Shown here: positions 1-64,000 of the stretch, in pieces
Layout of the letters: the number at the start of each line of letters is the position of its first letter
Numbering within the stretch: the first letter of the stretch is position 1
Assembly (NCBI GenBank): GCA_049695975.1
Contig: JBAVTE010000012.1
Coordinates: forward strand, 7,665 to 71,664
Length of the DNA: 64,000 nucleotides
DNA from: Minisyncoccia bacterium
GTDB taxonomy: Bacteria; Patescibacteriota; Minisyncoccia; Phycocordibacterales; GWA1-40-21
Direction of reading: 5' to 3'
The notes under the pieces: generated by a model
The model's database searches: none
What the model was told of the DNA's origin: nothing
What the model saw: the letters and a program-made list of their open reading frames with translations, nothing else
Program-made: the position numbers and the translations under genes

Positions 1-934
1 TTTAGCTCTCAAGTGGGCAGCCAAAGAAATGGATCGCAGATACGATGTACTCGAAGGAAAAGCCGTAAAAGATATAGACTCCTATCACAAAAATATTCTT
101 GCGCCTGAATTAAAGAAAATTAATGAACTTCAGGAAAACAAAAAATTCAATCCTGAAATACATAAAATTCCAGAAACAATGCCTTATATAGTGGTCGTTG
201 TCGACGAACTTGCCGATATTATGATGTCGTATCCAAGAGAACTTGAAAGCGCTATAGTTCGACTCGCACAAATGAGTCGTGCAGTTGGGATCCATCTTAT
301 TCTTTCTACCCAGAGACCTTCTGTGAATGTCATTACAGGTCTTATCAAAGCAAACATTCCTGCAAGAATTGCCCTACAAGTTGTTTCTCAGATAGATTCT
401 CGAACAATTCTCGACACAATGGGGGCAGAAAAGCTTCTAGGGGCTGGAGATATGCTTTATCTCGGTGGCGAAATGTCAAAACCTGTCAGAATTCAGTCCG
501 CATTTGTCACAGAAAATGAAGTGAAGGCAGTTACAAAATATCTTTCAACTACTTATCAAGATGAATTACCAGAAATTATTTCTTTAACAGAAACAGCCAA
601 CGAAAAAGGAGATATTTTTGATGCAACGATTGAAGATGATGAAGATGAAGATGATGATACTCTATATGAAGAAGCCAAAGATATAGTTCAAAAAGCAGGT
701 AAAGGTTCGACCTCTTATTTACAAAGAAAACTTCGGGTAGGATATGCAAGAGCTGCACGACTGATGGATATGCTTGAAGAAAGAGGTGTTATTGGACCAG
801 CTGATGGAGCAAGACCAAGAGAAGTAATAGGTGCAGTCGGTACAACAGATACAGATATTGATGTTGATGCAGAAAATGTTGAAAAGATAGATGACAAAGA
901 AGAAAATCCAAGTGATTTAGAAAAATTATTATAA
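1..934 (+). CDS. ftsK: DNA translocase FtsK/SpoIIIE, C-terminal part (5' end lies outside the window)
   Basis: Frame is open from nt 2. WAAKEMDRRY, the VVVVDELADIMM Walker B region, LILSTQRPSVNVITG and a C-terminal winged-helix gamma domain (YLQRKLRVGYARAARLMDMLEERGVI) are present. Confidence 0.85.
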   Translation, partial: LALKWAAKEMDRRYDVLEGKAVKDIDSYHKNILAPELKKINELQENKKFNPEIHKIPETMPYIVVVVDELADIMMSYPRELESAIVRLAQMSRAVGIHLILSTQRPSVNVITGLIKANIPARIALQVVSQIDSRTILDTMGAEKLLGAGDMLYLGGEMSKPVRIQSAFVTENEVKAVTKYLSTTYQDELPEIISLTETANEKGDIFDATIEDDEDEDDDTLYEEAKDIVQKAGKGSTSYLQRKLRVGYARAARLMDMLEERGVIGPADGARPREVIGAVGTTDTDIDVDAENVEKIDDKEENPSDLEKLL

Positions 935-937
935 AAT

Positions 938-1285
938 ATGAGAGATAGAACAATAAAATGTTTTAAAATAGGAATTATTTCAATATGTGCTTTTTTTATA
1001 CTAGGATATTCTCTGTATGAAGTACAAAAAATAGTATCGGGACCAAAAATTTTGTTTACAAGTACTATGAATGGAGCCACTGTCTCCGAATCCCTGGTGA
1101 CTGTCGCTGGAAACGCAAAAAATATAACAAATATTAGTCTGAACGACAAAAAGATCTATGTTGATGAAAAAGGAAATTTTAGTGAACAAATTTTACTTTC
1201 CTATGGATATAATATTCTATCAATAAAAGCTGAGGATAGATTTGGAAAAAAAATAGATAAAACCTTAGAGATGATTTATAAGTAA
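938..1285 (+). CDS. hypothetical membrane-anchored protein (N-terminal TM helix)
   Basis: 115-aa ORF with a hydrophobic N-terminus, tightly following ftsK. I recognise no family. Confidence 0.35.
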   Translation: MRDRTIKCFKIGIISICAFFILGYSLYEVQKIVSGPKILFTSTMNGATVSESLVTVAGNAKNITNISLNDKKIYVDEKGNFSEQILLSYGYNILSIKAEDRFGKKIDKTLEMIYK

Positions 1286-1298
1286 AAGATAAAAAAAT

Positions 1299-1335
1299 AC
1301 CCCGTCTACCAATTGGTAGACGGGGTATTTTTTTG
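1299..1335. terminator. bidirectional rho-independent terminator
   Basis: Perfect 12-bp stem ACCCCGTCTACC/GGTAGACGGGGT around loop AATT. It is flanked by an A-run upstream and a T-run downstream, between convergent genes. Confidence 0.65.
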
Positions 1336-1338
1336 AGA

Positions 1339-1536
1339 CTATTCTCTAGATACTCCTGTAGCAGCTGGGCCTTTTTCACTCTGAACGACTTCAAAAGAAA
1401 CGGCATCGCCGACTCTGAGTTCATCAAAAGTAACACCAACGAGCTCTTTAGAATGGAAGAAAAGATCTTTTGCTTCACCTTCGCGAGCAATAAATCCAAA
1501 TCCTTTCTGAGTAAGAGTTTTGATTGTTCCTGTCAT
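1339..1536 (-). CDS. cold-shock protein (CspA family)
   Basis: 65 aa; GTIKTLTQKGFGFI...DLFFH RNP motifs of the cold-shock domain. Confidence 0.9.
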   Translation of the reverse strand: MTGTIKTLTQKGFGFIAREGEAKDLFFHSKELVGVTFDELRVGDAVSFEVVQSEKGPAATGVSRE

Positions 1537-1685
1537 GATATTGTTATATTTATTATTTTACTTGAAACTTCGACGATGTTCCTGTGTCTAAACACTGTGA
1601 ACTATAGTAACACAGTCTTCTATTATTACCTAATGGTAATAGAAGATAGACTTTTTAACATTTTTTGTATAGAATCAAGAACATT

Positions 1686-2252
1686 ATGGGAATATTAGAA
1701 TATAGCGAAGTCACAGAGAGAAAATATATTGTTTTTGAAGGGCAACCTTATGAGGTTATTTCGTCACATGTTTTTAGAAAACAGATGAGAAAGCCCGTAA
1801 ATGCTACAAAACTCCGAAATATGATCACTGGGAAAATTACCGAGATTTCTTTTCATCAATCAGAAAAAGTGAAAGAGGCAGATATAGAGATTAAAAATGC
1901 CAAGTTTTTGTATAAGACAAAAGGTGAATTTTGGTTTTGTGAACCAGAAGACCCAAGCAAGAGATTCAAACTTGAAGAAGCTATCATGGGTGATCAGTCT
2001 AGATTTATGAAAGCAAACTCTCTAATAGAAATTATGATTTTTGAAGAAAAGATTATTGGTACCAAACTACCGATAAAAGTGGAACTCAAAGTGACCGAGG
2101 CCCCGCCAGCAGTGAAAGGCGATACAGCAACAGGCGGTACAAAACAAATTACTCTTGAAACAGGAGCTGTCATAAACGCTCCCCTATTTGTAAATGAAGG
2201 AGATACCGTTAGTATAAATACTGTGACAGGAGAATATACGAGCAGAGTTTAA
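1686..2252 (+). CDS. efp: translation elongation factor P
   Basis: Full-length similarity to EF-P (GQPYEV..., KGDTATGGTKQITLETGAVINAPLFVNEGD). The ORF-track start at 1665 is a TTG; the ATG at 1686 gives the canonical N-terminus. Confidence 0.9.
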   Translation: MGILEYSEVTERKYIVFEGQPYEVISSHVFRKQMRKPVNATKLRNMITGKITEISFHQSEKVKEADIEIKNAKFLYKTKGEFWFCEPEDPSKRFKLEEAIMGDQSRFMKANSLIEIMIFEEKIIGTKLPIKVELKVTEAPPAVKGDTATGGTKQITLETGAVINAPLFVNEGDTVSINTVTGEYTSRV

Positions 2253-2401
2253 AAACGCAAGAAAAAAGGAAACCCTCCACAAAATACTTTTGCCCATCAC
2301 GAAAATTTTTTGCTAAAAATTTTCTCTGTCCGTCGCCAGTCGCGACTCCCAAGGATGTTCAAAAGTACTTTGTTACAAGTTTCCTTTTTTCTTGCGTTTT
2401 T
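2251..2401. repeat. family-B conserved stem-enclosed intergenic element, copy 1 (candidate composite bidirectional terminator or structured RNA)
   Basis: A perfect 23-nt inverted repeat (AAAAACGCAAGAAAAAAGGAAAC / GTTTCCTTTTTTCTTGCGTTTTT) encloses about 105 nt. It overlaps the efp stop on one side and the recA stop on the other. The core TTGCTAAAAATTTTCTCTGTCCGTCGCCAGTCGCGACTCCCAAGG recurs at 54745-54788. Confidence 0.5.
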
Positions 2402-3437
2402 AAATTTCCTTCAACTTCGCTTTGATTTCTTTCAAAATATCGTTTGCAATTTTTGTGTTATCACGGAGAAATTGGCGAGTAGCGTCGTAACCACGGCCTA
2501 GTTTTGTCTCACCATATTCATAGGAATTTCCAGATTTTTTGAGAATTCCCTGACTCTCTCCAAGGGCAATAATCTCCCCTTCCTTTGAAATGCCTTCGTT
2601 GTACATAAGATCAAATTCTGTCTGTTTGAAAGGAGCAGCCACTTTATTTTTGACAACCTTTACTCTGACACGACCACCCATTATTTCCTCGCCTTTCTTT
2701 ATTTGTGCAATTCTGCGAATATCTAGACGAACTGAAGTGTAAAACTTGAGTGCCTTTCCGCCGGGTGTCGTCTCTGGATTACCAAACATCACACCGATCT
2801 GCATTCTGATCTGGTTTATGAAAATAACTATTGTCTTGGACCTTGCAACTATAGCAGTAAGCTTTCTGAGTGCTTGTGACATAAGTCTAGCTTGCTTACC
2901 GACATGATATGCACCCATATCGCCTTCTATTTCATCCTTTGGAGTGAGAGCGGCTACGGAGTCGATGACAATCACATCCATTTTTCCAGATCTGACCAAG
3001 CTATCGACAATCTCAAGTCCTTGTTCACCTGTGTCTGGCTGAGAAATTAAAAGCTGATCTATTTTTACACCGATTTTCTTTGCATATTCCGGATCCATTG
3101 CGTGTTCTGCGTCTATGTAGGCACAAATACCTCCCTTTTTCTGTGCTTCAGCCACTACATGCAGAGCGAGGGTGGTCTTACCAGATGATTCTGGACCAAA
3201 GATCTCAACTATTCTGCCTCTTGGAAGACCACCGACGCCGAGTGCGGCATCTAGGCCAATAGAACCAGTCGAAATGGCGTCCACATCTACATGAGGTTTT
3301 TCTCCAAGCATCATTATGGACTCATCACCAAATTTTGCTTTAATTGCATTTAGAGTGTCCTCTATTTTCTGATCTTTTACATCCAGAGTATTTTTTACTT
3401 CTTTTTCCTTCACTTCCTTCCCAAATTTTTTCGCCAT
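2400..3437 (-). CDS. recA: recombinase RecA
   Basis: Walker [13 protein letters not shown] and the canonical RecA core (IDAEHA..., [10 protein letters not shown], loops L1/L2). Confidence 0.95.
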
Positions 3438-3441
3438 TTTA

Positions 3442-3780
3442 TTATTTTGTTAAATTATTAATTTTTTTCCTATTTTTAATATTACCATAAATCCAGCCAA
3501 CTATAGATCCAAAAATAAAATATGTTATTGAACTAAATATAATTATCGCAACATATGCCCAAAAAGGTGATGATGTTAATATCAAGGATGGAGTGAATAA
3601 TAATCCTAAAATTAATCCAGGGAAAGAAACTGCAAGAGTAATAATTCTTTCCCCTCCTTGGAAAATTAGATTAGCTAAATAAGCAGTAAGAAACATCAAA
3701 ATCGATATCGAAAACCCAACGCCACCTCCTTTTTCCCAATATGGCCAATCTTTCCAAAATTTCATTTTATTCAAGATCAT
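3442..3780 (-). CDS. hypothetical small integral membrane protein
   Basis: 112 aa, several predicted TM segments; no family recognised. Confidence 0.35.
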
Positions 3781-3813
3781 TAATTAATAAATGTAGTAAT
3801 ATTCTATCATATA

Positions 3814-3977
3814 AAGAAAAAACAAGAAAATTTTATTAGGGGTGGCGATCCTGTTCCTTTTGAACTGACTTGGGAGGCTGACTGAGCCGAGCACGAGGAA
3901 TTTTTTAGCAAAAAAATATCCGTGCAGTTCAAAAGGAATGGGTCGACAGGACCCCGATAAATTTTCTAGTTTTTTCT
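3814..3977. repeat. family-A conserved stem-enclosed intergenic element, copy 1 (candidate composite terminator after rpsR, or structured RNA)
   Basis: An outer 19-bp imperfect stem (3814-3833 / 3959-3977) encloses a long internal hairpin and the core AGTTCAAAAGGAATGGGTCGACAGGACCCCGATAAATTTT. The core recurs at 55924-55963. A U-run follows on the minus strand. Confidence 0.5.
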
Positions 3978-3985
3978 GCCCTACT

Positions 3986-4192
3986 TTATCTTGAAACAAA
4001 AGGCATTAGTGCCATATATCTCGCTCTTTTTATAGCTTCAGAAAGTTGTCTTTGGCTTCTGGCGCAGACAGAGGTTTTCTTTTTGCCATTCATTCTGGCA
4101 TGAGGATTAACAAACTTCTTCAAGAGTTCTATATCTTTATAATCTACGTGCTTTATATTATTTTGTGAGAAAAAACATTGTTTATTTATCAT
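3986..4192 (-). CDS. rpsR: 30S ribosomal protein S18
   Basis: 68 aa; S18 motifs (KKFV..., CARSQRQLSEAIKRARYMALMPF); rpsF-ssb-rpsR gene order. Confidence 0.9.
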   Translation of the reverse strand: MINKQCFFSQNNIKHVDYKDIELLKKFVNPHARMNGKKKTSVCARSQRQLSEAIKRARYMALMPFVSR

Positions 4193-4203
4193 ATTATTTA
4201 AAA

Positions 4204-4665
4204 TTAAAACGGTATATCTTCTGGATTAATTTCTTCTGTTGGATAATCTATTGTATCCATTTTGTCTGCTTTTTTGTTGTCCTCTTCTGGTGCCTTCGCC
4301 GATACATTTGATTTTGGAGTGTATGTTCCCCCGCTTCCACTCGGTCTCGGACCAAACTGAACACGGTCCGCAATAATTTCCATTTTATAATTTTTCTTTC
4401 CATCGGTCTCCCAACTTCTTGTCTGCATTCTTCCTTCTACCAAAACATTACTACCTTTTTTCAAATATTGGCCCACGGTTTCAGCTTGTTTACCAAAAAC
4501 AACGACATTATGAAAATCAGCAGCTTCTTGTTTTGCACCATTTTTATCTTTCCAAACCCTATTTGTAGCGACAGAAAAAGATGCGACTTGAATTCCTGAA
4601 GGAAGAGCTCTCATTTCTGGATCTCTTGTCAAATTACCGACTACGAATGCTTTGTTTAAATACAT
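4204..4665 (-). CDS. ssb: single-stranded DNA-binding protein
   Basis: OB-fold SSB N-terminal domain, a Gly/Pro-rich linker and an acidic C-terminal DIPF tail. Confidence 0.9.
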   Translation of the reverse strand: MYLNKAFVVGNLTRDPEMRALPSGIQVASFSVATNRVWKDKNGAKQEAADFHNVVVFGKQAETVGQYLKKGSNVLVEGRMQTRSWETDGKKNYKMEIIADRVQFGPRPSGSGGTYTPKSNVSAKAPEEDNKKADKMDTIDYPTEEINPEDIPF

Positions 4666-4692
4666 TTTAAAAAATTATTTAATGATATATAA

Positions 4693-5229
4693 TTATACTC
4701 CTTCACTCACAAGATCGTCTATTGACTTGTCTATATCCTCAACAGAAGCTGGCTTGACCTCTGTCTTCTCCTTCTCTGCCTTCTCTGCCTTTTCTGCCTT
4801 TTCAGACTTTTCTAATTTAAATTTAACTTCCTTTGCAACAAAAGAAAGTGATTTAGGATAAAACATTGTATTTTCTCTCACTGTTTTGATCACAAGATAT
4901 CTAAGAACTGACTCATTTGATTTCATAAAAGAATCAATCTTTGTAATATCCCCTCCTTCTGTAAGTGCAAACTTTATAAAACCAAAATATGCTTTATCAA
5001 ACTTTTTGTATGTGCCACCAAAAGCTTTCTTGATAGTATAAGTAAGTGGTCGAAGTTTTGGATTTTCCTCAGAGATAATAACTGAATTTTCTTTAGCCAA
5101 AATCTCTTTGATTTTCTCTACTTCTCCTGGGACGTTTTCTTCTGCAATAGAAGAAATAAGGTGATAGCCCACCTCATATACTTTTTCGTCTATTTTCTTT
5201 GCAATTATTTCCTTCTTTTCCATAGCCAT
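4693..5229 (-). CDS. rpsF: 30S ribosomal protein S6 (with a Lys/Glu-rich C-terminal extension)
   Basis: N-terminal YEVGYHL... resembles S6 and sits upstream of ssb-rpsR. The ORF-track start at 5253 is probably too early; the MAMEKKE start at 5229 is more likely. Confidence 0.75.
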   Translation of the reverse strand: MAMEKKEIIAKKIDEKVYEVGYHLISSIAEENVPGEVEKIKEILAKENSVIISEENPKLRPLTYTIKKAFGGTYKKFDKAYFGFIKFALTEGGDITKIDSFMKSNESVLRYLVIKTVRENTMFYPKSLSFVAKEVKFKLEKSEKAEKAEKAEKEKTEVKPASVEDIDKSIDDLVSEGV

Positions 5230-5263
5230 AAATACTAGCACAGAGAAAACCAAAACGCAATAT

Positions 5264-6532
5264 CTAAAATTTTAGTATTTTTTCGAACATAGTTTTATCT
5301 TTAAATTTCCCCACAATAGACAAATTCAACTTTTTATCCACAAAAATTTCATTTGCTAGTTTTCTGATTTCTTCTGCCGTTACAGCTTTTATTTCTTTTA
5401 TTCTATCTTCTGGATTTCCTATCTTTTTCTTAAAAGCTTCTTGGAAACCATAAAATTCAGCAATAGAATCTGAAGATTCTAGACTAAGTTTCAAATTTCC
5501 TATAAGCATACTTTTTACTTTATCCAGCTCTTCTTTTGAAACTAATTCTTCCTTCAAGCGAGCAAACTCCTCGATAATTGCTTTTATTGCAATACCAATT
5601 CTTTTTGTGTCCACACCAGCTGATACTACAAAAACTCCGTGGTCCGTAGATGAATCTTGCCCTGCATGAACATAATAGCAGATACCAAGATCCTCTCTCA
5701 TTTTTGTAAAAAGTCTAGAAGACATTCCCCCGCCCAGAATTCCAGAAAGTAATCGTGCAACTGAAATGTTGTCCTTGTACATATCGAGAGACCGAACACC
5801 GAGAATGATATGTGTCTGATCTGTGTCTTTGAAATATAGACCGACTTGCGGTTTCTTTTGGGTTTCTTTAACCCCCTTCTTGCCATATTTTTTGGAAACA
5901 GAAATTTTAGAAAAAGATTTTTTTACCATATCAAAAGCTTTTTTCTCTTCTACATTTCCAGCTACTACCACAGTGGTCGCCTCAGCGACATAATGTTTCT
6001 TACGATAATCCACAAAATCAGATCTTTTCATCTTTAAAATATTTTCTTTTAGACCTGCTATAGACCACCCTGCTGGCACATCTCCATAAAGAAGCTTACT
6101 AAACTCTTCTTCCACAATTCTCTGAGGAAGATCCTTATACATATTTATTTCTTCCAGAATAACTCCTTTTTCTTTTTCCATTTCTTTTTCAGAAAAAGTG
6201 GAATTCTGATAGATATCAGAAACTACATCAAGTATTTTTTCGAAACTTGCATTGTCAGCTTTTGCAAAATATCCTGTATATTCTTGGCCAGTAAATGCAT
6301 TATAATGGGCACCAAGTTCGTCTAATTCAAAAGAAATTTCCTTGTGTGTAAGTCTTTTTTGAGTTCCCTTAAAACACATATGCTCTAGAAAATGAGAGAT
6401 GCCATTATTTTCTTTTTGTTCATATTTGGAGCCTGCTTCAACAAGTACCAAGACTGTTACAGTAGGATTTTCTTTCATCGGTACAACAACAATCCTAAGG
6501 CCGTTTGATAAAACTTTTTTTGTGTAATTCAT
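5264..6532 (-). CDS. M16 family zinc peptidase (insulinase-like)
   Basis: Inverted zinc-binding motif HFLEHMCFKGT (HxxEH); 422 aa, typical for M16. Confidence 0.85.
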   Translation of the reverse strand: MNYTKKVLSNGLRIVVVPMKENPTVTVLVLVEAGSKYEQKENNGISHFLEHMCFKGTQKRLTHKEISFELDELGAHYNAFTGQEYTGYFAKADNASFEKILDVVSDIYQNSTFSEKEMEKEKGVILEEINMYKDLPQRIVEEEFSKLLYGDVPAGWSIAGLKENILKMKRSDFVDYRKKHYVAEATTVVVAGNVEEKKAFDMVKKSFSKISVSKKYGKKGVKETQKKPQVGLYFKDTDQTHIILGVRSLDMYKDNISVARLLSGILGGGMSSRLFTKMREDLGICYYVHAGQDSSTDHGVFVVSAGVDTKRIGIAIKAIIEEFARLKEELVSKEELDKVKSMLIGNLKLSLESSDSIAEFYGFQEAFKKKIGNPEDRIKEIKAVTAEEIRKLANEIFVDKKLNLSIVGKFKDKTMFEKILKF

Positions 6533-6559
6533 CTTTGTATCATATTAGAAAAATGATGA

Positions 6560-6604
6560 AAAGAAAAGGGGCACGCGCATCAGATGCGCGGGCCCCTTTT
6601 CTTT
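6560..6604 (-). terminator. rho-independent terminator downstream of glyQS
   Basis: GC-rich 14-nt inverted repeat GGGGCACGCGCATC / GATGCGCGGGCCCC (one mismatch, about 12 pairs form) flanked by A/T runs. Confidence 0.65.
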
Positions 6605-6607
6605 GAT

Positions 6608-7936
6608 TTACATTAATTTCTCTTGTAAAAAATTTACGAGCTCTTCTATTTTTATCCTTTCCTGCTTTCCAGAATCCCTATCACGCACCGTGACGGTATT
6701 GTCTTTCTCAATAGTATCAAAATCCACAGTCACACAAAATGGCGTCCCGATTTCATCTTGTCTTCTGTATCTTTTACCAATATTTCCGTTATCGTCAAAC
6801 ATCACAGCTCCAAATTTCTTTTTCAAATCTTCATACACTTCTCTCGCTTTTTCCACAAGAGTAGGCTTATTTTTCAAAAGTGGAAATACAGCAATTTTTA
6901 TTGGTGCTATTCCTGGGACAAACTTGAGATAAGTTCGCACTTCGCCCCCCATCTCATCTTCTGTATATGCATCCGATAAAATGGCAAGAACCGTTCTGTC
7001 TACACCAAAAGATGGCTCCACACAATGTGGAATAATTTTTGTTTTTGTCTCTTCATCTAAATATTCCAAATTCACGCCACTCGACTCCATATGCCTACCG
7101 AGATCATAGTCCGTTCTATAAGCTAAACCGTAAAGCTCATTTCTACCAAAAGGAAATTCGAATTCAAAATCAATCGTTCTCTTTGAATAAAAAGCTCTGT
7201 CAGCATCAGGAATCTCGTGTTCATAGACATGTTCTTTCTTCAACCCAATTTCTTTTGTAAAATCCAACATTTCTTTTCTGAAATCTTCAAAAACTTTTTC
7301 CCAACCATCTGGTTTTATCAAGTATTCAATTTCCATTTGTTCAAACTCTCGTGTTCTAAACAAAAAATCTCTTGGAGCAATTTCATTTCGGAAAGCCTTG
7401 CCTATCTGTGCCATACCAAAGGGAAGCTTGGGATGATATGAATCAATAATATTTTTATAATTTACAAACATTCCCTGTGCTGTCTCTGGGCGAAGATAAG
7501 AAATAGAATTTTCATCTTCGATGGCACCCACTGAAGTTTTAAAAAGCATATTAAACTGTCTTTCCTCCCCCATTTCGCCACCACAATCAGGACATTTGAG
7601 AGGATTTTCAAGTTGATCACTTCTGAATCTTTTCTTGCACTTTTTGCACTCTGTAAGTGGATCAGAAAAACCACCGACGTGGCCTGTAGCTTTCCACACA
7701 TTTTGATTCATAAGGATAGTGGCATCTACTCCATACATATCTTCCCTATCCGTGACAAACTTCTTCCACCAAAAATTTTTAACGTTATTTTTGAGAGCTA
7801 GTCCAAGTGGCCCATAATCCCAAGTACCCGCAAGCCCTCCATAAATCTCAGACCCTTGATAAACAAAGCCCCTTCTCTTACAGAGAGAAATTATTTTTTC
7901 CATCAATTCGTTACTTTCTTTTTTTATTTTTGTCAT
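6608..7936 (-). CDS. glyQS: glycine--tRNA ligase (alpha2 dimeric type)
   Basis: 442 aa; class II aaRS motifs and N-terminal FVYQGSEIYGGLAGTWDYGPLG typical of GlyQS. Confidence 0.9.
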   Translation of the reverse strand: MTKIKKESNELMEKIISLCKRRGFVYQGSEIYGGLAGTWDYGPLGLALKNNVKNFWWKKFVTDREDMYGVDATILMNQNVWKATGHVGGFSDPLTECKKCKKRFRSDQLENPLKCPDCGGEMGEERQFNMLFKTSVGAIEDENSISYLRPETAQGMFVNYKNIIDSYHPKLPFGMAQIGKAFRNEIAPRDFLFRTREFEQMEIEYLIKPDGWEKVFEDFRKEMLDFTKEIGLKKEHVYEHEIPDADRAFYSKRTIDFEFEFPFGRNELYGLAYRTDYDLGRHMESSGVNLEYLDEETKTKIIPHCVEPSFGVDRTVLAILSDAYTEDEMGGEVRTYLKFVPGIAPIKIAVFPLLKNKPTLVEKAREVYEDLKKKFGAVMFDDNGNIGKRYRRQDEIGTPFCVTVDFDTIEKDNTVTVRDRDSGKQERIKIEELVNFLQEKLM

Positions 7937-7959
7937 ATGACTATTTAATCATAAAAAAA

Positions 7960-9879
7960 TTATTGTACAACTATACCACCTTTATCTGACATATTTGGAT
8001 CAGTCTTAATCTCAGTAGTAATAGCCTGTTTTTTCTGTGTAACTGTGGTACCAGTAAAAGAATCTACACCAGAAATAATAGACTCATTTAAAATATCCGC
8101 GATATCACCCACTTGAGATAAACTTGGAGTAAAAGAAATCTGAAAAGAAACTTCTCTAACTGGAAGCGTCGTACCTGCACCTGCTTGAATATTGCCAATA
8201 TTCCACACTATTTGATTGCTTGCCGAGTCATAAGAAATATCTTCACTACTTGTATTAGATACTCCTACCCATTTCATATATGAGGGTAATGATGAAGATA
8301 CTTTTGTATTTGTGACGTTGTTTGTAGGATTGGTTGCAGTCCATGTAATAGTGTATGTAGTTTCTTTTTCAGCTTTTGGAGGTATTGGACCAATATTTTT
8401 AAACGGCCCGATGAAGTAGTACCCTCTTGCGAGCAAAGCTATATCAGAAATAATTTTTATAGTTTTCGTCTCTGAATAAAAAACTTCTTTCTGGGTAGAT
8501 GCGCTATCTGTCCTTCTACCTCGTACTGAAACATTAAAAGTGATTGAGGGGTTATTAAATATTGACCCAGTTTTTGACATACTAGAAAAAGCGGAAAAAT
8601 TAAAAGAGCTATTTATGTTTTCTCCTGGTGCAAGTGAAGTAAAAGAAGAATTTGTCTGTTTATTAAAAACTATTTGATTGTCTATAGACTGATATATACC
8701 TCCATTTACTGAGACACTTGTCTTGTCTAAAATTAACCCCTGAATAGAAATGTCTGTTTCCAAATCATAAATCGTATCAGATAAATTATTTGTCAGAATA
8801 ATATCATTTTTTATACTTTTTCCGCTCAAGATAGCTACTTCCTTACTAATATCTCCATTCGTGGACAAAACAAGATTAACAAAAGGTTTCCTTACAAAAA
8901 TAGAAGTGGTAAAAGAAGCAAGAGACGTAGTGATAGACCTATTATCAAGCTTATCTGGCATGCCTATATTAAATTTAAAAACTTTTTCTTCGCCGTCTTG
9001 CCCCGCAATAAGCCCAGATATTTTAATTTTTTTAATAGCTCCTGGCTCGAAATCACCCAAATTCCAAATGTTGTTGCCCACTGAAGGTGTGATATCAGAA
9101 CTTTTATAATCAAAACCAAAAGGATAATCCGCTCTCAAAGCCAAGTTTTTCACAATAGTCAAAGAATTTGATTTTACCTCAATATTAAAATCAGTTTTTT
9201 GATTTGCATTTACTTCAGAAGAATTAACCACCGTGAGATTTACGGGAGAAGAACTAATCAAAAAAGAAAATGTTTTATTTTTATAAAAAATACCGCTTGA
9301 TCCTGGAATCCTATACTCTACGGTAATGTTTACATCTTTCTGACTATTTTCTTCTCCAAAGACTAAGGCATTTATCGTTTGGGTGACATTTTTACCCACA
9401 GATATATCACCCAAAGCCGTATCGTATCTTTTTAATTCTGTAGATGGATTATTGGGGTCTGTCATACCAGTAGGATACTCTATGTGCAAATTTACTGACT
9501 CAAGAAGAGTAGTGTTGTTGTTGATGATTTCAATATCCATCGGCAAAGACTCTCCCCCTCCGACAGAGACTGGTCCGCGCACAACCACATCAATATTATT
9601 GCCTGATATTACATTTGCGCCAAAGAAAAATTTATAAAAAGCAAAACCTGAAGCTGTAAAGAAAAACAAAAGTGCAATTAACAAAACTTTCATAAAAGGA
9701 AAATCCTGAGTACTTTCTTTTTCTAGGTCGGTATTGTCCCATGCGGTTGGTAAATCTGGCTTATGTAAACCAACACTATGCCTTTTGATAGTGCCATCGA
9801 CAGAGCTCATATTTTTAGAATATAATTTATTTTTTATTCCTTCTATTCTATCTTTTTCTTTATTTTCTTCTTCAAACAT
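7960..9879 (-). CDS. hypothetical large membrane-anchored surface protein (N-terminal cytoplasmic segment, one TM, Asn/Ser/Thr-rich extracellular region)
   Basis: 639 aa; TM at about aa 65-90 (VLLIALLFFFTASGFAFYKFF); compositionally beta-rich ectodomain. Confidence 0.5.
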   Translation of the reverse strand: MFEEENKEKDRIEGIKNKLYSKNMSSVDGTIKRHSVGLHKPDLPTAWDNTDLEKESTQDFPFMKVLLIALLFFFTASGFAFYKFFFGANVISGNNIDVVVRGPVSVGGGESLPMDIEIINNNTTLLESVNLHIEYPTGMTDPNNPSTELKRYDTALGDISVGKNVTQTINALVFGEENSQKDVNITVEYRIPGSSGIFYKNKTFSFLISSSPVNLTVVNSSEVNANQKTDFNIEVKSNSLTIVKNLALRADYPFGFDYKSSDITPSVGNNIWNLGDFEPGAIKKIKISGLIAGQDGEEKVFKFNIGMPDKLDNRSITTSLASFTTSIFVRKPFVNLVLSTNGDISKEVAILSGKSIKNDIILTNNLSDTIYDLETDISIQGLILDKTSVSVNGGIYQSIDNQIVFNKQTNSSFTSLAPGENINSSFNFSAFSSMSKTGSIFNNPSITFNVSVRGRRTDSASTQKEVFYSETKTIKIISDIALLARGYYFIGPFKNIGPIPPKAEKETTYTITWTATNPTNNVTNTKVSSSLPSYMKWVGVSNTSSEDISYDSASNQIVWNIGNIQAGAGTTLPVREVSFQISFTPSLSQVGDIADILNESIISGVDSFTGTTVTQKKQAITTEIKTDPNMSDKGGIVVQ

Positions 9880-9900
9880 ATTCTTATATTATAACATAAA

Positions 9901-10524
9901 TTAAAGATGCGTTTCATCTAGAGATTTATTGACTTCTTTTATTATTTCTTTGCGCATTGATTCTGCGAGCATTATTACATTTTCATCATAGTCATGATTC
10001 TCAAAAAGTCCTTCGAAACCTTTTGTTTTTAGATATCCTAAACTTCGCATTATTCTTGCCACAGATAAACATTCAAGCCCTGGCGTAATACCTTTTTCTC
10101 TGACATTTTTCAGTGAACCTTTTATTGCCAAAAATAATTCCTTATTTTTTTCTTCACCATGGACAAGACGCAATACCAAAGAAAAAATTTTCCCAGAAAA
10201 GTTTATAATTTCTTGATTTATTTTTCTTGTCCCGTTAGAGGTAGAACTCGCCTCGAGTTCGTTAGCTCTAACGGGATCATTTATAAAATTAATAGAATGT
10301 TCTGCTCCGACGATTCGCCAATATTCCCTTCCACGGACAAGAGAAACCGAAAGACAATTAAAATCAGAAAGATGGTATCGCAACTTTGATTTTAAAAACC
10401 TGACTCCAGTAGCTCCTGCGCGAATCAGTCCAAAGTCTTCAGTAAACAAAAAATAAATTTTGTCTGCATCTTTACGTTGTAAACTTTTTAAAATAAAAGC
10501 TTCTGTATTATATTTGTGATGCAT
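9901..10524 (-). CDS. recO: DNA repair protein RecO (probable)
   Basis: OB-fold N-terminus EAFILKS...GLIRAGATGVRFLKSKLR matches the RecO pattern. The start was chosen at the Met immediately after the ileS stop; the alternative Met at 10560 overlaps ileS. Confidence 0.55.
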   Translation of the reverse strand: MHHKYNTEAFILKSLQRKDADKIYFLFTEDFGLIRAGATGVRFLKSKLRYHLSDFNCLSVSLVRGREYWRIVGAEHSINFINDPVRANELEASSTSNGTRKINQEIINFSGKIFSLVLRLVHGEEKNKELFLAIKGSLKNVREKGITPGLECLSVARIMRSLGYLKTKGFEGLFENHDYDENVIMLAESMRKEIIKEVNKSLDETHL

Positions 10525-10528
10525 ATGG

Positions 10529-13500
10529 TCAGGAAATTTGGAAAGAAAAATCTGCCACATCTGATGACAATTGCCCGACATTTTCTCCCTTGAGAGAAAG
10601 AGAAGAAAAAGAAAATTCTTTTATATTTGTAGCCTTCAAAATATCTTTTTCATATTTTTCCAAAAATTTCTTGCCTTTTTCGTCTGTATGAATCGTAAGA
10701 GCAACTACATCGCTCGGACTCAAACCTTTAGTTTTTCGTAATTCCTGTAAAGCTCGTATCACTTCTCTCACAATTCCCTCTTCTTTGAGCTCCTCCGTCA
10801 TCGTCGCGTCTAGCTCCACTCCTCCCGAAATACCACTATCAAAAAGAACTTCCTTTACATTCAATTCTTCTTTCACAAGGAGACTAAGCGACTCATCTGT
10901 AGATATTTTTTGATTTTTTATTTTAACCGACAAAAGTGGCTGTCTGACTTTTATGCCAAGCCTTGTTCTTGCCTCAAGCCCTAGGGAAACCACTTCTCTC
11001 ACTTGTTTCATTTCTTCTATGATTGTTTTTTCTTCACCCGAAAGATCCCCGACAAAGTTTTCCGGCCAATTTTCCAAGTGAACACTTTCCTTTTGTAATC
11101 CTCCAGTAATTTTTAAATACAAATCTTCTGCAAGAAAAGGCATTGATGGTGCCAAAAGTTTAGAAAATTCCAAGATCACTGTTTTTGTGGTAAACATTGC
11201 TGAGTTTTTGTCTTTTTCATCTTCAGATTTGAATCTGTCACGAGATCTTCTCAAAAACCATGTCGAAAGATCATCCACAAAGTCCCCGATAGGTCTCACT
11301 GCTTTGTCTAGCTCGTAACCATCTGTAAACTTTGTAATTTCAGTTGCTGTTTCTTTTAATCTCGTAAGAATCCATCTATCTAAAATATTTGTTGGGTTTT
11401 TGTATTCTTCAGATTTAGTAATATCCAAGTCAAAACCCCCATACATTTCAAAAAATGTATAAACATTTTGAAGTCTCATAATAATTTTCTTCAAAATTTC
11501 ATCCACACCCTTGTCAGAAACTCTCAAATCTTCCGCTTTTACAACAGGTGAAGATAAAAGATAATATCTCAAAGCATCGGCACTATATGTACTTACAAGA
11601 TCCATTGGACTCGTGTAATTTTTCAAACTCTTTGACATTTTTTGTCCATCTGATGCCAGGACAATCCCATTTACCATAACATTTTTGTATGATGATCTCC
11701 CAAAAAGTGCCACAGAAAGTACCAACATTGAATAAAACCATCCTCTTGTTTGATCCACCCCTTCAGAAATAAAGTCGGCAGGAAAACCAATGCCTTTTTC
11801 TGGATTAAATTTATTCAAATTTTCAAATGGATAATGAGACTCGGCATAAGGCATAGATCCAGATTCAAACCAACAATCAAAAACTTCAGGGATTCTTTTC
11901 ATAGTTCCACCACATTTACATTTCAAAGTGACTTCATCTATAAAAGGTCTATGCAGATCAAGTTCATAATTTCTATTGTGTGGAATAGGCGAAAAAGGGA
12001 TTTCTCTTATTTCGGAATTTTCAATAAAAGCTACTCCCTGCTCTTTTGTTTTGAGTGCTTCGGTTCTATTTAAACCTTGCACCCCACAAAACATAAGCCA
12101 GATGGGAGTATTGTGAGAAATAATTAAAATATTTTTATCTTCATTTTTCGCATCTATTTCATAGAGAAAATCCGTCATCCTTTTTTTGACATTTTCATAA
12201 TTTTCTCCTCCGCGCGGAGTCTTTGTAAATTTTTCTTCTCTAGTACCAAAAAATGCTTGATACTCGAGGCCTTTCTTGCCATCAAATTCTCCACCGTAAA
12301 TTTCATGAAGCCTCTCATCGTAGATAATTTTGTCTTTTGAATAACCGATATTTTCTGCAATTATTTCAGCAGTTTCTTTTGTCCTCATAAAAGGAGAACA
12401 ATAAATAATGTCTATCTTATCTTTTAGTTTTTTTGCGGCAGCGACTGCTTGTTCTCTACCTACTGCAGTGAGATGATTTATAGATTTTGGATTTGAACTC
12501 AAGATTCCAGAAACATTGCTTTCTGCTTCGCCGTGTCTCACAATCAAAAATTTATTTTTACTTTTTGTCCTTTCTTTTATTTCTTCAATTGAGCCAATAA
12601 ATTCTTTTTCTGGACAACAGTCACATTTCCATACAGGAAGCGGTGCACCCCAAAATCTGGATCGTGAAATAGACCAATCGCGAACATTTTCGAGCCATTT
12701 ACCAAATCTTCCATCTCCCACTTCTTCTGGAACCCATTTTATTTTTTTATTTTCTTCTACAAGCTTATCTTTTAATTGAGTTACCTCTACAAACCATGAG
12801 CTTGTAGCATAATTGAGAAGAGGTGTCTGACATCTCCAACAATGTGGATATGAGTGAATAAACTTTTCTTTTGCATAAAGAGTCCCCTTTCCAGCCAAAA
12901 ACTTGATGATTTCAATATCGGCGAGCTGGGGATTTTCTATTGGTTTAACCTGTGCTTCGTGAAAATCTATTACTTCTTTTTTAAATCTACCATCCATTCC
13001 GACATGTTGAATAAAAGGTAATTTTTGCTCTTTACCCAAATTCATATCATCTTCTCCAAATGCAGGTGCAATATGAACTATTCCAGTACCGTCTTCTGTA
13101 GTAACAAAAGATGCACCATAAACTTTAAAACCATTTTCTATATTTTTTAAATCAGCATTATTATAATAATCAAAAAGTGGTTTGTAAAACATTCCGATAA
13201 GTGCATTGCCCTCAGTTTTTTCTAAGATTTCATATTTTTCTTTTATAACAGAAAGTCTAGCTTCAGCCAAAATAAATTTCTCATTTCCAATTTTTATTTT
13301 TACATAATCTACTTCTGGATTGACTGCCAAAGCAACATTCCCAGGCAAAGTCCATGGGGTCGTCGTCCAAGCCAAAAAGAATGTTCCAGGCTCATCTACA
13401 AGCTCAAATTTGACTGTGACAGATATATCGGTGATATCCTTGTATCCTTGACCGACTTCAAAATTGGATAAAGTGGTACCACAATGAGGGCATAAATGCA

Positions 13501-14098
13501 TGGACTTGAATCCTTCATAAAGTAAGCTTTTTTTGTGTAATTCTTTGAAAATCCACCATACTGTTTCAGTATATGTAGGGCTCATTGTCCGATAGTCGTT
13601 TTCCATATCTACAAAGCGACCCATTCTCGGAATTACTTTTTTCCATACATCTGCATAAGTAAAAATCTTTGTCCTCGCTACATCATTAAATTTTTCTATA
13701 CCATATTCTTCAATATCTTTTTTTGATTTTAAACCTATTTCATCGGCAACAATATTTTCAATAGGCAAACCATGCGTATCCCAACCCCATCTTCGAGCAA
13801 CATGATTTCCTTTCATTGTTTGATATCTACCTACATAGTCTTTCATTGTTCCAGCAAGAATGTGACCATAATGTGGAAGCCCGGTGGCAAAAGGCGGACC
13901 ATCATAAAATACAAATTCACCTTTAGAAAAGGGTTTTTCCAAAGTTTTTTTGAAAATTTCGTTTTCTTGCCAAAATTGTAGGATTTCCTCCTCTCTTTCC
14001 GCAATTTTGCTCTTTTTTGTGGAATTTAAGGTCTCGCCTCCAAGAGAGTTCCCGGATTTTTCCTTTTCTTGTGTTTTTTCTTGGGGTTTTTTAGACAT
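10529..14098 (-). CDS. ileS: isoleucine--tRNA ligase with an inserted histidine-phosphatase (PGAM-like) domain
   Basis: HIGH region PPFATGLPHYGHIL, CP1 editing domain (TTTPWTLPGN..., GTGIVHIAPAFGEDD), WSISRSRFWGAPLPVW and KMSKSLKN. About 200 extra aa with RHGEAESN...LIISHNTPI lie between the CDCC and KCKCGG zinc knuckles. Start set at MSKKPQE (14098). Confidence 0.9.
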   Translation of the reverse strand: MSKKPQEKTQEKEKSGNSLGGETLNSTKKSKIAEREEEILQFWQENEIFKKTLEKPFSKGEFVFYDGPPFATGLPHYGHILAGTMKDYVGRYQTMKGNHVARRWGWDTHGLPIENIVADEIGLKSKKDIEEYGIEKFNDVARTKIFTYADVWKKVIPRMGRFVDMENDYRTMSPTYTETVWWIFKELHKKSLLYEGFKSMHLCPHCGTTLSNFEVGQGYKDITDISVTVKFELVDEPGTFFLAWTTTPWTLPGNVALAVNPEVDYVKIKIGNEKFILAEARLSVIKEKYEILEKTEGNALIGMFYKPLFDYYNNADLKNIENGFKVYGASFVTTEDGTGIVHIAPAFGEDDMNLGKEQKLPFIQHVGMDGRFKKEVIDFHEAQVKPIENPQLADIEIIKFLAGKGTLYAKEKFIHSYPHCWRCQTPLLNYATSSWFVEVTQLKDKLVEENKKIKWVPEEVGDGRFGKWLENVRDWSISRSRFWGAPLPVWKCDCCPEKEFIGSIEEIKERTKSKNKFLIVRHGEAESNVSGILSSNPKSINHLTAVGREQAVAAAKKLKDKIDIIYCSPFMRTKETAEIIAENIGYSKDKIIYDERLHEIYGGEFDGKKGLEYQAFFGTREEKFTKTPRGGENYENVKKRMTDFLYEIDAKNEDKNILIISHNTPIWLMFCGVQGLNRTEALKTKEQGVAFIENSEIREIPFSPIPHNRNYELDLHRPFIDEVTLKCKCGGTMKRIPEVFDCWFESGSMPYAESHYPFENLNKFNPEKGIGFPADFISEGVDQTRGWFYSMLVLSVALFGRSSYKNVMVNGIVLASDGQKMSKSLKNYTSPMDLVSTYSADALRYYLLSSPVVKAEDLRVSDKGVDEILKKIIMRLQNVYTFFEMYGGFDLDITKSEEYKNPTNILDRWILTRLKETATEITKFTDGYELDKAVRPIGDFVDDLSTWFLRRSRDRFKSEDEKDKNSAMFTTKTVILEFSKLLAPSMPFLAEDLYLKITGGLQKESVHLENWPENFVGDLSGEEKTIIEEMKQVREVVSLGLEARTRLGIKVRQPLLSVKIKNQKISTDESLSLLVKEELNVKEVLFDSGISGGVELDATMTEELKEEGIVREVIRALQELRKTKGLSPSDVVALTIHTDEKGKKFLEKYEKDILKATNIKEFSFSSLSLKGENVGQLSSDVADFSFQIS

Positions 14099-14177
14099 TT
14101 TTTTATAAAAAGCTTGAAATCCCATTTTAGCAGTTTTTACAAAAAAAAGAAATCTCAAAAATTATTGAACTATATTT

Positions 14178-14228
14178 AAAAAAAGTCACCGGCACGCATA
14201 GAAGCGATTCGGTGACCTTGCTTTTTTT
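14178..14228 (-). terminator. terminator after argS (hairpin GTCACCG...CGGTGAC with flanking A/T runs)
   Basis: 7-bp GC stem with an 18-nt loop; a T-run on the plus strand and an A-run upstream allow function in either direction. Confidence 0.45.
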
Positions 14229-14341
14229 AGACCTTTAGTCTAGAACCAGGTTTTCTCACTCTGCGTCTCGACACATTGGAATATGGATGATTACCATATA
14301 CTGAGTTTGAAATCCTAACATACTCAATAGGAAAAACCAAA

Positions 14342-16084
14342 TTACATTTTTTCCATCACTTTAATTCCAAGAAGTTTTAGGCCATTTTCCATCACAATAG
14401 AAAAAGCTTCCGTAAGAGCGATCTTGTAAGGGGAATTCAGATCTTCCTTATTTACGATTTTCCCTTCGGCATAAAAATTGTTGAATGCCGACGCGGTCTC
14501 GATCAAATATGTAGCAATATGACTTGGCGAATAGTCCTTCCCTGCCCTTTCCACTATTTCAGGGAATTTGTAAAGATTTTTTTCAAGTTCTGAAATATTG
14601 CTATTTGGTTTTTTAAAATCTGCTTTTATTTTTTCTTCTTTTGCTTTTCTCAAAATAGATTTGGCGCGAGCATAAGAATATTGTAGATATGGACCAGAAT
14701 CACCTTCAAAAGAAATAGACTTATCAAAATCAAAAATAATATCTTTTCCGGTGACTTGTTTTAAAATTGAATATTTCAAAGCTCCAACTGCCACTTTTTC
14801 AGTAACTTTTTCTTTTTCGCTGTCTTTCATGTCTCTGTCAAAAATTTTCTTCGCAACTTCCACTTTAATTTTCTCAATCAGAGAAATAGCTGTAATGACA
14901 TCTCCTGTTCTAGAAGACATCTTCCCTTCTGGGAGACGAAGCATTCCGTGAGAGACATGAAAAGTTTTTGAGGCAAGGTCGGGGAAAATAAAACTCATCG
15001 CTTTCAGAAGCACCTTGAAATAATCGCTTTGTTCATTGGCGGTAATAATAATAGACTTTTCATAATGGCAACTATCATATTTAAATTTAGCCAAACCAAG
15101 ATCCTTTGCCTCGTATGTCGGCAATCCCTCAGAATTTATAAATACGCGAGTATGTAAGCCATAATTTTCTCCTTTAAAAATAACCGCCCCATTACTTTTT
15201 TCAAAAATTCCTTTTTCAAGATTTTCAAGAACGATTTTGGTACCAAAATCAGTGGTCTGACTTTCGAAAAAATATTTATTAAATTTGGTATCTAAAATTT
15301 TGTATATTTTCTCAAATCCAATCAGGGAAACTTTTCTGCCAACTTTGTAGATTTTGTTTATTTCAATATTATCTTTTAAATAAATACTTTTGTTTATTTT
15401 TACAATTTCTGCCTTGGCAACATCACTCGCCTCATAATTTTTGGCTCCCAGAGCATACGCCTGACCCCAAATCAGAGTATCTTTTGATAAATTTAAAAAA
15501 CTTCCAAAAAATTTCTTCTTTGCATTTGGATCTTCCGCAAGCATTTTTCTTACACCCCAAATAGTTTTGGCTACATGCAGTCCTACATCCCCCTGATAAC
15601 AGGCACGAAGAACTTTGGCCCCATTGGCCTCAATAATCCTAGAGACTGATTCCCCTATCGCATTGCTCATCAAGTGACCAATATGAAATTCTTTGAACGG
15701 ATTTGGATCTGTGTATTCCACTACAACTTTTTGATTGTTGAGATTTTTATTTTGTCCAAATTTCTCGCCAAATTTTATAATTTCTTTTGTTTTTCCTTCA
15801 AAAAATTTGGAGGAAAGATAAAAATTTATAAATCCAGGACCGGCAACCTCTACTTTTTCAATTTCTGACGGTTTCTGTGTATTTATTTTTTCTACAAGTT
15901 TTCCAGCAAGTTCTCGTGGATTTTGGGCAAGTTTTTTGGCAAGAACCATTGCAATATTTGAAGAATAATCCCCATTGGCAAATTCCTCGGGATGTTCGAG
16001 CTCTATTTTCCCTACTTTTTCATCTTCCACACCAATAGCCATAAGCGCCCCCTTTATTATATTGTCCAGAATCTCTGTAATCAT
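14342..16084 (-). CDS. argS: arginine--tRNA ligase
   Basis: 580 aa; HIGH motif (FHIGHL), C-terminal DALR anticodon-binding domain ending in KM. Confidence 0.9.
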   Translation of the reverse strand: MITEILDNIIKGALMAIGVEDEKVGKIELEHPEEFANGDYSSNIAMVLAKKLAQNPRELAGKLVEKINTQKPSEIEKVEVAGPGFINFYLSSKFFEGKTKEIIKFGEKFGQNKNLNNQKVVVEYTDPNPFKEFHIGHLMSNAIGESVSRIIEANGAKVLRACYQGDVGLHVAKTIWGVRKMLAEDPNAKKKFFGSFLNLSKDTLIWGQAYALGAKNYEASDVAKAEIVKINKSIYLKDNIEINKIYKVGRKVSLIGFEKIYKILDTKFNKYFFESQTTDFGTKIVLENLEKGIFEKSNGAVIFKGENYGLHTRVFINSEGLPTYEAKDLGLAKFKYDSCHYEKSIIITANEQSDYFKVLLKAMSFIFPDLASKTFHVSHGMLRLPEGKMSSRTGDVITAISLIEKIKVEVAKKIFDRDMKDSEKEKVTEKVAVGALKYSILKQVTGKDIIFDFDKSISFEGDSGPYLQYSYARAKSILRKAKEEKIKADFKKPNSNISELEKNLYKFPEIVERAGKDYSPSHIATYLIETASAFNNFYAEGKIVNKEDLNSPYKIALTEAFSIVMENGLKLLGIKVMEKM

Positions 16085-16096
16085 ATAGATATAATA

Positions 16097-17389
16097 TCAC
16101 AATTCTAATCCTTCGTCCGTTGCAGAACTTTTCCCAGCCACATATCCCGTAGTCCAACAAAGCTGTAAAGAATAGCCCCCCGAAGGTCTGTCGAAATCTA
16201 ATATATCCCCAGCAAAAAACAAATTGTTATAAAGTGTCGAACCCATTGTTTTAAAATCAACTTCTGATAGGTCAAGTCCCCCACTTGAAACAATAGCTTT
16301 ATCAAAACCCAAGAGTCCTGAGACTTTCATTTCAAATTTTTTCAATTTTTCTATAAGAGCAAATCTTTCTTCTCTGAAAATTGAATGCATTTCTATTTCG
16401 CCGTCTATTTTTAGCAGATCTAGGATTTTCAAAAATATTTTTGCTGGAACTTCCGACAAAATTAAGTTTTTAATTTTTTTATTACTGTGTGCGTCAAAAA
16501 GTTTTTTGAAGTTCTCGTGCATTGCATCAAGTCCCACACCAGGAAAGAAATCTATTGCCACTATTGTCTCACCGTATTGAAGCAAATCACCAATATCCTT
16601 GCTCATATTCAAGATGGTTGGTCCAGAAAGCCCTTCATGTGTAAAAAGCACTCTACCTTTTTTATTTATTACTTTTTTTTCTGTCTGAAAAACCGATATT
16701 CCAACATTCTCCAAGGTGATCCCAGAAAATTCACTGACCCACTCATCGGAAATTTTAATTGGTACAAGCGATGGATTTGGTTTCACTATTTTGTGACCAA
16801 TTTCCTTGAGCCATTTGAAACCATCGCCAGTAGAACCTGTTTCTTGGTGAGACATTCCACCTGTTGCTAAAATAAATTTTTTTGCTTTTATTTCCTCGCC
16901 GTTTTTTAGGATTACCGCAATTATTTTATCTTTTACTTTTTTAAATCCTTCTACTTCCGCAGAAAGTTTAAACTCCACACCCACTTTTCTCGCCTTTTGA
17001 ATAAGTGCATCGAGAACATCGAGAGCATTGTCACTCTCTGGAAACACACGATATCCTTCCTCAACTTTTGTCTTCACACCTAGATTATTAAAAAATTTAA
17101 TTGTTTTCTCTACACCAAATACAGAAAAAGGAGTGAAAAGAAAATCGCCTTTTTTTCCAAATTTTGAAACAAAATTCCTCTTGTCTGGATCGGCGTTTGT
17201 GATATTGCATCTGCCACCTCCGGTCAAAAGTAATTTTTTACCCATTTCCTCATTTTTTTCAGTCAAAAGAACCCTTGCTCCGCTTTCTCCCGCTGTGCAA
17301 GCAGACATAAGCCCCGCAGGGCCCCCTCCTATTATCACGACATCATATTGACTAGTTTGTTTTGTTTGTTTGGAAACTTTCTTAACCAT
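16097..17389 (-). CDS. NAD(P)/FAD-binding flavoprotein, HI0933/BaiN family
   Basis: N-terminal DVVIIGGGPAGLMSA dinucleotide fold and GGGRCNITN motif. Confidence 0.8.
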   Translation of the reverse strand: MVKKVSKQTKQTSQYDVVIIGGGPAGLMSACTAGESGARVLLTEKNEEMGKKLLLTGGGRCNITNADPDKRNFVSKFGKKGDFLFTPFSVFGVEKTIKFFNNLGVKTKVEEGYRVFPESDNALDVLDALIQKARKVGVEFKLSAEVEGFKKVKDKIIAVILKNGEEIKAKKFILATGGMSHQETGSTGDGFKWLKEIGHKIVKPNPSLVPIKISDEWVSEFSGITLENVGISVFQTEKKVINKKGRVLFTHEGLSGPTILNMSKDIGDLLQYGETIVAIDFFPGVGLDAMHENFKKLFDAHSNKKIKNLILSEVPAKIFLKILDLLKIDGEIEMHSIFREERFALIEKLKKFEMKVSGLLGFDKAIVSSGGLDLSEVDFKTMGSTLYNNLFFAGDILDFDRPSGGYSLQLCWTTGYVAGKSSATDEGLEL

Positions 17390-17468
17390 ACGAAAAGATT
17401 AGCACAAAAAAGCAAAATTTACACAAAGGAAATCTTTAAAAATATATTTTCTAACTTTTTTAATTTGA

Positions 17469-18761
17469 TTAAAGAAAAAGTAAATCTCTATCAAGATCAT
17501 CAGAATCCGTACCTTTTATCTTCCCTTTAAGTGCTTTTTGAGTAGAAGCTAGGTAGACTACACGCTTGCCAAATTTTTCTTCAAGGTGATCAATCTGCTT
17601 GTGTATCGTTTCAAACTTTTTTGCTTTATCATTACTTCCAAACAAATCACCTTGCGACACAGAGTCTGAAACAAGCTCCTGCAAAACCACTCCTGTGGTG
17701 CGATATAGAACATTTGACTTGTGAATTTCCATAAAATTAGTTTGTACTAAAGAAATTAAAATCTCTGGAGCATTTGTGGGAGAAGAAAGCGTGATTAAAA
17801 AATTTGAATATTTAAAATTTTGAGTTTTTAGAAAAATGGAAAACTTCTTTGGTACAAGTTTATAATATCTCGCTTTCCGACATGCCTCCTCAATATTTTT
17901 TGACAATTGTGATAAAAGAAAAACCTTATCGTTTGTCGGCGGATGAAAAGTTCGCGTTTTTTGTATTGATGAGTAGACAGTTTTCGGTTCAGGATCTATT
18001 TCCATAAGATATTCACCATGAAGTTCACGATGGAGCACTTCGTAGGGTTTAGAAAGATAGCATCTGACCCATTCAATATCTTTCAGTGCAAAATCTTGTG
18101 CAGTATTTATATTTTTCTTTTTCAAAAACTCCGCCGTCCTAGGACCAATGCCCCAGATTTTCTCAATCGGAGTCTTTTTGAGAAAATCTGGGACTGTATC
18201 CACGCCAATCACTGTTAGACCATTTGGCTTCACCCATTTTGATGCCACTTTTGCAAGAACTTTTGTCGGTGCAATACCAATAGATACAGAAATGTGCAGT
18301 TCATCATTTATTTCTTTTTTGATACGCTCGGCTATTTGCCTATAGGTCATTTTGAGCGGAGGTTCGAGACCAGTAAGATCTGCAAAACATTCATCTATAC
18401 TATATTCCTCGACATCATCCGCGTATCTACGAACAATATCAAACATAAGTCCTGAATATCGAACATAAGATTCATAATCTCCAGGCAAAATTATTACATT
18501 AGGAAAATCTTTTTTTATTTTAAATATCGGCATACCACGAACGACGCCGAGAGCCTTAGCTTCATAAGAAAGTGCTGAGACAATCCCCCTTTCCTCGCCT
18601 GTAACCACGGGCTTTCCTTTCAACTTTGGATTTTTTGCCATTTCTACGCCCGCAAAAAATGCATCCCCGTCCATATGAAAAATAGTTTTTGGTTTTGGTT
18701 TTTTGTTTGGGAATGTTTTGTTCACTAGCTCATTATAAGTAAACCTGAGTTCGCTGTCCAA
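17469..18761 (-). CDS. dinB: Y-family DNA polymerase (DNA polymerase IV-like)
   Basis: IFHMDGDAFFAGVE, SIDECFADLTG and IGPRTAEFLKK catalytic and little-finger motifs. Confidence 0.85.
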   Translation of the reverse strand: MDSELRFTYNELVNKTFPNKKPKPKTIFHMDGDAFFAGVEMAKNPKLKGKPVVTGEERGIVSALSYEAKALGVVRGMPIFKIKKDFPNVIILPGDYESYVRYSGLMFDIVRRYADDVEEYSIDECFADLTGLEPPLKMTYRQIAERIKKEINDELHISVSIGIAPTKVLAKVASKWVKPNGLTVIGVDTVPDFLKKTPIEKIWGIGPRTAEFLKKKNINTAQDFALKDIEWVRCYLSKPYEVLHRELHGEYLMEIDPEPKTVYSSIQKTRTFHPPTNDKVFLLSQLSKNIEEACRKARYYKLVPKKFSIFLKTQNFKYSNFLITLSSPTNAPEILISLVQTNFMEIHKSNVLYRTTGVVLQELVSDSVSQGDLFGSNDKAKKFETIHKQIDHLEEKFGKRVVYLASTQKALKGKIKGTDSDDLDRDLLFL

Positions 18762-18852
18762 GAAAAATAAATGCCGTAAAAACTCTTATAGCTCGACTTC
18801 ATTCGGACAAAATGTAAAATAATAATTTTCCACCTCACTGCTCGCTCATCGA

Positions 18853-18895
18853 AATAAAAATCACCCGCCTTATGATGGCGGGCGATTTTTATTTT
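18853..18895 (-). terminator. rho-independent terminator after the SWIB-domain gene
   Basis: CACCCGCC / GGCGGGCG hairpin followed by a U-run on the minus strand. Confidence 0.5.
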
Positions 18896-18907
18896 AAAAT
18901 TCCTTGA

Positions 18908-19165
18908 TTATGACAGGTGTTTGGAAACGAGTTTAGTCATTTCAAACATGTTGACTACTGCTTTGCCACCGAAAACTTTTTTCAAATTGGCATCAGCATT
19001 GATATTTCTCTTGTTTTTTGGATCTTGAAGATTGTTTTTCTTTATGTAAACCCAGAGGCCTTTCACAACTTCTGATCTTGGCATAGGGCCCTTTCCTACC
19101 ACGGCTGCTAAATCAGCACTGACTGTCATTGGCTTCATAAACGCAGACACTTTTTTTTCTACCAT
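18908..19165 (-). CDS. SWIB/MDM2 domain protein
   Basis: 85 aa; LWVYIKKNNLQDPKNKRNINADANLKKVFG matches the SWIB fold signature. Confidence 0.7.
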   Translation of the reverse strand: MVEKKVSAFMKPMTVSADLAAVVGKGPMPRSEVVKGLWVYIKKNNLQDPKNKRNINADANLKKVFGGKAVVNMFEMTKLVSKHLS

Positions 19166-19269
19166 ATTATATTTTGCCGTCCGCCAAAGGCAGACTAAGC
19201 TTAATTAAACTAATAAGCTAACTCTGGGTAGTATATCACAAGAGGGTATTCTTGGGAAACTCTCAGAAT

Positions 19270-19536
19270 TTACCTATCATAAGACACATTTCCTCGACTT
19301 TCGATTTCTTCGATCCGAACCAATATTTTTGACTCGATTATTTGATAGATTATCCTGTAATTCGAGATTTTTATCTTTCTTAAATGTGAATAATATCCGT
19401 TCATTTTTACTCCCAAATAAGGGTTTGTCTATAGCTCATCAATGATACTGTCCACCCTATGACCGATATGATCCGGTATTTTGTTTAAAGCTTTTTTTGC
19501 GTTCTTGTGGAAACAAATAATATATTTTTGTGACAT
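19270..19536 (-). pseudogene. RelE/ParE-family toxin gene interrupted by a single in-frame TAG (codon 36)
   Basis: The ATG lies 4 nt after the antitoxin stop. The reading frame gives MSQKYIICFHKNAKKALNKIPDHIGHRVDSIIDEL, then a stop, then TNPYLGVKMNGYYSHLRKIKISNYRIIYQIIESKILVRIEEIESRGNVSYDR. This aligns contiguously with the RelE/ParE fold (ENP..G..L, RIGDYRIIY, IGHR). Confidence 0.7.
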
Positions 19537-19539
19537 ATA

Positions 19540-19893
19540 CTATTTGTTATTTTTCTTGCTCTTTTTCACAGAATAACCCTTCTTGGCCTTATCTGCCACG
19601 AAAAGACTCTTTCTCCTGTCCAAGCCTGCTTTTACCTCATCCCAGGTATAATATTCACCCCTAGCAAACTCTTCATCCGCTTTCTTCATTCTGGACCTGA
19701 ATTTAGAGTCAGCAGATAGAGTCAAATCTTCCATCAAATTTTCATATTCTTCAGCAGACATCACGGCCATTTTGGCCTTGCCATTTTCAGTAAAAATGTA
19801 GTGATTGCCTTGTTTCTGAATTTTCTCAGCAATGTCAAAAATACTGCTCCTAGCTTCGGTGATAGAAATTATATTTTTCATTTTTATAGACAT
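19540..19893 (-). CDS. Phd/YefM-family type II antitoxin (with a Lys-rich C-terminal tail)
   Basis: IISITEARSSIFDIAEKIQKQGNHYIFTENGKAKMAVMSAEEYENL is the Phd/YefM N-terminal fold. Confidence 0.75.
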   Translation of the reverse strand: MSIKMKNIISITEARSSIFDIAEKIQKQGNHYIFTENGKAKMAVMSAEEYENLMEDLTLSADSKFRSRMKKADEEFARGEYYTWDEVKAGLDRRKSLFVADKAKKGYSVKKSKKNNK

Positions 19894-20003
19894 GATTTTA
19901 TTTATTAATTATTAAAACTATATGTACATCATAGCGTACATGATAAATTAAAGCAAATCGATTTCTTTTAAACTTTTGAAGTCGGTTTTTTAAACAATAA
20001 TAT

Positions 20004-20047
20004 AACGACATAGCAAGGCTAAGTCTTGCCATGTCGTTATCTTTTTT
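20004..20047. terminator. hairpin terminator (14-bp stem AACGACATAGCAAG/CTTGCCATGTCGTT plus T-run)
   Basis: Long near-perfect stem with a 7-nt loop and TCTTTTTT on the plus strand; downstream of the minus-strand gene 20121-20465. Confidence 0.4.
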
Positions 20048-20120
20048 AAACAATGGTGGCTAACCCCATTTCTCCCATTTTCCACTACTTTTGGGAGATC
20101 TTTGATTTTCATACTATGTT

Positions 20121-20465
20121 TTAACCTAACATCTGAAAATTATGAAGAGCATAAAAAGCTAACATAAAAATAAAAAGACCAATAAATAATAGGACTACGA
20201 ATACATGGAAAATATAAATAAATATTTTATTTATAATAAATAACTTTTTAATATAATGCGGTATTAAAAAACTTAATAGTGGTATAAGTAAAATCGCATA
20301 GAATAAAGTTATATATCCAGGTATTTGATATTTTTCAAAAAAAATATTTGGTATTAAAAACAATGACCAATAAAACACGCACCAGTAAAGTGCATAGATT
20401 AAAATAATAAAAATTGTTTTGCCCCACCATTTATCTGTATGAAATAAATTACGAATTGATTGCAT
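20121..20465 (-). CDS. hypothetical small integral membrane protein
   Basis: 114 aa, 3-4 hydrophobic helices. Confidence 0.35.
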   Translation of the reverse strand: MQSIRNLFHTDKWWGKTIFIILIYALYWCVFYWSLFLIPNIFFEKYQIPGYITLFYAILLIPLLSFLIPHYIKKLFIINKIFIYIFHVFVVLLFIGLFIFMLAFYALHNFQMLG

Positions 20466-20483
20466 ATTATATTGATTATTATT

Positions 20484-23400
20484 TTACCATTTTTTTTTAA
20501 ATAGCGAAGACAGATGTGACCAGAATTTTTGAAAGATATTTACGATGGTGGATTTTATATCTACCCCAAAACTTGCTATTGAGGCAGTGAGATGAAATTT
20601 TTGAGTTGATGTTGATATTTTGGGTGTGGATGTGACATTGTAGAAAGGCACCTTGTCCATAGAGGAAGAACTGGATTCCTGCCTTCGCAGGAATGATAGA
20701 GAGGATGTGGATGGCAAAGTGGCTGAAGAAATTGATTGGGTTGAGGAGGCACAGGCAGATGTATTGGATTCCCGTGTGCAAGGGAATGACAAAGGAGTCG
20801 TGAATGGTAGAGGGGTCGGAGATGGTGTATGGATAAAAGGATGTGGTAAAGATATAAATACAGATGATGATAGTGATGATGTTGAAATTTGGATAATTGG
20901 ACCACCTCCCCCTGTTACTGCAACAGGAGTAATTACTTTAAGTGCAGGTACTGAGATACTTTGAATTGATTCAATATTCCCAGCATTATCGGTTGAAAAA
21001 TAACTTACTGTTTTCCCAGATGCAGAAAATGGTTTGGTATATAAAGTCCAAAAGTTGGCATCAAAAGAATATTCTGTTTTTAATACACCCGCATTGTCAT
21101 CAGTTGCTGAAAGCGAAACTGTGCCATTGGAGATAATACTCATAGATTGTGGAGGAACTAAATCTCCAAGAGTCGATGAAGAAAGTACAGCTGAGGGAGT
21201 AGAAGATGATTCAAAAAAACCATCCCCATCTTGATCTGTTCGAATTATATAATCAGTACTTGTAGCTGAAATATTTATTTCAGAATTTGTAGACAATGTA
21301 GTGAGAGGAATTTCATTCCAATATTTTGTACCTGTTTTTGTATCGTCAGCACCAACTTCATCAATATAAAAATCATAAGCACCGGTATCAGTAGCTTTCA
21401 AAACAATTTTATAATTGCCATTTTGGGGGAGAAAAGCAAACGAAGTACCATCAATTAAGTCGTAATTAACACCAGGAATTCCATACTCAATGTCACCAGT
21501 ATCGGTCGGACCTGTATGATTGCCGAGATCGTCATAAATATTCATAGATACAGGACTATGAGAAGATGGAACTGTGCCAGAAATATAACAAGAATCGATG
21601 CTCCTAGAAATATTTGAACTCCCAACCGAAGGAGTACTACTGCCTGAAAGAATAGAAAAAATTGTTTCTGGGACACCTGAAACGGATGGTAATTCAGCAT
21701 GAGTAGCACTTTTTATATAAAAATTATGATTCCCAAAAGGGCCGGTGGCAGAACTAAGTGGAACTGTCACATCCCCATTTCTATAATCTACAAAAGGATC
21801 GTCGACAATTTTTTGCCAAAGCGATGTCCATGCCTTTTTCTTTTTTATCGTAATACTGCCAATAGTTTTCGTGCCACAACCAGAAAAATTGTAGACATCT
21901 ACACCTGACAGGTCAAAATTATCAATACTTGTATGCAAACTTTCGGCTTGAGGGAAAAGTGCTTCATTTCCGCCACGACCGATAATAAAGTTTTTTATTT
22001 CGTCATAATTCAGCCATTTGCTGGTACTTGCTGTCATATCGTAGATATATTTGTCTGACATTGGCACAGCTGAACTTGCGTTACCATCGACATAGCCACG
22101 GCTGGGTAGTAAATCAAAGACAGAGGGAAAGTTTTGAGAGATTGTTTTTATTTCGGCTTGGTTTAAACCTATATTAAATTTATTAATTCCCATATCATCC
22201 CCATACATCAATGCCTTGAATGCCTTCGGCGCTCCAAGATGTGGTGTACCAATGAAAATCAATTTATCAATTTTATCACCACCTTCGTCAGCGACATACT
22301 TTTGAGCGACAAGTCCTCCCATTGAATGGGCAATGATATCGACTTTACTCATACCAGTTTCTGCAAGTACTGTATCAATTTTATTTTTCAAAAGTATCGC
22401 ATCATCAGCATTACTCTTTCGCCAATCATATGGAAAGACAAAAAGATCAGTGCCCTCTGTATATCCACTAGAAATCAAAGTAGAAATGAGCCCGTCAAAT
22501 GTATTTAAAACGGTCACACCAGCGAGATCAATTTTTCGCATTATATCTCCAATGGTCATTGGGAAACTAGGATTTTCCATACCATCAGACATAAAAGAAA
22601 GGTCGTCCAAAAAACTATCCCCAAAAGATTCGAGAAGTTCTCCAATATTCGGCCAGACTTCCCCATTACTATCATAATTTTTAGAAATCTGTGTTCCCAT
22701 AATCCCCGGAATAATGATTACAGGTGTTTTCTTTTTTATACTTGGGTCGGAAGTAAGCCATGGGATAAAATCGACATTACTGGAAACTTTATTTGCCGTT
22801 CCTGAAGCATTCGTTTCGATATTTAATGGCCCAGATTTGTCGCCCCACCAGTTTTGAGTAGCTTTTAATGGAAATTTATTTATCCAAACATTATATCCAA
22901 GATATGGGGGCTCATTATAAATTCCAAACAATTTATTATCTGCTATTATGCTATTTTTTATTTCAACATCCGCTCCCAAACTTTGTATGCCGTTTTTGTT
23001 TCCAGAAATCTCGCTGTCTAATATTCGAACAATTGGATCTGAAAAAAGTTTCACCCCATCTCCTAGAAAATTCTGAATTTTTGTATTTTTGATATTTGCC
23101 TCCGTATTTCCAAAAATCTCTAGCCCTATAGCATTTCCATCACTTATTACAGAATTAGCAATATTTAAAGTTGTTGTCGCATATTCGTTATTACAACCAT
23201 AAATCACAAATGCTCCATCATAATGACCAGTGGAAACATTGCTCAAAGATGAACTGGAAAAACTCAAGCTACTACTGCAAAAAACCTGAAAAACTGAATC
23301 CGCAGTAATGCTCTCCAAACTAGAACTAGCTATATTTATAGAACTATTATCAAAACCAGATATTGCGGCCCAGTCACCATTTGGTACATTTTTTATTGTT

Positions 23401-24521
23401 GAATTTTTTATTTCTACAGAACTATTTACAAAGGTTTCAATTATTGAATCTCCGTTAATATTTTTTATTTCTGTGTTACTAACATTTAGATGACTATCAT
23501 AAATAATACTAAATAAATCTCCAGTATTTTCTATTTTTGAATTACTTATATTTAATAAACCATTGCCATAAACATCAAAAGCTTTGTATTGACCATTACC
23601 GACTTTTTTTATCACCGAATTATCAATATTTATCTGATTATTTCTATTGACAAGAAAAGGACGACCATCAATATTTTCTAAATTAGAATTTGATAAGGTT
23701 AGACTATTATTGTCATCCAACTCAAAACCTCCGCCCCTTATATCTTTTATTGTAGAATTATTTATCTCAACAGAATTTCCCTGATAAAGGAAAAACGCAT
23801 CACCAAAAACATTTTCCAAATTCGAATTAGAAAAAGTCAAAGAACTAAAATCAAATAAAGTGAAACCGGCTCGACCAATATTTTTGATAGAAGAAGAGTC
23901 GATTGATACAGTGCTTGTAGAAAAAAGCGTAATAGCATCTTGGGAAATATTCGATATATTACTATTTTTAATGTTCAAAGAACTTGATATAAGTTCTATT
24001 CCAAGATAACAATCTGAAATCGTTACAGAATCAAAAGAACTACTTGCAAAATTAGAGTTTAAAACATATACAGAATGCAATATCTCAGCATTATGAATTT
24101 CTAGATTTGCTCCTTCTAAAGCAAAAAGTCCTACCCATTTTATATTTACACCATTCCAAAGTTCTTCGTCTCTATCTGTATCACCACCGACTGAGTCATC
24201 GTATATAGACGTAAAATATACTTTATCACTTGTCGATCCATTAGCGATCAATTTTCCTGAGACATAAAACACACCCTCCTTAATTTTAATTATAGTTCCA
24301 GGTTCAATTGTTAAAGTTGCGCCTACATCCAAAGAAATATTACCATAAATTACATATGGCGAAGCTTCTTTTGTCCAAGTAGTATCCACAGAAATATGAT
24401 AGATATCGTCAATTTCATCTACATAAATATTCGTCTGTGCAAAAACACTATTAAAAGGTAGGAAAAAAGACAAAAAAAATAAGCCGGCAAGAAACAAAGG
24501 ACAACTTTTAAAATATTTCAT
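20484..24521 (-). CDS. large secreted mosaic protein: signal peptide, right-handed parallel beta-helix repeats, alpha/beta-hydrolase lipase-like domain (IIAHSMGGLV), Ig-like domain, low-complexity Ser/Thr/Pro tail
   Basis: 1345 aa. N-terminal signal peptide ending in AQT. Many NS(T)IKNI / NSNLEN beta-helix rungs. GxSxG nucleophile elbow HSMGG preceded by TPVIIIPGIMGT. Confidence 0.7.
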   Translation of the reverse strand: MKYFKSCPLFLAGLFFLSFFLPFNSVFAQTNIYVDEIDDIYHISVDTTWTKEASPYVIYGNISLDVGATLTIEPGTIIKIKEGVFYVSGKLIANGSTSDKVYFTSIYDDSVGGDTDRDEELWNGVNIKWVGLFALEGANLEIHNAEILHSVYVLNSNFASSSFDSVTISDCYLGIELISSSLNIKNSNISNISQDAITLFSTSTVSIDSSSIKNIGRAGFTLFDFSSLTFSNSNLENVFGDAFFLYQGNSVEINNSTIKDIRGGGFELDDNNSLTLSNSNLENIDGRPFLVNRNNQINIDNSVIKKVGNGQYKAFDVYGNGLLNISNSKIENTGDLFSIIYDSHLNVSNTEIKNINGDSIIETFVNSSVEIKNSTIKNVPNGDWAAISGFDNSSINIASSSLESITADSVFQVFCSSSLSFSSSSLSNVSTGHYDGAFVIYGCNNEYATTTLNIANSVISDGNAIGLEIFGNTEANIKNTKIQNFLGDGVKLFSDPIVRILDSEISGNKNGIQSLGADVEIKNSIIADNKLFGIYNEPPYLGYNVWINKFPLKATQNWWGDKSGPLNIETNASGTANKVSSNVDFIPWLTSDPSIKKKTPVIIIPGIMGTQISKNYDSNGEVWPNIGELLESFGDSFLDDLSFMSDGMENPSFPMTIGDIMRKIDLAGVTVLNTFDGLISTLISSGYTEGTDLFVFPYDWRKSNADDAILLKNKIDTVLAETGMSKVDIIAHSMGGLVAQKYVADEGGDKIDKLIFIGTPHLGAPKAFKALMYGDDMGINKFNIGLNQAEIKTISQNFPSVFDLLPSRGYVDGNASSAVPMSDKYIYDMTASTSKWLNYDEIKNFIIGRGGNEALFPQAESLHTSIDNFDLSGVDVYNFSGCGTKTIGSITIKKKKAWTSLWQKIVDDPFVDYRNGDVTVPLSSATGPFGNHNFYIKSATHAELPSVSGVPETIFSILSGSSTPSVGSSNISRSIDSCYISGTVPSSHSPVSMNIYDDLGNHTGPTDTGDIEYGIPGVNYDLIDGTSFAFLPQNGNYKIVLKATDTGAYDFYIDEVGADDTKTGTKYWNEIPLTTLSTNSEINISATSTDYIIRTDQDGDGFFESSSTPSAVLSSSTLGDLVPPQSMSIISNGTVSLSATDDNAGVLKTEYSFDANFWTLYTKPFSASGKTVSYFSTDNAGNIESIQSISVPALKVITPVAVTGGGGPIIQISTSSLSSSVFISLPHPFIHTPSPTPLPFTTPLSFPCTRESNTSACASSTQSISSATLPSTSSLSFLRRQESSSSSMDKVPFYNVTSTPKISTSTQKFHLTASIASFGVDIKSTIVNIFQKFWSHLSSLFKKKW
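20672..20790. repeat. two copies of a small palindromic repeat unit (TGGATTCCYG...CRGGAATGAY) embedded in the 3' end of the large gene
   Basis: 20672-20697 and 20765-20790; each forms a 6-8 bp hairpin. Translations give the WIPAFAGM / SCLRRNDRE / DSRVQGNDK peptides typical of this repeat type. Three overlapping ORFs on both strands mark the region as repeat DNA. Confidence 0.5.
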
Positions 24522-24586
24522 TCAAAAAATTAACCGATTAAAAAACTACACACATATTATCATTTAATAATGTTATGTGCAAAAAT

Positions 24587-25009
24587 TTATTTCCCCGTGC
24601 TTCCAAACTTGCCTTCACCTCTCACGGTTTCAATAAGTTTAGTCACTTCTTCAAATTCAACTGTTTCTTTTTTTTGAATTATCATTTGTGCAATTTTGTG
24701 GCCTTTTTCAAAAAGGTAATCCTCCTTTCCCAGATTTGTGACAGCTACAAGGATTTCTCCTCTATACGTAGAGTCAATAACTCCGGCAATTGTTTTAATT
24801 CCATGCTTCACAGAAAGTCCGCTTTTATCCCAAATAAGTCCTACGTATCCCTCTGGTATTTCCATAGCAATACCCGTCGGAACTGGAATTCTTTCGCCAA
24901 TTTTAATTAAAGTATTTTGTATCGCACACAAATCAAACCCCGCGTCATCATGATGAGCATATTTTGGTATTTTTGCATCCTCATGTAATTTTTTAATTTT
25001 TAATTTCAT
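24587..25009 (-). CDS. dut: dUTP diphosphatase
   Basis: HDDAGFDL, GVIDSTYRGEILVAV and C-terminal GKFGSTG motifs. Confidence 0.85.
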   Translation of the reverse strand: MKLKIKKLHEDAKIPKYAHHDDAGFDLCAIQNTLIKIGERIPVPTGIAMEIPEGYVGLIWDKSGLSVKHGIKTIAGVIDSTYRGEILVAVTNLGKEDYLFEKGHKIAQMIIQKKETVEFEEVTKLIETVRGEGKFGSTGK

Positions 25010-26193
25010 TTTTTCAACGCCTTATCAATCCTCTTTGCGAGTTTAATCATATCTCTCTCCTTCGCACCTCTCGTTGTTTCTCCTGCTGTACCAAGACGAA
25101 TACCAGATGGATCCATTGGCGAACGAGTTTCATTTGGAATTGTATTTTTATTTACGATAATTCCCTCTTTTTCAAGTTTGTCGCTTGCTTCTGCACCGCT
25201 GATTTTCCCTGTGTCCATCAAAATCAAATGGCTATCTGTTCCGCCAGAAATTATTTTCCACCCAAGTTTTTTTAATTCCTCGGCAAGAACTTTTGCATTT
25301 TTTACAACCTGTTTTGCATATTTTTTGAAAGCTTGAGTTGAAGCTTCTTTCAAAGCTACTGCCACAGCCGCTATCTGATTCATATGAGGACCGCCTTGAA
25401 GGCCTGGAAAAACTGCTTTATCGATCAAATCACCAAAACTTATTTGATTTCCTTTTGTGCTAGTTAAAGTTTTATCTTTTCTTACAAAAACTATTGCGCT
25501 TCTAGGACCCCTTAGAGTTTTATGAACTGTGGTCGTCACAACATCCGCATACTCAAAAGGAGATGGGTAAGCCTCGCCTGCCACAAGACCTGCAAAATGA
25601 GACATATCCACCATAAGTATTGCTCCGCAAGCATTTGCAATTTCTCTGAATTTTTTAAAATCTACGATTCTAGGATAAGCAGTGTAACCAGCAATTATCA
25701 TATTTGGTTTTTCCTTTATCGCTTGTTTTTTTATTTCTTCATAATCTAAAACTTCAGTATCTTTATTTACTCCATAAGGGATTTGAGTCCATATCTTTCC
25801 AGTAGCAGAAACTTTGTGCCCATGGGTAAGATGTCCCCCATGATCAAGAGACATCCCCATTACTTTTCCCCCTTGTGGCACAAGTGCAAGATATACAGCC
25901 AAGTTTGCTGGAGAGCCGGAGAGTGCCTGGACGTTTACCGCCCATTTTTCTGGTGAAAGTTTGAAAAGTTTAAGCGCTCTTTCTTTACAAAGATTTTCTA
26001 CTTGGTCGGTAAATGTCTGCCCATTATAATACCTTTTTCCAGAGTAACCCTCAGAATATTTGTTTGTAAACTTTGAACCAAGCGCTTCGAGCACATCGTC
26101 AGAAACATAATTTTCTGAGGCTATTAAAGAAATAGTTTTTTTCTGTCTATTCTCTTCCGCCTTTATTAGTTTTTCTATTTGTTTGTCTTTCAC
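25006..26193 (-). CDS. glyA: serine hydroxymethyltransferase
   Basis: LIASENYVS, SGSPANLAVYLAL and GGHLTHG PLP-binding region; 4-nt overlap with dut. Confidence 0.9.
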   Translation of the reverse strand: MKDKQIEKLIKAEENRQKKTISLIASENYVSDDVLEALGSKFTNKYSEGYSGKRYYNGQTFTDQVENLCKERALKLFKLSPEKWAVNVQALSGSPANLAVYLALVPQGGKVMGMSLDHGGHLTHGHKVSATGKIWTQIPYGVNKDTEVLDYEEIKKQAIKEKPNMIIAGYTAYPRIVDFKKFREIANACGAILMVDMSHFAGLVAGEAYPSPFEYADVVTTTVHKTLRGPRSAIVFVRKDKTLTSTKGNQISFGDLIDKAVFPGLQGGPHMNQIAAVAVALKEASTQAFKKYAKQVVKNAKVLAEELKKLGWKIISGGTDSHLILMDTGKISGAEASDKLEKEGIIVNKNTIPNETRSPMDPSGIRLGTAGETTRGAKERDMIKLAKRIDKALKK

Positions 26194-26194
26194 T

Positions 26195-26737
26195 TTATTC
26201 CAAGATTTTATCTATCTGTTTATATAAATCCTCTATTTCTTTCTCATTTATAACAGTAAAATCAGCTCTTGCTATAGGGCCAGCCTGATGCAAATTTTCT
26301 ATCTGAGAATAATCACGAGAAATAACTTCTTCTTCTGTAAGAGGACGATATGGACGATTTTTTAGTCTTTCTATACGTTTATCTGGAGAAGAATATACTG
26401 CCAACACTCTAAAAATCTCCCCGAATTCTTTTTTAAACTCCAAATACTCTTCCCAACTATAAAGACTTTCGACTAATATAGTGGAATGTTCTTTCATGTC
26501 CTTAATTTTTTCAATAATTTTCTTTGCATAGTGTAAATGACCATGCTGTTTTCTCAAATCTTCTCTGACGAATCTTTCATTCTTTTCATTTACATCAAGT
26601 CCCCGAACTTTCATCTCATCAAAAGTAACATCACCAAAGTACACCTTCGGCCATTTGTATTTCTCCATGATATATTTTATGGCTTCAGTTTTACCAGATC
26701 CGGGAAGTCCAATAATTGCTATTATTTTTTTATTCAT
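26195..26737 (-). CDS. P-loop nucleotide/nucleoside kinase (putative dNMP/CMP-kinase-like)
   Basis: IIAIIGLPGSGKTEAI Walker A; size and lid region resemble adenylate/cytidylate/dephospho-CoA kinase-like folds. Lies between dCMP deaminase and glyA. Confidence 0.5.
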   Translation of the reverse strand: MNKKIIAIIGLPGSGKTEAIKYIMEKYKWPKVYFGDVTFDEMKVRGLDVNEKNERFVREDLRKQHGHLHYAKKIIEKIKDMKEHSTILVESLYSWEEYLEFKKEFGEIFRVLAVYSSPDKRIERLKNRPYRPLTEEEVISRDYSQIENLHQAGPIARADFTVINEKEIEDLYKQIDKILE

Positions 26738-26738
26738 A

Positions 26739-27209
26739 CTATTTTAATGAAATTGGTGAAATAAATTGTCGATAAGTAACTCTGGCTAAATCAAACATTT
26801 TCTTTGCCGCTTTAACAGACGGCGTTTCAGCATATTTATCATTTTCATAAATCACTTCTTTAATTCCATTTTGAATAATAGTTTTGGCACATTCATTGCA
26901 AGGAAAAAGAGTGCAATATATTTTACAATCCCTCGTTGAATTGTTTGAATTATAAATAGCATTTTCCTCGGCATGACAAACATATGCATACTTAGTATTT
27001 TCAAACTCCCCTTCTCGATCCCATGGCAAAGCTCCACTATCAATATTTCTAGGAAAACCATTGTAACCAATACCCACTACAATATTATCTTTTGTAACTA
27101 TCACTGCTCCAGTCTGAGTAGATGGATCTTTGGATCTCTCGGCAATTATATGAGCAATGCGCATAAAACATTCGTCCCAACTAATGTGATTCTTTCTTGG
27201 TTCTATCAT
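26739..27209 (-). CDS. dCMP deaminase (cytidine/deoxycytidylate deaminase family)
   Basis: Zinc ligands HAEENA...PCNECAK. Confidence 0.85.
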   Translation of the reverse strand: MIEPRKNHISWDECFMRIAHIIAERSKDPSTQTGAVIVTKDNIVVGIGYNGFPRNIDSGALPWDREGEFENTKYAYVCHAEENAIYNSNNSTRDCKIYCTLFPCNECAKTIIQNGIKEVIYENDKYAETPSVKAAKKMFDLARVTYRQFISPISLK

Positions 27210-27251
27210 AGATTAAATATTACTCCTTAAATAAAAATATGCAAAGACAAA

Positions 27252-27866
27252 CTATTCCAAAATTCCATCCAAGTTTACATCATACAAAATAGCCTCTTGT
27301 ATCAAGTGATAATTTAAAATTTCTTTCTGATCAAACCAAATTTTGATTTCATCCTCTGCCTCAGAAGGAGAACCCGAAGCGTGAACAATATTTCTCACAG
27401 ATCTATCATCAGCACCAGACAAAATATATGAATCCATAACAAAATCCCCTCTTATGGTTCCGACATCAGAGTTCAGAGGCTCTGTACTACCGATTATTTT
27501 TCTCACAATTTTCACCGCGTGGGCTCCCTGCCACACCATAAGCACTATAGGTCCGCTTTTCATATATATAGAAAGTCTTCTTAAAACATTTTTCCCATTT
27601 TCAATTGGGTCATCTGATGGTGGTGTTATATTTTTTGCTTTGTATCCTTCAATCGTCTTTTCTCCCACTTTTCTCAACCATTCGGGATCATTTGTATAAT
27701 GTCTCTCTACTATTTCTGCAGAAGGAACGAGCATTTTCATTGCAACAAGCTTCATTCCGACTCTTTCAAATCTTTTTACTACTTCACCAATAAGAGATCT
27801 CTGAATTCCATCGGGCTTGATAATTACAAAAGTTTTTTCTGTTTTCATATTATTTGATACAAACAC
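27252..27866 (-). CDS. ndk: nucleoside diphosphate kinase (long form with insertion)
   Basis: KTFVIIKPDGIQRSLIGEVVKRFE, GTIRGDF and NIVHASGSPSEAEDEIKIWF; 204 aa against about 140 typical. Confidence 0.8.
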   Translation of the reverse strand: MFVSNNMKTEKTFVIIKPDGIQRSLIGEVVKRFERVGMKLVAMKMLVPSAEIVERHYTNDPEWLRKVGEKTIEGYKAKNITPPSDDPIENGKNVLRRLSIYMKSGPIVLMVWQGAHAVKIVRKIIGSTEPLNSDVGTIRGDFVMDSYILSGADDRSVRNIVHASGSPSEAEDEIKIWFDQKEILNYHLIQEAILYDVNLDGILE

Positions 27867-27888
27867 AATTATACAATAATTTCGGCAA

Positions 27889-27921
27889 CAAAAAACAGCT
27901 CCCCACGGAGCTGTTTTTTAA
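27889..27921 (-). terminator. rho-independent terminator after rplK
   Basis: AAAAAACAGCTCC-CCAC-GGAGCTGTTTTTT perfect hairpin with flanking A/T runs. Confidence 0.65.
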
Positions 27922-27922
27922 T

Positions 27923-28345
27923 TTATTTTACATCAATACCCATTGATCTAGCTGCACCTTCTACCATTTTCATAGCACCTTCTATATCTACTGAGTTCAT
28001 ATCTACCATTTTCTTCTCAGCAATAGCCTTAACCTGTGCTTTTGTAAGATTTCCAACCTTAGATAAGTTTGGCTTTCCTGAACCTTTTTCTATACCAAGT
28101 GTTTTCAAAATCATACTCGATGTAGGTGGCTGTTTGAGCACAAAATCGTAAGTTCTGTCTTCATATACAGTAATAATAACCGGAAGAATATCACCTATTC
28201 TGTCTTTGCTGGCAGTATTAAATTTATTTACAAAATCTCCAATGTTTATTCCTGCTTGACCAAGAGCTGGCCCAATAGGAGGGGCCGGTGTGGCCTTTCC
28301 TGCTGGAATCTGAAGCTTCAACTTTTTCATTATTTTCTTTGCCAT
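27923..28345 (-). CDS. rplK: 50S ribosomal protein L11
   Basis: KLQIPAGKATPAPPIGPALGQAGINI N-terminal domain. Confidence 0.9.
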   Translation of the reverse strand: MAKKIMKKLKLQIPAGKATPAPPIGPALGQAGINIGDFVNKFNTASKDRIGDILPVIITVYEDRTYDFVLKQPPTSSMILKTLGIEKGSGKPNLSKVGNLTKAQVKAIAEKKMVDMNSVDIEGAMKMVEGAARSMGIDVK

Positions 28346-28413
28346 ATTTTTTAGTTTAATTATTTATTTCCGAGGCTTGATTAAAGTAGCAGAAAAGAGA
28401 CCTAAAGTAAAGG

Positions 28414-28959
28414 TTATACCTTTCTAATCTGTAAAAGATCGAGCTCTACAGATGTTTCTCTACCGAACATGAGAACCATTACTTTTGCCTTACCCTTTTC
28501 TCCATCTATCTCGTCTATTTTTCCTTCAAGGTCTTTAAATGGACCATCTGTAATCTTTATAATGTCACCAACCACAAAATCAACATTGTGTATGACTGTT
28601 TGACTATTCATATTACCTAAGAAAAAATCAACTTCTGATTTTGAAAGCGGAACGGGATACACTCCAGTACCAACAAATCCGGTAACTCGCGGAGTATTTC
28701 GAACTACGAACCATGAATCATCGGTGACTGTCATATCCACCAAAATATATCCTGGATAAACTTTGTTGTCTTGTTCTATTCTCTTTGCACCTTTAATTTT
28801 GATAACTTTTTCTATTGGGACAACCACATTAAAAATCTTATCCTGCATGTTTAAGGATTCAATTCTTTGTTTGAGGTTTCTTGCAACGGCATTTTCATAA
28901 CCAGCATAGGTATGAATAGCGTACCAATTCCTTCCTTCTTGTATAATTTGTTTTGCCAT
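28414..28959 (-). CDS. nusG: transcription termination/antitermination factor NusG
   Basis: NGN domain (WYAIHTYAGYENAV) and C-terminal KOW domain (GDIIKITDGPFKDLEGKI). Confidence 0.9.
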   Translation of the reverse strand: MAKQIIQEGRNWYAIHTYAGYENAVARNLKQRIESLNMQDKIFNVVVPIEKVIKIKGAKRIEQDNKVYPGYILVDMTVTDDSWFVVRNTPRVTGFVGTGVYPVPLSKSEVDFFLGNMNSQTVIHNVDFVVGDIIKITDGPFKDLEGKIDEIDGEKGKAKVMVLMFGRETSVELDLLQIRKV

Positions 28960-28970
28960 ATTTTAAAAAA

Positions 28971-29156
28971 CTAAAAGCCAATAAATTTTTGAAGTGTGAT
29001 TGAGAAAATGTAATCAAACAAACCAAGGTAGACAGAAACACCGACAGATACAAGGATAATAACTACTGTAAAAATAATGGTCTGTTGTCTTGTAGGCCAA
29101 CTCACGTGTTTCATTTCAGTTTTTGTCTCTAAAATATAATCAGTTAATTTTGACAT
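28971..29156 (-). CDS. secE: preprotein translocase subunit SecE
   Basis: 61 aa with a single TM helix; position immediately upstream of nusG-rplK. Confidence 0.7.
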   Translation of the reverse strand: MSKLTDYILETKTEMKHVSWPTRQQTIIFTVVIILVSVGVSVYLGLFDYIFSITLQKFIGF

Positions 29157-29177
29157 GAATTTTTTATTAAAATTTTT

Positions 29178-29207
29178 TGCTTATAAAAAACCGCCCCTTT
29201 GGGCGAC
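29178..29207 (-). terminator. terminator after the pilus operon (CGCCC-CTTT-GGGCG hairpin plus U-run on the minus strand)
   Basis: Short GC hairpin with TTTTTTAT on the minus strand between pilM and secE. Confidence 0.4.
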
Positions 29208-29238
29208 TATTTAATACTACACATTTTTTAGAAATAAG

Positions 29239-30564
29239 TCAAACATTCTTTAAAAACAAGTTGCTGATGAAATTTATATATTTATTAAAATATGGATTAA
29301 AATATTGATTAAAATAGTATGCAAAAACAAAGATGGTTATAACGATGATTATTAATAAAAGAACTAAAACTATGTAGCTATTCATCAGTAACGCAAATTT
29401 CGTAGTCTTCCTCAAATATCCGTCTTTAACCAAATCAATTTTACTAGAAGCTACAAAAAATTGCTTTGGAATTTGTTTTAAAAGATTGATACTGTGAAAT
29501 TCATTTGACGCTCCTATCATTGCAAGTCCCATAACATTTGCAAATAATACGGAATTTTTTCCTTGCTCGAGAAGGTTTTCTCTGCTGATATGACTTAATA
29601 AATCTCTATTTTCAATTGGTATATTAATTTTGCTTGAAAAATATTCATTTATTCCCGGCAAAAGAGATGAGCCACCAACTAAAATAATCTTTTCTATTTT
29701 TTGCCCTGTTTTTCCTTCATAATAAGTAATAATTTCAATCATTTCTGAGATAATCTCATCAAATTTTTTCCTTAAAATAGGGGCCACGCGATTTGAGGAT
29801 TCTTCCCTAAGCCCTTCAGCTATTTTTTCTCTTTCTGCTTCTTGAAAATCTATAGAAAGAACCTTCGATATTATTTCTGTAAAACTATCTCCTGCGATAT
29901 GATCCGTCACAGAAAGATTAATAACATCCTTGTTATTAAAAACTAAAATATTGGTAGATTTTGCACCAATATCAACGACAAGAGTATTTTCTTCCGTCCT
30001 ACCAAGCAATACCCTACCCAAACTCATTGATTCTACCTCTAAAGAAACAATCTCAAGACCTATAATATTGCAAAGTCTAATATAATCTTCTGCTACATCT
30101 TTTTCTATACCCACAAAAACAACAGATTGTTCAGCCTTTTCCAAAGAAGAATATGATTGAAAATCCCAATAAATTTCATTTATTTCTCGAGGAATTAATT
30201 CTGAAGCTTTTGACAATATAGTTTGTCGCAATTCCCCGTCTTTCATCTCTAGGGGTAAATTAAAATTGTGTATAAAAACCTTTGATTCGGGCAAAGACAA
30301 CACCACCCTATTTGTGGAAACCCTTTTTGGCTTCATATTTGCTAAAAGAACTCTTATTTTTTCCGCCAAAATTTCTATATCTACTATTTTACCATCTTCA
30401 ACTATTCCTCTATCGAGCTCGGCTCTTCCATAAGCTGTAACTTTAAAAGATAAAAATTTTGAAAACTCCAAAATCTCTATTGATTTGTCAGAAATATCCA
30501 TACCAAAAGCAGGATCTAACTTTATATTAAGAATCTCAAATATCTTCTTTTTTAATCTGCCCAT
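29239..30564 (-). CDS. pilM: type IV pilus assembly protein PilM (actin-like ATPase fold) with C-terminal TM segment (PilM-PilN-like fusion)
   Basis: FGMDISDKSIEILEF..., VLSLPESKVFIHNFNLP and ILVGGSSLLPGI; hydrophobic helix near the C-terminus. Start taken at MGRLKKK (30564) rather than the ORF-track 30675. Confidence 0.65.
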   Translation of the reverse strand: MGRLKKKIFEILNIKLDPAFGMDISDKSIEILEFSKFLSFKVTAYGRAELDRGIVEDGKIVDIEILAEKIRVLLANMKPKRVSTNRVVLSLPESKVFIHNFNLPLEMKDGELRQTILSKASELIPREINEIYWDFQSYSSLEKAEQSVVFVGIEKDVAEDYIRLCNIIGLEIVSLEVESMSLGRVLLGRTEENTLVVDIGAKSTNILVFNNKDVINLSVTDHIAGDSFTEIISKVLSIDFQEAEREKIAEGLREESSNRVAPILRKKFDEIISEMIEIITYYEGKTGQKIEKIILVGGSSLLPGINEYFSSKINIPIENRDLLSHISRENLLEQGKNSVLFANVMGLAMIGASNEFHSINLLKQIPKQFFVASSKIDLVKDGYLRKTTKFALLMNSYIVLVLLLIIIVITIFVFAYYFNQYFNPYFNKYINFISNLFLKNV

Positions 30565-30613
30565 TACAAGAAGAATAACACGGGGAAGATAAAAAATAAA
30601 GATATTTAGGAGT

Positions 30614-31012
30614 TTATATTTCCGTCCAATGGTCCAGCACGATCCTAGGCGTAGTAGTACTAACTCCGATCTCAAAATTTTCAGAATATCCGGAAATAGT
30701 GCTAGATGCCGTAAATGTCATAATTCCTCCAATATTTGTTATGGAAGAAATAAAACAAGAATTACCATCAAAGGTTAAAATTTCTCCTCCAGCATAACTT
30801 GAAGTAGCTACCAAACTTACTAATGCTTTTTCCACACAAGAATTTGCTACACTCCACGCAGTATAAAAATATTGTTCTCCCAAAGAAGAGTTCACTTCAT
30901 CAATGGATCTTGAAACAGTTCCAACAGAAACAAGCAGAATGATTGCATTGATAACTAAAACACCAAGAAGTGCCACGAATCCGCGTTTATTTAAATATTT
31001 ATTATTAATCAT
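30614..31012 (-). CDS. hypothetical pilus-operon membrane protein (pseudopilin-like N-terminus lacking Glu5)
   Basis: KRGFVALLGVLVINAIILLV hydrophobic N-terminus; Ser/Thr-rich remainder. Confidence 0.3.
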   Translation of the reverse strand: MINNKYLNKRGFVALLGVLVINAIILLVSVGTVSRSIDEVNSSLGEQYFYTAWSVANSCVEKALVSLVATSSYAGGEILTFDGNSCFISSITNIGGIMTFTASSTISGYSENFEIGVSTTTPRIVLDHWTEI

Positions 31013-32172
31013 CTTTTTCTAACTTTTACGGTGGTAGTAAAGGTTCTCTCAACCTTATATTCTTGTGTTTCTCCCTCATTTCTTGCTTTGACCGTCATCT
31101 CTATTTTCAAAGAACCAAACAAAGTATTAAGAAAACCTGTAAGAGTGGTAAATCTTAAACTTGTTACTTCGACTTTGTTCGAAGTTATCCTACCTGGTGT
31201 TCCATTTACCCCTTCTTTTATCCACAAAATCCCATCTTGTAAATAAAATGTGGTTGGATTTTTTGCTGGGTTTGACATTTCGAGAGAAAGCATTGGGGTA
31301 GTAGAACTAATTAAAGTTGTTGCACCAAAAATATCAATTGCGGTAGCAGGACTAACTGTACTTGAATTGACTGTAACATCGTTTGATGGATTCAATATCT
31401 CTAAATCAACAGTTTGACCCATAATCAATGGATCATAACCAGTAATGTCATACTTAATGTAAATACAAACTTTGTTTGGAAATTCAAAGGAGCTGACATT
31501 CATCGTTCCAGTAATTGAGATAACATTAGAAAAAAATGAAGATCCCCCGGGATTAAACAAAGTCGCCCCAGACGGAAAACTGGTGGAACAAGTTTCTTCT
31601 TTTTTGTAATACAATTGCAAATTCGCCAAATTTGTATCAGCATTAAGCGATCCTTTTTGCGTTATCACGATTCTGGAAACAATAGTTGAACTAGCAGACT
31701 TATTAAATGTAAAACTTCCGCCCAAGAAAATTCCAGACAAAGGATACGTCGTTGTTGAAACTTGTGAACCAACAGAAGAAACGACTATCGGCGTTTCAGG
31801 TACTGCTGGTGGATAACCTAGATTCAAGGTTTTACCATAATTTAAATAAATAGAACCTGAATAGGTTGAAAAAACATTCAATTGATTTGCCCCAAAGTCA
31901 TCATCTATTGTGGCATTTGACACACTATCACCATTAAAAAAAACCACGTCAAATATATTTGGTGTTCCCAATGGGGACCAGTTCGATCCGATATTTAATA
32001 AACCGCTTCCTAACCAATACTTATCGGTAGCAAAAGAAAACTGAACAAAAATAAAAAAAAAGAAAAAAATTCCTGTAATCAAAATTGGTTTTATTTTAAA
32101 TTCTTTTTTCATTTTTTTATTTCTTCCTCGTTGTCGTAGCGGGCGCAATGTTTTGCCCTGAGAGACTTCCAT
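31009..32172 (-). CDS. hypothetical pilus-operon secreted/membrane protein
   Basis: 387 aa with an N-terminal TM (ILITGIFFFFFIFVQFSFA); beta-rich, Ser/Thr/Asn-rich. Confidence 0.35.
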   Translation of the reverse strand: MEVSQGKTLRPLRQRGRNKKMKKEFKIKPILITGIFFFFFIFVQFSFATDKYWLGSGLLNIGSNWSPLGTPNIFDVVFFNGDSVSNATIDDDFGANQLNVFSTYSGSIYLNYGKTLNLGYPPAVPETPIVVSSVGSQVSTTTYPLSGIFLGGSFTFNKSASSTIVSRIVITQKGSLNADTNLANLQLYYKKEETCSTSFPSGATLFNPGGSSFFSNVISITGTMNVSSFEFPNKVCIYIKYDITGYDPLIMGQTVDLEILNPSNDVTVNSSTVSPATAIDIFGATTLISSTTPMLSLEMSNPAKNPTTFYLQDGILWIKEGVNGTPGRITSNKVEVTSLRFTTLTGFLNTLFGSLKIEMTVKARNEGETQEYKVERTFTTTVKVRKR

Positions 32173-32323
32173 TGATGAAATCAGTTATCATTGTAATATT
32201 TTTAGTATTTTGATCAATTTTTGCGTTCATTTTATATACTACATATCCAAAATATACTGTTACCGATATTAAAATTCCCAGAATGAAGGCAACTATTGCT
32301 GTTGCGATGATTTCTTTTTTCAT
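32117..32323 (-). CDS. small single-pass membrane protein
   Basis: 68 aa with one TM; overlaps the start of the previous ORF, so the call is uncertain. Confidence 0.2.
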   Translation of the reverse strand: MKKEIIATAIVAFILGILISVTVYFGYVVYKMNAKIDQNTKNITMITDFINGSLSGQNIAPATTTRKK

Positions 32324-32416
32324 AATATTTAAATTATAATATTTTTATTACGTATTAAAATTATATAATTAATATAATTTCTACAATTACTGAACTTCAT
32401 TATTTATCTTTTATAA

Positions 32417-34804
32417 TTAATTCCCTGATATATCACCATAATAACCAATAGTAATATATTTTGAATAACTTCCAAGATTTATAGAAATAGTTCCAGAATC
32501 TTCTGTAGATGACCAGTAATCTCCACTGGAAAAACCGACCCATTGTGCGGAATAGCTTCCTGTGTTTACAGTATTTTTTTGATTGTACATTGCATACAAC
32601 TGATCTCTTGCGGGCAAATACCAATCAGTATATCCTCCGTAATCTAAATCTGAACATATTTTAGCCGCAATACCTTCTGTAGAACAAGCCCCTATTATAG
32701 CTGTAGTATTTCCAGATCCATTTGAAGTAGATTGGGATCCCAAACCTATGACTGTTCCGTCGCACCCCCAAGATGCACCAGATGAATTATTCATTGGAGA
32801 AATATAAAGAGATGAATCATTATAAGCAACAAATGGTAGAGTCCCCCACCAATTATAAGTTCCACTCCACGTCGCAGTACCACCTGCCCCGTCTCTAGCA
32901 CACAAATACAAAGTCGTTCCTCCAACAGGAGCATTTAAAACAGCGCCATTTGTAGTCACTGTGCCACCTGTAGTACAAGCTCCATTCATTGTATTGCTAC
33001 CAAAGTTGTAACGAACTTCGGTCAAACCTGAACCACCAGTATCGCTCGCTGAGATTGTAGCGGTTCTTGGGGAAAAATACCAAGCAACATCAGAATTATT
33101 CGCGCTTATACTTGGGATAGTGGAATCAATATTATTTACCGGAGAATTACAAGTTGTCATATTGCCAGAATTGTCTGAAATACCTACAGTGCAAGTGTTT
33201 CCGTTTGAGCTTGTTGTGGTACAATTTCCGCCTGCAATATTTATTCCACTACCACCAATATCCGTTGATCCAGACAAAGTGAAAGCTTGAGTACCAGAAG
33301 TTCTCCAAGTACTAGAAGTAGGTGACCAAGTACCGCAGGTTGGAGGAGTAGAGTCTCCCCAATTGTAAACACCACTCCAAGTTGCAGTACTACCAACACC
33401 GTCTCTAGCACACAAATACAAAGTCGTTCCTCCAACAGGAGCATTTAAAACAGCGCCATTTGTAGTCACTGTGCCACCTGTAGTACAAGCTCCATTCATT
33501 GTATTGTTACCAAAGTTGTAACGAACTTCGGTCAAACCTGAACCACCAGTATCGCTCGCTGAGATTGTAGCGGTTCTTTGAGAGCTGTACCAAGTACTGG
33601 AATTATTATTTGCAGAAACACTTGGAGCTGTAGAATCAATATTATTTATTGGAGAGGTACAAACCGTAGTTCTATTCACGTTATCAGATACTGTAACAGT
33701 ACAAGTATTTCCATTTCCAGATCCTGTTGTACAAGAACCACCAGCAACATTTATTCCGCTCTGGCTATCCGTTGACCCAGACAAAGTAAAGGTTTGAGTA
33801 CCAGAAGTTCTCCAAGTACTAGAAGTAGGTGACCAAGAACCGCAAACTGGAGCTGTAGTATCAACCAAGTTTCCTGGAGAAGTACAAGCTGCCGTATTGC
33901 CAGCATTGTCTGAAATATTGACATTGCAGATATTTCCATAAGCACCACCTGTTGTACAAGAACCTCCCGCTATACTTATTCCACTACCTCCACTATCTGT
34001 GGAATTGGATAATGTAAAAGCTTGACCCCCAGAAGATTTCCAAGGACTAAAAGCAGGAGACCATGTACCGCAGGTTGGTACTGTATTTTCCCAGTTGTAA
34101 GTTGCGATGGCAGATACTCCTTGCCCTGAGTTATAGTTGTCTAAATTATCCTTTGCGCACATATATACTCTTGCCCCTCCAGCAGGAGGATAAATAACGG
34201 TACCAGCAAGAGAATAAACAGGGTCGCCATCAGAACAAGGTTTAGGATTCACACCAAAATTATAAGGTCCATACATGTAATGAGCATAAGATATACCAGA
34301 ACCACCATCGCTTGCAGATAATACTGCAGATATTTGAGAATTAAACCAAGCGCCAGAACTATTACTTGCATATACATTAGGAGCTGTCACATCATAATTA
34401 AATGTTGCGTAATTACTAACAACATAGCCCGAGGGACTATAATATGCTGCAAATCTCATATTATTCATAGTCTGCCCCCAATCTAAAGTGGCGTAACATG
34501 CACCAACACCGCAACCCATTCCAGCAGAATAAGCCACCTGCTGCCAAGCACCGCCGTTAATAGAAGAATAACAAGCGTTACCCCCAACTGGTGTAAAATC
34601 TACACACGAGCCCATCGTTGTTACCCCACGAAACCAACTCCCATTACCACCACCGCCGTAGATTGTACCATTAGCCATTACAGGATTGCTAATAGAATAA
34701 GCAAAAGCAGACTGAGCAAAAGCAAAAGAAAATAAAAATATCCCCAAAAGCGCGAGTAGTTTAATTTTGTTTGCTTTGATTTTCATTTTAATTTGAAACT
34801 CCAT
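32417..34804 (-). CDS. large secreted repetitive adhesin-like protein (tandem Cys-containing repeats; C-terminal Lcl/DUF1566-like domain GYTDWYLPARDQL)
   Basis: 795 aa with a signal peptide. Three CGTWSPTSSTWRTSGTQ(A)FTLSGSTD repeats. Two near-identical 170-aa repeats contain about 190 nt of identical DNA (32.90-33.08 kb and 33.41-33.59 kb). Confidence 0.6.
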   Translation of the reverse strand: MEFQIKMKIKANKIKLLALLGIFLFSFAFAQSAFAYSISNPVMANGTIYGGGGNGSWFRGVTTMGSCVDFTPVGGNACYSSINGGAWQQVAYSAGMGCGVGACYATLDWGQTMNNMRFAAYYSPSGYVVSNYATFNYDVTAPNVYASNSSGAWFNSQISAVLSASDGGSGISYAHYMYGPYNFGVNPKPCSDGDPVYSLAGTVIYPPAGGARVYMCAKDNLDNYNSGQGVSAIATYNWENTVPTCGTWSPAFSPWKSSGGQAFTLSNSTDSGGSGISIAGGSCTTGGAYGNICNVNISDNAGNTAACTSPGNLVDTTAPVCGSWSPTSSTWRTSGTQTFTLSGSTDSQSGINVAGGSCTTGSGNGNTCTVTVSDNVNRTTVCTSPINNIDSTAPSVSANNNSSTWYSSQRTATISASDTGGSGLTEVRYNFGNNTMNGACTTGGTVTTNGAVLNAPVGGTTLYLCARDGVGSTATWSGVYNWGDSTPPTCGTWSPTSSTWRTSGTQAFTLSGSTDIGGSGINIAGGNCTTTSSNGNTCTVGISDNSGNMTTCNSPVNNIDSTIPSISANNSDVAWYFSPRTATISASDTGGSGLTEVRYNFGSNTMNGACTTGGTVTTNGAVLNAPVGGTTLYLCARDGAGGTATWSGTYNWWGTLPFVAYNDSSLYISPMNNSSGASWGCDGTVIGLGSQSTSNGSGNTTAIIGACSTEGIAAKICSDLDYGGYTDWYLPARDQLYAMYNQKNTVNTGSYSAQWVGFSSGDYWSSTEDSGTISINLGSYSKYITIGYYGDISGN

Positions 34805-35036
34805 TTATTTTTTCTGCATTACCCACCATATTTGAAATTTTTTGTATTGCATAATTGCCATTATCTTTTACGTCTTGAATAGAATTAAATTTTGTTCCAC
34901 CTGAAAGCACATTGAATCCTATAGCAACGATAAGACCAAGAAGAACAGTGGTAAGAGCAAGATAAATCAAAAACTCAATTAATGTAAACCCTGCAGTGAA
35001 CTTTTGTTTAGAGATTTTTACTGTTTTTATTTTCAT
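34788..35036 (-). CDS. prepilin-type N-terminal cleavage/methylation domain protein (minor pilin)
   Basis: KFTAGFTLIEFLIYLALT class III signal (G/FTLIE). Confidence 0.6.
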   Translation of the reverse strand: MKIKTVKISKQKFTAGFTLIEFLIYLALTTVLLGLIVAIGFNVLSGGTKFNSIQDVKDNGNYAIQKISNMVGNAEKINGVSN

Positions 35037-35069
35037 TTTCCCTATATTATTATAACATTTTATCCAAGA

Positions 35070-35498
35070 TTACCAATTGGTAAGATATGTTATCAATTGA
35101 ACTTGATTAACTTTTGTTTCAGTAAAATTCCAACTTACTGTACTAGTGACTTTGCTTGTGGTAGCGGTAGTGGTAGAAATGGAAATTATTCTTGTGTAGT
35201 GGTTTTCCTCTAGAGTTGATGAACCGGAAAAACTCCATCTCCCATCAATTATTGAAACGCCATGATTACCAACATTTTCACCAACTAAATTTGAAAAACT
35301 TTGATCGCGAATAGATTTCATCGCTTCTATTCCCTCTTTAGCATAAAGCAGGGCTTTTGAACTTTCCTCTGCATATCTCATAGTAATACCGGCATTTATC
35401 ACAAGTAACGCCACTACAATACTTCCAGCTGTAAAAATAGCAATGGCAAGCAATATTTCAAGTAAACTATTTCCTTTTTTTAATTTATTTCTTATCAC
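35070..35498 (-). CDS. type IV pilin-like protein
   Basis: KKGNSLLEILLAIAIF: Gly at -1 and Glu at +5 of a class III signal. Confidence 0.55.
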   Translation of the reverse strand: MIRNKLKKGNSLLEILLAIAIFTAGSIVVALLVINAGITMRYAEESSKALLYAKEGIEAMKSIRDQSFSNLVGENVGNHGVSIIDGRWSFSGSSTLEENHYTRIISISTTTATTSKVTSTVSWNFTETKVNQVQLITYLTNW

Positions 35499-35615
35499 CC
35501 CATTAAAAATTTTAACTTATAATTTATGTTGACTTTGTTAAATCCTGTTGATTTTTAATCTTATTTTTATCTTTTGAACTATGCGTTTATTTCTAACAAT
35601 ATATACTTAAATTTA

Positions 35616-36086
35616 CTAACGGACACAACGCACAAAGTAGTTATTGGACTTGGATCCACGATACACATAGTCGTTTTGAAAAGATACAAGCCAAGAAGAA
35701 CTACCGGGAACAGTGGAGCTGGAAACAATACCAGTTCCACGACCAAATATTACTTCGTCCATACCTGTAATAGAAATCTCTGAATCCATGGGAAATACCT
35801 GATCTAATGCAACCACCCTTGCACTATAACTATCTCCTTGAAAAATTGTATAAGTATGCAATACATCGTCAAACTTTACTCCAAAAGAACTGTTATTTTT
35901 ATTTGTCATAGCGGCAGATTTTGCTTGATTTAAGGCTGATATCATTTCTTGTTGTGTGTTTAGAAGTATATTTAATTTATAATAATTTGTTTGAACTGGT
36001 AAAAGTAAAATAGCACTTGTCACCATCATAGCTATTACTATACCTAGTTCTATTAATGTAAAACCTTTTCGTTTGTTTTTAGTCAT
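35616..36086 (-). CDS. type IV pilin-like protein
   Basis: KRKGFTLIELGIVIAMMV canonical prepilin leader. Confidence 0.75.
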   Translation of the reverse strand: MTKNKRKGFTLIELGIVIAMMVTSAILLLPVQTNYYKLNILLNTQQEMISALNQAKSAAMTNKNNSSFGVKFDDVLHTYTIFQGDSYSARVVALDQVFPMDSEISITGMDEVIFGRGTGIVSSSTVPGSSSWLVSFQNDYVYRGSKSNNYFVRCVR

Positions 36087-36145
36087 TTTTTCTCTATTAA
36101 AATATTATAACATTCCATGACAAAATTACCATCATGTGGTACGAA

Positions 36146-37195
36146 TTATTTAGTGAAACTTCCTGTAAGACTATAAATAGGAAGAACGATGGATATTGCC
36201 ACCGCCCCTACTGCGATACCTATGATAACAAGAAGAATGGGCTCAATAACAGTAGGAAGATTTTTTGTTTTAGTTATAATTTCCTTTGAATAAAACTCTG
36301 AAAGATTCTTAAAAGACAATTGCAAGGTACCTGTGTGTTCTCCGACAGAAACAATATTAACAAAATTAGGCGGGTATAACTTAGGATATAATTTTACGGA
36401 TTCTGTAAAACTAATACCTTGTGTGATTTTTTCTAAAATATTTTTTAAAGAATCAAGATAGTTTAAATTTGTTGTTCCTAAAAGAGAAACATTTATAGCT
36501 TCGTTTATAGACATTCCACTTCTTAATAATGTGGAAGTTAATTGTGAGAAAAGAGCAAGTTCATAGCAAATGACGAGATTTCCAATAAAAGGTAAACTAA
36601 GATAAAAAGATTGGAGTTTTTTCTTTATAGACCTTACCCTATTTAAAAGTATCCATAGAATCCAAATACAAATAAAACCCGCGGTAATTAGAAGCCATTC
36701 TTTGCCGATAAATGTTGATATCGCTAAAATTATTTTTGTTATAAGGGGTAATTTTATGTTCATACTACTAAAAATAGGAACAAGTTTTGGTAAAATAAAA
36801 ATAGTAAGTCCCCCACCCAGAATCACAGTCGCAATCAAAACTATTTTTGGATATAGAAGAACTGAACTTATTTCTTTTTTTAAGGAGTTATTTCTATCAA
36901 GCCAATCTGAAAGAAAATCAAGATTACCTTCAAGGGTTCCGCTTGATTCCCCTGCACGAATAACACTAGTAAAAACATTACCGAACCTTTTTTCTTCTTT
37001 TTTAAGAGATTCCGAAAGTGAAATACCAGATTCTAGATCATTTTTTAGGGATTCTAAGACTTTTTTCATTTCCCCAGATTTGGTTTGATACAAAAGAGCT
37101 TTGACAGCTTCGTTGATGGTCATACTACCTTTTAGCATCACTGCTAAGTTTTTTGCAAAATCTATTTTTTCTTGTGGAGAAATACTATTGAACAT
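36146..37195 (-). CDS. pilC: type IV pilus platform protein PilC (GspF family)
   Basis: Polytopic membrane protein with T2SSF-type repeats; follows pilB. Confidence 0.8.
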   Translation of the reverse strand: MFNSISPQEKIDFAKNLAVMLKGSMTINEAVKALLYQTKSGEMKKVLESLKNDLESGISLSESLKKEEKRFGNVFTSVIRAGESSGTLEGNLDFLSDWLDRNNSLKKEISSVLLYPKIVLIATVILGGGLTIFILPKLVPIFSSMNIKLPLITKIILAISTFIGKEWLLITAGFICIWILWILLNRVRSIKKKLQSFYLSLPFIGNLVICYELALFSQLTSTLLRSGMSINEAINVSLLGTTNLNYLDSLKNILEKITQGISFTESVKLYPKLYPPNFVNIVSVGEHTGTLQLSFKNLSEFYSKEIITKTKNLPTVIEPILLVIIGIAVGAVAISIVLPIYSLTGSFTK

Positions 37196-37199
37196 AATT

Positions 37200-38888
37200 T
37201 TAAAGTTTGGAGAAATCTACCGCCTCTTCAAGTGTGGTTATACCTAGAATGACCTTCACAAGAGTACCATAATCCAATGTTTCCATACCATTATTTTTTG
37301 CTTCTGTTTGAATATCATTTGATGACACTCTATTTTTTATCATCTCTCTTATTTTATCATTAACCTCAAGAAGCTCAAAGACACCTATTCTGCCATCATA
37401 ACCAGTATGATTACATACCTTACATCCAGATCCTTTATATAATTTTATTTTACTCAAATCGACATCTTGTATTTTTAGAAACTTTTCAAAAGATTCTTTG
37501 ATGTTAGAATATTTATTAAGAACTTCCAATTCTTTGCCTATTGGGGAATAGCTTATCTTACAAACTTCACAAATCTTCCTTACAAGTTTCTGAGCGATAA
37601 TCAAATTCACCGAAGAAGCGACAAGAAAAGGTTCTATTCCCATTTCTTCCAATCGAGGAAATACTGTGACAGAATCGTTTGCGTGTATAGAAGAAAAAAG
37701 AACATGACCAGTCATTGCAGCATTTACTGCAATAGTGGCAGTTTCTGCATCTCGAATCTCTCCAACCATTATGACATCTGGGTCTTGTCGCACAATTGAG
37801 CGAAGACCGTTTGCAAATGTTAAATCTTTTTTTAAATTAACCTGTATTTGTTGAACATTTTCCATAGCATATTCAACAGGGTCTTCTATTGTAACAACAT
37901 TTAGAGAATGTTTGTCTATTACCTGAATAAGGGCATATAAAGTTGTAGTTTTTCCTGAGCCAGTCGCTCCAGCCGAAAGAATCATACCATGCGGTTTGTT
38001 AATTATCTCTTTTACTTTTTCCAAACCTAAATCTGAAAGACCTAATTCGGTAATTGAAATCTTTCTGGCTCTCTCTGAAAGAATTCTGAGTACAATGTTT
38101 TCTCCATTAGTAACTGGCAAGACAGAGACACGAACATCGAAGTTTTCATTTTCCATTTTAAAGGGAAACTTACCGTCTTGAGTGGCAGAGTGCTCGTCTG
38201 TATGAAGTCGCGACATTATTTTAACCCTAAAAACTATTTTGGGATGAATAGTTGCTGGATATTCAATACTCTTATAAAGCACTCCGTCTATTCTGTATCT
38301 TACAATCACGGTTTCTCTATCAAGAGGTTCAATGTGAATATCGGAAGCTTTTATGTTATAACCATATTCAATAAGTGTATCCACCATCTTTATAATATCC
38401 TGATCATCATTTATTTCCTGATAGTGTTTCAAAAGAATTTTTATTTTTTTTTCAATATCAGTACTGTAATACTTCAGACCATCTTCTATACCTAAAGGAG
38501 TAGTGTAATAGACAGAAATTTTCTTTTTTGTATTTTTTTCTAATAACTTAATAAATTCATAATTCTCTGGATTTACGGTAGCTAATTTGAAAGTGTCTTC
38601 TGTCATATCAAAGAAAACCGCTCTCTGCGCTCTTGCTACTTCCTCAGGAATAAGTTTCATAAGCTCATTCGTCACCCTTTCGAATTTTAAATCAACATAT
38701 TCAAATCCTATAAAAGTAGCAATGGCTTCACCAAGCTCGTGGTCAGAGATATATTTTCTCTGTACGAGTACTACCTCTATGGGAAGTTTTTCTTTTTCTG
38801 AAATTTTAAAGGCTTTATCAAAATCAACATCCTTAACTAAACCATTATCAATAAGAATTCTGGCAAGATTTGTAATTGATATAACCAT
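37200..38888 (-). CDS. pilB: type IV pilus assembly ATPase PilB (GspE family)
   Basis: Walker A GATGSGKTTTLYAL, Asp and His boxes, tetracysteine CEVC...CKVCNHTGYDGRIGVFE. Confidence 0.9.
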   Translation of the reverse strand: MVISITNLARILIDNGLVKDVDFDKAFKISEKEKLPIEVVLVQRKYISDHELGEAIATFIGFEYVDLKFERVTNELMKLIPEEVARAQRAVFFDMTEDTFKLATVNPENYEFIKLLEKNTKKKISVYYTTPLGIEDGLKYYSTDIEKKIKILLKHYQEINDDQDIIKMVDTLIEYGYNIKASDIHIEPLDRETVIVRYRIDGVLYKSIEYPATIHPKIVFRVKIMSRLHTDEHSATQDGKFPFKMENENFDVRVSVLPVTNGENIVLRILSERARKISITELGLSDLGLEKVKEIINKPHGMILSAGATGSGKTTTLYALIQVIDKHSLNVVTIEDPVEYAMENVQQIQVNLKKDLTFANGLRSIVRQDPDVIMVGEIRDAETATIAVNAAMTGHVLFSSIHANDSVTVFPRLEEMGIEPFLVASSVNLIIAQKLVRKICEVCKISYSPIGKELEVLNKYSNIKESFEKFLKIQDVDLSKIKLYKGSGCKVCNHTGYDGRIGVFELLEVNDKIREMIKNRVSSNDIQTEAKNNGMETLDYGTLVKVILGITTLEEAVDFSKL

Positions 38889-38899
38889 ATTAAGAAAAA

Positions 38900-39394
38900 T
38901 TATTTCGTGACGGAAATTGTGGCAGTTCCAGCTGCAGAAGGAGCACAGACTGTGATTCTACTTGTGGTAGGATTTTTAACAATATAATAACCTGTACCAT
39001 TTGTGCTTGTACTACCTTGTGGATCAACTGGCATAGCTGAAAGATATGTTCCGGCGTCTGTAGTGGAAGCTAAGCTTATTAAACCAGCACAAGACCCACC
39101 CGTAATACATATTTCATTTGTAGAAGTTGCCGAACTGCAACTACTATCTTGTGCGATAGCGGTTGGCCCAGGCAAAGTGCCACCATGGTCTATAGCGTAT
39201 TGGTAAACTGCACTAATAATAGTATTTACATCAGACCATCTCTTTGCGTCGTTTGCCGCACCTAACTGTTTGGAAGGATTGATAGCTACAATTACAATAC
39301 CTGCAAGTATTGCAATAATAGCAACAACCAAAAGCATTTCCAAAAGGGTAAAACCTTTTTTATAGGATCGGGATATTTTTTTCATTGTTTTCAT
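38900..39394 (-). CDS. pilA: type IV pilin (probable major pilin; first gene of the operon)
   Basis: KKGFTLLEMLLVVAIIAILAGIV prepilin leader; C-terminal Cys pair. Confidence 0.8.
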   Translation of the reverse strand: MKTMKKISRSYKKGFTLLEMLLVVAIIAILAGIVIVAINPSKQLGAANDAKRWSDVNTIISAVYQYAIDHGGTLPGPTAIAQDSSCSSATSTNEICITGGSCAGLISLASTTDAGTYLSAMPVDPQGSTSTNGTGYYIVKNPTTSRITVCAPSAAGTATISVTK

Positions 39395-39557
39395 AAATAT
39401 TAATTAATAAATAAATATATTAGTATATTGTAACATATCAAAAACAAATTTTCACAATCTAAACCTCTTTATTCCGGCTAACGAGGATAAAAGTGATAAT
39501 AATAAAAAAATAAATACTTAAAATCTAAGACACAATAGTTATAGACCTTACCTTTTA

Positions 39558-40394
39558 TTATTTTATCTCATAAGTCACACTAACATTCGAAGTAACTGTA
39601 TTCTGTCCTGCAGGTATAACAGCGGGGGCTGAAGCACCTGTTTCTGCACGATTTGATTTACTATACATCACAGAATCGTAATAAACAGGATAGTTTCCAG
39701 ATTCCGAGAAAGCAGTGATTTTGACCAATTTTACACCTAAACTTTTTGCCAAATTTTTAGCTTGAGCTCTAGCATCTTGAACTGCCAAATCTCTGGCTTG
39801 TAATTTTACTGCGTCTTCATTATCCACAGTGAAAGATAGTCCGCTCATATTTGTTGCGCCAAATCCTCCCACACCAGAAAGGATAGCCCCCGCCTTAGAA
39901 ATATCTCTGATTTTTACGGAGACTGTCTGACTGACATCATATCCAGACAAAACTTGTTTACCATTATATGGATAAATAGTAGTGCTTATATAATCATACC
40001 TTGGATAAATGCTATAATCTGTAGTTTTAATATCTTTTTCATCAATGCCAGAAGATTTCAAAAAATTAATAATCTTTGTCATCTTTTCAGTAGAAGCGGT
40101 CTGCGCTTTACCTACATCCATATCTTCAGCTAAAACAGAGAAAGAAATATTTGCAATGTCAGGTTTCACTATTACTTCACCTTTACCAGAAACGGTGATA
40201 GTATCTTTTTGAACATTGCTTTTATTGTACCCATGTCCACCGCAGATCATTCTACCTGCAATGATGACAACGACAATAAGCAAGATAATTCCCATTATTT
40301 TATGTCCTTTACCTGCTGGGCACCATCCGCATTTCTGACACATTTTGCAATCACAACCTTGACCCGAATTCGCATTTTGATTATTTATTTCCAT
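39558..40394 (-). CDS. SIMPL (DUF541) domain protein with Cys-rich N-terminus and TM
   Basis: ITVSGKGEVIVKPDIANISFSV and C-terminal TVTSNVSVTYEI match SIMPL; N-terminal CDCKMCQKCGWC cluster. Confidence 0.7.
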   Translation of the reverse strand: MEINNQNANSGQGCDCKMCQKCGWCPAGKGHKIMGIILLIVVVIIAGRMICGGHGYNKSNVQKDTITVSGKGEVIVKPDIANISFSVLAEDMDVGKAQTASTEKMTKIINFLKSSGIDEKDIKTTDYSIYPRYDYISTTIYPYNGKQVLSGYDVSQTVSVKIRDISKAGAILSGVGGFGATNMSGLSFTVDNEDAVKLQARDLAVQDARAQAKNLAKSLGVKLVKITAFSESGNYPVYYDSVMYSKSNRAETGASAPAVIPAGQNTVTSNVSVTYEIK

Positions 40395-40492
40395 ATTTTT
40401 TACTTATTTCCATCAAAGACAGATTTAAGTTAATTAAACTAATAATACCCCCTATTATATCACACATATTAGACACAACAATTATTAAAACA

Positions 40493-41308
40493 TTACATCA
40501 TATTCTCAAATAGAGAAATCACTGTCATAGGTCCTACCCCACCCGGAACGGGGCTTATAGCACTTACTATTTTTGACACATTTTCAAAATCTACATCACC
40601 ACAAATTCCGTCTTTTACTTTACTTATTCCTACATCTATCACCACCTGACCTTTTTTTACAAAATCTTTTTTGAGGAATTTTGGTTTACCAAGAGCCACT
40701 ACGAGAATATCCGCCTGTTTTGTCTCAGCTTTTAAATTTCTTGTTTTGCTATGACAAATAGTCACTGTGGCATCTCTGTTCAGGAAAGCATTTGCAATAG
40801 ATCTGCCTGCGATAAGGGACCTCCCCACCACCACGACTTTTTTGCCACTAATTTTAATTTTATAAAAATCAAGAAGAGAAATGATACCTCTCGCTGTGGC
40901 GGGCACGATAGCACTTTTATCATTTACAAAAAACTTTTTAATATTAACCGAGGAAAGTCCATCCGCATCTTTTTGGGGATCTATCGCATCTATGATTTTT
41001 ACAGAATTCAAATTTGCAGGTAATGGTAATTGAACGATAATCCCTTTTACATAATTATCTAGATTTTTTTTTATAATTTGAGAAATGAAATCATTTTCTC
41101 TCATACTCTCGTTGAGTTGAATATATCTGACATTAAAACCAATTTTTTCACCAAAAATCTTTTTTTGTTTTATGTAAGTACTAGATCTTTCATCGTTTCC
41201 AACCTGAAAAACCACAAGCTCTGGTTTCTTGTTTAATTTTGAGACTTTTTCATTTAGCTTTTTTGCAAGAAAATCTCGCACCTTTTTTCCATCAAGTATT
41301 TTTACCAT
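40493..41308 (-). CDS. folD: bifunctional methylenetetrahydrofolate dehydrogenase/cyclohydrolase
   Basis: ILDGKKV..., GIIVQLPLP and VVVVGRSLIAGRSIANAF motifs; start taken at MVKILDGKK. Confidence 0.9.
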   Translation of the reverse strand: MVKILDGKKVRDFLAKKLNEKVSKLNKKPELVVFQVGNDERSSTYIKQKKIFGEKIGFNVRYIQLNESMRENDFISQIIKKNLDNYVKGIIVQLPLPANLNSVKIIDAIDPQKDADGLSSVNIKKFFVNDKSAIVPATARGIISLLDFYKIKISGKKVVVVGRSLIAGRSIANAFLNRDATVTICHSKTRNLKAETKQADILVVALGKPKFLKKDFVKKGQVVIDVGISKVKDGICGDVDFENVSKIVSAISPVPGGVGPMTVISLFENMM

Positions 41309-41351
41309 TAGTGTAATATAACAGAAATATGTAAATATACAAAACAAAAAA

Positions 41352-41462
41352 ATCTTCTGGGAAAGGTGTTTTTATGAACATTGCACAGGCCGACTGGGCC
41401 GAGCATAACAAATTTTCAGCAGAAAATTATGTGCGTTCAGAAAAATACTTTTCCCAGGAGAT
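41352..41462. repeat. stem-enclosed intergenic element (13-bp inverted repeat ATCTTCTGGGAAA/TTTCCCAGGAGAT around about 85 nt), possible composite terminator after the methyltransferase gene
   Basis: Long-range inverted repeat with one mismatch, an inner AATTTTC-AGCAG-GAAAATT hairpin, and a U-run on the minus strand. Same architecture as families A and B but a different core. Confidence 0.3.
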
Positions 41463-41473
41463 TTTGTTCTAGA

Positions 41474-42364
41474 TTATAAATTCCACCGAGCAAAAATTCC
41501 ACAAGGAAGCAAACGTCCTGACTTTGATTCTTCTATGGTAAGTTCCCCCGCTTCAAAACTACCGTTGTATTTTTTTAAAATTGACTCCAAAGCATTGTAA
41601 TAAGCAGTAGCAGAATAACCAGCAGCATAGCCATTTATCAGAAAAAGAACAGGATTATCTGAAAGAATCTTAGAACATTCTTCAATAAGTTTGAGAAAGT
41701 CATCTTCAATTTTCCAAATCTCACCTTTGCCTCCCCTACCAAAAGATGGTGGATCCATGATAATCCCATCGTATTTATTTCCCCTCTTTATTTCCCTCAT
41801 CACAAATTTTCTAGCGTCGTCCACGAGCCATCTTACCGGCATACCACTCAAACCCGAAAGGATGGCATTCTCTTTCGCCCAAGTAATTGTAGATTTTGAA
41901 CCATCTATATGAGTAACTTCTGCTCCAGCCGAAAGTCCGGCAAGCGTAGCTCCGCCAGTGTATCCAAAAAGATTAAGAAGTTTGACTGGTTTTCCAAGGC
42001 CAGACCTTAATAAAACCTCTTTTTTAACTTTTTCTTTTATCCATTTCCAGTTTGATTCTTGCTCTGGAAAAACGCCAGTGTGTTTAAAAGCTGTTGGCTT
42101 AATATTAAATTTTAATTCATCAAAACTTATTTGCCATTCATTTGGCATGCTTACGCTTTTCTTCCAGCCTTTCTTTCCGCTTTCATTATAAAAATATCCA
42201 TCGGCTCCTTTCCAATCACTTTCAGGTAAAACTTTCTTCCACAAAGCCTGCGGATCTGGCCTTCGTAAAATATATTTTCCGTATCTTTCAAGTTTTTCAC
42301 CATCTCCACTGTCCAAAAGTTCGTAATCTACACTTACTTTTGTAATTAAAGTTTTTAGTTCCAT
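41474..42364 (-). CDS. class I SAM-dependent rRNA methyltransferase (RlmI/YccW-like)
   Basis: GYTGGATLAGLSAGAEVTHID SAM-binding motif and IIMDPPSFGRG (DPPxF). Confidence 0.7.
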   Translation of the reverse strand: MELKTLITKVSVDYELLDSGDGEKLERYGKYILRRPDPQALWKKVLPESDWKGADGYFYNESGKKGWKKSVSMPNEWQISFDELKFNIKPTAFKHTGVFPEQESNWKWIKEKVKKEVLLRSGLGKPVKLLNLFGYTGGATLAGLSAGAEVTHIDGSKSTITWAKENAILSGLSGMPVRWLVDDARKFVMREIKRGNKYDGIIMDPPSFGRGGKGEIWKIEDDFLKLIEECSKILSDNPVLFLINGYAAGYSATAYYNALESILKKYNGSFEAGELTIEESKSGRLLPCGIFARWNL

Positions 42365-42403
42365 GATAGAAATACTATATCAGCAAAAAACAAAAAGAGA
42401 AAG

Positions 42404-43189
42404 TTAGATACTAAAAACTTTCTTAGCGTTTTCTAAAAGTTGTAATCGGACTTTCTCTGGATCTTCCCCACGAATTTCGGCAATTTTTTTATAGACCTCT
42501 ATGACATAAGATGGTTCGTTACGCTCTCCCCTATGTGGCAGAGGTGATGCATATGGAGAATCCGTCTCGGCATGAATTTTATCAAGCGGAATTGATTTAA
42601 TTACCTTATCAAAATCCCTTAGATAGGTAATAATTCCCGGAAAAGAAATTGTAAAACCGAGTCCAATAAATCTCTCCGCGTTTTTCAAACTTGAAGTAAA
42701 AAAATGTAAATTGCCAAAAACTTTTCCTTCATATTTTTTCAGAATTTCGTAGGCATCATCATGAGCATCACGAATATGGAGCATGAGTGGCTTTTTGTAT
42801 TTTATCGCAAATTCAATTTGTTTTATAAAATTTTCTTTCTGCTTCTGCTTCACTTTTTCCAAGGAGAGACCTTCCAAAGCTAAGGACTCGTCTTTGAAAA
42901 AATAATCCAATCCACACTCTCCTATTGCCACCACTTTTGGATTTTTTACCAGCTCTTCATAATTCTTCTCATTAAATACTTCTGTTGGATTATCATTTGG
43001 ATGCATTCCAACACATGCCCAAATGTTTTCATTTTCAGTGGCTACTTTTACAGCTTCTTTTGATGATTCTAAATCAGCACCTACTACAATAGTGGCAACA
43101 TCGGCATCCTGCATTCTTTTAATAACTTCCTTCTGATCAGTTCCGTAATCATCAAAACCAAGATGTGAATGGATGTCTATATATTTCAT
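42404..43189 (-). CDS. tatD: TatD family metal-dependent hydrolase (DNase)
   Basis: IDIHSHL..., ECGLDYF and His/Asp/Glu metal ligands. Confidence 0.85.
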   Translation of the reverse strand: MKYIDIHSHLGFDDYGTDQKEVIKRMQDADVATIVVGADLESSKEAVKVATENENIWACVGMHPNDNPTEVFNEKNYEELVKNPKVVAIGECGLDYFFKDESLALEGLSLEKVKQKQKENFIKQIEFAIKYKKPLMLHIRDAHDDAYEILKKYEGKVFGNLHFFTSSLKNAERFIGLGFTISFPGIITYLRDFDKVIKSIPLDKIHAETDSPYASPLPHRGERNEPSYVIEVYKKIAEIRGEDPEKVRLQLLENAKKVFSI

Positions 43190-43190
43190 A

Positions 43191-44687
43191 TTATTCCATT
43201 CTTAAAAATAGGGGTTTTTCTGGCATTTTATTTTCTTTTATAAGTCTTAATATTTCTTTTGCAGTTTCCGGCATTACCGACTGAAGAAGTAAAGCAATCG
43301 TATATAAATTTATTAAAATTTCTTTTATACATTCAACACCTTTCGTTTTATCTCCCAAATCATCACTTTTTAGTAATTTGAATGGTTGTAATCTTTGTAT
43401 TATTCCATCAAGTATTTGTATACGAGTCCACAACAAATCCATGGCATGCTTAATATTAAATTTGTCTATTAAATTTGAAAAACGTATAGGGTCACTTATA
43501 TCACTCTCTAAAGCTTGTTCGTATGTGGGAAATTCATCAATAGTGATGTTATTAGTTGTCGCCATTTTCATAACTCGCGAAACCAAATTTCCCAAACCAT
43601 TTGCAAGATTGGCATTGTAAGATTCTTTAAACATTTCCTCGGACATTGGACTGTCTTCAAATGTGCTGAGTTCTCTAGTAACAAAATATCGAAGTGCATC
43701 GGTACCATATTTTTCTATAAGATACACTGGGCTGACAACATTTCCAAGTGATTTGCTCATTTTGAGACCCCCAGGACCTGTGACAAATCCGTCTATCACG
43801 ATAGTTTTAGAATTTGGAAGCCCACAGGCCATAAGCATCGCCTGCCACATTGCTGACTGTTGGCGAAGGTTATCTTTTCCACAGTACTGCACCATTCCGC
43901 CTGTTTTTACCTGCCACTTTTCAAACTTTTTCATATCCATAGGCCATCCGATAGCGGTAACATAGTTTACAAGAGCGTCAAACCAAACATACATTATGTG
44001 TTCACTATCTCCTGGTACTTCTATTCCCCAAGGCATTTTGCTTTTAAGACGAGAAATACTAAAATCTTGTAAGCTTCTCTCTACAAATGCTTTTATTTCA
44101 TTAAATCTAAAATCTGGAACAACAAAATTTGGATTCTTTTTGTAAAAGTCCAAAAGTTTTTCACTAAAGGCAGAAAATTTGAAAAAATAATTTTCTTCAT
44201 CGCGAATTTCAAGCGTAAGATTGGGGTGGTCAGGGCATTTGCCATCGACAAGATCAGAATCTGTCTTTTCAAGCTCACAACCCACACAATATTTTATCTG
44301 ATAATTTTTTTTATAAATGTATCCGTTCTTATCACAAGTTTCCCAAAATTCTTGTGCTGATTTGATGTGTTTTTCATCTGTTGTACGGATAAAATTGCGA
44401 GTTATACCATCTACCTCATTAACACCCATCAATTTTAGAAGTTTTTTAAACTTATCAGCAAAAAAATCAGTATATTCTTTTGGAGTTTTATTTTCCTCAA
44501 GAGCTTTCTCATAAAGCTTCTGCCCATGTTCATCTGTTCCAGTATTAAAAAATACTTCATATCCGAGCAGTTTTTTGTATCGAGCTATCACGTCTGCACG
44601 AACGATTTCAAGTGCATGCCCCATATGCGCTTCGGCATTTACATACGGCAAAGTGGTAGTAATATAAAAAGGTTTTTTGTTTTCCAT
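43191..44687 (-). CDS. metG: methionine--tRNA ligase
   Basis: PYVNAEAHMGHALE (HMGH), zinc knuckle and KMSKSLGN. Confidence 0.9.
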   Translation of the reverse strand: MENKKPFYITTTLPYVNAEAHMGHALEIVRADVIARYKKLLGYEVFFNTGTDEHGQKLYEKALEENKTPKEYTDFFADKFKKLLKLMGVNEVDGITRNFIRTTDEKHIKSAQEFWETCDKNGYIYKKNYQIKYCVGCELEKTDSDLVDGKCPDHPNLTLEIRDEENYFFKFSAFSEKLLDFYKKNPNFVVPDFRFNEIKAFVERSLQDFSISRLKSKMPWGIEVPGDSEHIMYVWFDALVNYVTAIGWPMDMKKFEKWQVKTGGMVQYCGKDNLRQQSAMWQAMLMACGLPNSKTIVIDGFVTGPGGLKMSKSLGNVVSPVYLIEKYGTDALRYFVTRELSTFEDSPMSEEMFKESYNANLANGLGNLVSRVMKMATTNNITIDEFPTYEQALESDISDPIRFSNLIDKFNIKHAMDLLWTRIQILDGIIQRLQPFKLLKSDDLGDKTKGVECIKEILINLYTIALLLQSVMPETAKEILRLIKENKMPEKPLFLRME

Positions 44688-44696
44688 CTTCTGTTT

Positions 44697-45881
44697 CTAT
44701 TTTAAAGAATCTTCACCTGATAAAATACTTGGCATTGGAGTCTTTTTTCTTTTTTCAATATCTTCCACAAATTCCATGACGGCAGAAACAATCGGCACAG
44801 ACAAAATAATTCCAAGAAATCCAGCAAGTTTTGCGCCAATAATTAAAGATAAAATAACCAAAATTGGTGAAACACCAACAATCTTTTTGACAACAAGAGG
44901 ATAAATGAGGTGATTTTCAAATTGCTGGAGAATAATATAAAGCCCAACAACGATAAGCGCTGCCGTGACTCCGCCGTCTACAAAGGCCGAAAGAATGGCT
45001 GGGATAGAGGCAAGAACTGGCCCGAAGAGTGGGATAATTTCAAGAACCCCCGCAAGAAGAGCGAGCATAAGGGCATTTTTTACACCAAGAATAGTAAGTC
45101 CAAGATATACCAGGACGCTTATCACAAGCATAAGAACAAGCTGTCCCTGCATCCAATATGCAATCTTTTTTTGTGATCTTTTCCAAAGACCAACAATATA
45201 CTTTTCCTTGCTCTCGGGGCTGATAAGACATAGAAAATCAGCAACTCCATCTTCTCTCACAACAAAATAAAAAGATAATACAACAATGAGTACGAAAGAA
45301 AAAAGTCCACCAAAAATAATACTTATCATCTTGACAAAGTTGTCTGAAGCTCCAGATGCAAGTTGCTGAACCATTTGAATTAGATCTTTGAGACCAAAAG
45401 GTGAATTTAAAACGGCCTGGCTTGTCACATTGTTGCTAATAGTAGCACCAAGACCTGATACGAGAGAGCTAGGATTGGCTAGACCCCCCGAAATATTATC
45501 AACTACTTGTTGCGATTTCGTAATAATTTCGCTACTTGCACCAGATGGGTTCCATAGTGTCGCAGACTCAAGATATTTTGGCAAAGAATTTAAAAATGAA
45601 GAAGTTTCCTTCAACACTGAAGGTATAAAAAAATAAAAAAGCCCAGCAAAAACAGCAAAAAGTCCAAGATATGTGATGATAGCAGCAGGCAATCTGGCGA
45701 TTTTGTATCTGCCAAAAAGTGATATGAACGGCTCAAGTCCGGAAGCAAGGACAATTGCAACAATCACTACCAAAATTAAATCTTTGATAAAAAATATAAA
45801 CCAAAATCCTAAAATGACCAAAATAATTTTAATTATTGTTCCGGTCGTGATATTTAAAGATATTTTTGATTCCTTTTCCAT
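44697..45881 (-). CDS. AI-2E family transporter (PerM/YhhT-like)
   Basis: 394 aa polytopic; conserved ...LLAGVLEIIPLFGPVLASIP... region. Confidence 0.8.
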   Translation of the reverse strand: MEKESKISLNITTGTIIKIILVILGFWFIFFIKDLILVVIVAIVLASGLEPFISLFGRYKIARLPAAIITYLGLFAVFAGLFYFFIPSVLKETSSFLNSLPKYLESATLWNPSGASSEIITKSQQVVDNISGGLANPSSLVSGLGATISNNVTSQAVLNSPFGLKDLIQMVQQLASGASDNFVKMISIIFGGLFSFVLIVVLSFYFVVREDGVADFLCLISPESKEKYIVGLWKRSQKKIAYWMQGQLVLMLVISVLVYLGLTILGVKNALMLALLAGVLEIIPLFGPVLASIPAILSAFVDGGVTAALIVVGLYIILQQFENHLIYPLVVKKIVGVSPILVILSLIIGAKLAGFLGIILSVPIVSAVMEFVEDIEKRKKTPMPSILSGEDSLK

Positions 45882-45940
45882 TTATAAAATTATACTCCAA
45901 AAATGCTTTTTATTCAATGGCTGAGATTTTGTTTAAGTTT

Positions 45941-47728
45941 TTAATTTTCTAATTCTTTCCAGCTTGTAACATTAAAAGACCCAGATGGACCATTAACAAA
46001 ATTTGGATTAATTAGTCCACTTTCATAATCAATTATATTATTTCCGTCTATTACAATTTTATTTGCAGTTGCTTCATTTACTTTTGAACTTCCAATTAAA
46101 TGAATTGTTCCCTTTTGGGCATTTAGGACAACAGATCCACTATCTCCAGACACATCAATCGCGTATAATCCGTTACAATTTGAACTGTCACAAGTACTGT
46201 TCGAAACCAAAATAATATAACCGCCTGATACTCCCGAACCACTTACGGAGCAACTATTAGGAATGGTAACTTTTCCATCAGTAACTATAACTCCACTATT
46301 TGAACCATAGGACGATGAAAGTTTTAATTTTGCATTACCCTCCAAAGTTATATTTCCCGTCACCCAGAGGGTTCCCGTAACCGTAAGTATAGCACTATTA
46401 CTAAGATTTAAATTACCAACAATTTTCTTCGGTCCAAGAGAACCAGTCTCATCGTCGGATAAAGTATAGCTACTATTTCTGATCCCTCCCACTAGTGCTT
46501 CCGCTTCCCAGTCGCTTATATTTGTATCAGAAATAGGAAAGTCGGCAGGAGCCGGGTCAATATATGTATCATCGCAATTTTTATTATTATTTGGCATGGA
46601 CCCAATTTGGCATTTCATAAAACCATCGGAATTTACATAATTTAAAGAAGGCGCCCATGCTCCCCCACTGATGTGAAACTGATTCCATCGTTCATAACCC
46701 TTAATTTTTCCAAAATTCTCTCCTAAAAATATTTTAAAATATGAATCATAATTTGTGTCATTCCAAGAACCGCCGATGTTTCCTGTCTTAGCTGTACCAT
46801 TCATATAAGAATTATCCAAATTTGCTGCTGTTATAAAATAATTAGAGCTGTTAGTTGAAGTGCCTAAAGCAATCCAATATCTGTTTCCAACTATGAGTTT
46901 AGGATTTGTGTCAAAAGGTACTTCTATCCAACTATAACTTGTGGTAATTAACGTTGCATCTATTTTAACAGATAAAATAATATCTTCTAAATTTCCACTA
47001 GGACTTCCAGAGGAATCTTTGATAATTTTAACAAAAACTTCCTGTGGCCAACCAACTTTTTTTATAAAAATATTCGTTTGAACTAGTGGGGATGATGTAG
47101 AAACAACAAAACTTTGTGCCACATATTGTGCCTCATTTGTCTTATTGAATATTATTGAATTTGGTGGTGAAGATGAAGCTAAATTTTGCTCTGCAATAAA
47201 AAGATTTGGTTCTCTCGCTACTATTGCAGTGCCATTAATTTTTGCAGATGAATTGTATGAAATGATATCTCCGCCTGAATATACATTCCCATTTACTGTT
47301 CCACTATTATTAAATATAATACCCCCCTGTCCAGCTTGAATCCCGTAAGAAAAAGAAACTCCAGATCCCTCTTTGATGGACGCCTGCGTCTTTCTCACAT
47401 AGCCACCCATATCGGCAGTGGTAGTAATAGTTTTGCTTCCATCTGGATTATCAATAATAGAAGTCAAAACAGAATCACTGTCGCTACCATTTAAAAGAGG
47501 TAGAGATTCACTAGAATTTACAGTAAAACCTCCTTTTAATCTATAGACTACGTCATTCACACCCGATTCACTCATAAAAAAAGTATTTTTTGTATTCCAA
47601 AGATCGGAAGTAATCTTGGTTTGTTTAATAATGGGAGTAATAAAACCAAGAATAAGTATAGATGAGAGTGCGACAAAAAATATTGCGGTAAAAATCATTA
47701 TTTGTCCTTTTTTAAAATTCTTTTTCAT
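45941..47728 (-). CDS. hypothetical large secreted pilus-associated protein (N-terminal hydrophobic pilin-like anchor)
   Basis: 595 aa; KKGQIMIFTAIFFVALSSIL N-terminus lacks Glu5; beta-rich, Asn/Ser/Gly-rich ectodomain; last gene of the second pilus operon. Confidence 0.4.
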   Translation of the reverse strand: MKKNFKKGQIMIFTAIFFVALSSILILGFITPIIKQTKITSDLWNTKNTFFMSESGVNDVVYRLKGGFTVNSSESLPLLNGSDSDSVLTSIIDNPDGSKTITTTADMGGYVRKTQASIKEGSGVSFSYGIQAGQGGIIFNNSGTVNGNVYSGGDIISYNSSAKINGTAIVAREPNLFIAEQNLASSSPPNSIIFNKTNEAQYVAQSFVVSTSSPLVQTNIFIKKVGWPQEVFVKIIKDSSGSPSGNLEDIILSVKIDATLITTSYSWIEVPFDTNPKLIVGNRYWIALGTSTNSSNYFITAANLDNSYMNGTAKTGNIGGSWNDTNYDSYFKIFLGENFGKIKGYERWNQFHISGGAWAPSLNYVNSDGFMKCQIGSMPNNNKNCDDTYIDPAPADFPISDTNISDWEAEALVGGIRNSSYTLSDDETGSLGPKKIVGNLNLSNSAILTVTGTLWVTGNITLEGNAKLKLSSSYGSNSGVIVTDGKVTIPNSCSVSGSGVSGGYIILVSNSTCDSSNCNGLYAIDVSGDSGSVVLNAQKGTIHLIGSSKVNEATANKIVIDGNNIIDYESGLINPNFVNGPSGSFNVTSWKELEN

Positions 47729-47735
47729 TTTTGTT

Positions 47736-48200
47736 TTAATTTACCCCTCTTAAAACCGTTGTCGTGTTGAAAACTTTTGACAAAGACCATCCCGTAGATG
47801 ATGCGCTGAGTGTCATTTCGGTTCGAATAGCAGTGGAACTAGTCGAAGTTATTTTTGTAAAAAATAAACGAGACACATTAATTTTTGAAGAAGTGAGTGG
47901 GCTTGTTCCAGAACCATCGTTAATTTTTATCACACCAGATTCTAAATATATTGTGGAATTACCAAAATTTGCATTGGATGGACTCGTGAGAGTGACAGAA
48001 GAGCTAGATCTCGCTTCTCTCGAAATTCTACCGAGAGAAAGAATCGCGGAATTTTCTATTTCATGTTGCGCCTCTACAAATTTGTTTGATTTTATGACAG
48101 TTACAGTCACTCCAACAATAGCAATCATTACCATAGCGACTATGGCTGTATATACTATCATTTCTATAAGTCCGTATCCTGTTTTTTTTATTATTTTCAT
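47736..48200 (-). CDS. type IV pilin-like protein
   Basis: KTGYGLIEMIVYTAIVAMV (Gly at -1, Glu at +5). Confidence 0.6.
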   Translation of the reverse strand: MKIIKKTGYGLIEMIVYTAIVAMVMIAIVGVTVTVIKSNKFVEAQHEIENSAILSLGRISREARSSSSVTLTSPSNANFGNSTIYLESGVIKINDGSGTSPLTSSKINVSRLFFTKITSTSSTAIRTEMTLSASSTGWSLSKVFNTTTVLRGVN

Positions 48201-48202
48201 AA

Positions 48203-48709
48203 TTAATTTTCCAAGTTTGTAAAATATATTGTAAGAGACTTTGTTTTTGACTGACCTTTGTCAGACCAAGAAATTTCCGATACGACCCTCCTCGTATTGT
48301 CGTCATTTGTACCACCTGAAGTGACAATTTTATGATCTACATCTCTCGACACAGGATAAATGTTAATTCTCCTTGTAAAAATCCCTGTTTGAGTGGCGGA
48401 ACTTGTAGATGTAACTACACCCCAAGAAGATGAAGTCGTCGAAAAATATAAATAATATGGAGTAGAAGTAGAAAGAACAGAAAAACTTTCCCAGGATCTA
48501 TCTATAATAGTATGCGTAGCTTCAATTCCCTCTTCTGAAAGAAAGGCTGCTTGAGCAGATAGCATATTTAAATCTGCAGATTTTATATAAAGATTGTTTG
48601 CAGAAATCAAAACCATCAAAATTATGGATAGAACAAAAACTGAGACTATTGCTTCAGCAAGTGCAACTCCTTTTTTATTTATTTTTTTATTTTTTAAAAT
48701 ATTATTCAT
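48203..48709 (-). CDS. type IV pilin-like protein
   Basis: KKGVALAEAIVSVFVLSIIL (Gly at -1, Glu at +5). Confidence 0.55.
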   Translation of the reverse strand: MNNILKNKKINKKGVALAEAIVSVFVLSIILMVLISANNLYIKSADLNMLSAQAAFLSEEGIEATHTIIDRSWESFSVLSTSTPYYLYFSTTSSSWGVVTSTSSATQTGIFTRRINIYPVSRDVDHKIVTSGGTNDDNTRRVVSEISWSDKGQSKTKSLTIYFTNLEN

Positions 48710-48711
48710 TT

Positions 48712-49191
48712 TTATTTTGTTTCTAAAAGTCCTGTCGGATAAATAGTGATCGTGGAAGAACTTGTAGAATCATTTTTTAACTGAAGTTTCAATAAACCTG
48801 TATTTGCTGTGTTACCTCCAATTTTTTGAAAAATGATAGATCCCCCACTGATTGTCGATGTAGAAATGATAACTCCAAAATTATTTGGGAGAGATAAAAA
48901 AGTAGGATGAAAATTTTCTGAAGTACAGCTTGAATCAGAAACAACAAAAGATGTGAGGGAGCTACTGGCTACTGATATATTCACACCATAACTACAAAAT
49001 TCTTTTGAAGAAACGGCGAGGGAGCGAACACTATTTATGACAGCGATAGTATTGGACAATGCTTTTTCAAGAGATTGCTTTTTGTTTAATTTTAAAAAAG
49101 TAAGAGTAGAAATACTCAGAATAAGAAGTGTAATAGCAATGACAGCCATAATTTCTATAAATGAAAATCCTTTTTTTGTTGAAAATCTCAT
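48712..49191 (-). CDS. type IV pilin-like protein
   Basis: KKGFSFIEIMAVIAITLLIL canonical prepilin leader. Confidence 0.7.
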   Translation of the reverse strand: MRFSTKKGFSFIEIMAVIAITLLILSISTLTFLKLNKKQSLEKALSNTIAVINSVRSLAVSSKEFCSYGVNISVASSSLTSFVVSDSSCTSENFHPTFLSLPNNFGVIISTSTISGGSIIFQKIGGNTANTGLLKLQLKNDSTSSSTITIYPTGLLETK

Positions 49192-49193
49192 AA

Positions 49194-50411
49194 TTATACT
49201 TTATCCATCACAGAATAAATGGGAGTAATCATAGAAATCGCAAAAAATCCTACCGCAGATCCAATGATAATCATAAGGATTGGCTCAATGATGGTAGACA
49301 TATCTTTTGTTTTCTGGTCGACAGAATCTTCATAATAAACTGCTACTTCTAAAAGCATTTCCGGTAATTTTCCTGTTTCCTCACCCACATTCAACATTTC
49401 GCCAACAAAAACAGGATAAAGTTTGGTATTTTCTAAAAATGTAACGGAAATATTTTCACCTTTTTCTACCCGCATTTTTGCCTCAGATAATATATCACGA
49501 AAATAACTATTTTGAATTACATCTCGTGTAATAGTAATCGCTTCTGCAAATGGTACACCCGCAGACAAAAGAGAAGATAAAGTTCTAGTGGTTCTTGCGG
49601 AGTTTATTTCTTTTATAATCAAAGATATAACAGGAATTTTCAATACAAATGCATCTATAAATCTCTTCCCTATTTTAGAAAGAGAAAATAAATATACTCC
49701 CACAACGATAGCCAAAAATACAGAAAATAATAATACAAAATGATACTTAAATAAATTGCTCATCGAAATAAGAATTTTTGTCGCGGTCGGTAGATCAGTA
49801 TTCAAATCATTAAATGTCGCAGTAATACCTGGGACCACAAAAATCATCATGAGTGTCCCTACAATAAGCATTATTATCAAAATAACTGACGGATACATCA
49901 TCGCGCCTCGAATTTTGGATTTTAATTTGTATGAACTTTCCATCTGCGTACTGATATTTTTCAAAGATGAAGACAAGTTTCCACTTTCCTCGCCGGCTTT
50001 CGTCATTGCTATAAAAATATCTGAGAAAACATCAGGATATAGTCTAAATGACTCACTAAGACTTTGTCCTTTTTTAATATTTGAATTGATGGAAGAAATA
50101 ATATTTTTAAATTTATTATTGTCTATTTGCTTTTCAAGAACTGAGAGCGATTTAGAGACAGAAAGTCCCGCGCCTATCATCGCACCAAGATTTTTTGCAA
50201 AAATTATTCTCTGCAATGTCGGCACTGTACTAAATATTCCAAAAATCTTTTTAAATTTTGTTGAAAAAAATGAAGACTCCGCGCCTGTTGCAGTGATAAG
50301 AGTTTCTCCTTCTTCTTTTAAAACTCTATTCAAAGAAAATTTATCTGTGGACTCCCTAACTCCTTCATATATTACTCCATCTTTTTTTACTGCCTTATAT
50401 TTAAATTTCAT
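49194..50411 (-). CDS. pilC: type IV pilus platform protein PilC (GspF family), second copy
   Basis: 405 aa with two T2SSF repeats and three TM regions. Confidence 0.85.
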   Translation of the reverse strand: MKFKYKAVKKDGVIYEGVRESTDKFSLNRVLKEEGETLITATGAESSFFSTKFKKIFGIFSTVPTLQRIIFAKNLGAMIGAGLSVSKSLSVLEKQIDNNKFKNIISSINSNIKKGQSLSESFRLYPDVFSDIFIAMTKAGEESGNLSSSLKNISTQMESSYKLKSKIRGAMMYPSVILIIMLIVGTLMMIFVVPGITATFNDLNTDLPTATKILISMSNLFKYHFVLLFSVFLAIVVGVYLFSLSKIGKRFIDAFVLKIPVISLIIKEINSARTTRTLSSLLSAGVPFAEAITITRDVIQNSYFRDILSEAKMRVEKGENISVTFLENTKLYPVFVGEMLNVGEETGKLPEMLLEVAVYYEDSVDQKTKDMSTIIEPILMIIIGSAVGFFAISMITPIYSVMDKV

Positions 50412-50542
50412 CCCTTAAAATTAAAGTATTATGAATTATTACTTTAATCTATTTACTATATGATTGTTATTAATATTTAAAATCTTATTTTACTACAAAA
50501 ATAATCGGCTTGTTTTCTGTCTCCGACAAAATTCTTCACAAA

Positions 50543-52318
50543 CTATTCTGACACAACCCTCATCACCTCTTCTATAGTGGTAAGTCCTTGAACAGCTTTA
50601 AATATACCATCTTCTATCATCGTCATCATACCTTCTTTTTTTGCCTGCATTTCTATATCTTGAGATGTAGCATTTTTCATTACAAGCTCGCGAATTGCAC
50701 TAGACATAAGTAGTGCCTCATGAATACCAACTCTTCCCAAATATCCATCATTCTTTTTATCATCAGAAACTTTTGGGCGATAAAAAGGGATCTTCTCCCA
50801 CACTTCATCTTTTCCAACAATATTTTCTGCCTTCAAAAAAGTCAAAACTCTATCGAGGTTAACATTTTTCGACAAAGTTGCAATTTCATCTTTGGTTAAA
50901 TAATATTTTTCTTTTACTTGTGACAGTTTTCTCACCAGTCTTTGGGCCAAAATAATATTAATAGTAGAAACAAGCAAAAATGGCTCAGTCTTCATATCTA
51001 AAAGTCGTGGAATCGCACCTGCAGCACTATTGGTGTGCAAAGTAGAAAGCACCAAGTGACCGGTAAGAGCGGCATTGACGGCAAGAGAAGCTGTTTCATT
51101 GTCACGAATTTCTCCGACCATAATAACATCAGGATCTTGTCTAACAAGGGATCTGAGACCATTTGCAAATGAAAAGCCGATCTCTGGTCTGACCTGTGTT
51201 TGATTGATTCTCGACATCTGATATTCAATAGGATCTTCTATAGTAGCAATATTTACATCTGCAGTATTTAATATTTCAAGTATTGTATATAAAGTTGTCG
51301 TTTTACCAGAACCTGTAGGGCCGGTAGTAAGTATCATTCCATTTGCTTTTCTTGTAGAATCATACACTTTTTCTAAATCTGCTCCATGAAAACCCATTGC
51401 TTCCAAAGTAAATCCGGAAAGATTTTCACGTAAAAGTCGCATAACGGTTTTTTCTCCAAAATATGTGGGAATAATAGAAACCCTAAAACTAATTTTTTCA
51501 CCATTCATGTCGATTTTAAATCGACCATCTTGTGGTAATCGCTTTTCATCAAGTTTTAAATTTGAAAGAACTTTGATTCTCGCAGTGATACTTGTGGAAG
51601 AATCTTTAGGCAAAATCATTGCGTCATGCAAAATACCATCTATCCTATAACGCACTAAAAATTGATTCTCCATACATTCCATATGAATATCAGAAGCGTT
51701 TTGCAAAGCTGCATGTTTCAATAGTGTATCTACAATCCTTACCACCGGAATATCCTCAGCCATTCTTTTAAGTGAATCTTCCAAAGAATCCTTACTTGTT
51801 CTCGTTTCATCAATACTACGAAGAGATAGAATATCCTTTTGTATCAAATCACCAAACTCGGCCTTCAAACTTTTTTGATATTGGAGGAGTGCGTTTTTGA
51901 TCGAATCAACATCAGTAAGTCGTGGTAGAATTTTCAATCCAACTTTCTTTTTAATAAATTCAATAGAAGCAAAATCGTTTGTATCAAGCATTGCAACTTC
52001 CAGAGAATCTTGATTTTTCCTGAAAGCGATAATGTTGTTTTTCCTTGCTACTGGTTCAGGAATAAGAGAAAGTGTACTTAAATCAATTTTTTGGTTAAGT
52101 AAAGAAACAAACGGAATTCCATAAATATATGCTTCGGCGCGACGTAGATCATCTTCGGTAAGTTTACCACGACTTACAAGTAAATTAGCGACTTTTTCTC
52201 TACCCCCAGATTTTTTGGCTTCTTTTTCCATTCCATCATATTCAGACCTCGTCAAAAGCCCGGAATCAAGGATGAATTCTTTTAATTGCTTATCTTCATT
52301 TAACATATTATTCTCCAT
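50543..52318 (-). CDS. pilB: type IV pilus assembly ATPase PilB (GspE family), second copy
   Basis: N-terminal GspE_N domain, Walker A GPTGSGKTTTLYTIL, Asp and His boxes. Confidence 0.9.
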   Translation of the reverse strand: MENNMLNEDKQLKEFILDSGLLTRSEYDGMEKEAKKSGGREKVANLLVSRGKLTEDDLRRAEAYIYGIPFVSLLNQKIDLSTLSLIPEPVARKNNIIAFRKNQDSLEVAMLDTNDFASIEFIKKKVGLKILPRLTDVDSIKNALLQYQKSLKAEFGDLIQKDILSLRSIDETRTSKDSLEDSLKRMAEDIPVVRIVDTLLKHAALQNASDIHMECMENQFLVRYRIDGILHDAMILPKDSSTSITARIKVLSNLKLDEKRLPQDGRFKIDMNGEKISFRVSIIPTYFGEKTVMRLLRENLSGFTLEAMGFHGADLEKVYDSTRKANGMILTTGPTGSGKTTTLYTILEILNTADVNIATIEDPIEYQMSRINQTQVRPEIGFSFANGLRSLVRQDPDVIMVGEIRDNETASLAVNAALTGHLVLSTLHTNSAAGAIPRLLDMKTEPFLLVSTINIILAQRLVRKLSQVKEKYYLTKDEIATLSKNVNLDRVLTFLKAENIVGKDEVWEKIPFYRPKVSDDKKNDGYLGRVGIHEALLMSSAIRELVMKNATSQDIEMQAKKEGMMTMIEDGIFKAVQGLTTIEEVMRVVSE

Positions 52319-52355
52319 AAATTATAACATAAAAATTGAAACAAAAAACAATACA

Positions 52356-52384
52356 TTGACAAAAAATATTGATTTGCTATTATA
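52356..52384 (+). promoter_or_regulatory. candidate sigma70-type promoter of nusA (TTGACA, 17 nt, ATTATA/TATATA)
   Basis: Consensus -35 TTGACA at 52356-52361 with an AT-rich -10 about 17 nt downstream, about 65 nt upstream of the nusA ATG. Confidence 0.4.
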
Positions 52385-52449
52385 TATTTACATTGAGTTC
52401 GCTTACGGCGAGCTCGTTTTATTAAATAGAGTAATAACAAGAAAATAAC

Positions 52450-53682
52450 ATGATAGATCTAAAAGTAATAAATGCGGTCATAGGCCAAATGGAACAAGAA
52501 AGAGGTATTCCAAAAGAAAAAATGATTGAAGCTATTGAAATGGCCCTCGCTACTGCATACAAAAAGGAATACGGTAAAAGAGGACAAATAATAAAATCTA
52601 AAATTGATTTAAATTCTGGAAAAATGGATTTTTATCAAGTAAAAAATGTCGTCGATAAAGAGGACGTTATCATACGAGATGAAAAAGAAGATGAATTAAA
52701 AGAAGATTCGAATGCACAAACAGGAAACTCTTCCAAAAAATTCCACGAAAGTAAATTTGAACCAGAAATAGAAACCGATCCAAATAAGCCTGTTTACTAT
52801 AATCCTGAACACCACATTTTTCTTGAAGATGCCAAAAGAATCAAAAAAGGAGTAATTGTAGGTGAAGAACTCATCTTCCCCCTTGAAGAAAAGGCCGACT
52901 ATGGAAGAATCGCCGCTCAGACTGCAAAACAAGTAATTATTCAAAAAATAAGAGAAGCTGAAAAAGTTTCCGTCTTCAAAGAATATGGTCAAAAAGAAGG
53001 CACTATCGTCAACGGTTCAGTCCAAAGAATAGAAAGAGGAAATATTTTTGTAGATATGGGTAGAGCCACCGCGATACTTCCATTTGAAGAGCAGATTCCA
53101 GGAGAAAGGTATAAAGCTGGTGATAGAATCCGAGCATACCTTTACAGTGTGGAAGAAAGTCCAAAAGGAATCTTTTTGAGAATTTCCAGATCACATCCAA
53201 AATTCCTAGAAGAGCTTTTTAAAATTGAAGCACCAGAAATTGCTGGCGGAGTAGTGGAAATAAAAGCTATTGCAAGAGAAGCAGGATCTAGAACCAAAAT
53301 TGCCGTTGCCACAAAAGACAAACATTTGGATCCTGTTGGCTCGATGGTGGGACAACGCGGAGTCAGAGTTGCCACAGTAACAAGCGAACTCGGAGGTGAA
53401 AAAATAGATATTATAGAATGGTCAGAAGATCAAAAAAAATTTATTGCAGACGCTCTTTCACCAGCAGAAGTTTTGGGTGTAGAAATTGATGAGAAAGAAA
53501 AAAAAGCAACAATAGAAGTTTCCGTTGATCAGCAGTCACTCGCTATAGGAAAAGGTGGACAAAATGTCCGACTCGCTGCCAAACTAACTGGATGGAAAAT
53601 AGACATTATTCCTGTTGAAGGCGAATATGTTGAGGAAGAAGTCATAGAAGAAATAGAAACTCCTAAAACCGAAGGAAAGTAA
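52450..53682 (+). CDS. nusA: transcription termination/antitermination factor NusA
   Basis: N-terminal domain, S1 domain (GTIVNGSVQRIERGNIFVDMG) and KH domains (GSMVGQRGVRV..., GKGGQNVRLAAKLTGWKIDI). Confidence 0.9.
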   Translation: MIDLKVINAVIGQMEQERGIPKEKMIEAIEMALATAYKKEYGKRGQIIKSKIDLNSGKMDFYQVKNVVDKEDVIIRDEKEDELKEDSNAQTGNSSKKFHESKFEPEIETDPNKPVYYNPEHHIFLEDAKRIKKGVIVGEELIFPLEEKADYGRIAAQTAKQVIIQKIREAEKVSVFKEYGQKEGTIVNGSVQRIERGNIFVDMGRATAILPFEEQIPGERYKAGDRIRAYLYSVEESPKGIFLRISRSHPKFLEELFKIEAPEIAGGVVEIKAIAREAGSRTKIAVATKDKHLDPVGSMVGQRGVRVATVTSELGGEKIDIIEWSEDQKKFIADALSPAEVLGVEIDEKEKKATIEVSVDQQSLAIGKGGQNVRLAAKLTGWKIDIIPVEGEYVEEEVIEEIETPKTEGK

Positions 53683-53740
53683 AAGATAATGCTCTTTTTT
53701 AAAAAATAATGCTATAATATTTAATTATAATAAAACAAAT

Positions 53741-54409
53741 ATGACCAAAAAAATAATTATAATTTCAATAATATCAATTCTAATGACAGGTACTGCCTAT
53801 GCACAAAGCCCAGCTCTTTCAAAGATTAATGCGGAAAAACAAAGAATTGAAAATACTAAGCAACAAATCATACAAGTAAGACAAGAAGCTATCGACGCTA
53901 TTAATAATGCGAGAGAACTTGCGTCTTCCACACGCGCATCTGCAAATATAGTTAAAGGAAAAAGAGCCGAAATAAAAATGGCGGTACAAGAAATTAAAGA
54001 ACAAAAAATTGAAACCAGAATAAGCAAAATTCAAGAAAGCGCATTGAAAGATTTCAAAGTTACAATCAAAAATCTTGACAATTTAAATCTGAGAATTAAC
54101 TCTAGAATTAACAAGTTAGAAGCTTCAGGTACTATCGATATGACAGACTCAAAAGAATTGCTAGAAATTGCATCTACAAGCATATCTATAGTCCGAGTAG
54201 CAGTAAATGATTTTGAATTGACCGATTTTTCCGCTTTCACCACTCTTACAGAAAGTTTTGCACCAGAAACAGAAAAAATTCTTGCCGAACAAGTAAAAAA
54301 TAAAATACAGGAAATCAAATCACTTATGAAAGATGCTCATTCTGCCTTGGTAGATGCGGTCACTTCCTTGACACCTGAGCAAACGAAAAATGCAACGACA
54401 ACAGAGTAA
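53741..54409 (+). CDS. hypothetical secreted coiled-coil protein
   Basis: Signal peptide MTKKIIIISIISILMTGTAYA; helical Gln/Glu/Lys-rich remainder. Confidence 0.4.
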   Translation: MTKKIIIISIISILMTGTAYAQSPALSKINAEKQRIENTKQQIIQVRQEAIDAINNARELASSTRASANIVKGKRAEIKMAVQEIKEQKIETRISKIQESALKDFKVTIKNLDNLNLRINSRINKLEASGTIDMTDSKELLEIASTSISIVRVAVNDFELTDFSAFTTLTESFAPETEKILAEQVKNKIQEIKSLMKDAHSALVDAVTSLTPEQTKNATTTE

Positions 54410-54428
54410 ATTTTCTAAATAATTTAAT

Positions 54429-54680
54429 ATGGAAAACGAAACTCAAAAAAAACACACAGAGGAAGGAAATGGGGCGATTATTGCTGTATTTATAGTTGTG
54501 TTACTCCTTACTGTCGGTGGATTCTATTTTGTGAATCAAAGATTGGCACAACAAAAATTAATGCGCCAAACCGCTACTACAGCTGAGATCACAAATACAA
54601 ATGACGATCTTGGTAGTATAAAAAGCGACCTTGATAGCATAAATGTAAACAACATAGCTACGAGTGCAAGTAAGTTGTAA
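54429..54680 (+). CDS. hypothetical small single-pass membrane protein
   Basis: 83 aa with one TM (AIIAVFIVVLLLTVGGFYFV). Confidence 0.3.
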   Translation: MENETQKKHTEEGNGAIIAVFIVVLLLTVGGFYFVNQRLAQQKLMRQTATTAEITNTNDDLGSIKSDLDSINVNNIATSASKL

Positions 54681-54697
54681 TTTATAAAAAAGTAAAA

Positions 54698-54823
54698 GCT
54701 TTTTCTTCCCTCCAAAAATATATCTCGAAAGACACAAAAATTTCTTGCTAGAAATTTTTTATGTCCGGCGCCAGTCGCGCCTCCCAATGTCTCTCTCAAT
54801 ACATTTTCTTCGGGAAGAAAAAA
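54698..54823. repeat. family-B conserved stem-enclosed intergenic element, copy 2
   Basis: Outer stem TTTTTCTTCCC / GGGAAGAAAAA encloses the core TTGCTAGAAATTTTTTATGTCCGGCGCCAGTCGCGCCTCCCAATG. It lies between convergent genes and overlaps neither stop but fills the gap. Compensatory changes relative to copy 1. Confidence 0.5.
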
Positions 54824-54831
54824 TTCTGTTT

Positions 54832-55872
54832 TTATTTAGTATTTTCTAAAAACTTTAGAACTTGTTCATTGACCAATATCATTTCCACATATGCTTTTAT
54901 TCTTTCAGGGCTCGCATCTTTGTAATGTTCCTGCAAATGTTTTGCTTCCTTTTCTATAGCTTCTTTATCTGGACTCATTTTTTCTTCAATAGCTATTTTA
55001 TTTAATACAAGTTGTAGCTTGGCTCTTTTTTCCGCATCTGAAAACCACTCTTTCCTCAAATCTTCCCAAGATTTCTTGATATGTTTTAGATAATCCTCTG
55101 ATTTTAATCCAGACTTTTTAATATCTTCTTCGAATTGTGCCTGCATTTTATCAATTTCATTTTCGACAAGAACTTTTGGCATTTTTATTTCTGATTTTTC
55201 TATAATCGCTTCTAAAATAGACATTTTTCTCTTGTCCCCCACTCTCTGTTCCTTTTCTTTCAAAATATTTTCTTTTATTTTTTCTTTAAAGTCATCAACG
55301 CTTTTAAAATTTCCAATTTTTTTCACAAATTCTTCATTCAGTTCCGGAATTTTTGGCTCTTTATTTTTGTCATCACCTTTTACCTCTCCAGCAAACATTT
55401 TAAGAAGCTGGCTGACTGCTTCTTCCACTTCCTTTTCATTGGTTTCAATTTTTTCAATTGGTTTTGCATTTTCTTTCTCGGCAATTTTTTTGTAATCAGG
55501 AAGTTTAATTTCTGGAGCAGTAACAATAGTAATTTTTATTTCTATAGGCGATCCTACGGCAAGCTTTGTGATAGAAACATCTGGTCTACCCAAAAAATTC
55601 GGAACACTTTCAACTATCAATTCTACAAGCCCATCATCTATCGCAATGTGTACGGCCTCTTCTAGAATAGCGAGCTCTCCCACTTTATCTTTAATGATTT
55701 TTTCAGGAGCGTGTCCTTGTCTGAATCCTGGCAAAGTAATCTTTTCTGATAAATGCTTAAACGCCCTATCTTTATAGCTTGCTATATTTTCAGCCGAAAT
55801 TTCTGCAATCATTTCTACTTCACAATCAGGAAGATTCTTCTTGCTTTTTATCGTAAATATTTTTTTATTCAT
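54832..55872 (-). CDS. tig: trigger factor (short form)
   Basis: N-terminal ribosome-binding region with LPGFRQGHAP signature; 346 aa. Confidence 0.8.
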   Translation of the reverse strand: MNKKIFTIKSKKNLPDCEVEMIAEISAENIASYKDRAFKHLSEKITLPGFRQGHAPEKIIKDKVGELAILEEAVHIAIDDGLVELIVESVPNFLGRPDVSITKLAVGSPIEIKITIVTAPEIKLPDYKKIAEKENAKPIEKIETNEKEVEEAVSQLLKMFAGEVKGDDKNKEPKIPELNEEFVKKIGNFKSVDDFKEKIKENILKEKEQRVGDKRKMSILEAIIEKSEIKMPKVLVENEIDKMQAQFEEDIKKSGLKSEDYLKHIKKSWEDLRKEWFSDAEKRAKLQLVLNKIAIEEKMSPDKEAIEKEAKHLQEHYKDASPERIKAYVEMILVNEQVLKFLENTK

Positions 55873-55902
55873 ATTCTGCCAGTTTATATTAAAAATAAAA
55901 AA

Positions 55903-55978
55903 AGTAAAGAAAAATATTTGTGAAGTTCAAAAGGAATGGGTCGGCAGGACCCCGAGAAATTTTATATTTTTCTTTACT
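55903..55978. repeat. family-A conserved stem-enclosed intergenic element, copy 2 (after the polA stop, 30 nt upstream of the tig start)
   Basis: Perfect 15-bp outer stem AGTAAAGAAAAATAT / ATATTTTTCTTTACT encloses the core AGTTCAAAAGGAATGGGTCGGCAGGACCCCGAGAAATTTT; a U-run follows on the minus strand. Confidence 0.5.
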
Positions 55979-55980
55979 AT

Positions 55981-58455
55981 TTAAATCCCCTCCATGTCTC
56001 TCCAATTATCCCCCACTGACACATCGGTTTTACAAACCACTCCTTTTGTTTGCTCTGGAGAAACAACACTTTCCATTATATTTTTTATATCTTTTGAAAT
56101 TGTTTCAACAAGTTTTTCCTCAATTTCATAGACAAGTTCGTCGTGAACTTGCAAAATCAATCTAACTTTGTCTGTTAGTTTTTTTCCATGCAAAAACTCA
56201 TCTACTTTTATCATTGAAAGTTTTATAATATCTGCCTCGGTGCCTTGGATAGGTGCGTTTATAGCCATCCTTTCAGCCATTGCGCGGATATATGGCAATG
56301 GTGACTTCAAACCTTCAAAATATCTTCTTCTGCCAAAAAGTGTTTCTGTAAAACCATTTCTTTCTGCCTCTGCTTTTATACTATCCAGATATTTTGCCAA
56401 TCCAGAAAACTTTCTGAAATATTCTTCGAGATATTTTTGTGCCTCTTCCCTTGTGGAATTTATATTTTGTTTTAACGCAAGCACACCCATCCCATACATA
56501 ATTCCAAAATTTATTACTTTTGCCCTCCTCCTCATTTCTTTGTCTACCTTTTCTAGAGGAACTCCAAAAACTTCCGATGCGACAGCAGTATGCACGTCCT
56601 CTCCATTTCTAAAAATTTCTAAAAGTTTTTTATCGCCCGATAGAAATGCTGCTATGCGAAGCTCTATTTGTGAATAATCGAATGAAACAAGTTTGAAACC
56701 TTTTTCCGCAATAAAAACTTTTCTCACATTTCTTCCAAGCTCACTTTTTGTGGGAATATTTTGTAAATTTGGTTCTTGTGAAGACATTCTGCCAGTTGTC
56801 GTCCCAGTCTGTAAAAATTTTGCATGCAATCTATCTTTTTTATCCAAAATTTTTGATATTACATCAATATATGTAGAAAGAAGTTTTTGCAATTCACGAT
56901 AATCAAAAATAAGTGGAACTATCGGATGCATATCTCGCATTTTTTCAAGCTCAGATTCCTTGGTAGATAAATTTCCCCCACCTGTTTTCTTTTGATTTTT
57001 TGCTTTTAAACCAAGTCTATTAAAAAGTATTTCTCCCATCTGTTTTGGGGAGTTTATATTAAATTCTGTCCCCGAGAGTTCCCAAATTTTTTTTTCTTTC
57101 TTGGAAAGTTCGGTGTGATATTCTTTTGAAAGATCTTCGACTTCTTTTTTGTTTATTTTTACTCCAGTTTTTTCCATTTCTAAAATTATTGGAATAAGAG
57201 GTTTTTCTATTTTTTCAAAGACATTTTTAAGACCTTTATTTTCAAGATCTTTCATCAGTATTGCCTTTGCAGAGTCTAAATCTTTTATTCCTGCCTGCCC
57301 CACATGCACAGGCATAGCAGACAGGCCAGTAAGATCAAAAACTTCTTCAAGGGTGGGATTTGTGGTATTTGAATTTAAAAGCCATGTGGCGATAAAAAGT
57401 TCTTTTTGTTTAAAAATATATTCCTTGCTTCCAAAAGTCCCTTCGTCCGCGGTACTATTTCCGTCTGTGTTAGTATAATCCCGAAGCAATCCAGATTCTG
57501 ATTTATTAGGTTGCTTCACTTTGTTCAGAATAACTGAACCTTTTAAAACATCATCAAGCCTGGAACCAAGTGTTCTAAAATCAAGCTCGGCCCAAAGTTG
57601 TTTAATTTTCGATACATCAAAATTTTCTTTCCATGTTTTTTCTGGTAAAACAAAATCAATCGGTGCATCTCTTCTGATAGTTGCAAGCATTTTGGAAAAA
57701 CTTGCTTCTTCTTCCCCATCTTTTAGGAGATTTACAATTCTTTCTGTAATTTTTACATTTTTGAAAGCATTCGTGTCATTTTTTAATTTTTTATATATAT
57801 CTTCTATTGTTCCAAAATTTTGTATGAGAATTTCTGCAGTTTTCTCACCAATTCCTTTTATACCAATAATATTATCAGATGGATCTCCCCGAAGACCTTT
57901 ATAATCCACTAAAAGTTTCGGCAAAAAGCCAAATCTCGCTACCACCGCTTTTTCATCATAAATAATTGTATCTTTAATCCCCTTTTTCAAGGTATAAACT
58001 TTCACCCTACCATCTTCCACAAGCTGTAAAGTATCCATATCACCAGATGCTATGACCACTTCAAGATTTTTTATTTTTTTAGTTTCTTCTACTATTGTAC
58101 CAATGATATCATCCGCCTCAAAACCTTCTTTGTCATAAATAGGAATATTAAGTGCTGTAAAAATATTTCTAGATCTTTTGAGCTGTGAAATAAGCCCTTC
58201 GTCTGTCTTTGCTCTACCTGCTTTATAATCTTTGTAGGCCTCATGTCTGTATGTCGGCTTTGGAAGATCAAAACATGCGACAATGTAATCTGGTTTGAGT
58301 TCGGTAATTATTGCAAGTAACATTGTCGAAAGGCCATAGAGTGCTCCAGTAGGTTCGCCTTTACTTGACACAAAATCAGGCAATGCATGATAAGCACGAT
58401 GAATAATAGCGTGAGAATCTAGTAAAACAAGTTTTTTGTTTTTTTCTTTTTCCAC
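55981..58455 (-). CDS. polA: DNA polymerase I
   Basis: 5'-nuclease N-terminus (LVLLDSHAIIHRAYHA) and family-A polymerase motifs (RRRAKVINFGIMYGMG, QVHDELVYE). Confidence 0.9.
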   Translation of the reverse strand: MEKEKNKKLVLLDSHAIIHRAYHALPDFVSSKGEPTGALYGLSTMLLAIITELKPDYIVACFDLPKPTYRHEAYKDYKAGRAKTDEGLISQLKRSRNIFTALNIPIYDKEGFEADDIIGTIVEETKKIKNLEVVIASGDMDTLQLVEDGRVKVYTLKKGIKDTIIYDEKAVVARFGFLPKLLVDYKGLRGDPSDNIIGIKGIGEKTAEILIQNFGTIEDIYKKLKNDTNAFKNVKITERIVNLLKDGEEEASFSKMLATIRRDAPIDFVLPEKTWKENFDVSKIKQLWAELDFRTLGSRLDDVLKGSVILNKVKQPNKSESGLLRDYTNTDGNSTADEGTFGSKEYIFKQKELFIATWLLNSNTTNPTLEEVFDLTGLSAMPVHVGQAGIKDLDSAKAILMKDLENKGLKNVFEKIEKPLIPIILEMEKTGVKINKKEVEDLSKEYHTELSKKEKKIWELSGTEFNINSPKQMGEILFNRLGLKAKNQKKTGGGNLSTKESELEKMRDMHPIVPLIFDYRELQKLLSTYIDVISKILDKKDRLHAKFLQTGTTTGRMSSQEPNLQNIPTKSELGRNVRKVFIAEKGFKLVSFDYSQIELRIAAFLSGDKKLLEIFRNGEDVHTAVASEVFGVPLEKVDKEMRRRAKVINFGIMYGMGVLALKQNINSTREEAQKYLEEYFRKFSGLAKYLDSIKAEAERNGFTETLFGRRRYFEGLKSPLPYIRAMAERMAINAPIQGTEADIIKLSMIKVDEFLHGKKLTDKVRLILQVHDELVYEIEEKLVETISKDIKNIMESVVSPEQTKGVVCKTDVSVGDNWRDMEGI

Positions 58456-58458
58456 AAT

Positions 58459-59151
58459 TTATTTAATTTGACTAATTTTAATCATAAGTGAATTTACTTC
58501 TAATTCTTTTTGAGAAATACTTGAACCTAATTTATTAATTTCCTCAGAAACATTCTTTTCTTCTCTCTCAAAATCAGAAATTTGTCTTTTTTTAAAGACA
58601 AGCTCTGCCTCTATTTTTTCTTTTTCTCCTTTTTTTATATCAACTTTTTTATCTTCATTTTTTGGAATTTTTTTCATCTCTGTTTCTAGAAATCTAGTTC
58701 GCTGATCTATAGAGCTTAGTTCTGTTTTTTTATTTTGCAATTCAATCTCTATTTTTTGTATCTCTTTTTTCAAAGAATCAGCATTAATTTTTAATTTATC
58801 AAGCTCAGATTTAAGAGAAGAAGCTTTCGTATTCTGACTTTCTAGACCAAATTTTAAAAAATTAAGATCTCCTTCTTCCTTTTTGATTTTAAATCCAAGC
58901 TCGCTCACTATTTGCTTTGACAAAATGATGCTTTTTTTAAAATCATTCAGTCTAATCTCCTTACTTCTCATTTCCATCCGTAAGCGAGTGATATCCTGTT
59001 TTAAATTACTTACTTTGAGTATTAAAACATTTTTCTCTCTCTGTTTTTGTGCATTTTTAATATTTTCATTATCTCTTTTAGCCTCTTCAACTAGCTTTTT
59101 CTTATCAAATATATTGTCGTTCAAGGATGTCTTTGTATTATTATTTAACAT
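58459..59151 (-). CDS. hypothetical coiled-coil protein (Lys/Glu-rich)
   Basis: 230 aa predicted all-helical with a heptad-like composition. Confidence 0.35.
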   Translation of the reverse strand: MLNNNTKTSLNDNIFDKKKLVEEAKRDNENIKNAQKQREKNVLILKVSNLKQDITRLRMEMRSKEIRLNDFKKSIILSKQIVSELGFKIKKEEGDLNFLKFGLESQNTKASSLKSELDKLKINADSLKKEIQKIEIELQNKKTELSSIDQRTRFLETEMKKIPKNEDKKVDIKKGEKEKIEAELVFKKRQISDFEREEKNVSEEINKLGSSISQKELEVNSLMIKISQIK

Positions 59152-59169
59152 ATTTTATATTATATCAGA

Positions 59170-59604
59170 TTAAATCTCTATCTCCCTTTCATTTTCTGAA
59201 ATAAATTTAAAGTTTATTTTCAAATGATTTTCTGGCAAAATACCTAAAACATTTTCTGGCCATTCTATTAAAATTAAATTTTTTGAATTTGATAATGCTT
59301 CTTTCCAAGAAAGTTTTTCTAGTTCTTCTGGACTTTCTAGTCTATATGCATCAATATGGATTAATTTTGTAAAAAAATGATATGAAATAGGATATATTTT
59401 TTCTATAACAAAAGTCGGACTTGTAATATTTCCTTTTACTCCTAAAATTTTTGCAATAGCTTTTGTAAAAGTTGTCTTTCCAGAACCGAGATCTCCGTAA
59501 AGCCCAACTACACAAGCTCCGTCATAAAATCCAACAGAAAGTTTCTCTACAAAATTTCTTGCGACTTCTTCGGTATCCACCAAACTTTTGCTGATTATCT
59601 TCAT
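59170..59604 (-). CDS. tsaE: tRNA threonylcarbamoyladenosine biosynthesis protein TsaE
   Basis: YGDLGSGKTTFTKAI Walker A, SPTFVIEKIY and HIDAYRL. Start set at MKIISKS because the ORF-track start would overlap the upstream terminator. Confidence 0.8.
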   Translation of the reverse strand: MKIISKSLVDTEEVARNFVEKLSVGFYDGACVVGLYGDLGSGKTTFTKAIAKILGVKGNITSPTFVIEKIYPISYHFFTKLIHIDAYRLESPEELEKLSWKEALSNSKNLILIEWPENVLGILPENHLKINFKFISENEREIEI

Positions 59605-59640
59605 AAAAACATGATAACATATGAAAACAAGTAAAAAAAT

Positions 59641-59667
59641 AGGGCGCGGTTGTAGCAACCACGCCCT
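59641..59667 (-). terminator. rho-independent terminator after the lipoprotein gene
   Basis: AGGGCGCGGTTG-TAG-CAACCACGCCCT (12-bp stem with one G-U pair) followed by a U-run on the minus strand. Confidence 0.55.
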
Positions 59668-59687
59668 AAAACTTTTTTTCCTAAAAA

Positions 59688-59957
59688 TTATCTCCATCTC
59701 CTCCCATGTCCCTCATATCCATACCAGGAATGACCGTAATAGTAATATCTTCCATAATAAGGTCTGTACACTGGATATGCCGGATAAATCACCACCGGAC
59801 TCGGCACATAAACAGGTGGAGGATAAGGTTGTGTCACAATCACAGATGATGGAGGGGGCGAATATACAACAGGATAGCCATTTGGATCCACAATCATTAC
59901 ACACCCACCTAACAATAAACCAAACACCAAACAAAGAACAATCGAAAAAATTTTCAT
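59688..59957 (-). CDS. small Pro/Tyr-rich lipoprotein
   Basis: Signal peptide with lipobox LLLGGC; PPxY/YPxY-rich mature part. Confidence 0.45.
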   Translation of the reverse strand: MKIFSIVLCLVFGLLLGGCVMIVDPNGYPVVYSPPPSSVIVTQPYPPPVYVPSPVVIYPAYPVYRPYYGRYYYYGHSWYGYEGHGRRWR

Positions 59958-60086
59958 ATCAATCCTCCTTAATTGTTTAAGAATTTCAACACAAAATTTT
60001 CTTTTTTTAGTTTACATCTAAGTAACTTTTTTGTCAAGTATAAAACCTGAAGTGTTTTATAAAAAAAATGTTACAATATTATCAAT

Positions 60087-61766
60087 ATGGTAGATTTTGA
60101 TGATAAAAAACAACAAGGGAGAATAGATGATTTAAAAAAAAAGGAAGAGGAGGATGTTGCAAAAATTCTTGCTGGAAGATATGGAGTGGGATATCTAGAT
60201 CTCACCCCCATTCCGATCAATACTGATGCTCTTCGTATTGTCCCTGAAGAATTGGCAAAAGAGACCAACACCGCAGTCTTCCAAGAAGTAAATAAAAGAA
60301 TACAGATTGCCGTTCTTTCACCAAGGTACGAAAAGACTATGGCTCTCTTACAGAAACTTATCGATGACGGCTACTTCCCCACTGTGTTTATGGTCTCCAA
60401 AGCCAGTTTGGAAAAAGCTTGGAGTAGATATAAAGACCTTTCCTATGCTTCCGAAAGCCGAGCTGGAACTTTTGATATTTCAGATGAACAAATCTTGATT
60501 CTTATAGACAAAATAAAAAAACTTGGAGATGTAAAAAGAGAAATAGATAGTTTGCTCGGCATAAAACAAACTTACAAAATTTCAAAAATAATGGAAATCA
60601 TGCTCGCAGGAGCTCTTTCACTTTCTGCTTCTGATATTCACATTGAGCCAGAAGAAACATATGTAAAAATGCGATATCGTCTAGATGGAGTTCTAGTAGA
60701 TGTTATTGAGCTTAGTAATGAAAACTACAATTTAATACTCTCGAGAATTAAACTTCTATCTGGACTCAAATTAAATGTTAACGAAGAGGCTCAAGACGGC
60801 AGGTTCAGTGTAAAAATAAAAGACAACAACATTGAAATCCGAACTTCTGTTTTGCCGGGTAATTATAATGAATCTATTGTAATGAGACTCTTAAATCCAA
60901 AGACTATTGCTGTGCCACTCGAAGATTTGGGTATTCACCCACGTACTCTCTCGGCACTTATTACACAAATAGAAAGACCAGAAGGAATGCTTCTTATTAC
61001 AGGTCCAACTGGCTCCGGTAAAACCACCACCCTCTACGCATTTTTAAAAAAAATAATCAGTTCAGAAATTAAAGTTATTACTATTGAAGATCCTATAGAA
61101 TATCACTTAGATGGAGTCGTTCAAACCCAAGTCGAAAATGATAAAGGCTATACTTTTCTATCTGGACTTCGCTCAGCTCTGCGACAAGACCCCGATGTCA
61201 TCATGGTTGGAGAAATTCGTGACTCAGAAACTGCAGATACTGCAATAGACGCAGCAAATACTGGTCACTTGGTTTTCTCTACACTCCATGCCAATAGCGC
61301 CTCCGGCGCCTTCCCCCGCCTTATAGGACTCGGAGTAAATCCAAAAATTATTTCCTCAGCTATCAATGTTGCAATGGCACAAAGACTCGTTAGAAAACTT
61401 TGTGTATCGTGTAAAAAAGAAAAATTATTATCAAAAGAAGAAAAAATTACATTTGAAAGAATTATTTCTGAAATTACAGATCCATCTTACATATCAGGAA
61501 TCCAAAGAGAAAAAGTTTGGGAAGCAGTAGGTTGTGAAAAATGCCACGCAGGATACAAAGGCAGAATTGCAGTGTGTGAAATAATTCTTATGAACAAAAA
61601 AGTTGAAGAAGCAATAGTAAATAATCCAAGCGAAAGAGAAGTCAAAGACGCATCTCTCGAACAAAATTTTTTAGATATGAAACAAGATGGAATAATAAAA
61701 ATTTTACAGAGCGTCACTTCCTTAGATGAGCTCAAAAGAGTTATCGACCTTGAAGAGAAGCAATAG
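60087..61766 (+). CDS. GspE/PilB-family secretion ATPase (third copy, stand-alone)
   Basis: GspE_N domain, Walker A GPTGSGKTTTLYAFL, Asp and His boxes, tetracysteine CVSC...CEKCHAGYKGRIAVCE. Confidence 0.85.
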   Translation: MVDFDDKKQQGRIDDLKKKEEEDVAKILAGRYGVGYLDLTPIPINTDALRIVPEELAKETNTAVFQEVNKRIQIAVLSPRYEKTMALLQKLIDDGYFPTVFMVSKASLEKAWSRYKDLSYASESRAGTFDISDEQILILIDKIKKLGDVKREIDSLLGIKQTYKISKIMEIMLAGALSLSASDIHIEPEETYVKMRYRLDGVLVDVIELSNENYNLILSRIKLLSGLKLNVNEEAQDGRFSVKIKDNNIEIRTSVLPGNYNESIVMRLLNPKTIAVPLEDLGIHPRTLSALITQIERPEGMLLITGPTGSGKTTTLYAFLKKIISSEIKVITIEDPIEYHLDGVVQTQVENDKGYTFLSGLRSALRQDPDVIMVGEIRDSETADTAIDAANTGHLVFSTLHANSASGAFPRLIGLGVNPKIISSAINVAMAQRLVRKLCVSCKKEKLLSKEEKITFERIISEITDPSYISGIQREKVWEAVGCEKCHAGYKGRIAVCEIILMNKKVEEAIVNNPSEREVKDASLEQNFLDMKQDGIIKILQSVTSLDELKRVIDLEEKQ

Positions 61767-62111
61767 TTGTTCTTTAATTTTTTTAGTTCTTGATTTTCTT
61801 TGGCGAGAGCATAGTATGTTAAATAGTGAACATTGAAAATTAAAATTTCACCTTGTGGGTGAAATTGAGTCGAGAGCAGAAATCTCTAAACAATACTTTA
61901 AACTTGGCGTGTAAAGTTAAACTTAGCTTTAAGGATAACCTCAGCAGTAATCCGAAGATTAAAACCACGATGTCCTTGAAGATAAATTCGTAAATACCCT
62001 TGCGGGATTCAATTGTTTAGAGATTTGTGCGCTCCACTTTTAAAAAACGAAAAACGAAACAAAAAGACCCGAAAGTAGGTCTCTGCAAAGAGTATATCAC
62101 AAAACAATCTT

Positions 62112-63161
62112 ATGTCAAGCAAAAATGATAAAAAAAAAGAAAATTCTGAGAATACCGATGATTTAAGCCCTAAAAATGCTGACACGAATTTTTTAGACCA
62201 AACACTTAGACCCAATACATGGACTGAATATATCGGGCAAAAAAATATCAAAGAAAATTTAAAAATTCTACTTACTGCTGCTTCAGAGAGAAAACATCCA
62301 CCCGAACATTTACTTTTTTATGGTCCTCCAGGGCTAGGGAAGACTACTCTTGCTCATCTTATTGCAAAAGAAACTCGTTCCCAACTAAAATGTACATCGG
62401 GGCCTGCAATAGAAAAAGTTGGTGACCTTGCATCCATACTTACGAATCTCTCTCCCGGTGATATTTTGTTTATAGACGAAATCCATAGGCTCAACAAAGC
62501 TATCGAGGAGGTACTCTACCCTGCCATGGAGTCAGGCAATCTTGATATTATTATTGGTAAGGGTCCATCAGCGAGAACTATCCAGCTTGAACTTCCCCCT
62601 TTCACTCTTATTGCTGCCACTACTCGTATCGCACTACTTTCTGCGCCACTCCGATCACGTTTTTCTGGTGGTGTATTTCGTTTAGAGTTTTATACAGATG
62701 AAGAAATAGAACAAATCATAAATCGCTCAAGCAAAATACTAAAAGTACCGATGGAAAGCGATGCGGAAAAAGAAATCGCAAAGAGAAGTCGATTTACACC
62801 GAGAACCGCAAACTATTTTCTGAAAAGATGCCGTGATCTTGCACAGGTTCGTAAAGAAAAACTTTCAAAAAAGATGGTGATAGAAGCACTTAATCTTCTT
62901 GGTATAGATGAAATGGGTCTCGGCCCTTCAGACCGCACTCTTTTGACTGTAATTGAAGATAAATTCAACGGTGGGCCCGTCGGTCTCAACACTTTAGCTG
63001 CCGCACTTTCCGAAGAACAAGCTACGATAGAGGATGTTTATGAACCCTATCTACTCCAGCTCGGTTTCCTAGAAAGAACTTCCCGTGGACGCGTGATTAC
63101 AGATAGAGCGAGAAAACATCTCGGCAAAAAACTTCAAGGTTTAGATTTAGAGAATAAATAA
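62112..63161 (+). CDS. ruvB: Holliday junction DNA helicase RuvB
   Basis: LLFYGPPGLGKTTLAHLIA Walker A, sensor motifs and C-terminal winged helix. Confidence 0.9.
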   Translation: MSSKNDKKKENSENTDDLSPKNADTNFLDQTLRPNTWTEYIGQKNIKENLKILLTAASERKHPPEHLLFYGPPGLGKTTLAHLIAKETRSQLKCTSGPAIEKVGDLASILTNLSPGDILFIDEIHRLNKAIEEVLYPAMESGNLDIIIGKGPSARTIQLELPPFTLIAATTRIALLSAPLRSRFSGGVFRLEFYTDEEIEQIINRSSKILKVPMESDAEKEIAKRSRFTPRTANYFLKRCRDLAQVRKEKLSKKMVIEALNLLGIDEMGLGPSDRTLLTVIEDKFNGGPVGLNTLAAALSEEQATIEDVYEPYLLQLGFLERTSRGRVITDRARKHLGKKLQGLDLENK

Positions 63162-63226
63162 AACACCCTCGTAAATTGAGGATGTTTTATAATTGAAAAA
63201 AAATAAAATTCTGATAGGATAGTCTT

Positions 63227-63757
63227 ATGTCAGGGCACAATAAATTCTCAAAAATAAAGAGGTTAAAAGCAAAAAACGATGCTCAAAAAAGCAAAGTTTT
63301 TTCAAAAATGGTGAAGTTGATTTCAGTAGCTTCAAGGAAATCAAAAGGTGATATCAATTCTGCAGAATTAAGATCTGCAATAGAAAAAGCAAGATCAATA
63401 GATATGCCAAACGACAGTATTGATAGAGCTGTAAAAAAGGCGTCTGAAAAAGGTGGCGCGGAAATGGAATCTATTACATATGAGTCATACGGCCCAGGTG
63501 GTGTTGCTATTATTATTGAAGCTCTTACTGACAATAGAAACAAAGCTGCAGGAGAAGTAAAACACATCCTTTCAGAACATGGTTCAGTACTCGCGTCCCC
63601 TGGAAGTGCCTCATGGGCATATGAGAGAAAAGATGGTGAGTGGGTTCCAAAAACCACAATGTCTATTTCTGAAGAAGATAGTGCAAAACTTGAGTCACTC
63701 ATAGATGCCCTCGAAGAAAATGATGAAGTGCAGGATGTTTACACGAACGCTGAGTAA
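63227..63757 (+). CDS. yebC: YebC/PmpR family DNA-binding protein (short form)
   Basis: MSGHNKFSKIKRLKAKNDAQKSKVFSKMVKLI N-terminus characteristic of YebC; lies between ruvB and ruvC. Confidence 0.75.
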   Translation: MSGHNKFSKIKRLKAKNDAQKSKVFSKMVKLISVASRKSKGDINSAELRSAIEKARSIDMPNDSIDRAVKKASEKGGAEMESITYESYGPGGVAIIIEALTDNRNKAAGEVKHILSEHGSVLASPGSASWAYERKDGEWVPKTTMSISEEDSAKLESLIDALEENDEVQDVYTNAE

Positions 63758-63781
63758 AAAACACTTTTTTTATAATTTTAT

Positions 63782-64000
63782 ATGAAAATAATTTCCGTAG
63801 ACCCTGGATATGAAAGGCTTGGAATTGCTATTTTGGAAAAAGAGAATGGCAAAGAGGTTTTGATCTTTTCAGAGTGTTTTAAAACATCTGCAAAGCTACC
63901 TCATAGTGAAAGATTACATTTGATAGGCAAAGAACTAGGAGAAGTAATAGAAAAATACAAACCCGAAGCTCTAGCAATAGAAACATTATTTTTTGCTAAA
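63782..64000 (+). CDS. ruvC: crossover junction endodeoxyribonuclease RuvC (3' end lies outside the window)
   Basis: MKIISVDPGYERLGIAILEK... RNase H-like fold N-terminus; ruvB-yebC-ruvC neighbourhood. Confidence 0.8.
   Translation, partial: MKIISVDPGYERLGIAILEKENGKEVLIFSECFKTSAKLPHSERLHLIGKELGEVIEKYKPEALAIETLFFAK

What the first reader, a model, noticed from the sequence alone, without database searches (positions are those of the whole stretch)
2251..2401. Family B: conserved about 125-150 nt intergenic element with sequence-divergent but complementary outer stems, exactly filling a convergent efp/recA gap
A 23-bp perfect long-range stem overlaps both flanking stop codons and encloses a core that recurs at 54698-54823, also between convergent genes. 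The second copy has an 11-bp outer stem of unrelated sequence. The core shows compensatory changes: the GUCGC-GACUG-GCGAC hairpin becomes GGCGC-GACUG-GCGCC, and UUUUU-AGC-AAAAA becomes UUUCU-AGC-AAGAA. This argues for selection on RNA structure rather than a simple transposon remnant. Two readings fit: a new family of composite bidirectional terminators, or a structured ncRNA with a CCUCC / GGAGG-containing segment.
Basis: seen in the sequence. Interest (0 to 1): 0.6.

Follow-up and report, generated by a model that had tools for sequence, protein, structure and literature searches.

The report
Dispersed hairpin repeat family in CPR bacteria
The efp/recA gap holds one copy of a previously undescribed, multi-copy hairpin repeat found patchily in the tiny genomes of candidate-phyla-radiation bacteria; it has a conserved three-way-junction core inside long, fast-changing stems and looks more like a small mobile repeat than a dedicated terminator or a single RNA gene.

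Summary
The 64-kb window holds four copies, not two: 2248-2404 (+), 54698-54823 (+), 3815-3977 (-) and about 41346-41468 (-). The core is two hairpins on a variable long stem (P1). It recurs nearly unchanged in other Paceibacterota, in a Saccharibacteria MAG and in lake and groundwater metagenomes. Thirteen copies show strong covariation: 25 of 30 pairs change on both sides and 92% of cells pair. G.U pairs are almost absent. Rfam 15 has no match. The family is patchy. Close relatives have plain bidirectional terminators, or a different family member, at the same efp/recA site. Copies occur in either orientation, between convergent, tandem and divergent genes. Decayed and truncated copies exist, and a short-read contig breaks inside the core at both ends. 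One subfamily is flanked by a constant TCGCTC direct repeat. No transposase, recombinase or reverse transcriptase lies in the window. Best reading (about 0.55): a non-autonomous, MITE/REP-like mosaic repeat that acts as a folded single strand, with terminator-like behaviour as a side effect at convergent gene ends. A selected structured RNA is not excluded (about 0.25). Novelty: a new variant of a known kind. Interest is moderate.

The parts
2248..2404 (+). Copy A, the finding itself: a whole palindromic element that fills the efp/recA gap. 'Plus sense' is defined as the window + strand of this copy.
   Evidence: Inverted repeat I1 has arms 2248-2298 / 2354-2404. The covariance-model match is 2285-2367 at 97.8 bits. 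Folding z-scores are -11.4 (+) and -11.6 (-).
2248..2273 (+). Copy A outer stem, 5' arm (26 bp, perfect); includes the efp stop codon at 2250-2252.
2379..2404 (+). Copy A outer stem, 3' arm; includes the recA stop codon at 2400-2402 (minus strand).
2301..2324 (+). Copy A hairpin 2: GAAAATTTTT-TGCT-AAAAATTTTC. This A/T-rich hairpin is conserved in sequence in all copies.
   Evidence: 10 pairs, 98.5% of cells paired, 7 pairs with changes on both sides.
2325..2331 (+). Copy A junction between hairpins 2 and 1 (TCTGTCC), nearly invariant across copies.
   Evidence: Alignments A3 and A4.
2332..2346 (+). Copy A hairpin 1: GTCGC-CAGTC-GCGAC. The loop CAGTC is conserved. The stem covaries across copies (GGCGC, GGCT, GGCC, GGTGC).
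2347..2353 (+). Copy A junction TCCCAAG (GGGA-containing on the other strand), conserved in 11 of 13 copies.
54698..54823 (+). Copy B, between a small ORF (54429-54680, +) and tig (54832-55872, -). Hairpin 2 is 54736-54759 and hairpin 1 is 54767-54781. The outer stem is 54700-54710 / 54812-54822.
   Evidence: covariance-model match 54720-54802 at 88.1 bits.
3815..3977 (-). Copy C, a diverged copy between rpsR and a 112-aa ORF upstream of recA. Hairpin 2 is 3897-3921, hairpin 1 (GGCT-CAGTC-AGCC) is 3876-3888, and TCCCAAG is 3869-3875. The inner stem is TTCCTTTTGAACTG/CAGTTCAAAAGGAA and the outer arms are 3815-3833 / 3959-3977. The 5' arm carries an extra terminator-like hairpin, GGGTC-CTGTC-GACCC, at 3940-3954.
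   Evidence: I13; 56.3 bits, E 2.8e-12.
41346..41468 (-). Copy D, a decayed copy between a SAM-methyltransferase gene (41474-42364, -) and folD. Hairpin 1 is GGCC-CAGTC-GGCC. The 3' junction has degenerated to TGTGCAAT.
   Evidence: (45.9 bits, E 1.7e-9).
55899..55982 (-). Solo copy of the 5'-arm module of copy C (89% identical to 3912-3973), without the core, inside its own 19-bp stem. It lies between polA and tig.
   Evidence: D7; I12.

Best explanation
This is one copy of a dispersed, non-autonomous palindromic repeat family of Patescibacteria (CPR). It is comparable in kind to MITEs, REP/REPIN, ERIC, BOX and Correia elements.

**Anatomy.** Each copy has a conserved core of about 60 nt: junction AC, an A/T-rich hairpin, junction YYYUGUCC, a G/C-rich hairpin with loop CAGUC, and junction UCCCRAG. 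The core sits at the tip of a long stem whose sequence turns over quickly.

**Shown.**
- The family is multi-copy.
- Its occurrence is patchy and polymorphic between relatives.
- Orientation is independent of the neighbouring genes.
- The fold is kept by paired changes.

**Inferred.**
- The unit spreads or recombines as a folded single strand. The strand complementary to the window + strand of copy A appears to be the active one, because arm mismatches are G.U/G.T-compatible almost only on that strand.
- A protein encoded elsewhere in the genome would recognise the conserved loops and junctions.
- At convergent gene ends such as efp/recA, the long stem flanked by A and T runs probably also stops or stabilises transcripts from both sides. 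That is a by-product, not the reason the family exists.
For: **Copy number and sequence spread.**
- The window holds four copies in 64 kb.
- Near-identical cores with unrelated stems occur in a Paceibacterota MAG, a Saccharibacteria MAG, a Hainich groundwater contig and Trout Bog lake contigs.

**Patchy and polymorphic occurrence.**
- L036, L038-L046 (about 110 kb of syntenic Paceibacterota DNA) have no intact copy. Plain terminators sit in the orthologous gaps.
- L034 and L037 have two to three copies in 13-14 kb.
- The 94%-identical-Efp relative L047 has a different family member at the efp/recA site.
- The ileS/recO gap carries the element in opposite orientations in L034 and L037. It carries none in L036, L045 or the window.

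**Decay, duplication and flanks.**
- Decayed copies: copy D, L032b and L038. Truncated copy: L037c.
- L037c has a stem arm identical to that of L037a.
- The Logan contig L001 ends inside the core at both ends.
- Five copies are flanked by TCGCTC|GGnnTATC...GATAnnCC|TCGCT(C).

**Structure and pairing statistics.**
- 91.9% of cells pair, 25 of 30 pairs change on both sides, and 0 of 500 shuffles reach the observed values.
- Only 3 to 8 G.U cells occur among 385.
- In the long arms, mismatches are 16 A.C against 1 G.U.

**No autonomous partner or known home.**
- No mobile-element gene lies in the window.
- No Rfam family matches.
Against: - No transposase, recombinase or autonomous parent element was found in any locus held, so mobility is inferred from distribution and not from a mechanism.
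- The four window copies have no shared terminal repeats and no target-site duplication.
- No clean filled/empty pair with near-identical flanks was obtained.
- Loops and junctions are more conserved than stems across CPR classes. That pattern is also what a selected functional RNA would show.
- Paired changes in stems could reflect selection on an RNA.
- The arm-mismatch asymmetry rests on about 10-16 events, and some of them share ancestry.
Confidence: 0.55

Rival explanations
1. A selected structured RNA family. It could be a cis-acting 3'-UTR module (mRNA stabiliser or processing site) or a trans-acting small RNA whose unpaired UCCC/CCUCC (or GGGAGG) segment pairs with ribosome-binding sites or rRNA. 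On this reading, multi-copy spread is secondary.
For: - The three-helix fold has conserved loops and junctions and covarying stems.
- The core is about 85-90% identical between Paceibacterota and Saccharibacteria while the stems are unrelated.
- Seven of nine copies lying between same-direction genes have the plus sense co-directional with those genes, so they would be co-transcribed.
- L034a sits inside the ileS 3' UTR, ahead of the canonical terminator.
- The strand asymmetry of wobble-compatible mismatches shows that one strand matters.
Against: - No promoter is conserved in either sense.
- Two of the nine tandem copies are antisense to their neighbours, and one copy lies between divergent genes.
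- The strand favoured by the wobble asymmetry (minus sense) is the opposite of the strand usually co-transcribed (plus sense).
- G.U pairs make up about 1-2% of paired cells, which is far below typical RNA families (my own knowledge).
- Close relatives lack the element altogether.
- Decayed and truncated copies are common.
Confidence: 0.25
2. A dedicated composite bidirectional transcription terminator. The long stem with A and T runs terminates both convergent transcripts, and the core is a conserved cap.
For: - Copies A and B lie between convergent genes.
- Copies A, B, C and D have A-rich 5' and T-rich 3' flanks to the stem.
- Element-free relatives have ordinary bidirectional terminators at the same efp/recA position.
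- This genome does use long perfect palindromic terminators: 1291-1334, 6560-6604 and 18852-18894.
Against: - L024 lies between divergent gene starts.
- L032a follows a canonical terminator, and L034a precedes one.
- L008 has no T run after the stem in the transcribed direction.
- The terminator scan does not call any of the elements.
- A conserved, asymmetric 60-nt core is not needed for termination.
Confidence: 0.08
3. The core is a new self-cleaving ribozyme or other catalytic or ligand-binding RNA carried on a repeat, as hammerhead and twister motifs often are.
For: - It is a compact three-way junction with nearly invariant junction and loop nucleotides and freely covarying stems.
- The loops CAG (hairpin 1) and YUG (hairpin 2) could pair with each other (sequence reading; not tested).
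- The distribution is multi-copy and orientation-independent.
Against: - No match to any ribozyme or riboswitch model in Rfam 15, even at E up to 10.
- The junctions do not fit the hammerhead core (CUGANGA / GAAA), by inspection.
- The 20-45-bp, almost perfectly Watson-Crick stems are atypical for such RNAs.
- There is no consistent position upstream of any gene class.
Confidence: 0.05

Closest known systems
ERIC/IRU, BOX, RUP and Correia (NEMIS) elements: 100-160-nt intergenic imperfect palindromes of enterobacteria, pneumococci and Neisseria (my own knowledge)
   Same: - Similar size (about 95-165 nt).
- Intergenic, and often co-transcribed at gene ends.
- Multi-copy and non-coding, folding into a long hairpin.
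- Modular or mosaic build, for example the separable 5'-arm module at 55899-55982.
- Patchy occurrence between strains.
   Different: - In those families the terminal arms are the conserved part. Here the centre is conserved and the arms are unrelated between most copies.
- No TA duplication as in Correia elements.
- No sequence similarity.
- The host is CPR bacteria with genomes of about 1 Mb.
- The same core occurs in two CPR classes.
REP / REPIN / BIME repeats mobilised by RAYT (Y1 HUH) transposases (PMC3116915, PMC3479197 seen in the search list only; details from my own knowledge)
   Same: - Hairpin-forming extragenic repeats.
- The fold is kept by paired changes.
- A strand-specific single-stranded form is the presumed active species.
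- They lie at gene 3' ends and can stabilise or terminate transcripts.
   Different: - REPs are palindromes of 20-40 nt with a conserved GTAG head, and REPINs are inverted doublets of the same REP.
- Here there is no GTAG and no doublet of like units.
- The core is an asymmetric pair of unlike hairpins.
- No RAYT gene was seen in the DNA held.
Intrinsic bidirectional terminators
   Same: Copy A is a long stem with an A run before it and a T run after it, lying exactly between two convergent stop codons. Relatives have plain terminators at the same place.
   Different: - About 100 nt of conserved structured sequence replaces the 3-8-nt loop.
- The family also occurs where no terminator is needed, or next to a separate canonical terminator.
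Integron attC sites and IS200/IS605 ends: folded single-strand recombination substrates (my own knowledge)
   Same: - Structure rather than sequence is conserved in the stems.
- One strand is the active one.
- Sequences and lengths vary between sites.
   Different: - attC sites conserve the outer R boxes and vary in the centre, and they lie in same-orientation arrays next to intI.
- IS200/IS605 ends are two similar subterminal hairpins with no long palindrome.
- Neither arrangement is seen here.

Membership tests
MITE (miniature inverted-repeat transposable element) | Many dispersed copies within one genome | tested here: met
   Four copies in 64 kb. Two to three copies lie in 13-14 kb of L034 and L037. 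Two copies lie on one Trout Bog contig.
MITE (miniature inverted-repeat transposable element) | Terminal inverted repeats of the same sequence in all copies of a family | tested here: inconclusive
   - The outer arms of the four window copies are unrelated to each other.
- A subfamily (L029, L034a, L034b, L037a, L037b) shares loose termini GGnnTATC/GATAnnCC.
- L037a and L037c share an identical arm.
MITE (miniature inverted-repeat transposable element) | Target-site duplication flanking each copy | tested here: inconclusive
   A constant TCGCTC direct repeat flanks five copies. None flanks copies A-D, L004, L008 or L032a.
MITE (miniature inverted-repeat transposable element) | Insertion polymorphism between related genomes | tested here: met
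   Both the efp/recA gap and the ileS/recO gap are filled, empty or differently filled among relatives.
MITE (miniature inverted-repeat transposable element) | An autonomous parent element with the same ends that encodes a transposase | tested here: not met
   - No transposase, integrase or RT domain was found in the ORFs scanned with Pfam (most window ORFs of at least 110 aa) or by inspection of the remaining window ORF translations, nor next to the copies elsewhere. The exception is a reverse-transcriptase gene (RVT_1; I take it for DGR-type from its neighbour) near L029.
- Whole genomes could not be searched.
REP/REPIN-RAYT system | 20-40-nt imperfect palindrome with a conserved GTAG head; REPIN = inverted doublet of the same REP | tested here: not met
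   The core is two unlike hairpins with no GTAG, and the arms are not copies of a common REP.
REP/REPIN-RAYT system | A single RAYT (Y1 transposase) gene flanked by REPs in the same genome | not testable with these tools
   Only 64 kb of this genome is available, and it holds none.
Intrinsic (bidirectional) terminator | G+C-rich stem with a short loop, followed directly by a T run (on both strands if bidirectional) | tested here: inconclusive
   - A/T runs flank the stems of copies A-D.
- The 'loop' is about 100 nt, the outer stem is A/T-rich, and the scan does not call it.
- L008 lacks a T run.
Intrinsic (bidirectional) terminator | Always located at transcript 3' ends and acting as the only terminator there | tested here: not met
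   L024 lies between divergent starts. L032a and L034a lie next to separate canonical terminators.
Any described RNA family (Rfam 15: ribozymes, riboswitches, 6S, SRP, RNase P, tmRNA, sRNAs) | Covariance-model match at or near the family's gathering score | tested here: not met
   - No gathering-level match in the window, L004 or L008.
- At E up to 1 (L008) or 10 (copy A), only hairpin-shaped miRNA noise scoring far below threshold.
- ARAGORN finds no tRNA or tmRNA.
Integron attC site | Conserved outer R''/R' boxes (RYYYAAC/GTTRRRY), variable centre, same-orientation array next to intI | tested here: not met
   The pattern is the opposite: a conserved centre with variable outer arms. Copies lie in both orientations among housekeeping genes, and there is no integrase.

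The most novel reading that the evidence does not exclude
The conserved three-way-junction core is a new class of functional RNA, such as a small ribozyme or a specific protein-binding module. It would be disseminated on a repeat through CPR bacteria, in the way hammerhead and twister motifs ride on repeats. Its conservation across Paceibacterota and Saccharibacteria would then reflect function rather than recent transfer.
Probability: 0.12. Interest if true: 0.8.

Novelty: new variant of a known kind. Interest (0 to 1): 0.5.

Why it matters
CPR/Patescibacteria genomes are about 1 Mb, densely packed and thought to be poor in mobile DNA. A structured repeat at about one copy per 16 kb therefore points to an active or recently active way of spreading DNA in these organisms. 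Two features support this:
- it is shared between CPR classes;
- it is absent from close relatives.

The repeat matters in three practical ways:
- it breaks short-read assemblies, as contig L001 shows;
- it changes the 3' ends of housekeeping genes such as recA, tig, ileS and groEL;
- its 'conserved centre, variable arms' build does not fit the standard MITE or REP models, so finding its partner enzyme, or an RNA function, could reveal a new mobilisation mechanism.

For annotation, it gives a ready covariance model to mask or label these intergenic regions.

Tried and rejected
- **Known RNA families.** Rfam gave nothing at gathering level or at permissive E-values, on copy A and on L008. By inspection I also rejected SRP RNA, 6S RNA, RNase P fragments, tmRNA, hammerhead, HDV-like, retron msr/msd and riboswitch readings. 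The reasons were no motif match, multi-copy occurrence and no consistent gene context.
- **Chance hits of the pattern scans.** Nine of the 11 genome hits and most metagenome hits are in high-GC coding DNA or lack the stem. I discarded them.
- **Phage or plasmid carriage.** blastn against the phage and plasmid collections and two IMG/VR pattern scans found only one hit, and it was a chance match.
- **A promoter for an independent RNA gene.** No shared -35/-10 lies upstream in either sense, and the promoter scan is at background level.
- **Core inserted into the loop of a pre-existing terminator.** The arms are much longer and more A/T-rich than this lineage's terminators. Some arms are shared between copies or between genomes, for example the CTCCACAAAATRTTCTCG and TTTATAAASC inner arms. 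This reading is not sufficient, though it is not excluded for the outermost stems.
- **Link to the reverse transcriptase near L029 and to the NYN gene between L032a and L032b**. No such gene lies near the other copies, so I treated both as coincidence.
- **Clean empty-site comparison.** L036 and L037 share an identical Efp but are too diverged in intergenic DNA. DNA for the 87%-identity relative (P0002) was not available.
- **Literature.** Five searches found no description of such a CPR repeat.

Full report
**1. The observation**

The region 2248-2404 is a long imperfect palindrome.
- A perfect 26-bp outer stem (2248-2273 / 2379-2404) covers the efp stop codon (2250-2252) and the recA stop codon (2400-2402, minus strand).
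- The element therefore fills the 147-nt convergent gap exactly.

Inside the stem is an asymmetric core. Reading the + strand, which I call the plus sense, it is:
- junction AC;
- hairpin 2, GAAAATTTTT-TGCT-AAAAATTTTC (2301-2324);
- junction TCTGTCC;
- hairpin 1, GTCGC-CAGTC-GCGAC (2332-2346);
- junction TCCCAAG.

The core recurs at 54720-54802 inside an unrelated stem, between a small ORF and tig.

This is not chance.
- The 26-nt core pattern has 2 matches against 0.00 expected.
- Both strands of both copies fold far better than shuffles, with z from -6.8 to -11.6.

**2. More copies in the window**

I built a covariance model from seven copies and scanned the window with filters off. It finds four copies.

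| Copy | Model match | Strand | Score |
|---|---|---|---|
| A | 2285-2367 | + | 97.8 bits |
| B | 54720-54802 | + | 88.1 bits |
| C | 3855-3937 | - | 56.3 bits |
| D | 41366-41448 | - | 45.9 bits |

- **Copy C** lies between rpsR and a 112-aa ORF upstream of recA.
  - Its hairpin 1 is GGCT-CAGTC-AGCC.
  - It has a 14-bp perfect inner stem and a 19-bp outer stem.
  - Its 5' arm carries an extra small terminator-like hairpin.
- **The 5'-arm module alone.** That 5' arm, without the core, recurs at 55899-55982 between polA and tig.
- **Copy D** lies between a methyltransferase gene and folD. Its hairpin 1 is GGCC-CAGTC-GGCC and its 3' junction has decayed.
- **Assembly break.** A 1.6-kb public short-read contig carrying this recA (L001) ends inside the core at both ends. 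That is the usual signature of a repeat breaking an assembly.

**3. The family elsewhere**

Efp homologues place the window in Paceibacterota (Parcubacteria).

Exact-pattern scans found true relatives in several places:
- a Paceibacterota MAG (L004, 52% G+C);
- a Saccharibacteria MAG (L008), which is the same sequence as a Hainich groundwater contig (L015);
- Trout Bog lake contigs: L024, L027 (= L029) and L030 (= L032), with two hits on one 192-kb contig.

All other hits were chance matches with no stem.

The model then found further copies in loci fetched through Efp homologues:
- L034a;
- L037a;
- L037b;
- L032b;
- a variant, L034b;
- a truncated copy, L037c.

The core is about 85-90% identical across these lineages, while the outer stems are unrelated. 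Rfam 15 has nothing like it. Five literature searches found no description of it.

**4. Structure**

- On 13 copies, 91.9% of cells pair and 25 of 30 pairs show changes on both sides.
- None of 500 shuffles reaches any of the five measures. Sliding the partners drops pairing to 40-54%.
- RNAalifold independently recovers the long stem and both hairpins.
- Loops (CAGTC, TGCT) and junctions (TCTGTCC, TCCCAAG, CAC) are the most conserved positions.

Two further features stand out.
- **One-sided changes are almost absent.**
  - Of 385 paired cells, 351 are Watson-Crick.
  - Only 3 (plus sense) or 8 (minus sense) are G.U.
  - From my own knowledge, this is much lower than in ordinary RNA families. 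It fits a DNA palindrome, or a repeat whose arms are corrected against each other.
- **Arm mismatches are strand-biased.**
  - In the long arms there are 16 A.C mismatches, which are G.U or G.T on the minus-sense strand.
  - There is only 1 G.U on the plus sense.
  - The bias follows the element's own orientation, not the genome strand.
  - The minus sense also folds more stably in 7 of 7 copies.
  - One particular single strand therefore matters, either through selection or through damage to a single-stranded intermediate.
  - Some of these events share ancestry, so the effective count is nearer 10.

**5. Behaviour as a repeat**

*Orientation and context vary*.

| Context | Copies |
|---|---|
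| Convergent genes | A, B, L034b, L047 |
| Same-direction genes, plus sense co-directional | C, D, L004, L029, L032a, L032b, L034a |
| Same-direction genes, plus sense antisense | L008, L037a |
| Divergent gene starts | L024 |

No promoter is shared upstream in either sense.

*Occurrence is patchy.*
- About 110 kb of syntenic DNA from four other Paceibacterota genomes (L036, L038-L046) holds no intact copy, only one decayed remnant.
- Their efp 3' gaps contain plain bidirectional terminators.
- L037 shares an identical Efp with L036. It has copies in the ileS/recO gap and in the gap next to ftsK, where L036 has gaps of 21 and 12 nt.
- L034 has the element in the ileS/recO gap in the opposite orientation to L037.
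- In the window, ileS and recO overlap, so that site is empty.
- In the relative with 94% Efp identity (L047), the efp 3' gap holds a copy-C-type element with an 85-nt internal insertion, not a copy-A-type element.

*Ends and flanks.*
- Five copies (L029, L034a, L034b, L037a, L037b) are flanked by the same direct repeat and loosely conserved termini: TCGCTC|GGnnTATC...GATAnnCC|TCGCT(C).
- L037c shares an arm with L037a.
- If the ends were joined, they would form inverted arms around a 6-bp asymmetric spacer. That resembles a tyrosine-recombinase core site. This is an inference only.
- The window copies lack these flanks.

*No partner gene.*
- No transposase, recombinase or RT is encoded in the window.
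- The element was not found in the phage, plasmid or IMG/VR collections.

**6. Terminator reading**

Copies A-D have A-rich 5' and T-rich 3' borders, and relatives have terminators at the same efp/recA site. Copy A may well terminate or stabilise both transcripts.

As a general function this reading fails.
- L034a sits between the ileS stop codon and a canonical terminator. That terminator is also present in the element-free L045.
- L032a follows a canonical terminator.
- L024 lies between gene starts.
- L008 has no T run after the stem.

**7. Verdict**

The best-supported explanation (about 0.55) is a non-autonomous, modular palindromic repeat family of CPR bacteria.
- It is of the same kind as ERIC, BOX, Correia and REPIN elements.
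- It has an unusual build: a conserved asymmetric centre and variable arms.
- It probably acts as a folded single strand recognised by a protein encoded elsewhere.

A selected structured RNA (about 0.25) is not excluded, and the two readings are not mutually exclusive. A pure terminator (0.08) or a ribozyme (0.05) is less likely.

The inference that covariation rules out a transposon-like repeat is not supported.

This is a new variant of a known kind, of moderate interest. It is notable mainly because it sits in streamlined CPR genomes and is shared between CPR classes.

Noticed in passing
window 55899-55982 (and 3912-3973): A 62-nt repeat, 89% identical between the two sites, contains the hairpin GGGTC-CTGYC-GACCC followed by a T-rich tail. 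At 3912-3973 it is the 5' arm of copy C. At 55899-55982 it stands alone inside a 19-bp stem between polA and tig. The same module starts the element in L047.
   Followed up: partly
window 61868-62038: 27-nt inverted arms (89% complementary) enclose 117 nt in the 345-nt gap between a pilB-like ATPase gene and ruvB. This may be another structured non-coding element. Rfam gives no significant match (best is Gut-1, 17.7 bits against a threshold of 50).
   Followed up: partly
window 19152-19216 and 40381-40445: A 65-nt direct repeat (71% identical) contains GCCGTCCGCCAAAGGCAGAC. The first copy lies in a 780-nt gene-poor gap next to a Phd/YefM antitoxin gene (19543-19893).
   Followed up: no
window 1291-1334, 6560-6604, 18852-18894: Long, perfect or near-perfect palindromes (18-22-nt arms) flanked by A and T runs. 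These are the ordinary bidirectional terminators of this genome and serve as a baseline for the element's outer stems.
   Followed up: partly
L037 8640-8725, 11990-12050, 6575-6625: L037 carries other palindromic repeat families.
- One is GTCATTCCCGCGAAGGCGGGAATCC, of the form ATTCCC-N8-GGGAAT. From memory this resembles the Neisseria dRS3 repeat.
- Another is GAGGTGGAACCTT...AAGGTTCCACCTC.

Most intergenic gaps of L037 are 80-270 nt longer than in L036, which encodes the identical Efp.
   Followed up: partly
L029 134-1564: A 363-aa reverse transcriptase (RVT_1, E 2e-23) lies beside a gene that, by eye and without a family search, looks like a four-helix-bundle (Avd-like) protein. Together they look like a diversity-generating retroelement. 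They sit about 300 nt upstream of an element copy, with rpsT in between.
   Followed up: partly
L032 1211-1978: Two closely related element copies in the same orientation flank a 168-aa NYN-domain (predicted RNase) gene. Elsewhere, small unannotated membrane-protein ORFs sit next to copies at sites where relatives have no such ORF: window 3442-3780, window 54429-54680 and L034 10700-10990.
   Followed up: no
window 10532-14158: The isoleucyl-tRNA synthetase gene carries an inserted histidine-phosphatase (His_Phos_1) domain (1209 aa). The same architecture appears in all the related loci fetched.
   Followed up: no
window 32849-34099: Internal tandem repeats of about 510 and 735 nt (74-87% identical) lie inside a 795-aa ORF with no Pfam match. 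The ORF is next to type IV pilus genes.
   Followed up: no
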